Shown: in pieces, positions 1 through 64,000 of the stretch
How the letters are laid out: each line of letters begins with the position of its first letter
How positions within the stretch are numbered: the stretch's first letter is position 1
NCBI GenBank assembly: GCA_016839555.1
Contig: JAEOUA010000002.1
Coordinates: 1 to 64,000, forward strand
Direction: 5' to 3'
Source: Promethearchaeota archaeon
GTDB lineage: Archaea; Asgardarchaeota; Lokiarchaeia; Sigyniarchaeales; SOKP01
DNA length: 64,000 bases
The notes under the pieces: model-generated
Seen by the model: only the letters and a program-made list of their open reading frames with translations
Told to the model about the DNA's origin: nothing
Database searches by the model: none
Made by a program: the position numbers and the translations under genes

Positions 1-204
1 GATGAGAGAGGTATTGATTATGATATTTATGCGCAAAAGATCGATTCGAATGGAAACTTCCCGTGGGGGGATGATAATGGGACTATTATCTCTAACGCTT
101 TAGGAGATCAATCTGACCCACGGATCTGTAGCGACGGCGATGGAGGCGCCATAATTTCATGGGAAGATGAGAGAGGTATTGATTCTGATATTTATGCGCA
201 AAAA
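1..204 (+). repeat. Intragenic direct repeat with 165-nt (55-aa) period
   Basis: gatgagagaggtattgattatgatatttatgcgcaaaa at 1 recurs as gatgagagaggtattgattctgatatttatgcgcaaaa at 166. Confidence 0.85.
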
Positions 205-378
205 ATAAAAGGGACTGTGCGAGGTATATTAAATCCGCTTCTTCTGCTAACAATGATGCAGCCTTCTCCGGAGCAAATTCCGAGTTATTCGCCAATTTTT
301 ATTATTTTCGCGACAGTCATAGCAACATATTCAGTAATTATCATATTTCGGAAAAGAAGAGGCTTCAATTTATCTTAA
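1..378 (+). CDS. 3' end of a repeat-containing (beta-propeller-like) surface protein with a C-terminal sorting/anchor segment (Loki-CTERM/PGF-CTERM-like); partial
   Basis: Frame 1 is open from base 1 to TAA at 376-378: DERGIDYDIYAQKIDSNG...GGAIISWEDERGIDSDIYAQKI...EQIPSYSPIFIIFATVIATYSVIIIFRKRRGFNLS. IPxY motif, then a TM helix, then a basic tail. Not in the ORF track. Confidence 0.8.
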   Translation, partial: DERGIDYDIYAQKIDSNGNFPWGDDNGTIISNALGDQSDPRICSDGDGGAIISWEDERGIDSDIYAQKIKGTVRGILNPLLLLTMMQPSPEQIPSYSPIFIIFATVIATYSVIIIFRKRRGFNLS

Positions 379-421
379 ACGATACTAATAAAAATAAGAT
401 AACTTCAAATTTCAGTTCGAA

Positions 422-435
422 TTTTTTTTTTTTTT
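422..435 (+). terminator. Probable archaeal oligo(T) terminator
   Basis: T14 run about 45 nt after the stop of the surface-protein gene. Confidence 0.45.
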
Positions 436-551
436 CTAACTTTTTCTTAGTTAAAACATAACTTAAAAATGGTAAAACAAGCATAAACAAGCATTACTAT
501 TTATTATGGAGAGTTATTTAAATTCATAGAAGAAAAAGAAGAGATTGAAGT

Positions 552-1142
552 TTAAACTTCGAAATCCCTTACCTTTAAGGTTATCCTCCAAGGATCTTTT
601 ATATGCATTCTCTCTTTTGCGTTAATTACTTGAATTTCCAACCATTTTTCTAAGTAATTTCTTAAAAAATTTATCGTATCTTCACTTATCCAAGCCCTAT
701 TTAACATTTCTCTTATTATATGCCAAATTCTTGAGTAATTAAAGAATAATTCTTCTTTAGGCTTGACTAAATCAACATTCTTAATCAAATCATCTGATCT
801 TTTTACTTCCTTAAGCATATTTAAAGTAACTTTTTTCAAACCTTTTTCTTTTAAAATAGCATCCAAATTATAACATATTATTTTCATTTTATCAATTAGA
901 ATTTCATTACAATAATCAATCACTTCTCTTGAAGTTCTTTCAGAGTGTTGACCAACAATTCTTCTTATTTCACTAAAAACAAAATCCCTTATAGTATTAT
1001 ATTTATCTTCTGCTCCCTTTGGGAGAACCTTCTCACTGGGCTCAGATTTCTTCTTTTCTTCAAAACTTTCTTGATTTATTATACGTTTTTCAAGCTCCTT
1101 ACTAACTATTTTAGCTCTTTCATCAAAAAAAACATCGTATTT
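552..1142 (-). pseudogene. 5'-truncated or frameshifted hypothetical helical protein
   Basis: The 552-923 ORF stays open upstream (DERAKIVSKELEKRIINQESF...REVIDYCNE) to a TGA near 1143-1145 with no start codon. An A8 run at 1125-1132 is a possible frameshift site. Confidence 0.4.
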
Positions 1143-1169
1143 TCAAGGTTAGGGTTTATACTTTTAAAT

Positions 1170-1496
1170 TCTTTCATATTTGTAAATGGATGTGGTAAAG
1201 GAAATAAAGAAAAGAAAGGATGTCCAGATGAAGTAAATGAGATTTTATCTCAAGAGATCCTCAAAAGAGAATCTGAGAAATTTGAACCCGAACGGTATAA
1301 ATATAAAGGTGGGGCGGGATTTATAAATAATGAAAAAATGGCTCATTACCTTGTCAAGAAAATCATTCAAGGATTAGAAGTATTATCATTTGGATTCTGG
1401 GATGGTAAATCAAAAGGAACGAAAGATATGATTTCAAAATTAAATGAAAAAAAAAATTCCTTTAATTCTGTTCAAAATATAAATAAATTTTTTTAA
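1170..1496 (+). pseudogene. SLOG-family (DUF2493/YspA-like) fragment lacking its N-terminus
   Basis: FIFVNGCGKG...KYKGGAGFINNEKMAHY...GFWDGKSKGTKDMI resembles the family pattern IVSGGAxG...YGKxAGxIRNxxMA...AFWDGKSKGTKxMI. The upstream part of ORF 945-1496 is antisense shadow. Confidence 0.6.
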
Positions 1497-1559
1497 TAAA
1501 TCCAAATCAAGATAGTTACATATGAAATATATAAATAATCAAGAATCTTCTTAATTATC

Positions 1560-1931
1560 ATGAAAAAGATTCTTTTTTGGCTTCCACGAATATTAAGTAT
1601 TTGTCTATTATTCCTTAATTTTATTTTAGCATTTGATGTTTATTTAGAAGATTGGACATTAGGAGAAAAAAACATTGGTTTTATAATCCATTTGATTCCT
1701 TTTTTTATTATTTTAACATCACTTATAATCGCATGGAAGAGAGAGCTAAGTGGAAGTTTAATCTTCATAGCATTAGGAATGATAATGTTAATTTATATAC
1801 TTCTCTTTCGCATAGAAATGTGGCTATCTTTATTTATTATTTCTTTACCTTTAATTATTATAGGACTCTTATTTCTCCTTAATTATTTTCTTTTTACCAG
1901 AAAAAAAGAAAAAATCACTTTTAAAGAATAA
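1560..1931 (+). CDS. Small four-TM membrane protein
   Basis: 123 aa, four hydrophobic segments, WLPRIL start and HLIP..IAWKRE motif. Confidence 0.75.
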   Translation: MKKILFWLPRILSICLLFLNFILAFDVYLEDWTLGEKNIGFIIHLIPFFIILTSLIIAWKRELSGSLIFIALGMIMLIYILLFRIEMWLSLFIISLPLIIIGLLFLLNYFLFTRKKEKITFKE

Positions 1932-1977
1932 TGAATTTTTAGTAATTTTAAGAGAAACCTGATTAAATTAGAGCAAT

Positions 1978-3282
1978 TCATTCTCTTTTTTGCTCCAATG
2001 CATCTCTGAGCATTTTAATTGCACATAATTCCCCGCACATAGAGCAGCCTTCATCATCGTCCGTTTCTCCACTTCTAGAATGGATTTCTCTTGCTAATTC
2101 TGGATCTATGGAATAATCAATCATTTTTTTCCAGTTTAAATTTTTACGAGCAATATCCATTTTATAATCAATCTTTGATGCTCGTTTTCCATATCTGGCA
2201 ATATTAACCGTGTGGGCAGCAATTTTAGAAGCTATCACACCTCTTTTTACCTCCTCTTTATTCGGAAGTCCCAAATGTTCTGATGGAGTCACATAACAGA
2301 GATAATCAGCTCCAGCTAATCCCGCTAAGGTACCTCCTATTGCGCTTACAATATGATCATATCCTGGTGCAATGTCCGTCGTTAAGGGCCCTAAGACATA
2401 AAATGGAGCGCCATCGCATAAAGATTTTTGAATTTTAATATTATGTTCAATTTCATGAGCGGGGATATGTCCAGGTCCCTCTACCATTACCTGAATATTT
2501 GCATTCCACGCTCTTTTTACTAATTTTGAAATTTCCATTAATTCTCTTATTTGAGCATAATCAGTGGAATCAGCTATTCCTCCCGGTCTCATCCCATCTC
2601 CCAAAGATAAAGTAAAATCGTATTCTTGAGCCATTTCCAATAAATAATCATATTTTTCATTGAAAGGATTTTCTTGTTCATTATGTAATATCCATGCTGC
2701 TAAAAAGGTGCCTCCTCTTGAGACTACACCCATCGTCCGTGGGTGATCTATTAAATAATTAACGATTTCTTTCGTCACTCCGACATGAATAGTAAAGAAA
2801 TCAACCCCTTCTTTTGCCTGTTCCTCGATGACATTGAATAGATCATCTTCATCTAAATGAATAATCGCACCTTTATGTTCTATAGCTCGTAATGCTGATT
2901 GATAAATAGGCACTATTCCCAGGGGGATCTTAATTTCTTCCAAAATACGTTTTCTGATATTTTTAACATCCGATTCTTTTATCCCGCTGCTTAAATCCAT
3001 GATTGTATCTGCGCCAAATTTTTCAGCTATTTTTGCTTTTTCTACTTCGTTTTCCAGATCACACACTGTCTTGGAAGAACCAACATTAGCATTAATTTTT
3101 ACTAATAAACCCTCGCCGATTCCCAATGGTTTCGTATTTCTTCTATTCGATTTTGGAATAATAATTCTTCCTTTCGCAATGCCTTTCCTTATGAATTCCG
3201 AATCGAGATTTTCATTTTCTGCGACAATCTCCATTTCTTTGGTTATTTTTCCGTCTCTAGCAAGTTTCATTAACGTTGTCAA
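1978..3282 (-). CDS. thiC: Phosphomethylpyrimidine synthase ThiC (radical SAM-like)
   Basis: KINANVGSS, GADTIMDLS, VSRGG, LSLGDGMRPG, EGPGH, APFYVLGPL, PGYDHI, YVTPSEHLGLP and C-terminal CSMCGELC. Confidence 0.93.
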   Translation of the reverse strand: MTTLMKLARDGKITKEMEIVAENENLDSEFIRKGIAKGRIIIPKSNRRNTKPLGIGEGLLVKINANVGSSKTVCDLENEVEKAKIAEKFGADTIMDLSSGIKESDVKNIRKRILEEIKIPLGIVPIYQSALRAIEHKGAIIHLDEDDLFNVIEEQAKEGVDFFTIHVGVTKEIVNYLIDHPRTMGVVSRGGTFLAAWILHNEQENPFNEKYDYLLEMAQEYDFTLSLGDGMRPGGIADSTDYAQIRELMEISKLVKRAWNANIQVMVEGPGHIPAHEIEHNIKIQKSLCDGAPFYVLGPLTTDIAPGYDHIVSAIGGTLAGLAGADYLCYVTPSEHLGLPNKEEVKRGVIASKIAAHTVNIARYGKRASKIDYKMDIARKNLNWKKMIDYSIDPELAREIHSRSGETDDDEGCSMCGELCAIKMLRDALEQKRE

Positions 3283-3462
3283 ACAAATAAACCCTCAAAC
3301 ATTATTATTTTTACTATTATTCTATAATTTATTTAAATAACTTAAAAATTATATTTATTTTCCTTAAAATTAATAATAAAAAAAAACCAAAATAAAAAAA
3401 GGCAGCTCTTTTTTCAATCTAAATCAAAAATTTCATGATAGTTCAATATAAAAATATAAGAT

Positions 3463-3930
3463 TTAATCAAACCCTATTTTCAATCTTTTTAAAAGCTCTA
3501 TTAATGAATCAGTTAAAATATAATTCTTTAATTCCTCAAATGGAACAAATTTAGCATCTAAGGCATCATCATCGGGAACTGGTGCTTGATCGGGAGGACC
3601 TTCAATTTGTTCTACAAAATAATTGATCAGTACATAATGATATTCAATCTCACCCTTCTCATCTCTCATAATCTTGTCAATAATCCCCGCTAATTTTGTT
3701 ACTCTTGTTTTAAATCCCGTTTCCTCCTCTGCTTCTCGGACTGCTGCCTCTTTTACTTTCTCTCCTAAATCCAAATGCCCACCAGGGATACTCCAATATC
3801 CCGCATCTGGATTGTATTTTCGTTTTACTAAAAGTAGTTTATTATTTCTCACTAACATAACTCCTACTCCTATATGAGGTCGTATCGGATATTTCCTTGT
3901 ATCAAAAGCCGTTAAATCATCTCGATTCAT
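3463..3930 (-). CDS. NUDIX hydrolase (ADP-ribose pyrophosphatase-like)
   Basis: Intact Nudix box GGHLDLGEKVKEAAVREAEEETG; DDALDAKF. Confidence 0.9.
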   Translation of the reverse strand: MNRDDLTAFDTRKYPIRPHIGVGVMLVRNNKLLLVKRKYNPDAGYWSIPGGHLDLGEKVKEAAVREAEEETGFKTRVTKLAGIIDKIMRDEKGEIEYHYVLINYFVEQIEGPPDQAPVPDDDALDAKFVPFEELKNYILTDSLIELLKRLKIGFD

Positions 3931-3989
3931 TTTGTTCTCATCTTTTATAATTAATTTACTAAATTAATTTTTTAGTAACACAATAATGA

Positions 3990-4478
3990 TCACCATCTCG
4001 CTCGCTGTCCTAGTTTTATATCTAATACCGGAGTGCCATTAATAGCATCAAAATTTTTTACATATAAAGTTGTATCTTCTATCTTAATTAATTCAACATT
4101 AGAAACTCCAATCCGGGATAAGCGATCTGGGGTTCTTGAGGCAAAAATACCGACTTTTTTATGATCAAGACCACGATGAAAATTCGATCTTATTGCTCGT
4201 TGCTTATGAAAATAATATACCACTAATATCCATTTTTCCTCCTCTAATTTATAAAGAAAAGGACGTTGGGAACTGAATAAATGAATTTTAGTGGGTTCTC
4301 TACTATAACTTTTTACTCCAAATCCTACTCCACGCTCCAAGGTGTTTTCTACAAACCCAATGGGATAAATTTTGTAGGGCTTATAATCATTATATAAGCA
4401 GCTATGGCAAATAAATTCTCCATCAATCTTCTCTATTTGAGATGGCTCTTTCTCATTGTTACATTTTGAGCAGATCAT
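3990..4478 (-). CDS. TsaA/TrmO-family SAM-binding tRNA methyltransferase-like protein with N-terminal zinc ribbon
   Basis: YPIGFVEN, GIFASRTPDR..RIG, DAINGTPVLDIK; N-terminal CSKC...CHSC. Confidence 0.8.
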   Translation of the reverse strand: MICSKCNNEKEPSQIEKIDGEFICHSCLYNDYKPYKIYPIGFVENTLERGVGFGVKSYSREPTKIHLFSSQRPFLYKLEEEKWILVVYYFHKQRAIRSNFHRGLDHKKVGIFASRTPDRLSRIGVSNVELIKIEDTTLYVKNFDAINGTPVLDIKLGQRARW

Positions 4479-4550
4479 AATTCAAGTAAAAGAATCTCTC
4501 AACTAAATTGAATTTTTTGATTATTCTAAATCTCATTAAAAAAGAGAAAA

Positions 4551-5330
4551 TCAAGAATATCTCTCCTTTTTTTCATTTTTTCTAGAAAGTAAAGAATCTA
4601 ATTTCATGAAAATTTCTGTAGCTTTACCTTGGAGAAAAATATCGGTAATTGAAGAAGTATATTTTGAGGGGTTAGTATTGATCTCGATAAATTTAGCTCC
4701 CTTCTGATATGCAATGAACGGAATCTGCGATGCAGGCATTATCTCTCCCGTGGTTCCAACTAAAATGAATAATTCTGCTCTCGCAGCATTTCTAATCGAA
4801 TTTTCAAAAATTTTTGAGGGGATTGGTTCAGTAAAGAATACAAAATCGGGTTTTAATAATCCATTGCATTTTGGACATCGAGGAGGGAGGTTTTCTAAAA
4901 ATTCAGAACTAGAATATTGATTAGTACATTTTATACATGAAAGAGTTTGAGATGTTCCATGAAATTCAATAACATTTTTACTGCCGGCTTCTTGATGTAG
5001 ATTATCTATATTTTGAGTAATTATTGATTGAATTATGTTTTGGCTCTCCCATTTTGCTATTATTTTATGAGCCATATTGGGTTTCGCTGCCCCAAAAAAA
5101 TCATAAAAAATTTCTTTAATAAGTATCCAAGACTCTTTTGGATGTGATTTAAAATAATTGGTATCTAAAAAAATAGGATTATATTTTGTCCATAATCCAT
5201 TTTCACCACGAAAAGGTGGAATTCCGCTTTCTGTAGAGACCCCTGCCCCTGTAAACACGACGCTATAGTTTGATGAAATTAACCAATCTATAGCAGTTTG
5301 AAAATCATTTTTTTTTATTTTAAGACCCAT
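4551..5330 (-). CDS. cobB: Sir2-family NAD-dependent protein deacylase
   Basis: TGAGVSTESGIPPFRG, TQNIDNLHQEAG, EFHG, Zn cysteines CIKC/CPKC, KPDFVFF. Confidence 0.9.
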   Translation of the reverse strand: MGLKIKKNDFQTAIDWLISSNYSVVFTGAGVSTESGIPPFRGENGLWTKYNPIFLDTNYFKSHPKESWILIKEIFYDFFGAAKPNMAHKIIAKWESQNIIQSIITQNIDNLHQEAGSKNVIEFHGTSQTLSCIKCTNQYSSSEFLENLPPRCPKCNGLLKPDFVFFTEPIPSKIFENSIRNAARAELFILVGTTGEIMPASQIPFIAYQKGAKFIEINTNPSKYTSSITDIFLQGKATEIFMKLDSLLSRKNEKKERYS

Positions 5331-5479
5331 ACTCTCACAAGAAGAAAAAAGATTTAAAAGATTTTTAAAATTTGGATATTTCTGAATTATGTTCTAAAAA
5401 AATTATATTAGAAAAAAATTTAAAACACTTGAATTTTAAAGAAATTATAACTAATAAATCAAAAAAAATTGAGGTAAAA

Positions 5480-6778
5480 ATGACAAATCCACAAAAAATT
5501 GTTCTGATTGGGGCCGGCTCGCTGCAGTTTGGGCTTGGGGCTGCTGGGAGCATATTGCATAGTTCTATTTTGAAAGGATCCACAATATGTCTTCATGATA
5601 TTAATGAACAACATCTCCATTTAGTTAGTCAAGCTTGTAAATCCGCGATAGACAAACAAAAACTTGATTTCACATTAGAATCCACCACAAATAGAAAAGA
5701 GGCATTAAAAGATGCTACATTTATTATAAATTCTATTGAAGTTGGACCAAGATTTGATCTCTGGGATCAAGATTTATATATTCCCCATTGGTTTGGAAAC
5801 AAACAGTTATTTGGTGAAAATGGAGGTCCTGGAGGTCTATTTCACTCATTACGCATAATTCCTCCGATTCTTGAAATTTGTGAGGATATTATGACTATTT
5901 GTCCAAATGCATTTTTAATTAATTTTTCAAATCCCATGAGTCGTATTTGCCTTGCAATAAAGCGAAAATTTCCTAAATTAAAATTTGTTGGGCTCTGTCA
6001 TGAATTAGGCCATTTTAAGATTCACTATGCTAGAATTCTCGATACTAAACTATCCAATTTGGAGATTTTAGCAGGAGGATTAAATCATTTTGGTGTGGTA
6101 TTAGATATAAAATATAAAGATACAGGACAGGATGCGTATCCTGAAATACGAAAGAAAGGTCCAAGTTATTTAGAAGAAATCAAGATTATAGATGTAAGTC
6201 TTACTAAATATATTTTGGAGAAGTTTGGATACATTCCTTATACAACTGATTCTCATTTTGGGGAATATATTCAATGGGCGTGGGAAGTTGCTGATATCTC
6301 GGGTGTAAAAGAATTTCGGGATACCTATATGGAGATGATACATTATGAGGAGAATAAAATTAAAAGGAGAATTAAAAAAGGAAAAGGGGCAAGACTTCTA
6401 AAACCAGACCAAGAGAGAGCCATTCCTATAATTGAGGGTATTATATCAGATTCAAATTATACTGAAATCTCTGTTAATATTCCAAATAATGGTATTATAA
6501 CGAATCTTCCGGAAGATTTAGTTGTAGAATGCCCTGCTAGGGTAAATAAAGATGGTCTTACCGGAATTAAATTAGGTGAATACCCGAAAGGTTTAGCAGC
6601 ATTATTACGGAATCAAGCGTCTGTGCAAGACTTAACTGTAGAAGCGGTATTATCTGAATCAAAAGATATAGCTCTTCAAGCTCTTTTAGTAGATCCGGTG
6701 GTTCAGAATGCTACTCAAGCAGAAAAAATTTTAAATGAAATGTTAAAGCAACAATCTGAACATCTTCATTTAAAATAA
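5480..6778 (+). CDS. Glycoside hydrolase family 4 (NAD+-dependent alpha-galactosidase/glucosidase)
   Basis: IGAGS, GENGGPGG, NFSNPM, GLCH, GLNHF, VVECP. Start moved to the ATG at 5480 because GAGGT RBS lies at 5471. Confidence 0.92.
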   Translation: MTNPQKIVLIGAGSLQFGLGAAGSILHSSILKGSTICLHDINEQHLHLVSQACKSAIDKQKLDFTLESTTNRKEALKDATFIINSIEVGPRFDLWDQDLYIPHWFGNKQLFGENGGPGGLFHSLRIIPPILEICEDIMTICPNAFLINFSNPMSRICLAIKRKFPKLKFVGLCHELGHFKIHYARILDTKLSNLEILAGGLNHFGVVLDIKYKDTGQDAYPEIRKKGPSYLEEIKIIDVSLTKYILEKFGYIPYTTDSHFGEYIQWAWEVADISGVKEFRDTYMEMIHYEENKIKRRIKKGKGARLLKPDQERAIPIIEGIISDSNYTEISVNIPNNGIITNLPEDLVVECPARVNKDGLTGIKLGEYPKGLAALLRNQASVQDLTVEAVLSESKDIALQALLVDPVVQNATQAEKILNEMLKQQSEHLHLK

Positions 6779-6810
6779 ATTCTTTCTTTTTTCAAAAATT
6801 ATTAATAAAA

Positions 6811-7920
6811 TTATTTATAAGTTTTTATAAAGTAGATACCCCTATTATTAAGCTCTTTTTCAAATTTAATTAAATCTAATTCGCTACATCCTTCTGGTGG
6901 AAAAATTCCTGGAGCATTTATTTCTCCATTTAAAAGCATCTGAGCTGCTATTGACGCCGGAGTTCCGGATAACTTAGCAACTTGACCTATTACTGTATAT
7001 AATAAATGATATTCCTTTTGATCTTTTATTCCAATGATTTCACTCCTGAATGCAGACATTATTTCCCTATCCTCTACTTTACCAGTCAAAAGCGGGAGGA
7101 TCTTTAAAAAAAACGTACTGATTAATTTAATTAATTTTATATTTTTTATCCAAACCAGCTTATCAATTATTTTAGTGAGCATTACATCTGATTCAGGGAG
7201 TATCCCTCCCTTGCAAACAGCCTCCTTAGTATTAATATATCGCGGTAATGTAACAGGCTCAGGATGACCAACAAAAAACACGGGGACGCTTCCACAAGGA
7301 TCTGGAAAATTAATTACTTCTCTTTGAGTAAGAGCTTTTAATTTAGACCAGCTTCCATTTATGAATACAGGCACTTTTCCCATGGCAATATGAGTCCAAT
7401 GCATTAACTGACCTAAACCAATTGTCTCACCAGTATCTTCATACCATAAAATTCGTAGTTTATCTATATGATCAAATTTTTCAGAACCAATTTTAGTCAT
7501 AATATTAGTTAAACCAGGAGAAGCACCAAAATTAATCAAGAAGGTTAGATTTTCGCGTTCTATAATCTTTTTTAGATTTAATAACTCATTTGTAACATCA
7601 TGGTCATCACATATATCCACATAATTTATTCCTGCTTGGATAGCAGCTCTTGGTACATAAGATCCAAATTCAAAATAGGGCCCAATATTATTTATAACAA
7701 CCTTAAAATCCTTTAATTTTTCAACTAATTTATCAAAATCCCGAATATCTAATTTGCTAAAATCAGCCCTTGATCCTAATTTTTTTGATAATCTTTTTCC
7801 TTCTAATTCTCTAATATCTGCAATTGTAATATTTACTCCCTGTTGAACTAAATCTTTGGCAATATATCGTCCTATTTCCCCACAACCACCTAAGATGATA
7901 ATACTCAAAATTATCACCAA
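6811..7920 (-). CDS. Saccharopine dehydrogenase-family oxidoreductase
   Basis: GGCGEIG Rossmann motif, NNIGPY, YVDICDD, GASPGLTN, HPEPVTLP, PGIFPPE. Confidence 0.88.
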   Translation of the reverse strand: MVIILSIIILGGCGEIGRYIAKDLVQQGVNITIADIRELEGKRLSKKLGSRADFSKLDIRDFDKLVEKLKDFKVVINNIGPYFEFGSYVPRAAIQAGINYVDICDDHDVTNELLNLKKIIERENLTFLINFGASPGLTNIMTKIGSEKFDHIDKLRILWYEDTGETIGLGQLMHWTHIAMGKVPVFINGSWSKLKALTQREVINFPDPCGSVPVFFVGHPEPVTLPRYINTKEAVCKGGILPESDVMLTKIIDKLVWIKNIKLIKLISTFFLKILPLLTGKVEDREIMSAFRSEIIGIKDQKEYHLLYTVIGQVAKLSGTPASIAAQMLLNGEINAPGIFPPEGCSELDLIKFEKELNNRGIYFIKTYK

Positions 7921-8277
7921 AATTGTAAATAGAGTTGGAATATATTTTTTCTAAATAAATATTAAATTTTGAAAAATAAAAGGATAAAAAACAAGGTACA
8001 TAATCAGTTAAACCATCTTTTACTATTTAATTGAATATTAACTAGATCTCTTTTGAAGCATATTCTATCCTTTCCATAATTTGAATAGCATCAAAATAAG
8101 TTTGGTTGGATTTTTTATTGAAGCTACTTAATTGAAAAGAATTTTAATTATCAAATTTACTTTATAATAAAAGAAAAATAAAAACAGCCCACATAAGGTA
8201 AATTAATCATACTTTTAGATTAGAAGGATTAAAAAAAAGAAATTAATAAATTAATAAAAAAAAATAAAAAAATTAGA

Positions 8278-9618
8278 TTATTTGGTTAAAAATCGATTTA
8301 GAATATAATGTACACCGATTCCAATTCCCCAGCCTAAGATCGCAATCGGACTCCATGGGAAACCGCCAGCGATTAGATTTAATACGACCATATCAACGCA
8401 TGTGGGTATATATACATGAAGATGCATTCTAAGAGTCCATTTAAGAACTCTTTTGACCCTAATCATTAAAATCCAGTAGATTGAATAATGAGCACTAAGA
8501 CCTATTAACCATCCTAACGCAGCATAAATTAATATTACTAGATCCAATGACAATACAATCAAAGCAATAGCAATTAAAATTAGACCAACTATGTACATTA
8601 CAATATGTCCTAAAAATGTCCATTTCCAGGCTACAAACAATTTTATTTTTGATTGGAGTTCTTCTTGGGATAATTCTTCAGATTTTTCTTTAAGAACCGT
8701 CTCTGCGTCTTTTTGTAAATCTCCATACTTCATTGCTATGAAAATATGGAAGGCTAAAAATATTCCCCAGATAAGCAAAGTTACAAATGGAGAGACCGTA
8801 TCAATAGGCGGAAGGAGCAATCCCCTAATAATATTAAAGGGATTAAACCCAACGTATAATGCAGCGTGAATAATAACTCCTTTTTTTACGGGGGCAATTT
8901 CTTTCTTATAGAAATAAAGAAAATATCCAAAGATGTGAATAACTAACGCGATACCCCAGAGTATCGAATTAAAAATACCGTTCTCAAGGTCTATTGGAAA
9001 GAAAAGCGTGTAGATTAAAATTTGTGCCACGATGAAATAGGTAATGTGTGCAGCTAATATCAAAAGATTTGCTACTTTACCGGCAGCTAATTTCTTAGCT
9101 CTTTTTTCAGTGATTTCCGTTTCTTCTCTCATTATTCTAGCTCTTTCCTTCTCAACCTTTTTATCCCAGGTAAGATATCCGATTCCATGATATGCAAGAG
9201 CAATCCCCCACATAATTAGCGGCCAATAGAAATAGATGATATTAACAGTTCCCAGTGTCATTAAATTTCCAAAAACAACGATTAAATTTACCATCACATA
9301 AACCCATGCATGAAAGACGAAAAATATCTTAAAGAGGGATTGGGTTTTTAATTTCGCTAAGAATGGAGTAACTTCATAATTGATTCCAAATATAAGCGCA
9401 TGAATACCAACACCTATTCCCCACCCAAGCATGGGAAAGATGGGCCAGAAGAATAAAATTCCTGTTACGCCTATTGCTAAGATCCAGACCATCACCAATA
9501 AAGCTATTACAGCAGCGTAAGCGAATAGATGGAGCACCAAAATAATTCTATTTGCTTTTTCTTTTTTGCTTGTAACTTCTGAAATTTTTTTTGATTTTTT
9601 TATGTTTGTTTCATTCAT
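8278..9618 (-). CDS. Polytopic membrane protein made of about six tandem 2TM domains
   Basis: Repeated HxxxY...WP...WGIG(L/V)xxH units. Confidence 0.8.
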   Translation of the reverse strand: MNETNIKKSKKISEVTSKKEKANRIILVLHLFAYAAVIALLVMVWILAIGVTGILFFWPIFPMLGWGIGVGIHALIFGINYEVTPFLAKLKTQSLFKIFFVFHAWVYVMVNLIVVFGNLMTLGTVNIIYFYWPLIMWGIALAYHGIGYLTWDKKVEKERARIMREETEITEKRAKKLAAGKVANLLILAAHITYFIVAQILIYTLFFPIDLENGIFNSILWGIALVIHIFGYFLYFYKKEIAPVKKGVIIHAALYVGFNPFNIIRGLLLPPIDTVSPFVTLLIWGIFLAFHIFIAMKYGDLQKDAETVLKEKSEELSQEELQSKIKLFVAWKWTFLGHIVMYIVGLILIAIALIVLSLDLVILIYAALGWLIGLSAHYSIYWILMIRVKRVLKWTLRMHLHVYIPTCVDMVVLNLIAGGFPWSPIAILGWGIGIGVHYILNRFLTK

Positions 9619-9811
9619 TTCGACATACCTCTTATTTTTTTAAAAAATTTTAAGGATTAATAAAAGATTAGATTATATTATTTAAGTATTTTTCATAGTC
9701 CAATTTTTTCATTTTAAGATTTTTTTAATCTTATTACTCTATTCCCTTCTTTTTATATGTAATCTATCACTTTTTAATCACAATTATACACATTAATTCC
9801 ATCAGAGATAT

Positions 9812-10312
9812 ATGGGAAATATTAGACCGTGGTACTGGCCAAAAGATGGGCAACCTCACAGAACAGAACCATTTACATGGATAATAAAAGGAAAGTTGGC
9901 AGCAAGTTGGTGGCCCGATCCTTATGTATTTGATATTTACAATGAGCAAGGAATAAAAGCTATTGTGAATTGTTCTGAATTTGATAATAAACAAGATATT
10001 CCTTCTCAGTTCGATTATTATCACTTAAATATTCCTGATTTGGGGATTCCTACTAATTATCAGTTAGAACGATTTCTAAAGATATGTGAAAAGCATATTG
10101 CTAGAAAAGAGGCAATTGTTGTCCATTGTGTTGCGGGATGTGGCAGAACAGGTCAGCTAATCGTTGCATGGGGAGCATATAACGGAATAATTCCCAAAAA
10201 TATGGATCCCGTAAAATGGATTCGACAATATAGAAAATGCTCCTTAGAAACAAAAGAACAGATGGAAGTTGCCAGAAAAATTTTTGAAAAATATAGAACT
10301 TATGAACTATAG
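9812..10312 (+). CDS. Dual-specificity/PTP-family protein phosphatase
   Basis: CX5R motif VHCVAGCGRTG, IPD general-acid loop, ETKEQ motif. Confidence 0.9.
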   Translation: MGNIRPWYWPKDGQPHRTEPFTWIIKGKLAASWWPDPYVFDIYNEQGIKAIVNCSEFDNKQDIPSQFDYYHLNIPDLGIPTNYQLERFLKICEKHIARKEAIVVHCVAGCGRTGQLIVAWGAYNGIIPKNMDPVKWIRQYRKCSLETKEQMEVARKIFEKYRTYEL

Positions 10313-10402
10313 AAATTTATAGAATAAATTAGATTATATTAATTGAATAAGTAAATATATTTTTTATGGAATTACATAACTAAACATAAACTAAGGATTT
10401 GT

Positions 10403-11521
10403 ATGCAAAAATCTGATTATATTCAATTTATACTTGATAATATTAATGTGTTCAATTTAGATTTACCTAATACCATTCAGAATTCTGAAAATTTAAAAAG
10501 TAATTTGGAATCCCTAGATGAGAACGTTTTAAAAGCGATTGCGGGGTTTAATAAAAATATTTTAGACTATTTTTTAAAAATATTCTTGGAAAAAAGTCAA
10601 GAGGAAATCAGTAAATTAGTCAAAAAATTAGCAAAAATATCATATTTTATTAGGCCGACAGGCAATTTATCCTATTTATCGCCTAATCAAATAGTTTATG
10701 TTCTCGAAAAATTACCATCATTGGAAATGAATGACATAACCCCAGAAAAAATTAGTTTAATTGCTGATGAACAATTGGAGAAAGAATTCGGAGGTGCTCA
10801 AACTCAATATTCTAAAACTGAAGCTTTTGAGAACCAATTGGCTTCCGCAAGATATTACCTTTCAAGAATTGGTTATAAGAAGCAAGAAATTGATATAAAA
10901 ATTGAGGAAGTAAGTAAAGATCCCTCAAAATTGGATGAGTTATTTACTTTAGAAGTAAAAGAAATATATAATATACCAGAAGAACTTCAAGGAGACGAGC
11001 CAGAAGTAGAACAAAGAATTATAGAGCATCATATCCAATCAATCCAACAGGATATAAATAACGAAAGGGCTGAAAAAGTAGCAGAAATCCTTACTAATAT
11101 CAAGGCAGAGGTTGGAGATAAATTACCCGAAAATTATATACGAGTTTTTAAACAGATGCATCCCGATCGACTGAATAGAGCTTATAAGTTCTTAAAAGAA
11201 AGCAAAAGAAATGATAAACGAAAAGAACTTTATCTCGAATGGTTTTTCTCTAGCCATTTATTGGAAAATATTGAATTGAAAGTAGAGCATTGGCAAGTCT
11301 CTTCAAGATCTTCTCATGAGAACGTAGGAGTGTATACTGCGGGTGTTTCCTTTTCTAGATATGATAATATCATTAAGGAATTTTCGGATGATAAGTTAGC
11401 AAAAGTGCTTTCTATCGCTCGAAAGATTCTTAAAAAACCCTCGAAAAAACGAATTCAAAAATTAGGGCAGGATTTAATTGCTGAAACTGGCTTCGATGAG
11501 CATCTCTATTTCACGGATTAG
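10403..11521 (+). CDS. Hypothetical soluble helical protein
   Basis: 372-aa ORF with AGGA RBS; no recognised motif. Confidence 0.75.
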   Translation: MQKSDYIQFILDNINVFNLDLPNTIQNSENLKSNLESLDENVLKAIAGFNKNILDYFLKIFLEKSQEEISKLVKKLAKISYFIRPTGNLSYLSPNQIVYVLEKLPSLEMNDITPEKISLIADEQLEKEFGGAQTQYSKTEAFENQLASARYYLSRIGYKKQEIDIKIEEVSKDPSKLDELFTLEVKEIYNIPEELQGDEPEVEQRIIEHHIQSIQQDINNERAEKVAEILTNIKAEVGDKLPENYIRVFKQMHPDRLNRAYKFLKESKRNDKRKELYLEWFFSSHLLENIELKVEHWQVSSRSSHENVGVYTAGVSFSRYDNIIKEFSDDKLAKVLSIARKILKKPSKKRIQKLGQDLIAETGFDEHLYFTD

Positions 11522-11846
11522 ATATTTAAATTTTATTAACCCTTTTTATTTCGATAATCTTAAATTAAATAACAAGAAGAAAAAATTATTACTTAACCTT
11601 GTTTAAATTTTATTTTGCTAGTTCTGCTGATATAATTTTTTACGTAAATTATGTTCTTTCAATAAGTTTTTAATATCTTAATAAAAAGAAATCATCTAAC
11701 ATTTTGATTTCTAAAATTAGCAGAAATAATCTTATAGATTACTATTTATCGGCATCCTAATAAAACTTATCAAAAAAAAATATTTATAAATAAAAGTGAT
11801 CTATAATATAAATTAAAATATAATAAATAAAATATAATTTAGAGGA

Positions 11847-12530
11847 TTGATAATTATGCTATTTGTATCTGATTATGATTTTCCAGAACCTATTCGATCG
11901 ATTTTACTAATTTTAAAATTAATCACCGGAATAGGCTTAGTAATTATTGCAATTATTTCGTATTTATATGTTAGAGACACTCCTAGTGATGAAAAAAGTA
12001 AGAATTATCTCATGGGAATCTCCATGTTTTTCTTAATACTGGCATGTTCCAAGGCTGTTTATTTCTATCATGATTTTTTTGCCCTAGATGAATGGGATAC
12101 TGTGCTTTCGAGAATTGCTGACTCGATTTTCCTAATTGGATTCGTTATTTTTACGTATATGATAGAGAGGCATGTTTTCAAGAAGTCGAAATATGTTTTT
12201 ACGATAATAGGAGCTCTCATTCTGGTACTATATATTATTATATGGGTTCCATTAATCTCAACAATAATACTTTATATTGGATTGATAATAATGATAACAT
12301 TACCTCTAATCATACATATATTTATTGCAGTAAAGGGTTCTGGAGATGTTAAAAAAAGAGCTCTAATAATTACCCTTGGAATTGTAATTTTGATGTTTAG
12401 TTCATTCGGGCTATTTCTATTTAAATTACTTGGATTAATGTCTAATGATCTGAGTCTTTTAATTGGTCCTCCTATTGAATTAACAGGCTATATAGTTCTT
12501 GCTTATGGACTTATAACAATGGTTTATTAA
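11847..12530 (+). CDS. Seven-TM membrane protein of unknown function
   Basis: About seven hydrophobic helices; GAGGA RBS. Confidence 0.75.
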   Translation: MIIMLFVSDYDFPEPIRSILLILKLITGIGLVIIAIISYLYVRDTPSDEKSKNYLMGISMFFLILACSKAVYFYHDFFALDEWDTVLSRIADSIFLIGFVIFTYMIERHVFKKSKYVFTIIGALILVLYIIIWVPLISTIILYIGLIIMITLPLIIHIFIAVKGSGDVKKRALIITLGIVILMFSSFGLFLFKLLGLMSNDLSLLIGPPIELTGYIVLAYGLITMVY

Positions 12531-12562
12531 ATTTTCTCTGTTTAAGAAGATGTAAGAGTTTA

Positions 12563-12688
12563 TTATCTTCTTATTTTAGGAATCCATTTAGGGACGTTCT
12601 TTTTATAGGTTCTGTAGTCTTCTCCGAAAAGCTCTTCCAAAATTTGTACTTCTCTATTAACCATCCAATTATAGGTAAAAATTTTATC
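12563..12688 (-). pseudogene. 3' remnant of an ICMT/PEMT-family membrane methyltransferase
   Basis: Reads FTYNWMVNREVQILEELFGEDYRTYKKNVPKWIPKIRR*, matching the family C-terminal EExxLxxxFGxxYxxYKxxVPxWIP (compare gene 18940-19476). Confidence 0.75.
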
Positions 12689-13087
12689 TTATTCCCAGTT
12701 TTGTAAAGATATTTGAGGAATTCGTTCATAATGACCTATATTTCTGGTATAGATAGTTTCCTTATTATTAATGGCTATACTTGCTATTAATTCGTCAAAG
12801 TCGCCAATTGATTCACCTTTTTTCCTTAATTTTGATGATATTTTTGCGTATATTTTTGCATCTGATATTGTAAAATCAATGATTGAAATACTATGTAAGA
12901 AATTTTCTATTTGTTTAAGATTTTCTTCAATTTTTGAGGAAAGATAAGCCCCTTTGTACAATTCTGCTACATTGAAAATAGTAGTTTTTATTATTGATTG
13001 TTCTTCAACTAGCTTCTCTATAACTTTAACTGCTTTTGGAATATTTCGAAAATAAGCGATAATTATATCACTATCTAAAATTGGCAT
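12689..13087 (-). CDS. vapC: VapC PIN-domain toxin
   Basis: ILDSDIII, AELYKG, IGDFDELIASIA, TRN..HYERIP. Confidence 0.9.
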   Translation of the reverse strand: MPILDSDIIIAYFRNIPKAVKVIEKLVEEQSIIKTTIFNVAELYKGAYLSSKIEENLKQIENFLHSISIIDFTISDAKIYAKISSKLRKKGESIGDFDELIASIAINNKETIYTRNIGHYERIPQISLQNWE

Positions 13088-13108
13088 ATTACATCTTTTT
13101 CCTTCTGA

Positions 13109-13348
13109 TTAAAAATTAAATGATCTTTCACTCGATTGTCTTAGACGATCATCATACAGAGTTTTTTCAATTTGTTCCCATTCTTCCGAAGAATTTTGAA
13201 AAATACCTGCAAATTCTTTTATTGATTTCTTATTTTTCTTCTTCTTAATTAAACGAGAAATAAAATCAGAAACAGATTCATTTTTTTTTTTTAACTCTAA
13301 TAGTTGGTTATAAATATGTTCTGGTATATCAATTGTTCGATGAGTCAT
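13109..13348 (-). CDS. vapB: VapB antitoxin (archaeal DUF217-like)
   Basis: RTIDIPEHIYNQLLELKKKNESVSDFISRL; lies immediately upstream of vapC. Confidence 0.85.
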   Translation of the reverse strand: MTHRTIDIPEHIYNQLLELKKKNESVSDFISRLIKKKKNKKSIKEFAGIFQNSSEEWEQIEKTLYDDRLRQSSERSFNF

Positions 13349-13523
13349 ATTTAATTAAAAGTAATTTAGATATATATTCTTTTATAAGGGATACATACAA
13401 TTCTCTGTAGTTTGAAAAAAATCTGCATATAGAGTATATAATCTCATTTTTTTTATTAATCAATTAGGCTCTGCCTTGTTTTATCTTTCAAACGTTTTCT
13501 TGCTTAAAAAACGTTAATTCTCC

Positions 13524-15146
13524 TCACTTCAGTTTCTTACGAAACACAGATTTTCCTCTAATTATGGTTTCCAAAATTGAGATTGTGTTCAAATCTTCTT
13601 TAGGAATCTCAAGAGGATTTTTATCCAAGATTACGAGATCCGCGAACTTGCCTGGTTTGATCGACCCCTTTATATTCTCCTCAAATGCAGCATATGCTCC
13701 GTTAATGGTATATGTTTTTAAAGCCTCCTTCACGGAAATACCCTGTTCAGGTGCGATTCCATATCGATTAACAAGCGCATAAATCCCATTAATAACATCC
13801 GGTTCTTCAACAGGGCAATCAGATCCTGCTGCAATAACTATTCCATTATCTACTAAAGTTTTATATGGATACGCATAGTGAATTCTTTCTTTTCCAATCC
13901 TCTTCTCCAACCATGTAGCTTCAGAAGTCATAAAGGGAGGTTGGCAGGAAACAATTAATCCTAACTCCTTTATATCCTCTACAACATCATCTTTTAATAA
14001 GGATGCATGTTCAATCCGATGCCGATGATCTTTACGAGGGCTTTCATTTAATAATTTTTTATATAAATCTACCAATAAACGATTTCCCTTATCTCCAATA
14101 GCATGAACTCCAATTTGAAATCCATTATCATGGGCAATTTTCATTTGATTATAAAGTCTATCCAAATCTACTACACAAAATCCACACTTTTCTGGCTGAT
14201 CTGAAAATGGCTCATACATGCACGCAGTAGCAGCACCAAAAGTCCCATCGATGAATAATTTTAAACAATTTACTTTAAATTTCGCTTCAGGATTTTCATA
14301 ATGAAGTGGGGGTTTTTTTAATATCTTCAATTTGTTTGGTTTTTCAGTGAATATCAATGTGTACCAATTTTGTAAAATCTTATCTTGTATAGCACGATAA
14401 ATAGGAATTTCAATAGCCCCGACACTTCCAAACTCCCCACCTTTATCAGCATGAACAATTCCGTGAAGAGATGTCAATCCTTTTTCCGCGAAATTTTTAA
14501 AAACTTTTTCCGCTGCTATATTAAATTCTTCGGGACTTGGAAGGGAATATTGTGATAATCCTAATCCAATAGCATGTTCTGAAAGAACTCCCGTTATCTC
14601 TCCTTTCTCATTTTTTCTTATTTCTCCGCCTTCCGGAGCTTTCGTATTTTCATCTATTCCCGCTAGTTCCAATCCTTTAGAATTTAAGATGCCAATATGC
14701 CCATCGTATCTTAAAATAAATAAAGGAATATCTGGAACGGCCTCATCCAAATCCCATCTGGTAGGTAATTTTGGATTGTCAAATTTTTCTTCCATTAGCT
14801 TTAATCCTAACAGTAATTCATCGGGCTTTTTATCCTTAGCTGCCTCTTTTAAAACTTCTTTTAACTCTTCTAAGCTTGTAATCTTTGAAAGATCGGGATT
14901 GATTAGAAAAAATAAATACATCACAGGATGAAGATGAGAATCAATAAATCCGGGTAAAAGAGTTTTTCCCTCTAAATCAATTAATTGGTACTGATTGCCC
15001 ATTTTTTCTTTAACCGTTTTTAAATCTCCGACCGCTAAAATTTTATCATCATTTATGCCAATTGCTTCTGGATCTGGATAATCTTCTTCCAGAGTTATTA
15101 TAACTCCATTATAATAAATAGTTTTATTATTATTCTCTCTTTCCAT
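13524..15146 (-). CDS. YtcJ-like metal-dependent amidohydrolase (Amidohydro_3)
   Basis: LPGFIDSHLH, KLFIDG, HAIGD, RIEHAS, GSDCP, GSIKPGKFADLVIL. Confidence 0.92.
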   Translation of the reverse strand: MERENNNKTIYYNGVIITLEEDYPDPEAIGINDDKILAVGDLKTVKEKMGNQYQLIDLEGKTLLPGFIDSHLHPVMYLFFLINPDLSKITSLEELKEVLKEAAKDKKPDELLLGLKLMEEKFDNPKLPTRWDLDEAVPDIPLFILRYDGHIGILNSKGLELAGIDENTKAPEGGEIRKNEKGEITGVLSEHAIGLGLSQYSLPSPEEFNIAAEKVFKNFAEKGLTSLHGIVHADKGGEFGSVGAIEIPIYRAIQDKILQNWYTLIFTEKPNKLKILKKPPLHYENPEAKFKVNCLKLFIDGTFGAATACMYEPFSDQPEKCGFCVVDLDRLYNQMKIAHDNGFQIGVHAIGDKGNRLLVDLYKKLLNESPRKDHRHRIEHASLLKDDVVEDIKELGLIVSCQPPFMTSEATWLEKRIGKERIHYAYPYKTLVDNGIVIAAGSDCPVEEPDVINGIYALVNRYGIAPEQGISVKEALKTYTINGAYAAFEENIKGSIKPGKFADLVILDKNPLEIPKEDLNTISILETIIRGKSVFRKKLK

Positions 15147-15292
15147 ATTATTATACCTTAAAAATATTAATTATCACTTAATCAAGTTAAATTATTTCTG
15201 ATTTTAAATAATTTTTTTTAATAAATTCATTTAATTAATAACCCTCAAATCCATCAAAAATTGACGATTTCAATATAGAATGATTCAAAATA

Positions 15293-15772
15293 TCACAAAA
15301 CAATCCAATCATGAAGAGGATTAACTATTTTTGTATTTAATGACTGAAATGAAGCATTAAGAAAATGTTTATCACATGTATATAAAATATCTACATTTTC
15401 AACGAAAGGAAGGACACAAAGAAAATCCCAAATATGAATAGAACTCTGAGCACTTAAATTCATAGCTTTTATAATGTGATTTCTTTCAATAATAAACCAG
15501 GTGATAAATTTGCTGGTAAGGAGCTTTGAACAGAAGGTATCCACTTGATGTATAGACATTTTTTTCCCCCTAAATCCTAACACATGAAAAATTTCAGATA
15601 ATTGATGAAAAGTCATATAAATTTGACTTTTTTGGATTTGTTCTTTTAAAAAATTATCAGATTCAGTGTGAAATTTTAATGCATCAGCAAATTCTTTCTT
15701 AGAAGAGAAATTTTCGATACTTGGTTTTTTAAGAGAGAAACTCCATATTTCAGTATCGATAAATACATTCAT
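15293..15772 (-). CDS. PIN-domain protein (VapC-like)
   Basis: VFIDTE, SEIFHVL, IHIWD, YTCDKHF. Confidence 0.8.
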   Translation of the reverse strand: MNVFIDTEIWSFSLKKPSIENFSSKKEFADALKFHTESDNFLKEQIQKSQIYMTFHQLSEIFHVLGFRGKKMSIHQVDTFCSKLLTSKFITWFIIERNHIIKAMNLSAQSSIHIWDFLCVLPFVENVDILYTCDKHFLNASFQSLNTKIVNPLHDWIVL

Positions 15773-15775
15773 ATT

Positions 15776-16054
15776 TTATTTTCCCCCAATATCATCATAA
15801 TCATATTCCTTAAAATCATTAGGACCTGCTCCTTCAACTTTTTTTTGTAATAATGAAAGAACAGTTTCCCTATCACTTTGAATCTCTAATGAATCAAATT
15901 CTTTATCTTTTCTTTTTTTATGCTCATTTAGAACATAAAGAATAGCATCCTCAAGAGTTACTCTTCTTTCTTTTTCTTGGGTTAATTTTCCAGCAAGCTT
16001 ATGAAGTTTTTTAAGTGTTTTTTTTGAAACTTTAATAGTTGTATAATTTCCCAT
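15776..16054 (-). CDS. Putative RHH-type antitoxin
   Basis: YTTIKVSKKTLKKL...VTLEDAI with acidic tail; 3 nt upstream of the PIN gene. Confidence 0.75.
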   Translation of the reverse strand: MGNYTTIKVSKKTLKKLHKLAGKLTQEKERRVTLEDAILYVLNEHKKRKDKEFDSLEIQSDRETVLSLLQKKVEGAGPNDFKEYDYDDIGGK

Positions 16055-16240
16055 AATAAATAATAAGTATAGATTGTATATAAAGTATACTATATATATT
16101 TTTAATCAAATCTTATAAAATGTAAATTAAAAATTATAATTTAACTCATATTCATCTCTATATTTTTTTATGGTTTTTAATCGTAATTTTTTAGTATTAT
16201 TCATAATTGTTTAAAAAAAGAAATATAGAAATAAAAAAAT

Positions 16241-17638
16241 TTAAAGATTTAATTGCTCTAATAAAATTTTATTCTTCTCCACTTTTTCTGGCTTTAAATC
16301 ATACACCTTCCACATCAAAATAAAACCAATGAAATAAAAAAGTGCTGGAACAGCGAACATTCCTATATTTATTCCCCATTGGGCTAATAATGTTTGAGTA
16401 GCTGCTCTAGGGTCAAAAAAGGTGAGAAAATGAACAATACCGAAGGTCAAGGCTTGCACAACAATTGAAATCCTTCCAATAAATGTTCTAAAACCATAAT
16501 AGATACCCTCTTCCCGTTGTTTCGTTGTAATTACAATTTCATCGATTACATCAGAAAAGGTTGGATAAATTAACGTCCAGGTTGCTCCCATGCAAAACCC
16601 AATTAATGCAAATCCAATAAGGATATAGGGGAAATGCCATATTAGCATCGTTATAATTAATGATGTCCCGGTACCTAAAGTTCCGCACATATAACCAACT
16701 CGATTTCCATATTTACGACTCACTTTAATCCATAATGGTGCTGATGATACACTCGCCAATAAAAATACTAATAAAATGATTGTTTCATAAAAAGGCTCAA
16801 TATTAACGACATATTGCATCCAATATGGAATGGATGCTAACATCAACATCATTACGGTTGTTTGCGCTAAATATGCAATTAAATAAGCTATGTAATTTTT
16901 TTGCTTCAGAGCTGCTAATAATTTTTGAAAATAATTTTGTGGTATTCCAGAATCATCTTTTACTCTAAAAGTACGATCAATCATCTCTCTTGGCTCTTTC
17001 ATCCCATATACCATTAAAATTGAAATGATAATTAAGGTGATAGAAACAATCTCTCCGACAGTAAAATATGAACCTTTATTTGTCCCCGGAGTCCCTTCGG
17101 TTATCAGCAAGGTGGGCAATAGCGTTCCAAGAGCTAATCCGAATAAAGAACAAAGGATTTGAATGCCACCGACTTTGGTTCTTTCTTTTTGTGAGCGAAA
17201 TTTATCCGGAAAAAGCGATTGCCAATTGATTATGGTGAAAGAAAATAATGTATCAAGAACACATAAGGATAAAAGCAACCAAAGAAAGGTAATAAGCGGA
17301 TTTACTGTAGGAGGAATAAAAATTATAGCAAATATGATGGAACACGGGATACTTGTGAAAAGAAACCAAGTAAATCTTTTACCCCTTTTTCTCATAAAAC
17401 CTATATTTTTATTGGAAATATGTCCCACAATAGGATCATTTATCATATTCCAAAATCCATATAACACAACGCCAAGAGATATATAAAATACCGGCAAGAA
17501 GACTTCTGTTTCATAAAATTTAAATACCATAAAGCTTAATACTGTGGCGAGAAAATCATCAAAAAAGCTGCCTAATGAATATGAGAAATGAGTTTTATTC
17601 CCATATCTAAATTCTTGCGATTTATTTTTATTATTCAC
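16241..17638 (-). CDS. MFS transporter, GPH (MelB-like) family
   Basis: WNMINDPIVG, LFPDKF..KER, SDVIDE, REEGIYYG; about 12 TM. Confidence 0.9.
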   Translation of the reverse strand: MNNKNKSQEFRYGNKTHFSYSLGSFFDDFLATVLSFMVFKFYETEVFLPVFYISLGVVLYGFWNMINDPIVGHISNKNIGFMRKRGKRFTWFLFTSIPCSIIFAIIFIPPTVNPLITFLWLLLSLCVLDTLFSFTIINWQSLFPDKFRSQKERTKVGGIQILCSLFGLALGTLLPTLLITEGTPGTNKGSYFTVGEIVSITLIIISILMVYGMKEPREMIDRTFRVKDDSGIPQNYFQKLLAALKQKNYIAYLIAYLAQTTVMMLMLASIPYWMQYVVNIEPFYETIILLVFLLASVSSAPLWIKVSRKYGNRVGYMCGTLGTGTSLIITMLIWHFPYILIGFALIGFCMGATWTLIYPTFSDVIDEIVITTKQREEGIYYGFRTFIGRISIVVQALTFGIVHFLTFFDPRAATQTLLAQWGINIGMFAVPALFYFIGFILMWKVYDLKPEKVEKNKILLEQLNL

Positions 17639-17689
17639 TCTAAAACCTCAACTCTTTCATAAGTAAGATAAATTTTCATTTTATAATTT

Positions 17690-18859
17690 TTAATGTTCAA
17701 TTACTATAGTTGAATCTGTGGAATATTTATCTAACGCTTTTTCATCAAGTTGAACACCCCATCCCGGTCCTTCAGGAACTTTTGCTTTCCCTCCGCTATA
17801 ATCTATCGGTTTTTTAATTAGGTCATTTTCCATCATTTCCATACCGAATAATTCAGTCGCATGATTAATTTGTGTGTATCTAGCGGAATGAAAATGAATA
17901 TGCATAGCCGAAGCGATTCCTAGAGGTTGATTATGTAATACGACACCTAATCCTTTAGCCTCGGCATAATCTATAGCTCTTAATGCTTTTGTCACACCTC
18001 CGGGGCGTTCTGAATTGATTCCTAATACTTCAACAGCGCCAAGTTCAACTAAAGTAATAAAATCTTTTAAAGAAAAATAGCCTTCGTGAGCCATCAAGGG
18101 TGTGTTAACCCGTTTTTGAACGTATCTCATCCCCAGATAATCATCCTTATTGACGGGTTGTTCAGCATAATCAATATCAAAAGGTTCTATAGCTCTTATT
18201 GCTTTAACAGCATTTACTGGGGTATACGCTTGATTATAATCAACTCTTAATCTAATATTATTTCCAAAGCTCTCTCGAATTTTTTTACAGATCTCCACAT
18301 CCTGCTTTATGCTATTCCCAAGTTTTAATCGAAAGGTTCGAAAACCTTTTTTCAAATAACTCCTTGCAATCCCTCGCATAAGCATAGGACTCCCTAATGG
18401 TATAAGTGCAGCTAATGGAATTTCATCTACATTTTTTCCTCCAATGAAATAACATGCCGGAAAACCGCTTATCTTGCCCATTAAATCATAACACGCCATA
18501 TCTAATAACCCTTTGGCAACCTCGCTCTGGGCAATATTAATATCCATTCTATGGTTAATTTTTTCAATATTAAATGGGTTTTCTCCTAATAGATAATTAG
18601 ATAATCCATTTTGAATGGAGTCAATTATTTGTATAGGAGAAACTCCACTTTCTGGAAGCCATACAAAAACCTCTCCTATTCCTTCATAGCCTTCATTGGT
18701 AAGCATTCGGATAATCACAAAATCTCCCCCTAACCAAGCTTCTTCTGCTTTTATTGCCATTCCTAAGCCCCCTTGACTTTCTCCCATTGCCTTTCTAACT
18801 GCCTCTTTAAATGGGACGTGGATTGGAGTCAGTTCAATTCTTTTTATTTTATTATTCAT
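17690..18859 (-). CDS. Enolase-superfamily enzyme (muconate lactonizing enzyme/dipeptide epimerase subgroup)
   Basis: DMACYDLMGK, FRLKLG, RVDYNQ, AEQP, MAHE, VPEGPGWGV. Confidence 0.88.
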   Translation of the reverse strand: MNNKIKRIELTPIHVPFKEAVRKAMGESQGGLGMAIKAEEAWLGGDFVIIRMLTNEGYEGIGEVFVWLPESGVSPIQIIDSIQNGLSNYLLGENPFNIEKINHRMDINIAQSEVAKGLLDMACYDLMGKISGFPACYFIGGKNVDEIPLAALIPLGSPMLMRGIARSYLKKGFRTFRLKLGNSIKQDVEICKKIRESFGNNIRLRVDYNQAYTPVNAVKAIRAIEPFDIDYAEQPVNKDDYLGMRYVQKRVNTPLMAHEGYFSLKDFITLVELGAVEVLGINSERPGGVTKALRAIDYAEAKGLGVVLHNQPLGIASAMHIHFHSARYTQINHATELFGMEMMENDLIKKPIDYSGGKAKVPEGPGWGVQLDEKALDKYSTDSTIVIEH

Positions 18860-18939
18860 AAAACTTAAGTCACCTATTTTTCTTAAATAAAATAATATCG
18901 ATATTATATAAAAGGATTAAGCATTCCTTTTAATTAACC

Positions 18940-19476
18940 TCAATTTGGCAAAGGAACATTTTCCCCCTCTAGCTTTTCATACGGTTTAAAATTAGGAATC
19001 CATCTCCTTACATTTTGTTTATATTCTATAAATTCACCATTGAATCTTTTTTCCATATATTTCTCCTCTCTAAGTGGAATATATATTACATTGATAAGAA
19101 AAAATATGAATGCATAAATTAGAATAATAAAAGAGTCAAAAATAAAACCTTCTGCTATAATCATTAGAATTACAGCATTAATCATTGGATTTCTAACATA
19201 TTTATATGGTCCTTTAATCACAAGATGTTTAGTTTCCAAATCCTTCAAGGGCATTAAAGTGCCTTTTCCAATTCTAATAAATAAAAGATTACAATAAATA
19301 AATAAGGTGAAACCACTAGAAAATAACACTATACCAGAAATGGCTAAAAAAAGCATGTTAGTAAATAGAGTAGAGATGGTTCTGCATTCTATGAAAAATA
19401 GTATGAATATAGGAATTAATCCCGCAAAAAAAGCAGGTAATAGTAAGGATTTAAGAAGTTTACCCAAAAAAGACAT
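18940..19476 (-). CDS. ICMT/PEMT-family membrane methyltransferase
   Basis: GKGTL.P, LVIKGPYKYVRNPM, EEKYMEKRF..EFIEYKQNVRRWIP. Confidence 0.88.
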   Translation of the reverse strand: MSFLGKLLKSLLLPAFFAGLIPIFILFFIECRTISTLFTNMLFLAISGIVLFSSGFTLFIYCNLLFIRIGKGTLMPLKDLETKHLVIKGPYKYVRNPMINAVILMIIAEGFIFDSFIILIYAFIFFLINVIYIPLREEKYMEKRFNGEFIEYKQNVRRWIPNFKPYEKLEGENVPLPN

Positions 19477-19571
19477 GAGAATATAAATAATTATCTCTAT
19501 TTTAACTTTTATTATAATAAGATGGTATATTTTTACTATTTTTAACTTAAAAAAGAATAAAGGAAAAAAAT

Positions 19572-20399
19572 TTAGGATATCAAATTGGTAGAATATTGCT
19601 CAACTAAGTATTTTATTTTTTCTTCATCAATATATCCTTCATTTAATTCCGTACACAAATTTTCTAAGTAATTCAGAAGTTCGGTTAAACCCTCCTCTGC
19701 TTCTTCCATTTGTTTAGGATCTTTCGAGTCCTCAATGACTACTGATCCTATTAGATTTTTGGATCGCTTAAAAATAATGGTAAACCCTTCCATTTTAAGC
19801 TGTGTCAATTCTGTATTGAAAGATTCTTTACAGAATTGCAGAATCGCAAAAAAAAGACCCCCTTTTAACACATCACCAGAAGATGTAGAGGATAATGGAA
19901 CTCCCCCCTTATCGAAAATCGTGAGAGCTTTTAGTTTATCTTTTCTTAGTTCTTTAAATAACGCAGACAACTCGATAGAAATACCTTCAATTTTTAGGTC
20001 TTTCTCCTCGTTAAGACTTTCGTATATTTCGTTTTGATAATTTTGTAATATCTCTTCAGTAAGTAAATCATTTTCCTTTAGGGAATAGATAAGGTTTTCT
20101 ATTATTGGTTGGTATATTTCAGAATCAATAAATTTTTCAATGAGGATGGAAAATGAAAATAAATCATGGCGATGCTCTGATTTTTCCAGACTAAAAATAT
20201 AGGATAAGAGTGTATTTTTTTTATATTTTGTTTTTATTATCGCGTTTTCTTTACTTCCAATTGGTAAACACAAAGAAAGCAATTCATTCGATGAGTCTTC
20301 CGATTCTAGCAGTGGTGGAAATGCTGTTAATATTTCGGGATTTGAATCAATATCTCCACCTAATTTACTTATTATTGATTTATATAAACATATCGTCAT
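19572..20399 (-). CDS. uDENN-like domain fused to a C-terminal longin-like domain (eukaryotic signature protein candidate)
   Basis: N-terminal PEILTAFP...LLSLCLPIG; C-terminal LTIFDKGGVPL...GLFFAILQFCKESF..ELTQLKMEGFTIIF. Confidence 0.6.
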   Translation of the reverse strand: MTICLYKSIISKLGGDIDSNPEILTAFPPLLESEDSSNELLSLCLPIGSKENAIIKTKYKKNTLLSYIFSLEKSEHRHDLFSFSILIEKFIDSEIYQPIIENLIYSLKENDLLTEEILQNYQNEIYESLNEEKDLKIEGISIELSALFKELRKDKLKALTIFDKGGVPLSSTSSGDVLKGGLFFAILQFCKESFNTELTQLKMEGFTIIFKRSKNLIGSVVIEDSKDPKQMEEAEEGLTELLNYLENLCTELNEGYIDEEKIKYLVEQYSTNLIS

Positions 20400-20542
20400 A
20401 TCGAAATTAGTAACATTATAATATTATAATTAGACTTAGAATAATAACATAAGAACTGATTTAAAAATATTAAAATTTTGATTTTGTTATATCCCACTAA
20501 CACGAAACGCTTCTCATAATTATAAGCTAAATAAATTCTGAT

Positions 20543-21811
20543 TCAAAATTTCATTAAGGCTTTTAAAAATTTAGGACTAAGTGTTAATTTAGATAAAGTA
20601 GGTAATTTCTTAAATAACTGTTCCCCAGCCCATTTATCTCTGCTAGTATCATATTTCTCTATAGGCATTCGATAAGCTTCCCATATTTGTTTTCTTAAAG
20701 TTCTGTTCTCTTTTATCAGTTTAATATATGTTTCCCAGATAGTTTTAATAATTGCTGAGTTTTCGTCGTAGAACAAGTATTCACATGCTGCCCCATTTTT
20801 ATAATAATTATCCAAAATAGTTCTTCTAAGACCTTGGTCATATGATCTTAATTCTGTATCGTTAAATGTACTTTCATTCTCAAATAGCGGTTTTAGGTTA
20901 TTGGCAGCTATTTCTGCAGAAACTAATCCCGAAAGAAGCCCTTCATAAAAAAATGCTGTAACTAATCCTGCCGCTTCGCCCAATATAAGGATACGATCTT
21001 TTGAGAACTTACTTATGGGATGTTTTGATATTTTACCGGTAATAAACGAAGATTTATCCCAGGTTAAATTTTTAAGATATGATTGAATATACGGATAATT
21101 TTGTAGAATTCGATCTAATTTATCTACTATTTGGGCTTCTGTTTCCTTTTTTTGGCCCAAAAAACCGGTAAGCACCCTTTCTTTCCCAACATTAAAAAAG
21201 AAAGGACCGTCCTTACTGATATTAGGATTAATATGAAACATATAATCAAAATCGAAATTTTCTTTAATCTGATCTTCTGTACCATAAAGATGAGTATAAA
21301 TTCCTAGATAAGAATCGGGGATCTCGAATCCTAAAGATTGTTGGAGCTCGAAAGCTCGAGAACCAGTTGCGAGCACTAATACCTTTGCAGAATAGGTCTC
21401 ATTCTTATTAGTTGAGACCTCTATTTTGTTAGGTGTTTTCGAAACTCTGGTTACCTTTTCATTAAAATGGATAATACCTCCATTCTCTTCATAAATCCTT
21501 AGTAATTCTTTTATTAAACGATCTGTATAGACAATTTTACCTAAAGGGTCTCCAAAATCTTTGGAATTTATATATCCCTTATCATTTTTATCGAAATATA
21601 GAGTTTTAATATGATCGCAAGGAAAAAGCTCTCGATTTTCAATATTAATTTCATTCTCATTTAAAAAAAGGCGATTATGTTCGGGAAACACATTTGTTCG
21701 AACATTAATCTTATCGTCTGCCTCAATTAATAGGACTTTTGCATGTTTTGAGATTTTTTGCGCAAAACTTGAACCCGATATTCCCGCACCAATAATTATA
21801 ACATCAAACAT
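20543..21811 (-). CDS. FAD-dependent oxidoreductase, geranylgeranyl reductase-like
   Basis: FDVIIIGAGISG, LVLATG, ILGEAAGLVTAFFYEGL. Confidence 0.82.
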   Translation of the reverse strand: MFDVIIIGAGISGSSFAQKISKHAKVLLIEADDKINVRTNVFPEHNRLFLNENEINIENRELFPCDHIKTLYFDKNDKGYINSKDFGDPLGKIVYTDRLIKELLRIYEENGGIIHFNEKVTRVSKTPNKIEVSTNKNETYSAKVLVLATGSRAFELQQSLGFEIPDSYLGIYTHLYGTEDQIKENFDFDYMFHINPNISKDGPFFFNVGKERVLTGFLGQKKETEAQIVDKLDRILQNYPYIQSYLKNLTWDKSSFITGKISKHPISKFSKDRILILGEAAGLVTAFFYEGLLSGLVSAEIAANNLKPLFENESTFNDTELRSYDQGLRRTILDNYYKNGAACEYLFYDENSAIIKTIWETYIKLIKENRTLRKQIWEAYRMPIEKYDTSRDKWAGEQLFKKLPTLSKLTLSPKFLKALMKF

Positions 21812-21915
21812 TAATAGATACTAATCGATTTTTATTGATCTTTAATTCAATATGAACTTAAACTTACAAATTAAAAACAACATTAAAATATTATTCCTTA
21901 AAATAATGCTAACTT

Positions 21916-22911
21916 TTATTTATGTGATTCTTTTTGGTTTCTTTTAAATGTGGTAATGGGTCTCGTTTGGAGTATAAATAATTCATCATCCTTAATGGCC
22001 CATTCAATATCCTGTGGACAATTATAGAGTTGTTCAATACTCTTTCCCACTTCACATATGTTTTTAATATACTTTTTATTAAGGCAGCAGCTTTTTTGCA
22101 ATTTTCGGCTGGTATTAATTAGTTTAGTAGTCGAATGGGTATAATCAGGTACTGCTTTCTTTTCCTTTTTACCAATTATCGTCTTTATACTATTATAAGT
22201 ATGTTTATTTATAATTAAAGTATCGGGGATTACACAATTATTAGCCAAAGCCTCTCCAAGCCCCCATGTTGAATTTATTAACATTTCTTCAGTGTTATTA
22301 TTTAGCACATTTACGGTAAATAACACTCCAGAAATATCAGAGTTAATCATTTGCTGAATTATCACTGCCATACAGATTTCATTTAATTTAGTTTTTTTAT
22401 GCAATTTATTCATCTGAGAAAGATATAATAGGGCTCTAGGATTAAAAAGAGAACTCCAGCATGCCTTTACAGAGGACATAATATCACGTAAACTTTTCCT
22501 AAATAAATATGTATCTGCTTGGCCAGCAAAAGAAAAAGTATCCCCATCCTCAATATTAGCTGAAGATCTTACAGCAAATCTTAGCTCATCAGGTACTTTT
22601 TGATGAAAACTTTCATATGTAATTTTAATCTCATCTTTAATATCAATCGGGATTTGTGAATCAAGGATATGTTTTTTAATTTTTTTGGAAATAGTAAGGA
22701 TATTTTGAGGCTTTAAGCTCGTATTAAATAATGTATCTAATTCTTTAAGATATTTGGAAGATTTTATAAAGTCCTTATATGCTTCCGTTGAAATTATAAA
22801 TCCATCTGGAATATTGTATTTATTTTGGGCTAATTTAACTAAATTCGAACCTTTTCCTCCTAATAAATCAATATTAAAACTCCAATCCGAAAATAACTTT
22901 ACATATTTCAT
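21916..22911 (-). CDS. Stand-alone PEP synthase/PPDK N-terminal nucleotide-binding (ATP-grasp) domain
   Basis: GGKGSNL, AVRSSANIED..SFAGQ, MAVIIQQM..SGVLFT, WGLGE, QDIEWA, ILQTRPIT; the protein ends after this domain. Confidence 0.92.
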   Translation of the reverse strand: MKYVKLFSDWSFNIDLLGGKGSNLVKLAQNKYNIPDGFIISTEAYKDFIKSSKYLKELDTLFNTSLKPQNILTISKKIKKHILDSQIPIDIKDEIKITYESFHQKVPDELRFAVRSSANIEDGDTFSFAGQADTYLFRKSLRDIMSSVKACWSSLFNPRALLYLSQMNKLHKKTKLNEICMAVIIQQMINSDISGVLFTVNVLNNNTEEMLINSTWGLGEALANNCVIPDTLIINKHTYNSIKTIIGKKEKKAVPDYTHSTTKLINTSRKLQKSCCLNKKYIKNICEVGKSIEQLYNCPQDIEWAIKDDELFILQTRPITTFKRNQKESHK

Positions 22912-22957
22912 AATTGATGTAATTTAAGTTGTAATTAGATAACTAATCTCTATTAAA

Positions 22958-23314
22958 TCAATCAAGCTGATATAATATTCCTTGATCGTTATCTTCAGTT
23001 ATGATTTTTACTTGTTTTCCATCATAGTGAGTTAGATCTTTATTCTTAAGTTTAATTGCCATAATACAAGGAATATCAAATTCTCGTGAAACAATGGCCA
23101 GATGAGATCCCGCCCCTCCCGTTGTGCAAATTATTCCTGCTAAATCTGACATAATTGGACCTAAGGTTGTCGTGCCCGCGTCTTCAACTAAACAAATCTT
23201 TCCTTGAGCCTTATCGAAAAGAGAGATAACATCTTGAACGGATTTAATATACATTAATTCTCCAATAGTTTCTTTTTCTGAAGAACAAGATAATCCTTTT
23301 CCAATCTCTTTCAA
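22958..23314 (-). CDS. Stand-alone PEP-utilising phosphohistidine swivel (mobile) domain
   Basis: GIICTTGGAGSHLAIVSREFDIPC carries the phosphocarrier His; 118 aa. Confidence 0.88.
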   Translation of the reverse strand: MKEIGKGLSCSSEKETIGELMYIKSVQDVISLFDKAQGKICLVEDAGTTTLGPIMSDLAGIICTTGGAGSHLAIVSREFDIPCIMAIKLKNKDLTHYDGKQVKIITEDNDQGILYQLD

Positions 23315-23426
23315 ATAATCCCCTTTGCTTAATCAATTAATCCTAAAGTGCTTAATAAAGACCCTTCCATACGGTTTAAGAAAATTATCATAATAAACTT
23401 TTATTATAATAAAAATTTAATTAATC

Positions 23427-24593
23427 TTGTTTATGGATATTAAAGAAGCTAATAAATTAATATATCACGTTTCAGAAACTTTAGATGAACAAATTAATAA
23501 GAGAGGGCTTTTAGAATCCCAGCTCTTTCCAGTAACAGCATATATCTGTGTGTCTTTTTATAATGCTTATGATATGTTATACGATATTTTAAAAAAAATT
23601 TCAGAAAAGACCACACCAGAACAAATGGGAAAAGAAAGTAGGAAAATTCTTTCTGAACTTCATGCCTTAAGTATCATCTATATTCCTTTATATTATATGG
23701 AAGGAAGAATGGGTGAGATCAATAGAAATGGGGGAGTTCCCAGTGCGGAGCCTAAAAAGAAAAGAGAAGAGACATTATTTGTGCTTGATTTTTGGAAAAG
23801 ATTGGCATCTTCCTATTTTCCAGATAATAAACTATTTGTCAGTGATTTAAATTGGGAAAATCCCGCGCTCAATCAAGAAGATATCGATTGGACTTTAGAT
23901 AAAATTCAAAAAGTTAACGAGGATGAAACAAAAAGCATTAAGCAAACGATGGCGAATCTAGAAGTGATAGCGTTCCTAGACGAATGTGAAGCAAGAGCGA
24001 AATTATGCGATCATGGTCCATATCGAATAAATGAGGAAGAAATATTAGTATTTCGGGAAATAATGCATTTGTACGATGGAGGAAAACCTCATTTCCCTTG
24101 GTCTGAAACCAAAGCTAAAGCACCCCATTCAAATATTGCATTTGCTTTTACCTTAAAAGATGTGGAGGCTAAATTTGATAATTTTGCATCAATGGAAACC
24201 ACACCAAAAACATTCACTGATAGAATCACAGGAGTCGCATTACTAATGCGCGATGGGGACCAGGTAAAGCCTCTTGATTTAGATATTTTAGAAAAATATA
24301 ATAATTATGCAAAAAATGCCCAAAAAGAATTATATATCAAATTTTCTCAATGGGATAGGAAACAGAAACTAATAGCTGGAGCTTATGCCTATTGTTATGG
24401 CTATGCTCGATATACTAATTTTGTTGGAATAACTGATCAAATAGATTGGAATTTGACTGAAAGAACCATGAATAAGTATATCCCTATATTTATGGAAACT
24501 GATTTTGATCCAGGTATCTCGAGGCATTTTAGAACAAAGCGACAGAAGGAAAAAGGAGGGCCATCCTTATTTTTATTAGCAGATGATGAGTAA
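23427..24593 (+). CDS. Uncharacterised protein; candidate substrate-binding subunit of a split dikinase
   Basis: 388-aa soluble ORF divergent from the swivel-domain gene; LLESQLFPVTAY and ECEARAKLCDHGPY motifs. Function is inferred from context only. Confidence 0.7.
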   Translation: MFMDIKEANKLIYHVSETLDEQINKRGLLESQLFPVTAYICVSFYNAYDMLYDILKKISEKTTPEQMGKESRKILSELHALSIIYIPLYYMEGRMGEINRNGGVPSAEPKKKREETLFVLDFWKRLASSYFPDNKLFVSDLNWENPALNQEDIDWTLDKIQKVNEDETKSIKQTMANLEVIAFLDECEARAKLCDHGPYRINEEEILVFREIMHLYDGGKPHFPWSETKAKAPHSNIAFAFTLKDVEAKFDNFASMETTPKTFTDRITGVALLMRDGDQVKPLDLDILEKYNNYAKNAQKELYIKFSQWDRKQKLIAGAYAYCYGYARYTNFVGITDQIDWNLTERTMNKYIPIFMETDFDPGISRHFRTKRQKEKGGPSLFLLADDE

Positions 24594-25516
24594 TGCCAAA
24601 AAAAATTAATTCTAAGAGATATAACGAAGAAGATGATTTTCTTCATGAACCTGATGAGAGAGAAAAATGGAGAGAATCATACTATTTTAATTGGGTAGAT
24701 TTAGATAATGAGATCTCAGGATTTACTACTTTAGGGATCTTACCTAATATAGGGAAACGGGAGCTCGTCTTTATTCTTTTTTTCAAAAATAAGAGAATGG
24801 TCTATTATAAAGAACCGCAATTAGAAAAATATAATTATGAGGTTCATCCTAATTCAGTGTTAAGAGATAAGAATCTATGCTATAATATGATAAAACCAAT
24901 GGAAGAATGGAAAATCATTTATCCTTCCCGAAAATATAAGTTTCAAATTTCTTTTAAAAATCGATTTTCACCCTACTATTTTGGAAAAGACTCGTCTGCA
25001 TCATGGCATCGGCATTTTGAGTGTTCTGGATATGTGGACGGAATCTTAACTTTACGAAATGGTAAAAAACTTGAGATAAAGGGATTTGGACAACGAGATA
25101 AAAGCTGGGGATATCGAGATTGGCATCAATTCGATCGGTGGTATGCCGGACATTTTCAATATAAAAAATGGTCCTGTGGATTTAGAAAAGATTACCAAAA
25201 TAATAAAATGCAGTTATCTGGGTATATAGGAAATGAAGAGGGCAACAGACCATTAAAGGAAATAGAAATTAAAGTAAAAAATGATACCGATGCTTTCAAG
25301 AGTCCTCTTACTACACTTTATAAAATAAGCGATGAAAATAATAATCAATATCAAATACAAGCCACACGTATTAATAAGAATTCATTTATGCGCTTTTCTC
25401 GAGAATTTGAGAAGGGTTCTACTGAATTATTTGAACAAATGGTAGTAATGAAGGATTTAGACACTGGTGAAAGGGGCACTGGTATGTCAGAAGAATTAAG
25501 AACCTATTGGGCATAA
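24593..25516 (+). CDS. Tocopherol cyclase/AttH-like beta-sheet protein (DUF7064/DUF7065-like)
   Basis: WRESYYFNW, HFECSGYVDG.L, GFGQRDKSWGYRDW, GTGMSE; start overlaps the upstream stop (TAATG). Confidence 0.7.
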   Translation: MPKKINSKRYNEEDDFLHEPDEREKWRESYYFNWVDLDNEISGFTTLGILPNIGKRELVFILFFKNKRMVYYKEPQLEKYNYEVHPNSVLRDKNLCYNMIKPMEEWKIIYPSRKYKFQISFKNRFSPYYFGKDSSASWHRHFECSGYVDGILTLRNGKKLEIKGFGQRDKSWGYRDWHQFDRWYAGHFQYKKWSCGFRKDYQNNKMQLSGYIGNEEGNRPLKEIEIKVKNDTDAFKSPLTTLYKISDENNNQYQIQATRINKNSFMRFSREFEKGSTELFEQMVVMKDLDTGERGTGMSEELRTYWA

Positions 25517-25558
25517 TAATATGAATCTAAATTTTCTGATAAATAGAGAGGGACAGGA

Positions 25559-26308
25559 TTAAATAGAACGAATTTTTCGAGCAACAGTATTCAATGTTAA
25601 TTCAGCCATTCCTAATGGCACACTTTTTTCAAATAAAAGAACTATTAAAAAGTCACTCTTTTTTTTAGGAATTTTTACCATCTTAGAAAAAACTTTTTGC
25701 CCATTGCTCAAACTATAATAAGACTCAGGAAATTCAATAACTCCCGTCATAAATCTGATTTCCAACTCTTTAAGAGATCGAACTAAAATATCATCAGGAA
25801 GAGAAGTATAAATGATATTTCCATCAGTAGATAATGCTGCTGCTCCGACAATCTCATTCTGAAACATATATTCCTTAAATAATTTGATTATTTTTGTATA
25901 GAACTCCTTTTTTTTAATAATTTCTTCTTGTCCAGATAAAATCGAGATGACTTGATTATCAAATTCCGGATTGTCTAATTCTTGATAATCTTTTAAATCC
26001 TTCAGATCTAAAAACATATCTTTAAAAGTATCAGAAATTTTTTCTAATCGAGTTTTTAAAAATAAAAGACTAACTTTTTGATCGGAAAGAAGGGTAAAGA
26101 TGTAATTTCCCACAATTTTAAAAGTAAACCGTAGATTACTCATCTCCAATACTTCTATCTTGCCTGAGATTACTTGTTCTGCAAAACTAAAAATGGCCGA
26201 AAAAAATGGAGTGAGAAAATTTATTTCATAATCAATTAATTGCGAGAAATTTCTATGATAAATACAGGCCCCAGATAAATTTAAAATGAAGAAACTATGT
26301 ACTTCCAT
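25559..26308 (-). CDS. Longin domain fused to a roadblock/profilin-like domain (eukaryotic signature protein)
   Basis: FFILNLSGACIYHRNF...FFSAIFSFAEQV...IEVLEMSNLRFTF (longin); IVGAAALSTDGNIIYTSLP (roadblock-like). Confidence 0.72.
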   Translation of the reverse strand: MEVHSFFILNLSGACIYHRNFSQLIDYEINFLTPFFSAIFSFAEQVISGKIEVLEMSNLRFTFKIVGNYIFTLLSDQKVSLLFLKTRLEKISDTFKDMFLDLKDLKDYQELDNPEFDNQVISILSGQEEIIKKKEFYTKIIKLFKEYMFQNEIVGAAALSTDGNIIYTSLPDDILVRSLKELEIRFMTGVIEFPESYYSLSNGQKVFSKMVKIPKKKSDFLIVLLFEKSVPLGMAELTLNTVARKIRSI

Positions 26309-26664
26309 ATTACCTTTAATCCTTTTAAGAATAAATAATACTATTCAATTTAAAACTATAACTAACATAAACTATTAATCTATTGAAATAATAAATAACT
26401 AAAACTTTTTAGTTTTTTGATTTAAATTATAAAAGTTTTTTATTTTTTAATCAAAAAAGATCCTAAATTTTATCTTAAGATTTCTGGTAAATAAATTTTT
26501 CTTTGCTAATTTTGAAAAAATTTTCTGATTAAAGTTAAAATTTTAATAAAGAATCAACTTAATTTTAATTTAGTAAAATTTGTAATAATGTTTTGATCTT
26601 AAAACTGCAAATTTTATGTAATTGTGATTAAAACAAATCAAAGAATAATATTATATTTGATATT

Positions 26665-28362
26665 ATGAAAGATTATTCGGATTGGACTCCCTTTTTAGAT
26701 TATGAAAATGAATCCCCTTTTTTGGAAAGCTATGAACGTCCTTGGTTACAATTTCGCCCCCCATATATTCCGAAATCAATTAAATACGATTTAATTCCAC
26801 TTCATGAATTTATCAAAACAACCGCAACTAAAATTCCAAATAATGTATGTGTCTATCACAAACCTATTGATAAAAAATATACTTATAGAGAATTTATGTA
26901 TATTTCTGATAAGGTCGCTAATGCTTTATCTCAAATAGGTATAGGAAAAGGTCATGCTGTAGGCATTTTAATGCCAAACTGCCCTGAATTTTTATTTTGC
27001 TGTATGGGAATTTTGGAAGCGGGAGCAGCGGTCACACCAATCAATCCTCTCTTGAAAGAGGCAGATGTGGAGCATATTATTCGAGAAGCTGGAATTATAA
27101 ATACCATTTTTGTGCATAAAAGCAACTATAGAACAATGAAAAAGGTCGAGAAAAAAGTGGAGATAAAAAATATTATCTTAATTGGATCGGATCAAGGAAA
27201 GGATCATGCGATTACTTTTGAGGAATTTATTGAAGATGTTTCGCCCTCTCCACCAGAAATCGATATTGACCCCATGGAAGATCTTGCCGCCTTACTATTT
27301 ACTGGAGGAACAACAGGGCTTCCCAAAGGTGTCATGTTAACCCACAATAATATTGTGGCGGATGCTCTTCTTACTCTTGAAACAAACAGGGATAGTGAAG
27401 AACCTCTCGAAGATAATATCGGAAATACTGTCAACTTGAGCATTTTACCGCTCTGCCACACGTTTGGATTTGAAATCATGGTTACTGCATTATTTGGAGG
27501 GGCTATGCTTGTTATGTTTGCATCTTTTAACCCTTCCGAAATTTTGGAAGCTTTGGAATATTATGAAGTGTCTATATTTGTAGGTGTTCCAGTAATGTAT
27601 CAAATGTTAATCCATTCACCTGATTTTACTGAAAGAAATCTGTCGAAGATAGAACAAGCAAGTTCTGGTTCCGCAGCATTAGCACCAGAACTCGCTAGAA
27701 AATGGGAAAAAGTTGTGGGCACTAAAGTTGGTCAAGGATTCGGCTTAACTGAATCATCACCCATTACCCATATACCTGTTCCCTGGATGCCAGAAATTAA
27801 ATCGGAAAGCATCGGTATTCCAATAATAGATACAGACGCAAAAATCGTAAAACCTGAAACTCTGGAAGACCTTCCACAGGGTGAAATAGGTGAACTTTTA
27901 ATAAAGGGCCCTCAAGTAATGAAGGGATATTGGAAAAAACCAAAACTAACAGAAAAAACCATTGTTGATGGATGGCTGAAAACCGGGGATCTCGCAAGGA
28001 TGGACGAACAAGGATATTTTTACATAGAAGGCCGCACTAAGGATATAATCAAGTATAAAGGCTATAAAGTAATGCCTAGAGAGGTTGAGGAAAAGCTCTA
28101 CGAACATCCAGCTATATTAGAAGCGGGTGTAGTGTCAGCACCCGATCCCAATATCGGCGAAACCATCAAAGCGTATATTGTATTGAAATCTGAATATAGA
28201 GATGGCAAAATCAAGGAGCGAGATATTATTGAATGGTGTAAAGAACGATTAGCGGGGTATAAATATCCAAGAAAAGTTGAGTTTCTCAATATATTACCCC
28301 GCACGATGGTAGGCAAAATTTTTAGAAGAAAATTAAGGGAAATGGCTTTCAAAAAACAATAA
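26665..28362 (+). CDS. Long-chain fatty acid-CoA ligase (AMP-binding)
   Basis: FTGGTTGLPKGVMLTH, GFGLTE, KTGDL, GRTKDII, LPRTMVGKI. Confidence 0.93.
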   Translation: MKDYSDWTPFLDYENESPFLESYERPWLQFRPPYIPKSIKYDLIPLHEFIKTTATKIPNNVCVYHKPIDKKYTYREFMYISDKVANALSQIGIGKGHAVGILMPNCPEFLFCCMGILEAGAAVTPINPLLKEADVEHIIREAGIINTIFVHKSNYRTMKKVEKKVEIKNIILIGSDQGKDHAITFEEFIEDVSPSPPEIDIDPMEDLAALLFTGGTTGLPKGVMLTHNNIVADALLTLETNRDSEEPLEDNIGNTVNLSILPLCHTFGFEIMVTALFGGAMLVMFASFNPSEILEALEYYEVSIFVGVPVMYQMLIHSPDFTERNLSKIEQASSGSAALAPELARKWEKVVGTKVGQGFGLTESSPITHIPVPWMPEIKSESIGIPIIDTDAKIVKPETLEDLPQGEIGELLIKGPQVMKGYWKKPKLTEKTIVDGWLKTGDLARMDEQGYFYIEGRTKDIIKYKGYKVMPREVEEKLYEHPAILEAGVVSAPDPNIGETIKAYIVLKSEYRDGKIKERDIIEWCKERLAGYKYPRKVEFLNILPRTMVGKIFRRKLREMAFKKQ

Positions 28363-28410
28363 AAAGCATTTATATTTCAATAAATCTGAAAAATAAAACA
28401 GCATACCACA

Positions 28411-29832
28411 TTAATTTAATTCTGGTATTATATCGGTTTTTATTTCTATAGTTCTGAGTGACACCACACTTATAAGATAAAAAAGCCCCATTGATACTAA
28501 AGAAAGTATTATAATCATTGGATTCTCTTGATTAGGACCGATAAGTAAAATTCCCATTAAAATAGACCCTAAAGCTTTGCCTAAAGAGACTATAAAGTTT
28601 AAAGAACCATAATATGCACCTGATATTTTTGAGACCTCTTCTTCTGGATTAATCTTATCTATCAGAAATGCGGCATTATAGACTAAAATGGCTCCCATGG
28701 GTACTGAAAATAAAGGAAAGGCATATAATGAACCGAGAACAGTTCCAATTGCTATAATAAAAAGGAGAATCTTTAAGAAGTACGATTCAAAATTGAATAA
28801 GAATATTAAAATTAAAAATGAAGAAATAATCCCAGAAGCAATACATAAAGAAAATTTCTGTTTTAAATCTTTGTTTTGAAAAAAATACTTCCATAAAAAA
28901 TACCATGTGAATTTAGTAATAGTAGAAAGCAGAACATAAATAAAAAATTCTCTTTCTCTGAATTCTAGAACGAATGTAAGGAAAGGGATAATTGCTATAC
29001 CTAATATATTTGAGGAGGTACTATTGAAGAAACTTACTGAAAGATATTTACGATATTTTTTATCTCTTAAAGGAGCTAAAATTTGCTTAAAGGCCCTTTT
29101 AATAGATAAATTATTCCTCCTTTGGAAGCTATATTGATTATAAAATGACTCATCAACAGAAAAATAAACTGAAAAAACTGTTAAAGCACCTAAAATTATG
29201 GAGGAAATACCAATTATTGGCATCCAAAATAGAAATATTTTTCCAGAAGGTTGCCACCATTTTACATTTTCTGGATCAACTAAATTTTGTATGATAAGAG
29301 GCAAAAGTAATGCAATTACAGAGGCAATAATTAAAAAAATTCCTTGCATTGTAGCAATAGACTCTTGAGTCTTTTTAGATCGAAATTGTTCTGGAAACAT
29401 CGCAAGATACGCGGTGTAGATTAATGTATCTGAAAGAGCATTGAGAATCATAATCGTCCAGAAATAAATAGCAGTAGGTAAGAAAAAAGAATTATCTTGT
29501 GGACAATAAAAGGGCGGCATCCAAATTAATATATTTGATATAATCCAAATTGGTAATCCAATCAATAAAAATGGTCTTCTCCTTCCCCATTTCCCGGGTC
29601 TTTTCCTGTCATTTATTACCCCCCATAAAATTGAAAACAGAGCACTAATAATTAGATTTAAACTTATTCCAATGGAGACAAAAATTGAATTCAAATTGAT
29701 AGTATACACGTAAAATTGAAAAATAAAAGTGGCAATCAAGATTCTTATCAATGATACGCCAAAGTTACCAAGAGCATATCCAATTTTGTTTTTTTCCCGC
29801 TTTACTTGATTGCTCACTTCTTCTGTAGTCAT
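28411..29832 (-). CDS. MFS transporter, GPH family
   Basis: KWGRRRPF, AMFPEQF, SGAYYG; about 12 TM. Confidence 0.88.
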   Translation of the reverse strand: MTTEEVSNQVKREKNKIGYALGNFGVSLIRILIATFIFQFYVYTINLNSIFVSIGISLNLIISALFSILWGVINDRKRPGKWGRRRPFLLIGLPIWIISNILIWMPPFYCPQDNSFFLPTAIYFWTIMILNALSDTLIYTAYLAMFPEQFRSKKTQESIATMQGIFLIIASVIALLLPLIIQNLVDPENVKWWQPSGKIFLFWMPIIGISSIILGALTVFSVYFSVDESFYNQYSFQRRNNLSIKRAFKQILAPLRDKKYRKYLSVSFFNSTSSNILGIAIIPFLTFVLEFREREFFIYVLLSTITKFTWYFLWKYFFQNKDLKQKFSLCIASGIISSFLILIFLFNFESYFLKILLFIIAIGTVLGSLYAFPLFSVPMGAILVYNAAFLIDKINPEEEVSKISGAYYGSLNFIVSLGKALGSILMGILLIGPNQENPMIIILSLVSMGLFYLISVVSLRTIEIKTDIIPELN

Positions 29833-29962
29833 CTTATTATTAAAATTTTTTATTAAAAAATTTGGTAAAAGTTTTTTGCTTTATTGTTTTATAAATAGAA
29901 ATACAATCTTATTATAAATAAAGGTAAAACAATCTGAATTCTAAATATTGGAGAAATTTTTA

Positions 29963-31438
29963 TTAGGAATTGATTTTCTTATTTAATTTAGTCCCATATT
30001 CATATAACTTTAAGAATGCTTTAGCTGCGATTTTTACTGATGGAAATACAATAAAATCATCATTTATAAGTTTTTCATAGAAGATTTCTCGATTTCTACC
30101 TGGATATTCATGAAGTATAAGGATAAACACTTTATTGTTGGATTCTGTATAATTTTTTATTTTGATTAGATTTTTATAATAGCTCTTGAATCGCTCGTTT
30201 TCTATATCATTCCATGCATCTGTTTCCACAACTACTAAGTCTATATCTTTTTCATCAATGGCGGTTTTACATACTAAGTAATACTCTTCTGTATTGGAAA
30301 TCCAGGGTAAATCGATCGGATTTTTTAGGCTTCCAATTCTCGCAAGATAAATTTTTTCTAATTTCCTTAAAGATTCACCCTCAAAATAGGGCATCTCTAA
30401 TCCTAAATTTGTTAGAATATCCGTTGCCAATATACCAAAACCACCTGACCATAAAATAACAAGTACTTTTTTACCTTTCGGATAATTTGTTTCTTGTTTG
30501 AGCTTTTTAAAACGGTTGATATATTTATAAAATAAATAGGTATAATTGATCAAGCTCTCTAATGAGGGTGGTACTTCAATAATCATTGTTTGTTTATAAA
30601 TTGCATCCCAAATTTTATTTTGTGTAACTATTGAACCTGTATGGGAAATCACGGCGATTTTACCTCTCTCTGTTTTTCCTCCTCTCATAAATAAAACAGG
30701 TTTATTCATGGTTTTTAAAACATTGAACAAATTAATTCCAGCTTTAGGGTGTAAGGGTGAAAATCCCTCAAAATAAACACAAATCAAATCAGTTTCTTCA
30801 TCATTATTGAAATAATCTAAAATTTCTTGGATTTGAATGTCTACACAATTTCCAATACTAATGCCTTTTGAAAAATGAAGATTATATTTATTATTGCTAA
30901 ACTTAATGAATCTTGAATGGAGATCTCCAGATTGAAATATTAAACCGATATTTCCAGATTCAATCGGAAAAGAAGGATAATATGCCACTTTACCCTTTGG
31001 AGAATAAATACCCATACAGTTTGGACCGATAGCTCTTGTGTTTTGTTTTGAATCAAGTAATTGTTTTAATTCGCTTTCAATTTTCATTCCAACCTCATCC
31101 GCTTCTCCTGTACCAGCCGTAAAAATATGGATGAATTTCACATGAATTTCTGAAAATATATCTTCAAGTGAGGGGATTAATAACTCTCTCCTTACTGATA
31201 ATATTAAAAGATCGATGCTTTTTTCGGGTATCTCATCAAACGATTTAAAACATTTTATTCCTGATATTTCATCCTCACTAGAAGAAATTAAGAATAAATT
31301 ATCTAAATCAAATCCTTGTCGTATAAATCCCTCGATGAAGTAATAGATTTTCGATTTCGCTTCATATATTGCTACAGTTTTCGGTTTAAATAAGTAATTT
31401 AAAGATTGATTGTGCTCTTCTGAATTTGTATTATCCAT
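29963..31438 (-). CDS. Acyl-CoA synthetase (NDP-forming) alpha-subunit-like CoA-binding protein
   Basis: LFKPKTVAI, IGPNCMG, FQSG, ISIGN..D, GGKTERG..A..SHTGS (phospho-His), SGGFG...D, NPIDL. Confidence 0.85.
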   Translation of the reverse strand: MDNTNSEEHNQSLNYLFKPKTVAIYEAKSKIYYFIEGFIRQGFDLDNLFLISSSEDEISGIKCFKSFDEIPEKSIDLLILSVRRELLIPSLEDIFSEIHVKFIHIFTAGTGEADEVGMKIESELKQLLDSKQNTRAIGPNCMGIYSPKGKVAYYPSFPIESGNIGLIFQSGDLHSRFIKFSNNKYNLHFSKGISIGNCVDIQIQEILDYFNNDEETDLICVYFEGFSPLHPKAGINLFNVLKTMNKPVLFMRGGKTERGKIAVISHTGSIVTQNKIWDAIYKQTMIIEVPPSLESLINYTYLFYKYINRFKKLKQETNYPKGKKVLVILWSGGFGILATDILTNLGLEMPYFEGESLRKLEKIYLARIGSLKNPIDLPWISNTEEYYLVCKTAIDEKDIDLVVVETDAWNDIENERFKSYYKNLIKIKNYTESNNKVFILILHEYPGRNREIFYEKLINDDFIVFPSVKIAAKAFLKLYEYGTKLNKKINS

Positions 31439-31469
31439 TTTATAAAATCAATTAATATGAGTTGAAAAT

Positions 31470-32489
31470 TTATTTCGGTTTTCTTGAGAAAATCCTTTTT
31501 AGGAACGAAACTTTTTCTTCTTCCACTACCTCCTCTTTTATAATCTTTTCTGGTGCTGCTCCTTTCCAGAAGGGTAAAACTGCCCTGATTCTCTTAATTT
31601 TTTTCAGTTTAAATATTAATAATGTGCATAAATTAATAATTAAAATGTTGGAGATCAAAAGAATCAAACTTCCAAGGGTAAGACCAAAATCACGATAAAC
31701 CAAGGCAAGGCCTACATTGCTCGCAGGGGGCATTAATGATAGTGCAATAGCAATACCTACAATCGAAGATTTTATTTGTCCAGTAACAGTAAAACCTACT
31801 GCAATCCCTCCACATATAGCAATGATGATATCAAACAAATTAGGAAACGTTCTTATCTGCATTTCTGTGGTAGGCTTCGGTAATTGGATAACAAATCTGC
31901 TAAATAATCCTAACAATAATCCCGCGCTTATAGCCATTAATAATCCCACTATTTGGGAAATTAGACTTTTTCTTAAGACCCACTTATTTTTAGTAATGAT
32001 ACTGAAGGATAATCCGAGTATTGGCCCCATTAAAGGAGATAATATCATTGACGCTATTAGAATGATCGCTGAATTCGTCAGAAGCCCAACTCCCGCAATA
32101 ATTGCAGATAAAATGATAAATAAAAAGTAATTGAAAGTAGGTTCTGAGTTCTCTAATATATCTTTTTCTATTTCTTCCACTGAAACTCTCTCTGCTAACT
32201 TCATTTTTCCCTTCATTTTTCCAGTTGGTTCGGTCATATCGAAGCGAGGTATTGTTGTTTCTAAACTCAAGATATCAATTATTCCATAACTTCTTCCTAC
32301 ACCAATTTCGTTTAACTTATCGATAATTTCTGGAACAAATGTCTTTCTGTGTCTTATAGTGATAAGCGTATTAAAATCACTTTTAAGCATTATCATATGC
32401 TTTATTTGAAGATCCTCTTGCAAAACCTTGAGGACTCTTTCAACATTTTCTTCTGGGATATTTGGAATGGTAATTTGAATAAGCCTCAT
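31470..32489 (-). CDS. TIGR00341/DUF389-family membrane protein
   Basis: IAGVGLLTNS..ILIASMILSPLMGPI, GIAIALSLMPP. Confidence 0.88.
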   Translation of the reverse strand: MRLIQITIPNIPEENVERVLKVLQEDLQIKHMIMLKSDFNTLITIRHRKTFVPEIIDKLNEIGVGRSYGIIDILSLETTIPRFDMTEPTGKMKGKMKLAERVSVEEIEKDILENSEPTFNYFLFIILSAIIAGVGLLTNSAIILIASMILSPLMGPILGLSFSIITKNKWVLRKSLISQIVGLLMAISAGLLLGLFSRFVIQLPKPTTEMQIRTFPNLFDIIIAICGGIAVGFTVTGQIKSSIVGIAIALSLMPPASNVGLALVYRDFGLTLGSLILLISNILIINLCTLLIFKLKKIKRIRAVLPFWKGAAPEKIIKEEVVEEEKVSFLKRIFSRKPK

Positions 32490-32713
32490 ATAATATTCAT
32501 CCCTTTATAATTATTCTTTAGAATTGAATTTTATTTTTATTATGAAAACATTAGATTAGAATTAGAATTAAATTATATTTATGCTTTTTGTTTCTATTAA
32601 ATAATTTCTAGTATTAATCTCTAAATTTTAATAATTTGAAAATAAAGCCAATGAAAACTATATTTTATTTTAGAACTATTATAAATCTTAATTAATTTTT
32701 AACTAATAACATA

Positions 32714-33616
32714 TTAAGTTGTTAATCGATCTGTTAAATGATCTTCAAAAGCTTTAAGATTCTTCCAAGAAGTTGCACACCTAATTAATTTACCAGTTTT
32801 TCCTTCTATAGTTCTCCCATCATCTGTTACTACGATTTTTAATTCTTTTATATTTAAAAATTCTTCGGAATATGCTAAATATATCGCAACAGGATCGAAT
32901 AGAGTAGATGTTGTTCTCGCTTCCATCATTTTTTTATAGACTCGTCTTTCTTTTGCCCATAATTTAGTTTGTTCACTAATTATTGAGGGTATAGGATCAT
33001 TATTTCCTATAACTCGGTCAAAATCAGCACCAGAAAGTTTTACTAATCCACAAGTATCTAAGGGGGTTATTGTTTTGTTCCAATCTGAATTAAAAACCTT
33101 TCTACAAGCATCAATATTTTGAGATATATTATATTCCACCGTGATACCTGGCAGATCCTCATAAAACCTTCGGATAGCTCCTTGCATTCCAATAAATCGA
33201 GAATTATTAATAATAGCAGAATTTTTTTTGAGTGCGGAAGCAATATTTCCAAGAGGGCCAATAGCTATTAGATTTACTTTTTCAGGCGAGTGAATTATGG
33301 TATCTATAATTGCAGAAACTCCATCATTAAATATTAATCCATTATATTGAGAGAGATCATAATCCTTTACCCATTTACGTAAAGGCCCTTTAGGTCCTTT
33401 TACCTTAATCCCAATGCCTATGGGGATATCTGTACGATCCACACTTTCAAGGAATTTCGCAACTAATTTTGCCTTAAAAGTAGTATTATGATGAGTGGTT
33501 GTAATTAATTTTACATCCAATTCTGGACATTTTAACAACATCCCAAGCGCCCATGTGTCGTCAATATCACGACCGATATCCGTGTCAAGAATAACAGGCG
33601 TCTTTTTTAAATTCAT
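32714..33616 (-). CDS. Inosine/uridine-preferring nucleoside hydrolase family protein
   Basis: ILDTDIGRDIDD, AIGPLGNIA, EYNI, PLDT, LFDPVA. Confidence 0.9.
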   Translation of the reverse strand: MNLKKTPVILDTDIGRDIDDTWALGMLLKCPELDVKLITTTHHNTTFKAKLVAKFLESVDRTDIPIGIGIKVKGPKGPLRKWVKDYDLSQYNGLIFNDGVSAIIDTIIHSPEKVNLIAIGPLGNIASALKKNSAIINNSRFIGMQGAIRRFYEDLPGITVEYNISQNIDACRKVFNSDWNKTITPLDTCGLVKLSGADFDRVIGNNDPIPSIISEQTKLWAKERRVYKKMMEARTTSTLFDPVAIYLAYSEEFLNIKELKIVVTDDGRTIEGKTGKLIRCATSWKNLKAFEDHLTDRLTT

Positions 33617-33740
33617 ATTTGAAGATTTGTACTTTATTATATTTTAATATTTAGATTCGAATTTATTTTTAAAAAGATAAAAAATTTGGACAAATTAAAA
33701 CAATCTAAAATACGAGCAGCTTTATTACTTGAAGTAAAGA

Positions 33741-33875
33741 TCCATAAGTTTTCAAGATGAAGGTAATAAGCTTTAATCCATCATTATATTTAAAGGTTGA
33801 AAGAAATTTTGGTCCTTTTTTGCGAAGCTCGGGATATGTATCTTGACCAGAATCTTTGTATTTAATATCTAAAAG
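33741..33875 (-). pseudogene. Internal fragment of a GH4 paralog
   Basis: LLDIKYKDSGQDTYPELRKKGPKFL...ITFILKTYG versus VLDIKYKDTGQDAYPEIRKKGPSYL...TKYILEKFG in the intact GH4 at 5480-6778. Confidence 0.85.
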
Positions 33876-34075
33876 TTTTTATTTAATTTTATTTTTTAAA
33901 TTTTCTTTGAAGCATGGGAGGACGATATGGATTTAACTGCTCAACAATTCTCAACTTAGGGTTTTTTAAGTATTGTTAAAAAACAAGACTTAATGTAAGA
34001 TTTATATACTTATCGATATAATAATAAAATGTTAGTTTTAAATAAATAATGCAAGAAATAAAGAATTAATAAAAT

Positions 34076-35491
34076 GTGGTAATTTTGGCAGAAAAAAAAT
34101 CATCTAAAGATGATATTAGAAGATACTCAAAAAAAATCTTGGTTTCTTTTCAACTGGGCAATTTCGTTAATTTATTGATGAGTCAAATGTTTTCGATGCA
34201 ATTGGCGTTTTTTTACCAGAGTATAGTGGGTATTGCAATCACTCTTTATCTCATAGCCCAAGTGATTTATATGCTTTTTAACATGTTCAATGACCCTTTA
34301 ATTGGCTATTTCTGTGATAAATCAACCCGATTCGTTAAAAAATGGGGTAAGCGATTTCCTTGGATCCTCATAGGAGCTATCCCTTATTGTTTCATGGTGA
34401 TTGTCATTTATTCCGCTCCAAAAACAGCCCAAGTGGGACAAATTACCGTTTTTCTATGGTTTTTACTTTCTCAGTGTTTAATGGATACATTTTTTTCGCT
34501 TTATGATATAAATCGCTATGCTCTTTTTCCTGATAAGTTCCGCCATAATAAAGACAGGAGGATTGCTGGGACTATCACGACATATCTTGAAACCTTTGGG
34601 ATAATGGCGGGAGTGATAGTGCCAGTATTAATCATTGATACATTTGGAACTGAGCTGGGATATTTCTACATGTCAATAATTGTAGCATCTATTGCACTTA
34701 TAGCCATGATAGCGATGATTCCGGGAATAAGAGAAGATGAAATAATGATTGAGAGGAGATTGAGCATAGAAAAAGATAAAAAACCTGAACCATTCTTTTC
34801 CAACATGAAATCAACCTTAAAAGATAAAAACTTCATGGGAGTCATGATATTCTTCATCTGTTATTCGGGTTGCATGGGTCTGGTAATGGCATCTCTACCT
34901 TTCGTCGTCAGGGATATCTTACAATTATCGAAGATAGGAGAGCTCTTTGTAATTTTCTACATATTCGCAGTTATCGTAACTACTCCGCTTTGGTATAAAA
35001 TATCCTTCAAAATTGGAATAAAGAGAACAAACATGATTGGAGGAATAATCTTAGGAAGCGTCATGCTTTTGTTTCTCATCATACCACTCGGAGGGCAGGG
35101 AATTCCCATAGCCATTATCGGTTTTCTTGCTGCAGGGAGTGTGGATGGGGCTATCATTACAATGACATGGCCTCTCTTTTCAAGCGTGGTGGACAGAGCA
35201 ACGATTGACACCGGCTCTCGCCGAGAAGGAATTTATCGTGGAACGTGGGTTTTCTTTTCTCGTGTCGCTATTGTAATCCACTCTGCAATTTTTTGGTTTG
35301 TGCAAATTGTTTTCAACTATAATCCCCAAGGTAACAACACCATAGCTCAATTATTAGGCTTAAGAATTCAAGTGGGTGTCTTTCCCATAATTATAATGGG
35401 TATCGGAGTATTATTTTTCTCATTGTTCTACAAAATCTCACAAGAAGAAATGGAAGAGAATACACTTAAACTAAAGGAATTAAAATTGTAA
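34076..35491 (+). CDS. MFS transporter, GPH family
   Basis: FNMFNDPLIG..D, WGKRFPW, LFPDKF, GSRREGIY. Confidence 0.9.
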   Translation: MVILAEKKSSKDDIRRYSKKILVSFQLGNFVNLLMSQMFSMQLAFFYQSIVGIAITLYLIAQVIYMLFNMFNDPLIGYFCDKSTRFVKKWGKRFPWILIGAIPYCFMVIVIYSAPKTAQVGQITVFLWFLLSQCLMDTFFSLYDINRYALFPDKFRHNKDRRIAGTITTYLETFGIMAGVIVPVLIIDTFGTELGYFYMSIIVASIALIAMIAMIPGIREDEIMIERRLSIEKDKKPEPFFSNMKSTLKDKNFMGVMIFFICYSGCMGLVMASLPFVVRDILQLSKIGELFVIFYIFAVIVTTPLWYKISFKIGIKRTNMIGGIILGSVMLLFLIIPLGGQGIPIAIIGFLAAGSVDGAIITMTWPLFSSVVDRATIDTGSRREGIYRGTWVFFSRVAIVIHSAIFWFVQIVFNYNPQGNNTIAQLLGLRIQVGVFPIIIMGIGVLFFSLFYKISQEEMEENTLKLKELKL

Positions 35492-35650
35492 GAAGAGAAG
35501 TTTATAATATCATCGAATGAAATAAGAGAAATCTTGAATAAATCTCATAGAAATCTTTTTATAAACTTTTTTTTTCAATTTTTATTAAAATTTTGAAACT
35601 AAATTTAATTATTATTCATTAAGGTCCTCAAAATCAATGGTAAGTAATAG

Positions 35651-35791
35651 ATGAAATCAACGCTTAAGGTTCGAATTAGTTTAAATGATGCCCATTACGG
35701 GCGTAATCTAGTGGATGGTGCAAAGTTTCTTGAATTATTTAGAGATGTCGCCACCGAACTTCTAATTAAAAATGACGGGTATTTCCTATAA
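35651..35791 (+). pseudogene. kal: Truncated 3-aminobutyryl-CoA ammonia-lyase (Kal, hotdog fold)
   Basis: [43 protein letters not shown] then stop. This matches the Kal N-terminus DAHYGGNLVDGA...[18 protein letters not shown]. Confidence 0.82.
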
Positions 35792-35966
35792 AAAAGCAGC
35801 GAAAATGATCATTTCTCTTTTATCATGCTTTTTGCCATAATTTAAATTATAAAATAATAATGATACTATTGGTCTTTTATTATTTAAATAGAAAAAAATT
35901 TAAATAGAATTTTTAATTTTCAAAATCAAAAGTTATGAATATAGAATACACATCTTAAATACTACC

Positions 35967-36368
35967 ATGTCTGACGAGAAACTAGAAGAAATAAAAAGGA
36001 AGAAATTTGAAGCCTATATGAACATACGTGCTCTGCCTAAAGAAATCGTACATTTAGATACTCCTGAAAGCCTTCGAGATTTGATTAATAAATTTCCTAA
36101 TAAAGTGATTATAATTGATTTTTGGGCACAGTGGTGTGCGCCATGTTTGAGTTTTGGCCCTATTTTTGAAGCATTTCAAAAAGAATATGGAAATACCTTT
36201 ATATTTACTAAAGTTAATGTAGATAATAACCCACAATTAGCTCAACACTTTGGTATTACGGGAATACCAACTACAATCTTTCTTAAAGATGGTAAATTGC
36301 TTCGTAAACAAGTAGGGGCTATGAATTATGAAAGTATGAAATTATTACTTAATAAATTTAAATCGTAA
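35967..36368 (+). CDS. trxA: Thioredoxin
   Basis: DFWAQWCAPC, KVNVD, GIPT. Confidence 0.9.
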   Translation: MSDEKLEEIKRKKFEAYMNIRALPKEIVHLDTPESLRDLINKFPNKVIIIDFWAQWCAPCLSFGPIFEAFQKEYGNTFIFTKVNVDNNPQLAQHFGITGIPTTIFLKDGKLLRKQVGAMNYESMKLLLNKFKS

Positions 36369-36437
36369 CTTAACAAGGTTCCGTATTTCTTTATAATATT
36401 TAAAAATTAGAAAATACTGTTATAAAGGTTTATAAAA

Positions 36438-36905
36438 ATGAAGAGTATATCAGAACAAATAGAAGATTTTGAAAAGAAAGATTATCTAAAGTTAAAGAAA
36501 AGAAATATCTTCAAAAGTGAGAACCTGTTTATGGCAATTCTAGGATTAAATCTACTAGAAACACGAATATTTGCATTTTTATTGAAAAATAAAGATGTAA
36601 GCACCTCTAGAATGACTCAACTTTTCCAGATGGATAGAAGTTCTATTCAAAGAGCCTTAAAAACGCTTATCGATATGGAACTTATAAAAAGAAAATCAAT
36701 GTCCTTAAAACAATATTCAAATTTAAAAAATTTAGACTCAACAACTAAAAGAGGCTATTTATATGCTTATAATGCCTTGGACATTAAAACGATTCAAAAA
36801 CGTATGATTAATTTACTTGATAAATGGTATGAGTCTATGGCTAACTATATTCACGATTTAGACTCGCTATTTGATTGCTATGAAGAAGATGGAAGGCTCT
36901 GCTAA
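36438..36905 (+). CDS. Winged-HTH transcriptional regulator (TrmB/MarR-like)
   Basis: LGLNLLETRIF...DRSSIQRALKTL..MELIKR, RGYLYAY. Confidence 0.8.
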   Translation: MKSISEQIEDFEKKDYLKLKKRNIFKSENLFMAILGLNLLETRIFAFLLKNKDVSTSRMTQLFQMDRSSIQRALKTLIDMELIKRKSMSLKQYSNLKNLDSTTKRGYLYAYNALDIKTIQKRMINLLDKWYESMANYIHDLDSLFDCYEEDGRLC

Positions 36906-37179
36906 ACTTATTTTCTATTTAATCTAAGTCTTGCTAAATATCTCTAATAATCTTTCTCATTTTTCTTTTAAATTACTTTAGATCAAGAGATATAGAAAAT
37001 ACTGCACTATTTTTAAAAATTTAATTAATCGATTGGTCATTAAAAATTTGATTTTGTTACCCTAGAAAACATAAATAAAATTTTATAATAATATCCTTAA
37101 TAAAATTCAGAAGTTAAACAAAAGGAATACTAAATCAGTGAAACTACAAAAAATAATAAAAAAAACAAAAAAAAGTCAG

Positions 37180-37443
37180 TTAGGCACTCTCTAAAATATA
37201 TAGCATACTTCCATGAGGAATGAAAAATCTATCTTTTTCCTTGATGATTACTGTATGAAAATATTCCGCTAACCCCAAAAAACCTCGTATCACACTTTCA
37301 TCCTCTTCGAATAAAAATTTCACATGGACAATTCCATTTTTTGCCGAAATCTTTACCTCATCATACACACGTTCATCAATCAGCGGTATTTTTAACTCAT
37401 TTATGATTTCAAAAACACGTTTTATAAATAATTCAGAACTGAT
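37180..37443 (-). CDS. Small hypothetical protein, probably starting at ATC 37443
   Basis: Frame is open 25 codons upstream of the GTG at 37368 (ISSELFIKRVFEIINELKIPLIDER); AGGTG RBS lies 8 nt before the ATC. Confidence 0.55.
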   Translation of the reverse strand: MSSELFIKRVFEIINELKIPLIDERVYDEVKISAKNGIVHVKFLFEEDESVIRGFLGLAEYFHTVIIKEKDRFFIPHGSMLYILESA

Positions 37444-37832
37444 AAGCCTTGCACCTTTTTTATAATTTTATTTTATTATAGTGATCTTTATAATAAATTA
37501 TTCTAATAGTTATAAAAATCTTATAATTTAGTAATAATAATGAACCACTATATTTATTCATATTTTAATTTTAATCTCTTAATCTTTCTTTAAGAAAAAG
37601 CATTAAACAAATATAAAATTGAGAATATTTCTGTGTTACTATTCTCAAGGTTTCAAGATCTCTATTATAATGGAAAATTGGTGAATAATATTCCTATTTT
37701 GGCTAAAAACTCTTATTTGGCAAATTCTATAGAGATTAAAGCTAATTTGATTATTAATAAACATTTCATAAGGAATAAGAAACAATTAAATAATAAAAAA
37801 AAAGAATTTCAAAAAATTTGGACTTTAGATTT

Positions 37833-39233
37833 TTATGGTTTTATAATATCAGATTTACTTAAGGCCGTGATGGTTTTATCTTTAGGTTCTGGTACAAATA
37901 GGAGTGTAATAAATATTGCGATAAATGCGATTAAACTTATGCTCATTCCTGTTCCAAGAGCCGTCATAGAAACTAGCGGATTTAATAATCTCTCAGTTAT
38001 GCTACCAAATGGATTTAGTGCGTCTGAAATTAATCCCACAAAAAAACCGCCAAATGAAGCCCCTCTTGCGATGGAAAAAATTATCGAATTTGCAGATGCT
38101 CTTAGTTCTGTATCGTATAATTCCGAAGACCATACTCCAAATATCCCGTGCAATCCAAATCCAAGTGCGATTATTATGCTTGTAATTAATAGTGCATTAG
38201 AGTTATAGGCAAAAAAGATAGTTATTGCAAAGATAACTCCACCGGTAATTCCAACGATATTATCTAATCCAAATGCCCTCTTTCTTCCAATATAATCGCT
38301 TAAAAATCCAAAAAAGAACAATCCAATGGCCGCAATAACCATCACAACGAGCATATAAAGTAGAGAAGTTGTTTTAGCCGTAGTACCTCCTGTATATTGG
38401 AAGAAGTTTTGAAAAATTTGAGCGATAAATGTCTCTAAACGAGCTGTAGCCGAAGCAGAAATCTCATTATAAGTAAAAAGATACTGAAAAAACTGAGGAG
38501 CGAGGTCAACCATAGCATGATACGCAGTTTCTGCGAAATAGAACAAAAGGGTTAATAATATGGTTAATTTCACCCATTTTTTACTGAAAATCTCCTTCAC
38601 TCGTAATTTATGCTTTTCCCCTTTCTTTTTTCGAATTTCCTCATATTCAGACCATACTTCAGATTCTGGCAAAGCAATCCAAAATAAGATTAAGAATGGA
38701 AATGGAAATAAAGCCGTTAGAAAGCACCATTGCCACCCTATGGGTCCTAATATCATTGTTATTACAAGAGCGCCAATATATCCCAAAATAAATGTTGAAT
38801 GTACTAATCCCCCGGCAGCACCCCTCTTTTTGGGTGAAAAATATTCTGAGATAATAGAAAATGAGATCCCCCAGGAGACTCCAAGACCACTGCAAAGTCT
38901 TAACACGGCAAAAAGCCAAAACATATTTGCTGGTACTAGAGCAGTTAATGAGGAAAACACTGCATCCCATGCGATTGACAAAATTAACGCCTTCTTCCGT
39001 CCAAAACGGTCGCCTAATTCTCCAAAAAGTACAGCACCCGGTACTGTAAACACAAATTGAAGCGAAATTACTAATCCAATATGCGCGTCTGAAATTCCCA
39101 CAAAATATGCCTGTAACTCAGTAGAGAGAGCGCTAATAAGAACCAGAGAATATCCATCGTGCATCCACGCAATAAACGCAGCCAGTAAAATAACAACAGT
39201 TGTACCCAAAGCTCTTTTGCTTTCTTGTGCCAT
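37833..39233 (-). CDS. MFS transporter (sugar/organic acid type)
   Basis: GELGDRFGRK, SEYFSPKKRG, LPESEVW, SDYIGRK, SELYDTELRA. Confidence 0.9.
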   Translation of the reverse strand: MAQESKRALGTTVVILLAAFIAWMHDGYSLVLISALSTELQAYFVGISDAHIGLVISLQFVFTVPGAVLFGELGDRFGRKKALILSIAWDAVFSSLTALVPANMFWLFAVLRLCSGLGVSWGISFSIISEYFSPKKRGAAGGLVHSTFILGYIGALVITMILGPIGWQWCFLTALFPFPFLILFWIALPESEVWSEYEEIRKKKGEKHKLRVKEIFSKKWVKLTILLTLLFYFAETAYHAMVDLAPQFFQYLFTYNEISASATARLETFIAQIFQNFFQYTGGTTAKTTSLLYMLVVMVIAAIGLFFFGFLSDYIGRKRAFGLDNIVGITGGVIFAITIFFAYNSNALLITSIIIALGFGLHGIFGVWSSELYDTELRASANSIIFSIARGASFGGFFVGLISDALNPFGSITERLLNPLVSMTALGTGMSISLIAFIAIFITLLFVPEPKDKTITALSKSDIIKP

Positions 39234-39570
39234 CTTAAAATCTCACCAATTTTTTTATTAGAAATTAAAAATTATAATTATTAATCTTATAAATTAATTT
39301 CTTATCAGAACATTATTGATTTTCTTACTATATAAGTGTATATTTTCTTTTTAAATGAGAAAAATTTCGAAAATAATAAATAATATATGTTCATTAAAAA
39401 AGCTTTATTTTTAGCTTCTTTCAATTATAAAAAAGGGAAAAAAAAATATCTTTTGATTTCTATATGGGTTTAAGAAATAGTAAAAAGTTTTAATTATTAT
39501 TTTTTTTGAAACCAGCTGGTATCCATCCAGCATCCAGCTAAATAATATTGATTTTGTTTTTAAAAATTTT

Positions 39571-41112
39571 TTAAGTTCCAGCAATTCTTTTTGGAATCCT
39601 AGTCTGTGCTTTCAAGTTTTCATGAAATAGTTTGTTCAAAAGCTTAAACCTAATATTTTTGTAATCAGAATTAAACCAGAGATTATTTAATTCATTTGGA
39701 TCATTTTTACGATCAAATAAATCTCCATAATTTTCTGTATTTTGTTCTTCATCCTCATATACAGTTAATTTATAATCTTTCGTGATAAGATGGCGTAAGC
39801 GCACGTAGAGTGGTCCCTTAGGTCCTACTTCTTCATCATTTTCTATAAAACAACACTCTCTAATTTCTTTTTCAGGATTATCTAAGACTGGAGTAAAGTC
39901 AAATCCTTGCATATCTGGAGGATGATTTCGCTCTTTTATGCCAAGTAAATGAAGGATTGTTTTAGGCAAATCAATTGAACTAATTAATGCATCCGTTTCA
40001 GACGCTTTCTTAATATTGGGACCTCGGAATATAAGAGGCACTTGAAACACTCCATTGAACGGAGAGGGTCCTTTAAATAATAAACCATGCTCCCCCATGA
40101 GATCGCCATGATCGCTCGTATAAACTACAATGGTATTCTCATCATATCCTAATTTTTCTAAGGACGCTAAAATCTGTCCAATACTATGATCAATTAAAGC
40201 CAATGTACCATATGTCCATGCTATAAACTGCTTTGCTTCCTCTGCAGTAGTTTCTCTTAACATTGCTCCAGGAAAGACATTTATATAAGGGGCTAAAAAA
40301 GGGTGTTTCCGAAGATTTTCAATATCATTAAAATTTTCCGGCAAATTGACATCCTCAGGTTTATACATATCTCTGTATTTTCCAGGAGGACAAACTGGTT
40401 GATGGGGGTCTGGGAATGAACAATGCACATAGAAAGGTTTTTTACCGTATTCTCCTTTAGCATGACGTTCCAAAAATGCGATTGTACGTTCTTCCACATA
40501 TGCTGTGGAATATAACTCAACTGGTAAATCATGTTCACAAAACACAGAGAAAAAATGATCAATATCCTCCCATCGTTTTCGCATTGATTTGGCTAAGTGG
40601 GGAGCTCTCTCTTCTAACCAATCTTGATAGTGTCCCGTTAAGCAAGGACCATGCCCAATAGCAGTTTCTACTTCTTGATACCCATAATAGGGAATAGGAA
40701 AGTTTTCTCTTACGGGGTACCATCCTTCTTTTGGAAAAACCCAATCTCCAAAACTCTCAGTAGATTTGTCTTGAATACGATATGGCGGAGTATTAAATTG
40801 ATGGTGAAGTTTACCAAATGCAGCTGTGTGCCAACCTTTTTCTACTAATGTATCAAGAATTGTGGGTATCTTTTCTGATAAAATCATTCCATTACTTCTG
40901 ACTCCATGTACATTAGGATATAAGCCCGTAATCATTGTTGCTCGATTTGGCATACACATAGGATTAGTACAAAATGCATTGGTAAATCGAACTCCTTGAG
41001 AAGCTAATTTATCCAGATTTGGAGTTTTAAGAACGGTATTTCCTGCACAGCTCATATGATCCGCACGATGCTGATCAGTTATAATAAAGAGTACGTTTTT
41101 CTTTTTGCTCAT
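39571..41112 (-). CDS. Cys-type (formylglycine-dependent) sulfatase
   Basis: TDQHRAD, CMPNRA..TG, GKLH, FPDPH, TSDHG, DPNELNNL. Confidence 0.92.
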   Translation of the reverse strand: MSKKKNVLFIITDQHRADHMSCAGNTVLKTPNLDKLASQGVRFTNAFCTNPMCMPNRATMITGLYPNVHGVRSNGMILSEKIPTILDTLVEKGWHTAAFGKLHHQFNTPPYRIQDKSTESFGDWVFPKEGWYPVRENFPIPYYGYQEVETAIGHGPCLTGHYQDWLEERAPHLAKSMRKRWEDIDHFFSVFCEHDLPVELYSTAYVEERTIAFLERHAKGEYGKKPFYVHCSFPDPHQPVCPPGKYRDMYKPEDVNLPENFNDIENLRKHPFLAPYINVFPGAMLRETTAEEAKQFIAWTYGTLALIDHSIGQILASLEKLGYDENTIVVYTSDHGDLMGEHGLLFKGPSPFNGVFQVPLIFRGPNIKKASETDALISSIDLPKTILHLLGIKERNHPPDMQGFDFTPVLDNPEKEIRECCFIENDEEVGPKGPLYVRLRHLITKDYKLTVYEDEEQNTENYGDLFDRKNDPNELNNLWFNSDYKNIRFKLLNKLFHENLKAQTRIPKRIAGT

Positions 41113-41342
41113 ATCAATTATATACCTACAAATTTCTTTATAAGATTTTATGAAGAATTGTTATTAAATTAAGAGGTATAAGAATGATAATAATAAGAGG
41201 TTAACTACGTATAAATTAAACCCTAATAGATAATGAACAAGTATTAAAATATAAAAATATAAAAAAATAAAAAAATAAAAAAGAACTAATGATAAAATCA
41301 AAAGGAATGAATTTGGACTTTTTAGTTCTTAATTCTTTATAT

Positions 41343-42812
41343 TTATTTAGCCAATGTTTTGGTCACTGGAGTACAACCTAATCTATCCTTAAATGTGCGC
41401 ATGAAGTCCATATCAATCGGTTCATTCGCATCCTCCCAGCTCAACTTTAGTAATTCTTCTGCCTTATCTGGGGTTTCTGAAATGACATTCTGGGTTAATT
41501 TGGGATCTTTCTTGACATCATATAAACTGCCCCCTTCTGTGTCCCATATATATCCATTGTACCACCAATCTCCATCGTATACCGCAACAGATCCTCCCCA
41601 AGCAACCGTCACGTGATCATAATATGTTAAATCATCATCCTGAACTAATTTAAACAAATCTTTACCATCCATATCATTAGAAGGGACACCACAAGATTCA
41701 CAGAGCGTTGCGGCAATATCATGATGATAACAGAACTTATCGCAAGTTTTACCACTATATTCACCACCAGGAAATCGGATCATTGCGACAAGATCAGCTA
41801 CTTCCCTTCCTAATGGATTAGCTGCCTTTGCTATAAGACCATGTTCACCCAACATATGTCCATGATCGGAAACGACAACTATGATAGAATCGTCCCAGAT
41901 CCCGATGCGTTTGATATAATCTATGAAATAGCCGAACCATGTGTCTACGAGCGTCACTTCCCCAGCATATCGAGTTCGTAGATTTTTAAGTTCTTGTTCA
42001 GAAATCATACTTGCTGGTCCATAAAGTGAATGGGTTATTCTTCGGCATCCCTTTTCCCAATCAGGATCTTTTTCATAAATTCGAATATAATGAAGTGGTG
42101 GATCCCATGGTTCATGTGGATCAAAAGATTCTACAGTAATAAAGCCTTTTCCTTTCATTAAAGCATTATAATTCATTTCCAGCCATTCGCCAGCTGCGCG
42201 AAATACACGGGAAGGAAAAGTATCGGTTTCGGCCTGCCACCAATGTTTATTTTGAAGGAATTGGCGCATCATTATCTGCGCAAAAAAGCTGCCTGCTGAT
42301 CTTCCATCTTCTCTTGAAGTAAGGTATTTCTGTAGCGTTTCATCTGAGATCCGTGGTCCAGAAAGATATGCATCTTCTTCCTGTCCACGTATCCATCTCC
42401 ATTGAGAAAAGCCGCGCTGATAATTATATCCCGGCTTAAATTGATGATAAACATCCGAGAACAAAGCTGATACATATTTTTTCCGATTGAATCGTTCAGC
42501 AAGAGTATCATGGGAATCTGAAATATTACTCCACCCGGGAGCGCCAAGTGCATCACCAACATAGTCTCCCCGTCCAGTTCTGGTTTCACCAATCTTATCC
42601 TCCTTAAAAGGAAATACTCTTTTCCCAGTATAGATAGCCTTTCGTGCTGGGAGAGTCGGTAATGATTCAGGATACATTTTTGTGAATTTAACGGACTCTT
42701 GAGCAAATTTATCCAGATTTGGTGTTTTTATCCACTCATTGCCATATGCTCCGACATGATCTGACCTCAATGTATCAATTACAATTAGTATAGCATTAAT
42801 TTTTTTTCTCAT
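41343..42812 (-). CDS. Sulfatase-like alkaline phosphatase superfamily hydrolase with Thr at the nucleophile position
   Basis: DTLRSDH, SLPTLPARKAIYTG, FDPHEPWDPP, YAGEVTLVD, SDHG. Confidence 0.85.
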   Translation of the reverse strand: MRKKINAILIVIDTLRSDHVGAYGNEWIKTPNLDKFAQESVKFTKMYPESLPTLPARKAIYTGKRVFPFKEDKIGETRTGRGDYVGDALGAPGWSNISDSHDTLAERFNRKKYVSALFSDVYHQFKPGYNYQRGFSQWRWIRGQEEDAYLSGPRISDETLQKYLTSREDGRSAGSFFAQIMMRQFLQNKHWWQAETDTFPSRVFRAAGEWLEMNYNALMKGKGFITVESFDPHEPWDPPLHYIRIYEKDPDWEKGCRRITHSLYGPASMISEQELKNLRTRYAGEVTLVDTWFGYFIDYIKRIGIWDDSIIVVVSDHGHMLGEHGLIAKAANPLGREVADLVAMIRFPGGEYSGKTCDKFCYHHDIAATLCESCGVPSNDMDGKDLFKLVQDDDLTYYDHVTVAWGGSVAVYDGDWWYNGYIWDTEGGSLYDVKKDPKLTQNVISETPDKAEELLKLSWEDANEPIDMDFMRTFKDRLGCTPVTKTLAK

Positions 42813-42901
42813 TTAGATTTTATACCTATAGATTCATAATATTTAACATATATTCTTACAATATTCCTCTTCTTAATATAATTATTGTTATTAAAAAGAA
42901 C

Positions 42902-43768
42902 TTATTGTAATGGATATTGCGGTTCTCTCTTTTCAAAGAATGCTTGAACACCCTCCATAATATCGTCTGATGTTGAGCAGAGCATTTGGGTGCGATTTTC
43001 TAATTGAATCATTGTTTCTAAACTCGGAGAGTCCATAGATAAATTAATAGCTTCCTTCGTCATTCGAAGGCCTAAAGGGCTTTTACTGAGCATAACTTTT
43101 GCTAATTTTTCAGCACTTTCGAATAAATCATTTTCATTTCCTTTTACAACATCTGAGACCAACCCAATTTTCTCAGCTTCTTCTGCATTAATAAATCTCC
43201 CTGTATATAAGATTTCAGCTGCTCTTGACATACCAATTAATCGAGGTAAATGATAACTACTAGCTAAATCTGCTCCAGAGAATCCAACATTAATAAATGC
43301 GTTATTAAACCTAGCATTTTCTCCCGCAATACGTACATCTGCTGCAAGAGCAAAGGCAAAACCTGCTCCAGAAGCAGCTCCTTGTATTATTGCAATAATT
43401 GGTTGGCTTATTTTCCTCATTTTTACAATCAATTGGCTTGTTCTCCACTGTGCGTACATTTTTGCTTTAATAATATCTTTATCTGGAACATTTAGAAAAT
43501 AAAAATTTTCTTTTAATGCTTCTGGTTTCTTCTTTGATTGAAGAATCATCGATTCTTTTAAATCCAATCCAGCACAAAAGACTCTTCCTGAAGCTTTTAA
43601 AATCAATACCCTACAATTTAAATTTACAATTAACTCATCTAATAATTCATGCAATTCTTTTATCATCTGGAATGACATCGCGTTTAATTTATCTGGTCTA
43701 TTAAGTGTTAAAACACCTATTCCATTTGGCTTTAATTCAAATTTTATTGTTTTGAATTCGGTATTCAA
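42902..43768 (-). CDS. Enoyl-CoA hydratase/isomerase (crotonase) family protein
   Basis: LNRPDKLNA, FCAGLDL, GAGFAFALAADVR, LPRLIG, AFFEKREP. Confidence 0.92.
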   Translation of the reverse strand: MNTEFKTIKFELKPNGIGVLTLNRPDKLNAMSFQMIKELHELLDELIVNLNCRVLILKASGRVFCAGLDLKESMILQSKKKPEALKENFYFLNVPDKDIIKAKMYAQWRTSQLIVKMRKISQPIIAIIQGAASGAGFAFALAADVRIAGENARFNNAFINVGFSGADLASSYHLPRLIGMSRAAEILYTGRFINAEEAEKIGLVSDVVKGNENDLFESAEKLAKVMLSKSPLGLRMTKEAINLSMDSPSLETMIQLENRTQMLCSTSDDIMEGVQAFFEKREPQYPLQ

Positions 43769-43883
43769 ATTCGACCACCTTTTATGGTTTAAAAATAATA
43801 TTAATTTTTAAGAATGTATTTATTAATTTTTTCAAATTTAAAAAGGCAATAATAAAAGAAATTTTATACTAAATTAATAAGAA

Positions 43884-45164
43884 TTAAATCCCTTTAGTTA
43901 ATCCAAAAATTAGCTTATCCCTACTGATATATACTATAATAAAAGCAATCACTTCATTTAATACGAGCGCTACTAAAGAAAGTATCAATATAAAGAGATT
44001 AAAGTTTAGGCTTAAATGATAAAGACCTCTTAAAACATATGTTATAAAAAATGAGATAATTAACAAATTTAATTTATTCATTACCTTTTTCTCTTCTTTA
44101 TTATTTTCGGATTCCTTTATAATATTAGTCAAACATATTCCACTGAGATAAAGGAAAAAAGGAAAAAATGGTAGAATCAATCGGGGATCACCAGGAATCG
44201 CCATAAAAATACTTAAATATAAAAAATTTATTCCCACCACGATAAAAATGAAAAAGATTTGTGTTTTTTTTATATTTTTAATCAATAAATAAACACCCAT
44301 TAAAGTTAAACATATTCCAAGCAGAATAAATAAATGAAAGAATTCATATGGAATACCAAAAATAAGACCAGAAAATATCGCATTAATTATTCCTTCAATA
44401 GTAAACAAAGTAATATTATATATGAAATCAAAAGCTAATGCGTGATAATGGAAATTATAGAACGGATCACCAACTTTATATTCAAAATATAATGCCCAAA
44501 TAAAAAATGTGCATAAAAAAGAAATTAATATTATCGCAAGTTTAATAATAGATGCTTTTTCAATCTTTATAAACCTTAAATAAGGAATTAGGGAAAAAAA
44601 TAATATACCCACAACAATAAAAAGCCCAAAAGTTAAATGAGTTAATGTTAAAGCTAAAACAGATAAAGATAAGTAAATATTGTTTTTTAAGGATTTCTCT
44701 TCTTTGATTACGGTAAAATAAAAAATTAAAAGGCATAATAAAGAAATAAGTTCTTCTCTCAATCCTGTTCCATTATTATACACCAAATAGAAATTCAAAG
44801 CCACTAAAAAACTAGTTATTAAGCCCGCCAATTTGGCATGTTTTAGTTGATATTTCTCATTTTGAAATAATTTTAATGAGGCTTTGGTAAAAATTAAATA
44901 AGAATATATTATTAGTAATATACCTGCGATTAATGAAGTTAAATTAATTGCTAGACCATTATTTCCCGTTATTAATAGAATTATTAATATAAATAAAGGA
45001 AATAATGGTGGCCTATAAGAAGCATAATTCAAAAATTCGCGAGTTGAAAGAACATAAATATCAGCATCAGGATTTAAAGGTACAATTATAGTCGAAATAA
45101 ATCTTGCTATGCTACCAATTAATAAAACAATTAAAAAAAGATAATCATATTTCGATAAATTCAT
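43884..45164 (-). CDS. Putative GT-C fold membrane glycosyltransferase (ArnT/PMT-like)
   Basis: First-loop PDADIY...YRPPLFP, GLREE, PRLILP; many TM helices. Confidence 0.65.
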   Translation of the reverse strand: MNLSKYDYLFLIVLLIGSIARFISTIIVPLNPDADIYVLSTREFLNYASYRPPLFPLFILIILLITGNNGLAINLTSLIAGILLIIYSYLIFTKASLKLFQNEKYQLKHAKLAGLITSFLVALNFYLVYNNGTGLREELISLLCLLIFYFTVIKEEKSLKNNIYLSLSVLALTLTHLTFGLFIVVGILFFSLIPYLRFIKIEKASIIKLAIILISFLCTFFIWALYFEYKVGDPFYNFHYHALAFDFIYNITLFTIEGIINAIFSGLIFGIPYEFFHLFILLGICLTLMGVYLLIKNIKKTQIFFIFIVVGINFLYLSIFMAIPGDPRLILPFFPFFLYLSGICLTNIIKESENNKEEKKVMNKLNLLIISFFITYVLRGLYHLSLNFNLFILILSLVALVLNEVIAFIIVYISRDKLIFGLTKGI

Positions 45165-45340
45165 TTTTAAAGAATTTTCAATTGTAATTTATAATATGGT
45201 AATATAATAATATTTAATAATTATTTTTAAGTAAATAATTCACTTCTAATAAATTGTAGTTATAAATGAGAAATTTTTTTATAATATTACTATTTGCATC
45301 GCATAATTTTAAGGAAATAAAAAGTTGAGAGTGAGTTAAA

Positions 45341-46717
45341 ATTAGGTTTAATATTCAAAATTTTTTAAAAAGAAATGTAAAACCAGCAACAGGATGCACT
45401 GAACCGAGTGCTATAGCATATGCCACTTCCATTGCGTATAATGCATTATTTAATAAATCTATCAATTATAAAAACGATATTCTGATTTTTTCTAATAAAT
45501 CTGAGAAATTTTCATTAGAAAACTTGCAGCAAATTCAAATAGAATCAGATAGAGATGTTTATAAAAATGCTTTTGCTGTTACAATTCCTGGGACAGATGG
45601 ACAAAAAGGTATGGAAATCGCAGCAGCAATAGGGTTCTACTGCAATCCGAATAAAAAATTAAATTTATTTAAAGATATAAACATGAACATAGTTAAGAAA
45701 GCTAATGAAATTCTAGATTCTGGCAAAATAGTAATAAATTATTTGAAAAAACAGAAGAAAAAGCCACAGCTAGATATTCAAGTTACACTTAAATATAAAA
45801 TCAAAGATAAATTTCATATTTCTTATGTAAGATTACAAGATGAGCACGATAATATTACATTAATTCAAGTTAATGATGAAAAATTATATGAGGGATCAAG
45901 AAGGCTCGAAGCATTCGAAAGGGAAGAATTTCCTGAAACTATAGAGGAGATGATTAAAATCGTTAAATCGATGTCATTAACAGAAAAAGAACTAGTTTAT
46001 GAAGGAATTCTTATGAATAAAGCTGTTGCAGAAGAGGGATTGAAAGAAGATTATGGGCAAAACATAGGAAAAGCTTTACATATTATGGCAAAAACATATG
46101 GAATTGAACATTCTCTTATTATGCAAGGGAGAATTAAAGCGGCGGCCGCAGCAGATGCACGAATGGGAGGATGTAACTTACCAGTGATGAGTACTTCTGG
46201 ATCTGGAAATCAAGGAATTACCGCATTAGTTCCAATATCAGTAATTGGAGAATTAAAAGAAGCAAGTTATGATAAAATTTGTGAAGCGGCTCTTCTTTCT
46301 CATTTAATCACAAAAATGACCCATCTATATTCAACTCACTTGTCTGCCCTATGCGGATGCGCAATCAAGGCAGGTATCGGAGCAACTGCTGGGATAACTT
46401 ATCTTCTTAATGGTTCTTTGGAACAAATTCACAACGCAATCAATCTACTTGCTGCTAATATTACGGGTATAATCTGCGATGGAGCAAAAGCAGGTTGTGC
46501 GCTAAAACTTTCTACTGCTGCAGGAGTTGCCCTCGAATCTGCATTAATGGCCCTAGAAGGAATCAAGATCCCCTCTGATAATGGAATTATATTTCCAAGG
46601 GCAGAAGATACCATTAAAGCCATTGGAAAGATTAGCGATTCAATGGTAGAAACGGATTATGTTATTCTTGAAATAATTCAGCAAAAAGCAATGAAAAATA
46701 GAAAATATATATCATAA
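45341..46717 (+). CDS. L-cysteine desulfidase (YhaM/CyuA, serine dehydratase alpha family)
   Basis: In-frame N-terminal PATGCTEP upstream of the track start at 45524; KNAFAVTIPG, DARMGG..PVMSTSGSGNQG, LSALCGC, GIICDGAKAGCALK. Confidence 0.88.
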   Translation: MRFNIQNFLKRNVKPATGCTEPSAIAYATSIAYNALFNKSINYKNDILIFSNKSEKFSLENLQQIQIESDRDVYKNAFAVTIPGTDGQKGMEIAAAIGFYCNPNKKLNLFKDINMNIVKKANEILDSGKIVINYLKKQKKKPQLDIQVTLKYKIKDKFHISYVRLQDEHDNITLIQVNDEKLYEGSRRLEAFEREEFPETIEEMIKIVKSMSLTEKELVYEGILMNKAVAEEGLKEDYGQNIGKALHIMAKTYGIEHSLIMQGRIKAAAAADARMGGCNLPVMSTSGSGNQGITALVPISVIGELKEASYDKICEAALLSHLITKMTHLYSTHLSALCGCAIKAGIGATAGITYLLNGSLEQIHNAINLLAANITGIICDGAKAGCALKLSTAAGVALESALMALEGIKIPSDNGIIFPRAEDTIKAIGKISDSMVETDYVILEIIQQKAMKNRKYIS

Positions 46718-46719
46718 AT

Positions 46720-47271
46720 CTAACTAAATTGTTGAATTTCTTCAGCAAAAATGTACCAGAATAAGCCAATTACGCAATATGCGTTAGAAATTTTTCCCAT
46801 TTTTAAATACTTTTTAACTTGAGAAAGAGATGCAAATTCTATTTCAATAATCTCATTTGGATCAAACTTAGGAGTTCCTTTTTCTGAAAGATCTGCTAAA
46901 AACGTATAAACTTGATTAGTCATGAAAGCAGGATTAGCATAAACACACCCAATCTGCTGAATTTTTTTAGTTTTATATCCCGTCTCTTCTTTTAACTCTC
47001 GCACAGCAGCTTCTTTAAGTGTCTCACCTTGTTCCACAATTCCTCCAGGGATTTCTAATTCTATTTTATTATTTCCAAAACGAAATTGCTTAATTAGTAA
47101 GATTTGGTTATCCTTATTGATTCCCACTATATTAACCCAATCGGACAACTCAAGGATATTTGCTTTAAATTCTTTTTTTGTATCTGGTCTTTGATAAGTT
47201 TTTCTTACTATATTAAAAATATTCAAAGACAATAATTCTTCAGATTTTATATTTTTCCATTTATCTATCAT
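46720..47271 (-). CDS. NUDIX hydrolase (NudF/ADP-ribose pyrophosphatase type)
   Basis: KQFR...EIPGGIVEQGE..KEAAVRELKEETGY, NPAF. Confidence 0.9.
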   Translation of the reverse strand: MIDKWKNIKSEELLSLNIFNIVRKTYQRPDTKKEFKANILELSDWVNIVGINKDNQILLIKQFRFGNNKIELEIPGGIVEQGETLKEAAVRELKEETGYKTKKIQQIGCVYANPAFMTNQVYTFLADLSEKGTPKFDPNEIIEIEFASLSQVKKYLKMGKISNAYCVIGLFWYIFAEEIQQFS

Positions 47272-47329
47272 AATTATTAAATAATTGGTTTTACTCTAAT
47301 TATATATAAATTTTCAAAGGATTTCCTTT

Positions 47330-47719
47330 TTACTCTCTTTTTATACTTATAAGATTAAGGTTTTTCATTAAGATAAGAACAAATACTGACCACAAAATAT
47401 CATAAATCATTATTGGAAGGAGTATAATCAAAAATTCCGGATAAGTTGGCAATTGGATTATAGAACATATAATCATAATTATCCTAAGCAAAATATTAAC
47501 TAAGGGAATTATCCGATATGCTAACATATTTTTAGAAGAAACAATCAGTAATATTCCAAATCCTATTAAAAAAGTTCCTGCCATCTGGTTAAAGACTGGA
47601 ATCAAAACTATTCCAATTTCCATAAAAAATAGGTGAATCAATAAGAAAAAAGCTCCAATTAAAATCTCAACTATTCCGCCTAGAATTAATAAGCATTTTA
47701 AGAGCTTTTTAAGATTCAT
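47330..47719 (-). CDS. Four-TM membrane protein
   Basis: Hydrophobic 129-aa ORF. Confidence 0.7.
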   Translation of the reverse strand: MNLKKLLKCLLILGGIVEILIGAFFLLIHLFFMEIGIVLIPVFNQMAGTFLIGFGILLIVSSKNMLAYRIIPLVNILLRIIMIICSIIQLPTYPEFLIILLPIMIYDILWSVFVLILMKNLNLISIKRE

Positions 47720-47791
47720 AGTTAAAATAAAAAAATAATGAAAGAAATTAAAACTTTAATTTTCAATTTAGGAATTTTTTACTAGTATCTT

Positions 47792-48367
47792 TTAGGCATT
47801 TATTTTTTTAAGCACATACGCAAAATTTTGTCCAAGAGTTTTAAAGGTTTGAATTCCCTCTTCATCATTCAGAACTTCTCCCGGTTGTTTCCCATATCCT
47901 AAATTCCAATAACTAGAGCCCACTACAATCATCTGAGAGATTAAAAAGAAATAATTGATTGAAGAAAATACGTGAGCGCCCCCGCCTCTCCTCACTGCTA
48001 TCACTCCGGCCCCAACCTTTCTTTTTAATAAATTTCCACTCGCTCCACACACTTCTCCTGCCCTTTCTATTAAAGCCTTCATATTTGCCGTAACATTGGC
48101 ATAATAGGTTGGAGATCCTAAGATTATCCCATCAGCATCGATCATTTTCTTAATATATTCATTCATTTTATCCCCTGTTAGAACACATTTACCATCTTTA
48201 TTCTCCGCACAACTGCCACATGCCGTGCAACCTTCTAAATTTTCTCCCCCAATCCATATATATTCACATTCTATTCCTTCTTTTGTTAACTCATTAATTA
48301 TGATATTAAGACAATTGTATGTATTACCTTCTTTTCTAGGACTACTATTGAACAAAACAACTTTCAT
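47792..48367 (-). CDS. Iron-sulfur flavoprotein (Isf)/NADPH-dependent FMN reductase family
   Basis: SPRKEGNT, CTACGSC...C cluster motif, GSPTYY, RRGG, GSSYWN. Confidence 0.9.
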   Translation of the reverse strand: MKVVLFNSSPRKEGNTYNCLNIIINELTKEGIECEYIWIGGENLEGCTACGSCAENKDGKCVLTGDKMNEYIKKMIDADGIILGSPTYYANVTANMKALIERAGEVCGASGNLLKRKVGAGVIAVRRGGGAHVFSSINYFFLISQMIVVGSSYWNLGYGKQPGEVLNDEEGIQTFKTLGQNFAYVLKKINA

Positions 48368-48455
48368 TATACTTATCCTTATTCTAATTTAATTTATTTT
48401 TCTTTTAGAAATTAAAATAAATTAATATAATTAATTATACAATCATAATAAAAAT

Positions 48456-49712
48456 TTGAAAAAAAGCATGATCGACTTACATAATCATAAAATTGAGCTT
48501 TTAGCACCTGTTCAAGATTGGAAAACCTTAAAATTTCTTGAAAATATTCCGGATTCGATTTATTTTGGCACAACCCATTATAATATGAGACTAAAGGCAC
48601 AAAATTTTCGAATAGAAGATCTTTCGAAAATTACGGAATATTGCCATTCCATGGATCCTCCTATAAAAGCATATTTATGTACCAATATTTTGATTTATAA
48701 TGCAGAATTGAATGGTTTAGAAAATCTTATTAAGGAGGCAAAGGATGCAGAAATCGATGCAATTATTGCCCATGATATGGCAGTACTTCAATTAGCTAAA
48801 AAGTATAGTATTAAATTTCATATATCCACTCAAGCAAATGTTTCTAATATTATCTCAGCCAAATTTTATGAGGATTTAGGGGCAGAAAGAATAATATTGG
48901 CACGAGAATTGAGCTTAAACCAGATCCGTGAAATAAAAAAGAGTTTAAAGAGCGCAAAAATTGAATGTTTTATTCACGGTTCGATGTGTACTTCTATTAG
49001 CGGAAGATGCTACTTCTCGGCAACAATTAAACATTCACAGAGATTTTCTGCTAATCGGGGAAATTGCGTGCAGCCTTGTAGAAGAAAATGGCGAGTGATT
49101 GATGATTAAAATAATGAGTTTATTTATGATGGTCAAATGTTCCTAAATGCAAAAGATTTATGTATGATTGAATATATCCCCGATTTAATTGAAGCTAATA
49201 TCGATGCTTTTAAAATAGAAGGAAGGATGAAAGACCCCCTCTACGTAAAAACTGTCGCCTCATGCTATAAAGAAGCTATAAGTAGTTATTATGATGCAAC
49301 CTTTTCTAAGAAAAAAGTAAAGGACTGGCTTAAAAGATTATTAAAAGTATATAATAGAGGGTTTCATACTGGTTTTTATTTTCAAAACCCTACTCCGAGT
49401 GATATACAATTAAATAAAAGAGGTAATATCTCCCCTCATAAAAAGCATTATATTGGAAGGATTTTAACCTATAATGAAAAAATTAAAACTGCTGAGCTCC
49501 TAATTGAAGCGAAAAGTTTGCCAATAATAGAAGGGAATGAATTTATTATAGAAGGGGATGATACCTACCTCTTAGAAAAATTTAATAATTTATTATTACA
49601 TGGCACGCAAATTCATTCTATCCAGAGGGATAAAGAAGATTTTCCAATTAAAATCAATGTGAAACTTGAAAATCCAGTTCTTTCAGGAGACAAAATATAC
49701 AAGTTTCAATAA
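48456..49712 (+). pseudogene. U32-family (TrhP/collagenase-like) protein interrupted by one in-frame TAA at 49107-49109
   Basis: ELLAP, STQAN, ILARELS, HGSMC..SGRC, NRGNCVQPCR, then *NNEFIYDGQMFLNAKDLC, KIEGR in the same frame. Confidence 0.88.
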
Positions 49713-49865
49713 GCTAATCATTCTTGCTTTGTACTAATACTATTAAATTAGAAAAAATCAAAAGAGATAAGTAAAACATCTGTAAATTGTTAATTATAAA
49801 AGAAAATAAATATAATAGAAATAATTGTTTCAATATAGGTATTATTATAAACTGGAGATAATAAA

Positions 49866-50543
49866 ATGGATTTTGAAGAAAATAGACGTGAATTGGTTGA
49901 AAATCTTAAAGAGCGAGGTATATTGACACAAAAAAAAGTTATTAATGCCATGTTAAAAGTTCCCAGAGAACAATTTATTCCTAAAAGTGTCAAATCTTCT
50001 GCCTATATAGACACTCCATTATCAATTGGTTCCGGACAAACTATAAGTGCGCCTCATATGAATGCGATGATGTGTGAGATTTTAGATTTTAAGGAAGGTG
50101 ATAAAGTATTAGAAATTGGCACTGGATCGGGCTATCACGCTGCTTTATGCGCGGAATTAGTGGCTCCCGAAGGCAGTAAAAATCCGGGCCACATCTATAC
50201 TATTGAAAGACATGAAAATTTAGCTAAAAAGGCTCGAGAGAATTTAAGAAATTTAGATTATGATAAACATATTTCTGTGATCATTGGAGATGGCACTGTG
50301 GGATATCCAAAAGAAGCTCCTTATGACAAAATTTTAGTAACCGCCGCTTCTCCGCTACCTATTCCTTCACCTTTTAAAGAACAATTAAAAGACGGAGGTA
50401 TATTATGTATTCCTGCAGGCTCAAGACAATTCACTCAAAATCTATATAAAATCACTAAAAAGGGAGATAAATTTAAGAAAAAAAGGATTACAGGAGTGAG
50501 ATTCGTAAGTCTCATAGGAAAACATGGGTTTAATGAATCTTAA
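49866..50543 (+). CDS. pcm: Protein-L-isoaspartate O-methyltransferase
   Basis: VPREQF, AYIDTPL.IG.GQTISAPHM, LEIGTGSGY, APYDKILVTAA, VRFVSL. Confidence 0.95.
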   Translation: MDFEENRRELVENLKERGILTQKKVINAMLKVPREQFIPKSVKSSAYIDTPLSIGSGQTISAPHMNAMMCEILDFKEGDKVLEIGTGSGYHAALCAELVAPEGSKNPGHIYTIERHENLAKKARENLRNLDYDKHISVIIGDGTVGYPKEAPYDKILVTAASPLPIPSPFKEQLKDGGILCIPAGSRQFTQNLYKITKKGDKFKKKRITGVRFVSLIGKHGFNES

Positions 50544-50709
50544 TTATTATAATTTAAAAAAAAAGATAATTTAAATAAAAATAGCATTATAACTAATTAA
50601 TTTAAAATCTCGTTTTGACAAAAGATGAATATTGTTTTTTGTTTTTCTCTTCTGGATTTTAATGATTGATAACGTTAACCATCCAACTGAAAATTCTTAA
50701 AAAAAATAT

Positions 50710-52671
50710 TTGAAAGAGAAAATGGAAAAATTTAAGCTGAATGTGGACTTTATCAACAAGTTTAGGAATAAACAACCAGATTGGGGGCCTTTAGGTTATT
50801 TCACTTATAAAAGAACTTATGCTCGATATTTAGAAGAAAAAGACAGAAAAGAAGAATTTTGGGAAACCGTCCAAAGAGTAGTAGAAGGGTGTTTTTCAAT
50901 ACAAAAAACCCATTGTCGGAATTTGAAACTTCCATGGGATGACCAAAAGGCGCGAGATTCTGCTGAGCGTATGTATGAAAAAATTTGGAATTTTAAGATG
51001 ACTCCTCCTGGAAGAGGCTTATGGATTATGGGAACGAAATTTATTGCTGAACATGGCTCAATGGCATTAAATAATTGCGGATTTGTGTCCACCAAGGATA
51101 TAGATATTAAATATACGAAATCCTTCGAGTTTCTTATGTATGCTTTGATGGTAGGGGTGGGTGTAGGATTTGATACTAAAGGAGCTGGAAAAATTACCAT
51201 TAAAAAGCCAACAGAGGGTCATTTTGAATTCATCATCCCCGATAGTAGAGAAGGATGGGTAGAAGCCTTAAAACTTTTACTAGAAGCTTATTTTCTCGGG
51301 AAACAGGTTCCAATATACGATTATTCAGAAATTAGGCCCAAGGGAGAACCTCTGGAAAGTTTTGGAGGTACTGCTTCTGGACCTGAACCATTAAAAAGAA
51401 TACTTTCTCAAATCGAAAAAATACTTACTACTAGAATTGGAAAACCCTTAAGTCCTCTAAATATCTTAGATATTATGAATTTAATTGGAACATGTGTTAT
51501 TGCTGGTGGTATAAGAAGAAGTGCGGAAATAGGTTTAGGAGAACAAAATGATAAAGAGTTTATTACCGCAAAACAAGATAAAGAAAAATTAAATTCACAT
51601 CGTTGGGTGAGTAATAACAGCATTATTGCAGAAATTGGCATGAATTATGATTTTATAGTAGAACAATTAATCAAAAATGGGGAACCTGGATTATTTTGGC
51701 TCGAAAACGCTAGAAAATACTCTCGAATGATAGATCCACCGAATTATAAAGACAAGAGTGTTTTAGGAATGAATCCATGTGGAGAAATCTCTTTAGAATC
51801 CTTTGAGCTGTGTAACTTAGTAGAAACTTATCCCTCAAGGCATGAAAATTGGGATGAATTTAAGGAAACTCTGAAATATGCGTATATGTATGCCAAGACA
51901 GTAACTCTCTTAAATACAAATAATGAAATGACAAATGCTGTAATGTTAAAAAATAGAAGATTAGGAATTTCTCAAACAGGCATAATTGAAGCATTCAACA
52001 GACATGGAAAAGCTACAATAATGGAATGGTGTCAAAAAGGATATGATTATCTAAAACAATTAGATGAGAAATATTCTCACTGGTTATGCATTCCGAAATC
52101 TATTAAATTAACCACGGTAAAGCCGAGTGGAACCGTTAGTTTATTACCAGGAGTGTCTCAAGGGATCCATTTTCCCCATTCAAAATATTATTTAAGAAGA
52201 ATACGTATTCAAGAAAACTCGGAATTAGTCGATATAGTCAAAGTTGCAGGATATAAAGTATTGAAAGATGAATATTCTGAAAATGTATTGCTAATTGAAT
52301 TTCCGATTAAAAAGGAACATTATAAAAGAGGGAAAAAGGATGTATCAATGTGGGAGCAAGCAGAAAATGCAGCATTTTATCAGAAATACTGGTCAGATAA
52401 TCAAGTATCAGTAACAATAACCTTTAAAGAAGAGGAAAAAAAAGATATTAAGTACTTACTTAAGGCATATCAAGATAAATTGAAAAGTGTTTCTTTTCTT
52501 CCTTTACAAGAGCATGGATACAAACAAGCACCCTATCAAGAAATAACAAAAGACGAATATAAAGAATTATCCGAAGGATTAAAACCTCTATATTTAGATA
52601 AAGTTAAAGAAAAAGCAAGAGGAGAGATCTTCTGTGATTCAGAAGAATGTGAAATTCATATTAATAAATAA
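50710..52671 (+). CDS. nrdJ: Adenosylcobalamin-dependent class II ribonucleotide reductase (monomeric RTPR type)
   Basis: KRTYAR, PPGRGLW, LNNCGF, DSREGW, RRSA, NPCGEISL, CNLVE, KPSGTVS, C-terminal CDSEEC. Likely ATG at 50722. Confidence 0.93.
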   Translation: MKEKMEKFKLNVDFINKFRNKQPDWGPLGYFTYKRTYARYLEEKDRKEEFWETVQRVVEGCFSIQKTHCRNLKLPWDDQKARDSAERMYEKIWNFKMTPPGRGLWIMGTKFIAEHGSMALNNCGFVSTKDIDIKYTKSFEFLMYALMVGVGVGFDTKGAGKITIKKPTEGHFEFIIPDSREGWVEALKLLLEAYFLGKQVPIYDYSEIRPKGEPLESFGGTASGPEPLKRILSQIEKILTTRIGKPLSPLNILDIMNLIGTCVIAGGIRRSAEIGLGEQNDKEFITAKQDKEKLNSHRWVSNNSIIAEIGMNYDFIVEQLIKNGEPGLFWLENARKYSRMIDPPNYKDKSVLGMNPCGEISLESFELCNLVETYPSRHENWDEFKETLKYAYMYAKTVTLLNTNNEMTNAVMLKNRRLGISQTGIIEAFNRHGKATIMEWCQKGYDYLKQLDEKYSHWLCIPKSIKLTTVKPSGTVSLLPGVSQGIHFPHSKYYLRRIRIQENSELVDIVKVAGYKVLKDEYSENVLLIEFPIKKEHYKRGKKDVSMWEQAENAAFYQKYWSDNQVSVTITFKEEEKKDIKYLLKAYQDKLKSVSFLPLQEHGYKQAPYQEITKDEYKELSEGLKPLYLDKVKEKARGEIFCDSEECEIHINK

Positions 52672-52738
52672 TTTTTAACTATTTTTTCTTGCCTATATAA
52701 AAAAAAAGTTTTCAATGTAGGAATTCAATTATATATAA

Positions 52739-53149
52739 TTATTTATTTTTTAATTTCATAAAATCGTTCGCTTTTCTGATTACACTCTTCATTTGATTGA
52801 AATGTGCTTTTTCAATAGCCTGATTGAATGGTAACCATTTAAAATCTTCATGCTTAGAGCTTAATTCGACTTCTTTTTCTTCGGACTGTACCAACATATA
52901 AGTTACGAATTTATGAATACTCTCACTTTGCAAGTTATAGTGATAATCAATGTGTTCTTCAAAATCTTTTATTATTTTTGCCTTCTCTATTCCTATATCT
53001 TCCTTTAATAGTCTTTTTATAATTTTTTCTTTAGATTCTTCTTGTTCAATATCAACTTTCACTAATCCCCAATACCCTAATTTAAATTTTAATAATAAAA
53101 ATTTGTCTTCATAAATTACTACAGCACCAATAGAATTCTCATTTCTCAT
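52739..53149 (-). CDS. Ap4A-hydrolase-like NUDIX-fold protein with degenerate Nudix box
   Basis: ENSIGAVV, IHKFVTYML, LSSKHEDFKW; the box reads KVDIEQEESKEKIIKRLLKEDIG. Confidence 0.75.
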   Translation of the reverse strand: MRNENSIGAVVIYEDKFLLLKFKLGYWGLVKVDIEQEESKEKIIKRLLKEDIGIEKAKIIKDFEEHIDYHYNLQSESIHKFVTYMLVQSEEKEVELSSKHEDFKWLPFNQAIEKAHFNQMKSVIRKANDFMKLKNK

Positions 53150-53541
53150 ATTTTCTTCCAGATATTAATTTTATTAAAGATATATGCTATATTTTTTTAA
53201 GAATAAAAAGAATTAAAACTTAACACGACTAAAACTTCTACTTAAACTTAAAAAAATCAAATTCCTTTTTATATAATAGATAAGAATTACTTTATTTAAA
53301 CCTATAATGTGTTACAAACCTAGGAAATGGAATTATATATAATATTTTTTTGATTCTTATATTTGTCAAAATATACTAAAGATTCGAGAACAAATACTAG
53401 AGTAAATAAAATTAAAATAATATTACTATTTTTTTTTCAATCATTATTAGTTATTAATGATTTAAATATCTTTTTTGAAGTTTAATTAAAAATGAATTTC
53501 GAAATGATTATTCAGTCACTTCTAAAATATTTTCATCTTTC

Positions 53542-53677
53542 ATTTTTAAAAATCCAACATCTCCAACATAATAAATACTATTGAATCAAAAAATTAAATA
53601 ATAGTGTTCTATGAAAAGATTTTAAAAAAATCTTAAAGAATAAAATGGCAATTATAACAGGAAGGGCTCAAAGAATT
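53542..53677 (+). repeat. Degenerate duplicate of the promoter and first 16 codons of the SDR gene (second copy 55104-55239)
   Basis: Shared CCAACATCTCCA..ATAAATA.TATTGAAT; ILKNKMAIITGRAQRI versus MLKDKVAVITGGAQGI. Confidence 0.85.
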
Positions 53678-53679
53678 CA

Positions 53680-54041
53680 ATTAGATCTTCAAGATCTTCA
53701 TCAATTTTCCCTCTAAAAAATGTATATATAATAGAGTTAATGTTTTTTTATGAATGCAATCGATTAAGGGCATTCTTAACTTTTTCTAGAGTAGGGATGG
53801 GACTATTTGGGGAATTTACATCTTCAAATGCAATGCGTAAACATTCTTTATGAGCAATTTTAGCAATTTCTGCCAATATTTCTATTATTCTTTGCAAAAC
53901 TCTACATTAAGAAATATTTCTTGATTCAAATGAGGACACAATATTCAATATATTGCATTCCAGATTATAAAAATAATTCATTATTTTTTTCAGAGTTAGG
54001 ATAATTTCTGTTTTGAATTTTGCATCCGAATTTCTCGACAT
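53680..54041 (-). pseudogene. Decayed sugar-phosphate isomerase/epimerase (xylose isomerase-like TIM barrel) fragment
   Basis: ...LECNILNIVSSFES..*..RIIEILAEIAKIAHKECLRIAFEDVNSPNSPIPTLEKVK with internal stops, e.g. at 53907-53909. Confidence 0.55.
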
Positions 54042-54174
54042 TTAGATATTTTTAGATTTTAAATTTAGGAAAAAATATATATACCAATATTATGATAAAT
54101 CAAATGATTAATAATCTTTAAATATAAATTCTAAAAGTATAAAAAGAAAGAGAATTAATGCAAGTGAATAAAAA

Positions 54175-54906
54175 ATGGTAAAGACAGCAATCGTTATAAA
54201 TGCTACTATCAGTATATTCTTAATTGTGACATTTATATTTATTGGACTGATAATGTTCTATAAATATATTAAATTCAAGAATAAAGCCCTCCTTTATATG
54301 GGATTGACTTGGATAGGATTAAGTCAATCGTGGTTAGGTTCAGCAATTACTGTTTTTTTGGTCGTTCTCAATCCAGCCAGTAATGGATTAAGCCCTGAAG
54401 CGTATATTATTCTTAGCACATGCCTTATCCCATTGACTACCCCATTATATGTTTTTGCAATGACTGATATGGTAATGAAAAAATATAAGACTATTCTACG
54501 AGTTATTACAATTGTATATAGCGCTTTTTACGAAATCTTGATGTTTACGTTAATTTTCACAGCTAATATTCATTTAATGATCATTAAAACTAGTCCTGCT
54601 GAGATTCAAATTACGCTTTTGACTATAATACTTCTCCTGTATTTTATGATAATTTTTCTTGTTTTAGGTTTTGTTTTCTGCTATCAATCTTTAAAAGTCG
54701 ATGATCAAGAAATTAGGTTAAAAGGAAAGATTTTGCTCTTTTCATATATATTATTTCTTGTTGGAAACTTACTTGAGCAAATACAAATTATTGCTTTACA
54801 AAGAATTCTACTGATTATAAGTGCTATTGGATTTTACATCGGATATAATCTTCCAAGTTGGATAAAAAGGCTATTTTTAAAAAATAAAATGGAACAATCA
54901 ATTTAA
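54175..54906 (+). CDS. Seven-TM membrane protein of unknown function
   Basis: Seven hydrophobic helices; QSLKVDDQEIRLKGK.L and LPSWIKRLF motifs. Confidence 0.78.
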   Translation: MVKTAIVINATISIFLIVTFIFIGLIMFYKYIKFKNKALLYMGLTWIGLSQSWLGSAITVFLVVLNPASNGLSPEAYIILSTCLIPLTTPLYVFAMTDMVMKKYKTILRVITIVYSAFYEILMFTLIFTANIHLMIIKTSPAEIQITLLTIILLLYFMIIFLVLGFVFCYQSLKVDDQEIRLKGKILLFSYILFLVGNLLEQIQIIALQRILLIISAIGFYIGYNLPSWIKRLFLKNKMEQSI

Positions 54907-55115
54907 TGGAGTCCATAAATTTTTTTATATTTTTTATATTTTTAATTTTTTTCAAAATATTTTTAAATTTATTCATAAATAATCAAGGAACTTAGAAAGA
55001 GAGCAGTTTTAGCATTTTGGGTTTATTTTCTTATATATTAGAGGAACTTTTTAGATATTAAAGTTTTAAACCTACTTCCTTAATTTTAATAATTTTTATT
55101 TTAATTTTTAAAAAC

Positions 55116-55140
55116 CCAACATCTCCAGCACAATAAATAT
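55116..55140 (+). promoter_or_regulatory. Candidate operator (CCAACA-TCT-CCARCA) next to a TATA-like ATAAATA upstream of the SDR gene
   Basis: C-rich motif in an AT-rich intergenic region, kept exactly (12/12) in the duplicate at 53554-53565. Confidence 0.4.
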
Positions 55141-55191
55141 TATTGAATTAAACTATAAAATAAATATATTCTCTAAAAACGGTTTAAAAAA

Positions 55192-55965
55192 ATGTTAAAG
55201 GATAAAGTGGCAGTTATAACTGGAGGTGCCCAAGGAATTGGGAAAGCAATTGCTATTAGATTTGCTCAAGAAGGAGCAAAAATAGCTATTATTGATTTAA
55301 AAGATTCAGCTAAGACTGAAAATGAAATCAGAAATATTGGGGGCGAAATGATTTCTTTCATTGCTGATGTTGCTGATGAAATATCTGTAAAAAACGCTTT
55401 TAATGCTATTATAGAAAAATGGGAAAAAATAGATATCCTCGTTAATAATGCAGGAATCTACCCACTAGAAAATTTTATCGATATATCAATAGAAAAATTT
55501 AAAAGAGTGTTCGATACAAATGTTATAGGAACCTTCATCTGCTCGCAATACGTTGCAAATATATTTATCTCAAAATCAATAAAGGGAACTATTCTAAATA
55601 TCGCGTCAGCAGGAGGAATTAGACCAGATAAATATCATAGTCATTATGGTGCGTCGAAAGCTGCAATAATTTCCTTAACAAAAGCAATGGCAAAGGAACT
55701 AATTAATAATAAGATTCGAGTAAATGCCATAGCTCCTGGAGCTATCAATACTGAAGGATCAAAAAATCCAGGGCTTTTTGAAAATTCGGGAAAATTACCG
55801 GATAAATTTATGGAGGAACAAATGAAAAAATTTTCTCCTCTAACAAAATCAGGAATGGGAGAACCAATAGATGTTGCTGAAATGGCACTGTATCTCGTTT
55901 CAGATAAAGCTAAGTATATTACTGGGGCAATTATTCAAGTGGACGGTGGCCGTCTTTTATTTTAA
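55192..55965 (+). CDS. Classical short-chain dehydrogenase/reductase (FabG-like)
   Basis: TGGAQGIG, NNAG, YGASK, NAIAPG, VDGG. Confidence 0.93.
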   Translation: MLKDKVAVITGGAQGIGKAIAIRFAQEGAKIAIIDLKDSAKTENEIRNIGGEMISFIADVADEISVKNAFNAIIEKWEKIDILVNNAGIYPLENFIDISIEKFKRVFDTNVIGTFICSQYVANIFISKSIKGTILNIASAGGIRPDKYHSHYGASKAAIISLTKAMAKELINNKIRVNAIAPGAINTEGSKNPGLFENSGKLPDKFMEEQMKKFSPLTKSGMGEPIDVAEMALYLVSDKAKYITGAIIQVDGGRLLF

Positions 55966-56207
55966 TTAAAATAATAATTTTTTTTTTAATTTCTAAATTT
56001 CATTATTTTTAAGGGAATCCCTAGAAATTTCAATGAAAGTATTAAAATGTCTATAGTGTTTATATTTATATTTTTTTAGATATAATTCAACCAAATTATT
56101 TTATTATAAATGCTATTGTTAATTAAAACAACTTGAAATAACAAGTAAAATCAATATTAAAATTATAATATTTACCTAATTATTAAATTTAAAGTATTTT
56201 TATAAAA

Positions 56208-58112
56208 ATGGGAAAAAATATCATCATATTTCAACCAGAAGGGAAACGTGTTGAAATAGAAAAAGAAGACTCAATTTTGAGTGCTGCATTAAAAGTTGGT
56301 GTTGATTTAGTCTCAATTTGTAATGGAAAGGGAACATGTGGTAAATGTAAGGTCATTATAGATAATATGGATTCTGTAACTTCTTTAACAGAAAAAGAAT
56401 CTGAAATGTTATCCAATGATGAGAGAAAAAATAATATACGTTTAGCATGTTTGACAAAAGTTAAAGGAGATTTAACAGTAAAGGTTCCTGAATTTAGTAG
56501 AACAGGTAAACAACGTCTTCAGATCGAGGGGATAGAGACCCCTATAAATTTAAATCCCTTGATTAGAAAGTATTATTTAGAATTAGAGGAACCTACCTTA
56601 GATGATCCTAGATCAGATGTTGATAGAATTATGGATTATTTATATGAGAATTTTAATCTATCGAATTTAAATATGGATTATTATTTATTAAAAAACCTCG
56701 CTAAAATCTTGAGAGAAGCAGAGTGGAAATTTACTGTGGCAATCTGGCAAAATACTATAATAAATATTGATATTAATGATACGACAGACCGTGTATTTGG
56801 ATATGCTGTAGATATAGGAACAACAAAACTAGCTGGTTATTTAATTGACTTATTGACTGGTAAAGTTGTTGCAGCTGGTTCTTTAATGAATCCTCAAATT
56901 CCTTATGGAGAAGATGTTGTTTCCAGATTAAACTATCCTGATCAAAAGAAACTACAAGATGCAGTTATAGAAGGAATAAACCAGATACTTAATGATTTAA
57001 AGGAAAAAACAGCTGTAAAGTCTGAGGAAATCTATGAAATGACAGCTGTCGGAAACACTATTATGCATCATTTATTTTTAGGAATTTTTCCTTTATATGT
57101 TGGAAGATCTCCATACCCTCCTGTTGTTCGTGAAACGCAAATTGTTAATGCAAGAAATTTAGGCGTAAAAATTCATCCAAACGGAAGAATTGTATTTTTG
57201 CCTACAATTGCAGGATTTGTAGGAGCAGATACCGTTGGAGTTGTCCTCTCTACAGAACTTTATAAAAGCGAAGATATTTGCCTAGCTATTGATATAGGGA
57301 CTAACACAGAAGTTGTGCTAGGAAATAAAGATAAGATGTTAGCTGCTTCATGCGCTTCAGGTCCAGCGTTTGAAGGGGCACATATTAAATTTGGAATGAG
57401 AGCAGCTAGTGGATCCATAGAGAATATCAAGATTGATCCAGAGACACTTGATGTTGAATATAAAACTATAGATAATGAGCCTCCAATTGGAATATGTGGT
57501 TCGGGTATGATTGATTTAGTAGCAGAAATGTTAAAAACAGGAATTATTGATGTGGGAGGAATAATTAATCGAAGTCTTAATAGTCCAAGAGTGCGTAGGA
57601 ATGAAGAATCAATAATAGAATTTGTCGTTGTCTTCTCAGATAAGACAGGAATTAAAAAAGATATTACATTTTCTCAGCAAGATGTAAGTCAAATTATTTT
57701 AGCTAAAGCTGCAATGCACACAGGCATAAAGCTCTTATTAAAGAATTATAACATAAAAAAAGAAGATATTCATAAAGTCTATTTAGCAGGTGCTTTTGGT
57801 TCTCATATCAATAAAGAAAGTGCAAGAATGATAGGAATTTTTCCAGAAATAGATTTAGAAAAAGTAATTATTGTTGGAAATGCTGCTGGAACAGGAGCAA
57901 GAATGTGCCTTGTTTCAGAAGAAGCTAAAAAATTAGTTGAGAAGCTTTCCAAAAAAATAAGATATTTAGAACTTGGTAATGACCCTGATTTTCAGAAAAC
58001 ATTCATGAATTCAAATATCATTCCATATGCTGATCTGGATGAATTTCCTGAAATATCCAAGACATTAAAAAAATATGGAAATTATCCTGAACAATCTCCC
58101 CCCAAATTTTAA
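56208..58112 (+). CDS. Reductive activator of corrinoid proteins (RACo/AcsV-type ASKHA ATPase with N-terminal 2Fe-2S domain)
   Basis: CNGKGTCGKC...RLAC, DIGTT, NPQ..YGEDV.SR, FVGAD, DIGTNTE, SGPAFEG, GICGSG, LAGAFG, GNAA. Confidence 0.92.
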   Translation: MGKNIIIFQPEGKRVEIEKEDSILSAALKVGVDLVSICNGKGTCGKCKVIIDNMDSVTSLTEKESEMLSNDERKNNIRLACLTKVKGDLTVKVPEFSRTGKQRLQIEGIETPINLNPLIRKYYLELEEPTLDDPRSDVDRIMDYLYENFNLSNLNMDYYLLKNLAKILREAEWKFTVAIWQNTIINIDINDTTDRVFGYAVDIGTTKLAGYLIDLLTGKVVAAGSLMNPQIPYGEDVVSRLNYPDQKKLQDAVIEGINQILNDLKEKTAVKSEEIYEMTAVGNTIMHHLFLGIFPLYVGRSPYPPVVRETQIVNARNLGVKIHPNGRIVFLPTIAGFVGADTVGVVLSTELYKSEDICLAIDIGTNTEVVLGNKDKMLAASCASGPAFEGAHIKFGMRAASGSIENIKIDPETLDVEYKTIDNEPPIGICGSGMIDLVAEMLKTGIIDVGGIINRSLNSPRVRRNEESIIEFVVVFSDKTGIKKDITFSQQDVSQIILAKAAMHTGIKLLLKNYNIKKEDIHKVYLAGAFGSHINKESARMIGIFPEIDLEKVIIVGNAAGTGARMCLVSEEAKKLVEKLSKKIRYLELGNDPDFQKTFMNSNIIPYADLDEFPEISKTLKKYGNYPEQSPPKF

Positions 58113-58148
58113 TATTATAATGCAATAAATTGATTAATTCTTAGAAAA

Positions 58149-59882
58149 ATGAATAAAAGAGAAGGAAAGAGAATCCTCAAGAATTTTAATCCCAAAATAT
58201 TCAATGATGCAGTCATTTCATTGGGAACAGAAGATATACAAGTAGTGAATTTTGATATTACTCGAGCAATCGCAAAAGTTATTAAATCAATGTTTGGTCC
58301 TAAGGGATTAAATAAGATGATCATTCCCGTGTCAAATGAGACTGTTTTTACCCAAAAGGGAGATAAAGTTGTAAAAAGTTTTAAAAGCAGGGTTCCCATA
58401 ACTATGATGCTAATAGATTTAGTAAAAACACAACAGAAGAATTGTGGGGATGGAACAAAAACAGCGTTATTACTTACGGCATTTCTACTAGAAAAAACTA
58501 GAGAAATGTTGGGACTTGGACTACATCCTCAGATAATTAATAAAGGTTTTTCGATTGCTATGAATAAAGCTCTTGAAATCTTAGAAGATAATGTTATTCA
58601 ATTTGATTTCCATAATGAAAGACAATTAATTGATATAATGAAAAGCGTTATGAATCATAAATTTGTTTATCAGAATAGAGATCAACATATAAAGTTAATT
58701 AAAGAAACACTTAAGAACAATTATGATCTTTTTTTTAAGTCTCAAGATTATGATCATTCTGATATTCTTTGTAGAAAAGTAAAAGGAAAATCTATTAATG
58801 ATTCTGAAGTTATAAATGGGATTATAATATATAAAGATAAGGCAAATTCATATTTACCCGATAAAATTGAAGACGCGGGAATACTATTAATTCAAAAATC
58901 TATAGATTATTTTACTAAGGAAAATAAAGAAGCTATTTCAAAAGAAGTCAGGATTAAGAGTAGAGAGAAGCTACAAGAGTTTTCCCAATTTAGAAAGAAT
59001 TTCTATAATAATTTAGTAAAAAAATTAAAACAAAAAGGGGTTAATGTTATCTTATGCCAGAAAAAAATCAATCCTTATTTTGTGGATTATTGTGCTAGTA
59101 AAGGAATAGTTGCTTTAGAATTAGTGGGAAAGAAAAAATTAAATAAATTATGCAAATTATTGGATGTTAATCTCTACTCAAGTTTGAATGATTTATCTAA
59201 TATAAAATTAGGTAAAGCTGATTCTGTCGAATTTAAAAAGATATCGGGAGATGAAATGTTTATTATAAATGTTGAAGAGTCAAAAATTCTTACATTCTTA
59301 ATAAGAGGTGGAAATCAACCCTTAATGGATGAATTAGAAGAGATATTATATGGTTCTTTAAGGGTTGCAATTCAAACAGTAAAAGATAAAAAAATATTGC
59401 CAGGAGGCGGAGCATTAGAATGCGAAATAGCGCAAAAACTTAAAAAATATGCTCAGAATTATTCTAATAAATATCAAATAGTAATTAAAGAGTATGCCAA
59501 AGCTTTTGAAAGCCTTCCAGGTCATATAATTAAGAATTCTGCAGCTGAGCCTCTTGATTTAATACCTCGATTACGAGCAGAACACAATAAAGGTCAATGT
59601 TATATGGGATTTAATTCTTTGACCAATGAAATAGTAGATGTTGTAAGAGAGGGGATTTATGATGGATACTATACAAAAAAACATATTATAAAAATAGCTA
59701 GTGAACTTGCGCGACAAATAGTACGTATTGATGGCTTAGTAATGGTATACGACCGAAAATTATATGAACAAGTTAAAAAAGAAGGAAGAGAGATAAAAAG
59801 CCAAAAGCATCAAGAGAAAGTCAGAAAATATCTTAATAAAAAAGATCAGGACTTATTTTCTGAGATTTATAATGCTAAATAA
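58149..59882 (+). CDS. Divergent group II chaperonin (thermosome/CCT-like) subunit
   Basis: FGPKGLNKMI, GDGTKT, GLHPQII..GF, DSEVINGII, LIRGG, PGGGALE, IVRID. Confidence 0.88.
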   Translation: MNKREGKRILKNFNPKIFNDAVISLGTEDIQVVNFDITRAIAKVIKSMFGPKGLNKMIIPVSNETVFTQKGDKVVKSFKSRVPITMMLIDLVKTQQKNCGDGTKTALLLTAFLLEKTREMLGLGLHPQIINKGFSIAMNKALEILEDNVIQFDFHNERQLIDIMKSVMNHKFVYQNRDQHIKLIKETLKNNYDLFFKSQDYDHSDILCRKVKGKSINDSEVINGIIIYKDKANSYLPDKIEDAGILLIQKSIDYFTKENKEAISKEVRIKSREKLQEFSQFRKNFYNNLVKKLKQKGVNVILCQKKINPYFVDYCASKGIVALELVGKKKLNKLCKLLDVNLYSSLNDLSNIKLGKADSVEFKKISGDEMFIINVEESKILTFLIRGGNQPLMDELEEILYGSLRVAIQTVKDKKILPGGGALECEIAQKLKKYAQNYSNKYQIVIKEYAKAFESLPGHIIKNSAAEPLDLIPRLRAEHNKGQCYMGFNSLTNEIVDVVREGIYDGYYTKKHIIKIASELARQIVRIDGLVMVYDRKLYEQVKKEGREIKSQKHQEKVRKYLNKKDQDLFSEIYNAK

Positions 59883-60068
59883 TTCTTTGTTAATTTTCAG
59901 TTTTTAATCAAACACTAAGAAATTATTGAACAAAATTCTTCAAAAAATAATTTTTTCTCAATAGCTGCAGTTGGATTATTGCTTGAAATAGCAAGTAAAA
60001 AATATATATTCCAAAGATTTTTAATTCTACATAAATATTAACTAAAGCATAATAAATGGTGATAAAAT

Positions 60069-60488
60069 ATGAATGTAAGTCCAAATGAGAACTTAGAAGG
60101 ATTTGCTGCTCTTATGCATAATCAATTCGTACGACCTCTTAAGGACAGTAAAAAATTCAAAGAAAAATACAAAAAAACCAATGTAAAATTATTTTTTAAT
60201 ATAATTGATGCTACTCACTCTGCAATATTAATCCTTGAAAATGGAACAATTAATATTAAAGGGATTCTTCGAGAAAATGAAGATGAAATTGAGAAAGCGA
60301 AAAAGGAATGTGATGCTAAAATCGAAACTGACATGAAAACTTTTATAAAAATAGATGATATGTCGACTCTTCGGACCCTTAAGAAGATTATATCAGGAAA
60401 ATTGAAGATAAAGGGAGGAAAGCAATTAAAATTACTTCAAGAGTTACGTGTGCTTGCAGAAGAGGAAGATGCTCAAGATTTTTTTTAA
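60069..60488 (+). CDS. SCP2 sterol/lipid-carrier-like domain protein
   Basis: ECDAKIETDMKTF...IISGKLKIKGG; GGTGA RBS. Confidence 0.7.
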   Translation: MNVSPNENLEGFAALMHNQFVRPLKDSKKFKEKYKKTNVKLFFNIIDATHSAILILENGTINIKGILRENEDEIEKAKKECDAKIETDMKTFIKIDDMSTLRTLKKIISGKLKIKGGKQLKLLQELRVLAEEEDAQDFF

Positions 60489-60610
60489 TAGGAAATTTAA
60501 ATAATTAAAAAAATCCTTTTTATTTTTACTAAAAGTTGAATGAGTTTTTATTACTAAAAATATAATTAAAATGTTATTATAAAATCAAGAAAGACTTTTC
60601 AAGCGGGAAA

Positions 60611-61840
60611 ATGAATAAACAACATAACATAGATGAGCTAATTTTAAAGATTGAATATGATCCTGATCAAAAATCCAGAATCAAGAGTTTACAAACACTT
60701 AAAGAATTAGAATTACTAACTTTTGCTCATATTAATTTTTTAGAGAATTTAGCAATTGGAGACACCAACCTTAATATAAGGCAAATAGCTTTAAGCATTC
60801 TCATAAATAAATTCTATGAGAAAGTGAACTTATTAATCGAATGGATATTCCAATTTGAAAAAACACCAAGAATTGCGGCAACGGTTACGGGATTGTTATT
60901 TAAGAAAAAAAAAGAAGATTTAATGGAACATATAATTAGATTTTTAGATAATAATGTAAAAAACAATGGTAATTTAAGTCTTAAAATATATAACAAAGAA
61001 TTATCGAAGTTGTTTAATAATAAATCTTTAAAGTCTTTTTCTAGTGAAGAGTTAATGAATATATATCTTAATTATATATTTATTTTAAATCTAGAAGAAA
61101 GGTTTAAATTCTCGGAAAACCTTAACACCAAGTCGCTAACATACATACTTAAGGAAGGCCTTATTGTCGAATTAAGAATATGGGGCCTTACTCTTAGGAA
61201 AGTGAGTGAAATTGATGGTATTGAATTATTGAAAATGTTAAGAGTATTAGATCTTTCAGGTAATAATTTTCAAGAAATTAACGGATTAGAATCTTTAAAA
61301 TCATTAGAAATTCTTAAATTTGGTGATCTAAATTATGGTACTGGAAATCAAATTACCGAAATCAAAGGATTATCCTCATTGAAAAATCTAAGGGTACTAA
61401 ATCTCTCTAATAATTATATCAATGAAATCAAAGGACTTGAAAATTTGCTTGATCTTAAGAGACTATATCTTGTCAATAATTCATTAAAAGAGATTAAAGA
61501 GCTAGATATGCTTCATAGCCTAGTTTATTTAAATCTTGAGAAAAATCATATTACCCAAATTCAGGGTATTGATCAATTAATTTCATTAGAAGTTTTAGTT
61601 TTAGGAAAAAATTCAATCGTAAGATTAAATATACCAGACCTTCCGAATTTGAAAGAAATAAGAATTTATGGTAATCCTCTTTCTGAAATTGGACCAACAA
61701 AATTAAAAAATGAAATTGAATTAAAATTATACTCCTCCGAAATTGAAAAAATGAAGTGGTTAAATTCTATTACTGGAATTAAAATAAAGAGTGTTGAAAC
61801 AGTAAAACCTACCGAATATGAATCTAGATATTTACAATAA
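60611..61840 (+). CDS. Leucine-rich repeat protein (SDS22-like) with N-terminal HEAT-like repeats
   Basis: Repeats of LxxLxLxxNxIxEIKGLxxL; N-terminal LENLAIGD...IRQIAL. Confidence 0.9.
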   Translation: MNKQHNIDELILKIEYDPDQKSRIKSLQTLKELELLTFAHINFLENLAIGDTNLNIRQIALSILINKFYEKVNLLIEWIFQFEKTPRIAATVTGLLFKKKKEDLMEHIIRFLDNNVKNNGNLSLKIYNKELSKLFNNKSLKSFSSEELMNIYLNYIFILNLEERFKFSENLNTKSLTYILKEGLIVELRIWGLTLRKVSEIDGIELLKMLRVLDLSGNNFQEINGLESLKSLEILKFGDLNYGTGNQITEIKGLSSLKNLRVLNLSNNYINEIKGLENLLDLKRLYLVNNSLKEIKELDMLHSLVYLNLEKNHITQIQGIDQLISLEVLVLGKNSIVRLNIPDLPNLKEIRIYGNPLSEIGPTKLKNEIELKLYSSEIEKMKWLNSITGIKIKSVETVKPTEYESRYLQ

Positions 61841-61901
61841 CTTTTTTTAATAATGCTAAAAGTATATTGAATTTAAGCAAAGCAAGTTTTTGAGAATTAT
61901 C

Positions 61902-62546
61902 TTAAAGAAATATTAGATTGAATAATGTTCTTTCAATTTTGCGAATATGCTCGTATATAGCACTTTGAGAAATTTTAAAATGTTCGGCTAAATCTGAGCC
62001 GTTAATTTTACGAGGAATTTCAAAATAACCATTTTTAACTGCATAATATGCAATTTCCTTTTGACGGTCAGTTATTAGAAAAAATAGATTATCAAGATTT
62101 GGATGTATATTTGTTATACTCAAAATTTTAAATCCTGAACCAAAAATTTTTTCATTTTTAGAGATGATTTTGTCAAGATTTTCATTATCACAAATAAATG
62201 AGATAGTCATTGAATTATTTTCCATTATTATTGGAGGATCAATAATAAAATCAGGGGCATTTGTAATATCTTTCATCTCATCCAGCCATTTAGAACCTGC
62301 AAAACAAACAAACTCATTCGTTTTTTTATCTTGTGTTAAAACTTCAATATATTCAATTCCATATTGCCCCTCAAACGCTTTTGGATTAATATTAGGATCT
62401 TTGAATTTAAATTTTTCAGTTGCATAAATGATCTCTTCATCTATACGGTATATTTGACTTATTTCAAAATATTCAATCCTTTCAAAAAAATCTTGAAAGC
62501 TTGGATGAATAGGTGTTTTTAAAGTTAATCTTTTTTTCTTTTTCAT
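61902..62546 (-). CDS. HTH_10 (bacterio-opsin activator-type) transcriptional regulator
   Basis: ITDRQKEIA..AVKNGYFEIPRKI...LAEHFKISQSAIYEHIRKIE. Confidence 0.9.
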   Translation of the reverse strand: MKKKKRLTLKTPIHPSFQDFFERIEYFEISQIYRIDEEIIYATEKFKFKDPNINPKAFEGQYGIEYIEVLTQDKKTNEFVCFAGSKWLDEMKDITNAPDFIIDPPIIMENNSMTISFICDNENLDKIISKNEKIFGSGFKILSITNIHPNLDNLFFLITDRQKEIAYYAVKNGYFEIPRKINGSDLAEHFKISQSAIYEHIRKIERTLFNLIFL

Positions 62547-62715
62547 TTAAATCGCTTCCAAATTTTAATAATTAAAAATATAATTAGAGACTGCTTTACT
62601 TCTCAAGCATAATTTATTTTTATTTCCTATTATATTTAAATTATACTTAGAATTAGGTTTTTTAGCTAAAATTAAAAGAATTAAATAATCTTAAAAAAAT
62701 AAGTGTGTATTGAAT

Positions 62716-64000
62716 ATGAGAGAAGGTGAGAAAGTAAGATATCCAAAAATGAATAGAATGTGGCGTATTGCCTCTAAAGAAGATTTAGAGAGAATTGACA
62801 ATGCAGCATATCATATCTTGAGCGAAATTGGGGTTCATATCGATGATAAAGACTGTATAGAGTATTTAAAGGACGCCCCAGTAGAAATAGATGAAAAGGA
62901 ACTTATTGTGAAGTTTCCAGAGTATTGGGTAAGAGAAATGATTGCAAAAGCTCCAAAATCTTATCTTTTAGCTGCAAGAGATCCTAATAATGATTTACTT
63001 GTGTCTAGTTACCATAATGATTTTTATAACCTTTTCACTAGTGGCTCGACAAAAATGTATATTTGGAATGAACAAACAAGTCAATGGGATTCTAAAACTC
63101 CTGGTGAAGAAGATGTAATAAGAGGTTTTAGAATGATTGATGCAGTTGATGCATATGATGGATTTTTCGGAACTCCCGTTGAAGATGTGAAACGTAGTCA
63201 TCAAGGACTTCCTGCGGAGTTACATACAACCTATAATAAGATGAAATTCTCCACTAAACATGGAGGACCATGTGCAATAACAGAAGGAGGATTAAAGGAA
63301 TGGGATTATGTAGGTAAATTGGCTGCCGAAGTGCAAGGAGGTTTTGATGAATTAAAAAAACGTCCTATAATTGCAGGATTACCTACAACTATTGGACCTC
63401 TAACCTGTACGCGACAAAACTTTTGGGCAGCGGTCGGAAGTGCGAAATATCATTTACCAACATATCCATATTGGGGTGGAACAGCACCTTTTACCGCACC
63501 AGCAACAGCTCCAGCACAAAATGCCTTAGCTGTGGCGTGTACTCATTTTTGTATTGCATTATCGCAATATTTAGATCCTGGAACGGCAGCTATTCCTTGG
63601 CCTCAACCTACATCTGTCGACCCTCAATCAGGACAATTAGCTGTGGGTCCTCTCCCTAGTATATTACTCGGAATGGGGGGTCAAGTTTATCAAGATTTAT
63701 ACGGTCTTCCTATTGGGGGATGTGCATATTGTTTGTCATCATCCTTAGATGAAGCGGGAGCTACATGGGCATTATCTTTATTAATGGAAGCATTATGGGG
63801 TGTTAACATACAACAAGTAGGTTCTACACCTGGAGCGTTTATGTGGGAGACTATTGTAATGGGTGAGACTTTAGTTAATTACACGAAACAAGTACTCTAT
63901 GAACTTACTGAAGATGTGCTTAATATAGATGAGGAACATTTAGCATTAGATGTCATAAAAGAAGTCGGGCCAAAAGGACAATTTACAACACATCCTCAAA
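62716..64000 (+). CDS. MttB/MtgB-superfamily corrinoid-dependent methyltransferase, non-pyrrolysine; partial at the 3' end
   Basis: My translation from ATG 62716 has no stop to the window end: ERIDNAAYHILSEIGV, VKFP, KAPKSYLLAARDP, TAPAT, YGLP, IDEEHLALDVIKEVGPKGQF. Not in the ORF track. Confidence 0.88.
   Translation, partial: MREGEKVRYPKMNRMWRIASKEDLERIDNAAYHILSEIGVHIDDKDCIEYLKDAPVEIDEKELIVKFPEYWVREMIAKAPKSYLLAARDPNNDLLVSSYHNDFYNLFTSGSTKMYIWNEQTSQWDSKTPGEEDVIRGFRMIDAVDAYDGFFGTPVEDVKRSHQGLPAELHTTYNKMKFSTKHGGPCAITEGGLKEWDYVGKLAAEVQGGFDELKKRPIIAGLPTTIGPLTCTRQNFWAAVGSAKYHLPTYPYWGGTAPFTAPATAPAQNALAVACTHFCIALSQYLDPGTAAIPWPQPTSVDPQSGQLAVGPLPSILLGMGGQVYQDLYGLPIGGCAYCLSSSLDEAGATWALSLLMEALWGVNIQQVGSTPGAFMWETIVMGETLVNYTKQVLYELTEDVLNIDEEHLALDVIKEVGPKGQFTTHPQ

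Follow-up and report, generated by a model that had tools for sequence, protein, structure and literature searches.

The locus occupies positions 21916–25516 of the window, meaning the whole 64,000-nucleotide stretch of DNA that was analysed, and is a four-gene Lokiarchaeal cluster whose open reading frames were found at the coordinates given by a first-pass annotation. Its features are listed here, with X standing for the 388-aa protein.

21916..22911, minus strand: stand-alone ATP-grasp (PPDK_N) nucleotide-binding subunit, 331 aa, Pfam PPDK_N
22958..23314, minus strand: stand-alone phospho-histidine swivel (PEP-utilizers mobile domain), 118 aa, TTG start
23102–23104, minus strand: His71 codon of the swivel gene
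23315..23426, no strand: AT-rich divergent intergenic spacer between the swivel and X genes, 112 nt, read from the sequence
23427..24593, plus strand: X, a family absent from Pfam and NCBIfam, 388 aa, probably 386 aa from the ATG at 23433
24593..25516, plus strand: DUF7065 double beta-barrel protein, 307 aa, nearest relative 25-phosphosteroid lyase

The ATP-grasp and swivel domains had been placed on separate genes by the first-pass annotation, and single-domain Pfam matches agreed with this. The 331-aa protein matched PPDK_N (E = 5.5e-83, profile positions 2–318 of 328) as its sole domain, covering the whole protein, and aligned only to the N-terminal ~340 residues of the NCBIfam PpsA, PigC and RPH models; its orthologues in relatives are likewise separate genes, encoding 322–352 aa. 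The 118-aa protein matched PEP-utilizers (PF00391, E = 3.1e-11), again as the sole domain, and aligned only to the last ~90 residues of the NCBIfam PRK08296 models. It contains GGAGSH, which fits the G-G-x-x-S/C-H motif around the catalytic His of PEP synthase and PPDK, and the GGAGSHLAIVSRE motif (GSHLAIVSRE) and His71 were invariant in 12 orthologues. These orthologues also have an N-terminal G-x-G-L-S-C-S stretch in common, which supports the TTG start. Neither dikinase gene had been thought to carry a TIM barrel, and the Pfam model for it, PEP-utilizers_C (PF02896), indeed had no match in any of six proteins, four from the cluster and two that flank it. The divergent spacer had the length previously described, and the start of the DUF7065 gene overlaps the X stop codon by one base at 24593 (TAATG), in line with the translational coupling described earlier for the X and DUF7065 genes. 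An Rfam scan of the window gave no match.

X had been regarded as a protein of no recognised family, and this was upheld: X alone had no match in Pfam or NCBIfam, and 43 family members had no consistent one. Its profile found matches at chance level at best among PDB sequences (E = 0.13 or worse), and its fold had no convincing match among solved chains. An hhalign comparison revealed no relation to the middle domain of the RPH-type 898-aa dikinase encoded elsewhere in the genome (probability 0.2%). Because orthologues begin at the residue matching the ATG at 23433, this is probably the true start. Within the family, R94, R190 and Y199 are invariant across archaea and bacteria, and the ECEAR..DHGPY segment holds R190 and Y199 together with the nearly invariant G197 and P198.

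We then examined the gene neighbourhood of X in 30 Asgard loci, with just 1.5 kb of flank each. The swivel gene adjoins X in 22 of these and the ATP-grasp gene in 16; in eight loci X and the DUF7065 gene occur without an adjoining swivel gene, and in at least three cases (G013, G021 and G023) a swivel gene is found at a greater distance in the locus or in a paralogous locus. The swivel and X genes also multiply as a unit, with a tandem duplication in one locus (L043) and three copies, one of them fused, in Gordonia. A word-based search found no longer, fused forms of X, but an exhaustive profile search did find N-terminal swivel–X fusions in Gordonia otitidis and in metagenomes (P0175, P0177 and P0241 are such proteins), indicating that the word-based negative was a limit of sensitivity. 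The linkage of X homologues to dikinase domains, which the first-pass annotation had predicted, is thus borne out by adjacency and by fusions. In Burkholderia ambifaria, genes for DUF7065, the swivel, X and a PPDK_N–swivel protein lie side by side. Gaiella-like actinobacteria have the genes arranged as swivel, PEP-utilizers_C, X, with a TIM barrel in the place of the ATP-grasp protein, and neither of the two such loci has an ATP-grasp protein among its called genes. Judged from the gene content of this variant, the phosphoryl donor is apparently exchangeable while the swivel and X stay.

Docking of the swivel His against X had also been suggested. The predicted X–swivel complex reached an ipSAE of 0.80, compared with 0.00 for the best control. 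Of 80 solved complexes, 58 reached the mark used, as did 2 of 110 mismatched pairs; these counts hold only roughly here since the complex model was built from our own alignments. Three runs shared at least 92% of contacts, with partner pLDDT of at least 90. The predicted interface comprises swivel residues 65–71, including His71, and X residues 187–188 and 190, and sets His71 at a loop beside the invariant Arg190 of X. Collectively, swivel adjacency, fusions, the TIM-barrel variant and the complex model support the earlier idea that X is the missing substrate module, and we propose that it is the phosphoryl-acceptor and substrate subunit.

The 307-aa protein matched Pfam DUF7065 (PF23213) with E = 6.9e-16 and 59.3 bits (cut-off 27). 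The earlier description of it as cyclase/lipocalin-like held at the level of the superfamily by Foldseek, while its nearest relative proved to be 25-phosphosteroid lyase (PDB 9FZN/9G2I/9G4C, E = 1.4e-5), the sole significant sequence-profile match among solved structures. The two proteins have an invariant RDxSWGxR, yyFN and a His in common. The AF2 model (pLDDT 89.8) had 9g4c_B as its top Foldseek match (E = 1.3e-13, TMq 0.72, 350 alignment columns), over the full-length two-barrel fold, followed by Fsa2, Phm7, CghA, kievitone hydratase and AttH. Structural alignment gave 14% identity to the lyase, and at the sequence level the match is confined to the N-terminal barrel. Pfam models for CrtC and AttH did not match the protein at E ≤ 0.1. 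In 29 of the 30 Asgard loci a DUF7065 gene is found no more than 1.5 kb from X; Burkholderia ambifaria has one in its cluster too, and in Gordonia a weak DUF7065 match follows swivel–X. Literature searches on DUF7065 and Rv3169 gave incidental mentions only. Hydratases (kievitone hydratase) and Diels-Alderases (Fsa2, Phm7, CghA) belong to the superfamily as well, so that lyase chemistry does not follow from membership. Because its nearest relative by profile and predicted fold is 25-phosphosteroid lyase, a role as a phosphate lyase following phosphorylation is more likely for the DUF7065 protein than one as a carrier or cyclase. This sharpens the earlier suggestion that the beta protein handles a hydrophobic alcohol; the substrate itself we still infer.

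The genome contains a further pairing of this kind. A gene for a DUF7065+DUF7064 protein starts 110 nt after that of a fused 898-aa dikinase of the RPH/PigC type and is read in the same direction, and the pair was kept in all ten relatives having the barrel gene. It is an independent repeat of the pairing seen in the cluster. In other archaea the order is an SHC-like cyclase fold, swivel, X and a divergent cis-prenyltransferase, which gives an isoprenoid context, and bacterial X homologues were placed in polyketide or fatty-acid clusters. A look for a conserved pathway among the wider neighbours gave nothing decisive. A gene of the geranylgeranyl-reductase family adjoins the window cluster and just one relative's locus among those examined, giving a weak isoprenoid hint inside the window. 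MFS_2 transporters recur beside the cluster and flank the ATP-grasp gene in three loci; a nearby acyl-CoA synthetase gene is not conserved, and Fe–S, flavodoxin and HGD-D genes differ by locus.

Based on these findings, we consider it reasonably probable that the products of the cluster are a multi-subunit small-molecule,water dikinase and a phosphate lyase, which jointly form an ATP-driven dehydratase. The ATP-grasp protein would phosphorylate His71 of the swivel from ATP and, like PEP synthase, would set free AMP and Pi, as its family membership suggests. The phospho-swivel would then dock on X with its His71 loop turned towards the conserved ECEAR/DHGPY patch (R190, Y199), a step supported by gene neighbourhood, natural fusions and the predicted complex. 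X would bind the acceptor and catalyse phosphoryl transfer onto its hydroxyl, and the DUF7065 protein, by homology, would eliminate phosphate to leave an alkene or a carbocation-derived product. Our best guess for the substrate is a hydrophobic tertiary or allylic alcohol, probably an isoprenoid. Points that weigh against the dehydratase reading are the low identity of the barrel protein to the lyase, the Asgard loci lacking an adjoining swivel gene, the recurrent MFS_2 transporters and the polyketide or fatty-acid surroundings of the bacterial homologues. Spending two anhydride bonds would be chemically sensible because tertiary alkyl phosphoesters roughly equal ATP in energy content: with a Keq of 0.34, the reaction of 25-hydroxysteroid kinase is fully reversible, since the transfer potential of the tertiary phosphoester resembles that of ATP (PMC8449060).

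The closest parallel in logic is found in Sterolibacterium denitrificans, in which 25-hydroxysteroid kinase and 25-phosphosteroid lyase together act as an ATP-dependent dehydratase, the lyase eliminating phosphate from a tertiary steroid phosphoester (PMC7411048, PMC8449060). Both systems would phosphorylate an alcohol that is hard to dehydrate and then eliminate the phosphate. However, the kinase there is a single, reversible 40-kDa phosphotransferase that converts ATP to ADP (PMC8449060), whereas the window has three dikinase-type proteins in its place, for which AMP and Pi are expected. The cluster has no kinase domain of that 40-kDa type, its phosphorylating parts being PPDK_N and PEP-utilizers by Pfam. 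The lyases are only distantly alike, the window's host is an anaerobic archaeon, and a steroid substrate is not implied.

Among dikinases, the phenylphosphate synthase of Thauera aromatica (PpsABC) is reportedly a multi-subunit enzyme with a separate PPDK_N-only subunit, a feature shared by the 331-aa protein of the window. That enzyme makes an energy-rich phosphoester with AMP and Pi as products; its swivel His is carried by a PRK08296-type substrate subunit of ~600 aa, fused at the C-terminal end, and its third subunit is a CBS protein. In the window, by contrast, the swivel is a free protein, and X matches no NCBIfam model, PRK08296 included. The RPH, PigC and YvkC dikinases (PRK06241 group) are single chains with an ATP-grasp domain, a middle substrate domain and a C-terminal swivel. 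The window proteins would share with them ATP-grasp and swivel chemistry on hydrophobic small molecules, and the 898-aa enzyme of this group precedes a DUF7065 gene, but the window proteins are on separate chains and X shows no relation to the middle domain. A swivelling phospho-His moving between a nucleotide or PEP site and an acceptor site is a likeness to PEP synthase, PPDK and PTS enzyme I; the cluster differs from PEP synthase and PPDK in having no PEP/pyruvate TIM barrel and in distributing its domains over separate polypeptides. As a free phosphocarrier the swivel recalls HPr, from which it differs in being a swivel domain and not an HPr fold. Literature searches gave no relevant account of swivel proteins that stand alone or of biosynthetic clusters with split dikinases.

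Since both domains are fused in PEP synthase and its relatives, and PpsA models gave the best NCBIfam matches of the dikinase genes, these genes could be read as pieces of a broken ppsA-like gene with unrelated neighbours, as the first-pass annotation had itself considered for close relatives. We regard this as extremely improbable. The swivel gene lies upstream of the ATP-grasp gene, reversing the domain order of ppsA, and no TIM-barrel remnant is present in the cluster proteins. All examined relatives carrying both domains have them as two separate intact genes in the same swivel-then-ATP-grasp order (40–61% identity for the ATP-grasp protein and 58–78% for the swivel), the separate genes recur in genomes across the Asgard archaea, and another archaeal locus also has a stand-alone ATP-grasp protein. 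Furthermore, the genome keeps three intact dikinases elsewhere (PpsA, PPDK and RPH-type), and the two window genes are just 30–37% identical to them, the ATP-grasp protein being closest to the fused 898-aa dikinase (37%) and 30% identical to PpsA.

Two other readings accept the dikinase and differ on its partners. X might receive phosphate from the swivel as a protein acceptor or as a regulator, with Tyr199 as one candidate site, or might serve as a scaffold comparable to the third phenylphosphate synthase subunit; the small-molecule chemistry would then take place elsewhere. X has no recognisable fold or known catalytic activity, its invariant Tyr and two invariant Arg would also suit a phospho-acceptor site, and the complex model predicts binding and not catalysis; yet X is always beside small-molecule enzymes (the lyase-like barrel, SHC-like and prenyltransferase-like proteins, polyketide or fatty-acid genes), swivel–X units are multiplied around a single ATP-grasp gene, as expected for alternative substrate modules, and the Gaiella variant leaves X as the sole recipient of phosphate from a PEP-charged swivel. 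We found this reading distinctly unlikely. Somewhat less so, though still unlikely in our view, is that the DUF7065 protein is not a lyase but a prior hydratase making the tertiary alcohol (compare CrtC and kievitone hydratase), or a cyclase or pericyclase acting on the product, with a phosphoester such as a prenyl phosphate as the end product. Kievitone hydratase, AttH, Fsa2, Phm7 and CghA follow closely behind the lyase at TMq 0.61–0.67, and the X genes of other archaea, found beside SHC-like and prenyltransferase-like proteins and not DUF7065, would suit the making of prenyl phosphates. Against this stand the lyase being both the only significant profile match among solved structures and the top fold match, the unmatched CrtC and AttH models, and the independent recurrence of the DUF7065–dikinase pairing in fused form.

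If the reading as a split dikinase with a phosphate lyase is correct, the cluster would represent a third architecture of the dikinase superfamily, with ATP-grasp, swivel and acceptor on separate chains and the swivel as a diffusible phosphocarrier, and X would be a new acceptor-domain family without a Pfam or NCBIfam entry or a convincing fold match. More tentatively, we can envisage a modular phospho-relay in which the swivel carries phosphate from interchangeable donors (ATP-grasp, or the TIM barrel of some actinobacteria) to X, which would make energy-rich tertiary or allylic phosphoesters of isoprenoid or lipid alcohols as leaving groups for lyase-like barrels (Asgard archaea, Burkholderia) or terpene-cyclase-fold proteins (Thaumarchaeota, Bathyarchaeia). 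Such a relay, if true, would be an ATP-driven dehydration and carbocation-generating route independent of diphosphates. Dehydration of unactivated alcohols by phosphorylation and elimination was discovered recently and, to our knowledge, so far in one steroid-degrading bacterium; the split-dikinase reading would add Asgard and TACK archaea, actinobacteria and a biosynthetic cluster of Burkholderia. It would also give a chemical reason for using a dikinase, in that a one-bond kinase is reversible since tertiary phosphoesters are as energy-rich as ATP, and would point to lipid or isoprenoid chemistry that can be tested in Lokiarchaeia, which among archaea are the nearest relatives of eukaryotes.

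The window has a G+C content of about 30% and corresponds to contig C8 of a genome of 3.74 Mb (92% complete); its proteins showed 79–92% identity to proteins of MAGs labelled Lokiarchaeota or Promethearchaeota. The four open reading frames of the cluster were located exactly where the first-pass annotation had placed them, and its observation of split-dikinase genes was confirmed. The features are as follows:

21916–22911, minus strand: ATP-grasp protein of 331 aa, PPDK_N domain only (Pfam E 5.5e-83)
22958–23314, minus strand: swivel protein of 118 aa with a TTG start, PEP-utilizers swivel domain, His71 within GGAGSHLAIVSRE
Divergent spacer of 112 nt between the swivel and X genes
23427–24593, plus strand: X, 388 aa, no Pfam or NCBIfam match
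Sharing one base with the X stop codon: DUF7065 gene, 307 aa, DUF7065 match

In the 331-aa protein the PPDK_N match stopped at the usual domain boundary, and the NCBIfam PpsA, PigC and RPH models matched it by their first ~340 residues only. The full length of the 118-aa swivel, including an N-terminal GxGLSCS stretch, was common to 12 orthologues, among which His71 was invariant. A PEP/pyruvate TIM barrel was absent from every protein of the cluster. The true start of X is probably the ATG at 23433, because its orthologues begin at the matching residue. Convergent with the DUF7065 gene lies a gene for a 249-aa protein (25559–26308, minus strand) without Pfam or NCBIfam match, of which no homologue was found in the relatives' loci examined.

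The two dikinase genes could also be read as fragments of one broken ppsA. This was rejected: the order, swivel gene first and ATP-grasp gene second, is opposite to that of the domains in ppsA, the two genes are likewise separate in all relatives carrying both, and the genome contains three intact dikinases (a PpsA-like enzyme, a PPDK and an 898-aa enzyme of the RPH/PigC type). The stand-alone ATP-grasp protein shared 37% identity with the RPH/PigC-type enzyme and 30% with the PpsA-like one.

It had been proposed from the sequence that X is the missing substrate module and that the swivel acts as a free phosphocarrier. Comparative evidence supported this reading, and on that evidence a split-dikinase architecture with X as the swivel partner is well supported. 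The complete four-gene set occurred in 13 of 24 genomes of the same family, and X in 80 of 301 sampled genomes of the phylum. When 30 X loci were inspected with a flank of only 1.5 kb, we found the DUF7065 gene in 29, the swivel in 22 and the ATP-grasp gene in 16. Genes for a swivel, an ATP-grasp protein and a DUF7065 paralogue also adjoin X paralogues of 430–459 aa at paralogous loci, one of which has two tandem swivel+X units. In an exhaustive profile search the X family comprised 305 representative clusters. Its members, from Asgard archaea, Thaumarchaeota, Bathyarchaeia, Gaiella, Gordonia and Burkholderia, are without exception annotated as hypothetical or named for the swivel part only. 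In three representatives an N-terminal swivel is naturally fused to X.

The bacterial loci vary in their donor module. In Gaiella-like actinobacteria (two loci, one of them L081 5765–8143) the operon order is swivel, PEP-utilizers_C TIM barrel and X. The genes called at the two loci include no ATP-grasp, which suggests that the same phospho-relay is driven by PEP there; the donor module has been swapped and swivel+X retained, as would be expected were X the relay's acceptor end. Gordonia otitidis carries three swivel+X units, including one fusion, beside a single PPDK_N-swivel protein. On this metagenome contig (L044 3106–10939) the units are in tandem, the fused one being 575 aa, and are followed by a weakly DUF7065-like 382-aa protein; the PPDK_N-swivel protein, an AMP-ligase, a 2OG-Fe dioxygenase and a Rph_4th-swivel protein lie nearby, and the region looks like a biosynthetic or catabolic cluster. 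The order in Burkholderia ambifaria AMMD is DUF7065, swivel, X and PPDK_N-swivel, within a KSIII/ACP/PKS cluster. At the B. ambifaria locus L046 (CP113276.2, chromosome 3; 5936–11963) the swivel, X and PPDK_N-swivel proteins measure 246, 726 and 590 aa, surrounded by KSIII, ACP, SDR and a large PKS with thioesterase.

The AF2 model of X was confident (pLDDT 86, pTM 0.88) and comprised a helical N-terminal half, a multi-stranded sheet and C-terminal helices. X belongs to an undescribed family and has no recognisable fold relative among solved structures, since neither searching PDB sequences with its profile nor aligning it by hhalign to the middle domain of the RPH-type dikinase of the genome gave a positive result. 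Modelling of the X–swivel complex gave an ipSAE of 0.80 versus 0.00 for the best control, a mark attained by 58 of 80 solved complexes and 2 of 110 mismatched pairs, although these calibration counts are only roughly valid here as the alignments were our own. At least 92% of contacts agreed across three runs, with partner pLDDT of at least 90. The modelled interface included swivel loop 65–71, which contains His71, and residues 187–188 and 190 of X. R94, R190 (within the ECEAR motif) and Y199 of X were invariant in 43 diverse family members. The predicted complex supports, short of demonstrating, binding of X to the swivel.

The main new result is the link between DUF7065 and 25-phosphosteroid lyase (9FZN, 9G2I, 9G4C), the only solved protein matched by the DUF7065 orthologue profile (E 1.4e-5); entry 9G4C contains the lyase together with phosphate and desmostadienone. 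In Sterolibacterium denitrificans, a tertiary C25 phosphoester formed by 25-hydroxysteroid kinase loses phosphate via this lyase, so that kinase and lyase together constitute an ATP-dependent dehydratase (PMC7411048, PMC11061730). The phosphoryl-transfer potential of the tertiary phosphoester is like that of ATP, which makes the kinase fully reversible (Keq 0.34; PMC8449060). In the aligned region, the invariant His and the yyFN and RDxSWGxR motifs of the DUF7065 family are common to both proteins. The lyase was also the best Foldseek match of the DUF7065 AF2 model (pLDDT 89.8; E 1.3e-13, TMq 0.72), followed by Fsa2, Phm7, CghA, kievitone hydratase and AttH of the AttH-like superfamily. Energy-rich phosphoesters such as PEP and phenylphosphate are made in cells by dikinases, and coupling a dikinase to a lyase of this type is therefore chemically coherent.

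This partnership recurs independently in fused form. On contig C12 of the same genome (L086:3179–6948, minus strand), 110 nt separate the gene for the 898-aa single-chain RPH/PigC/YvkC-type dikinase from that for a 320-aa DUF7065+DUF7064 barrel protein, which lies downstream on the same strand. The dikinase lies directly upstream of this barrel gene in 10/10 relatives carrying it. The dikinase–DUF7065 partnership thus occurs both split and fused.

Hints on the substrate diverge. The chemistry of the lyase relatives favours an isoprenoid alcohol. In Thaumarchaeota, Bathyarchaeia and an archaeal metagenome (L048, L049 and L082), swivel+X are flanked by an SHC-like terpene-cyclase-fold protein on one side and a divergent cis-prenyltransferase on the other, L082 additionally having a stand-alone 325-aa ATP-grasp; this conserved operon may represent a distinct isoprenoid pathway with the same phospho-relay. 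A geranylgeranyl-reductase-family gene adjoins the cluster both here and in one relative. MFS_2 transporters beside the cluster in several loci and the polyketide or fatty-acid contexts of the bacterial homologues speak against a role confined to endogenous lipids. Two MFS_2 (GPH-family) transporters are encoded near the cluster in the window (16241–17638 and 28411–29832, both minus strand), and homologues directly adjoin the ATP-grasp gene in three related loci (L036, L042, L043), which hints that the substrate is imported.

Other neighbours were also noted. The flanks of the cluster (17690–19476, minus strand; 26665–28362, plus strand) encode an MR_MLE enolase-superfamily protein, a PEMT-like methyltransferase and an acyl-CoA-synthetase-like AMP-binding enzyme, none of which is kept beside the cluster in the relatives examined. 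In a related genome (L042 9968–12407, minus strand), two genes for HGD-D, a 2-hydroxyglutaryl-CoA dehydratase D-component-like protein and another enzyme type for difficult dehydrations or reductions, adjoin a paralogous swivel/X/DUF7065 cluster.

Searches of the accessible literature yielded no account of such a system. Collectively, these data support a dikinase made of three proteins, with the swivel as free phosphocarrier and X representing a new acceptor family, that is coupled to a barrel resembling a phosphate lyase. The dikinase would transfer a phosphoryl group to a small molecule, probably an isoprenoid, on which the barrel would then act as a lyase.
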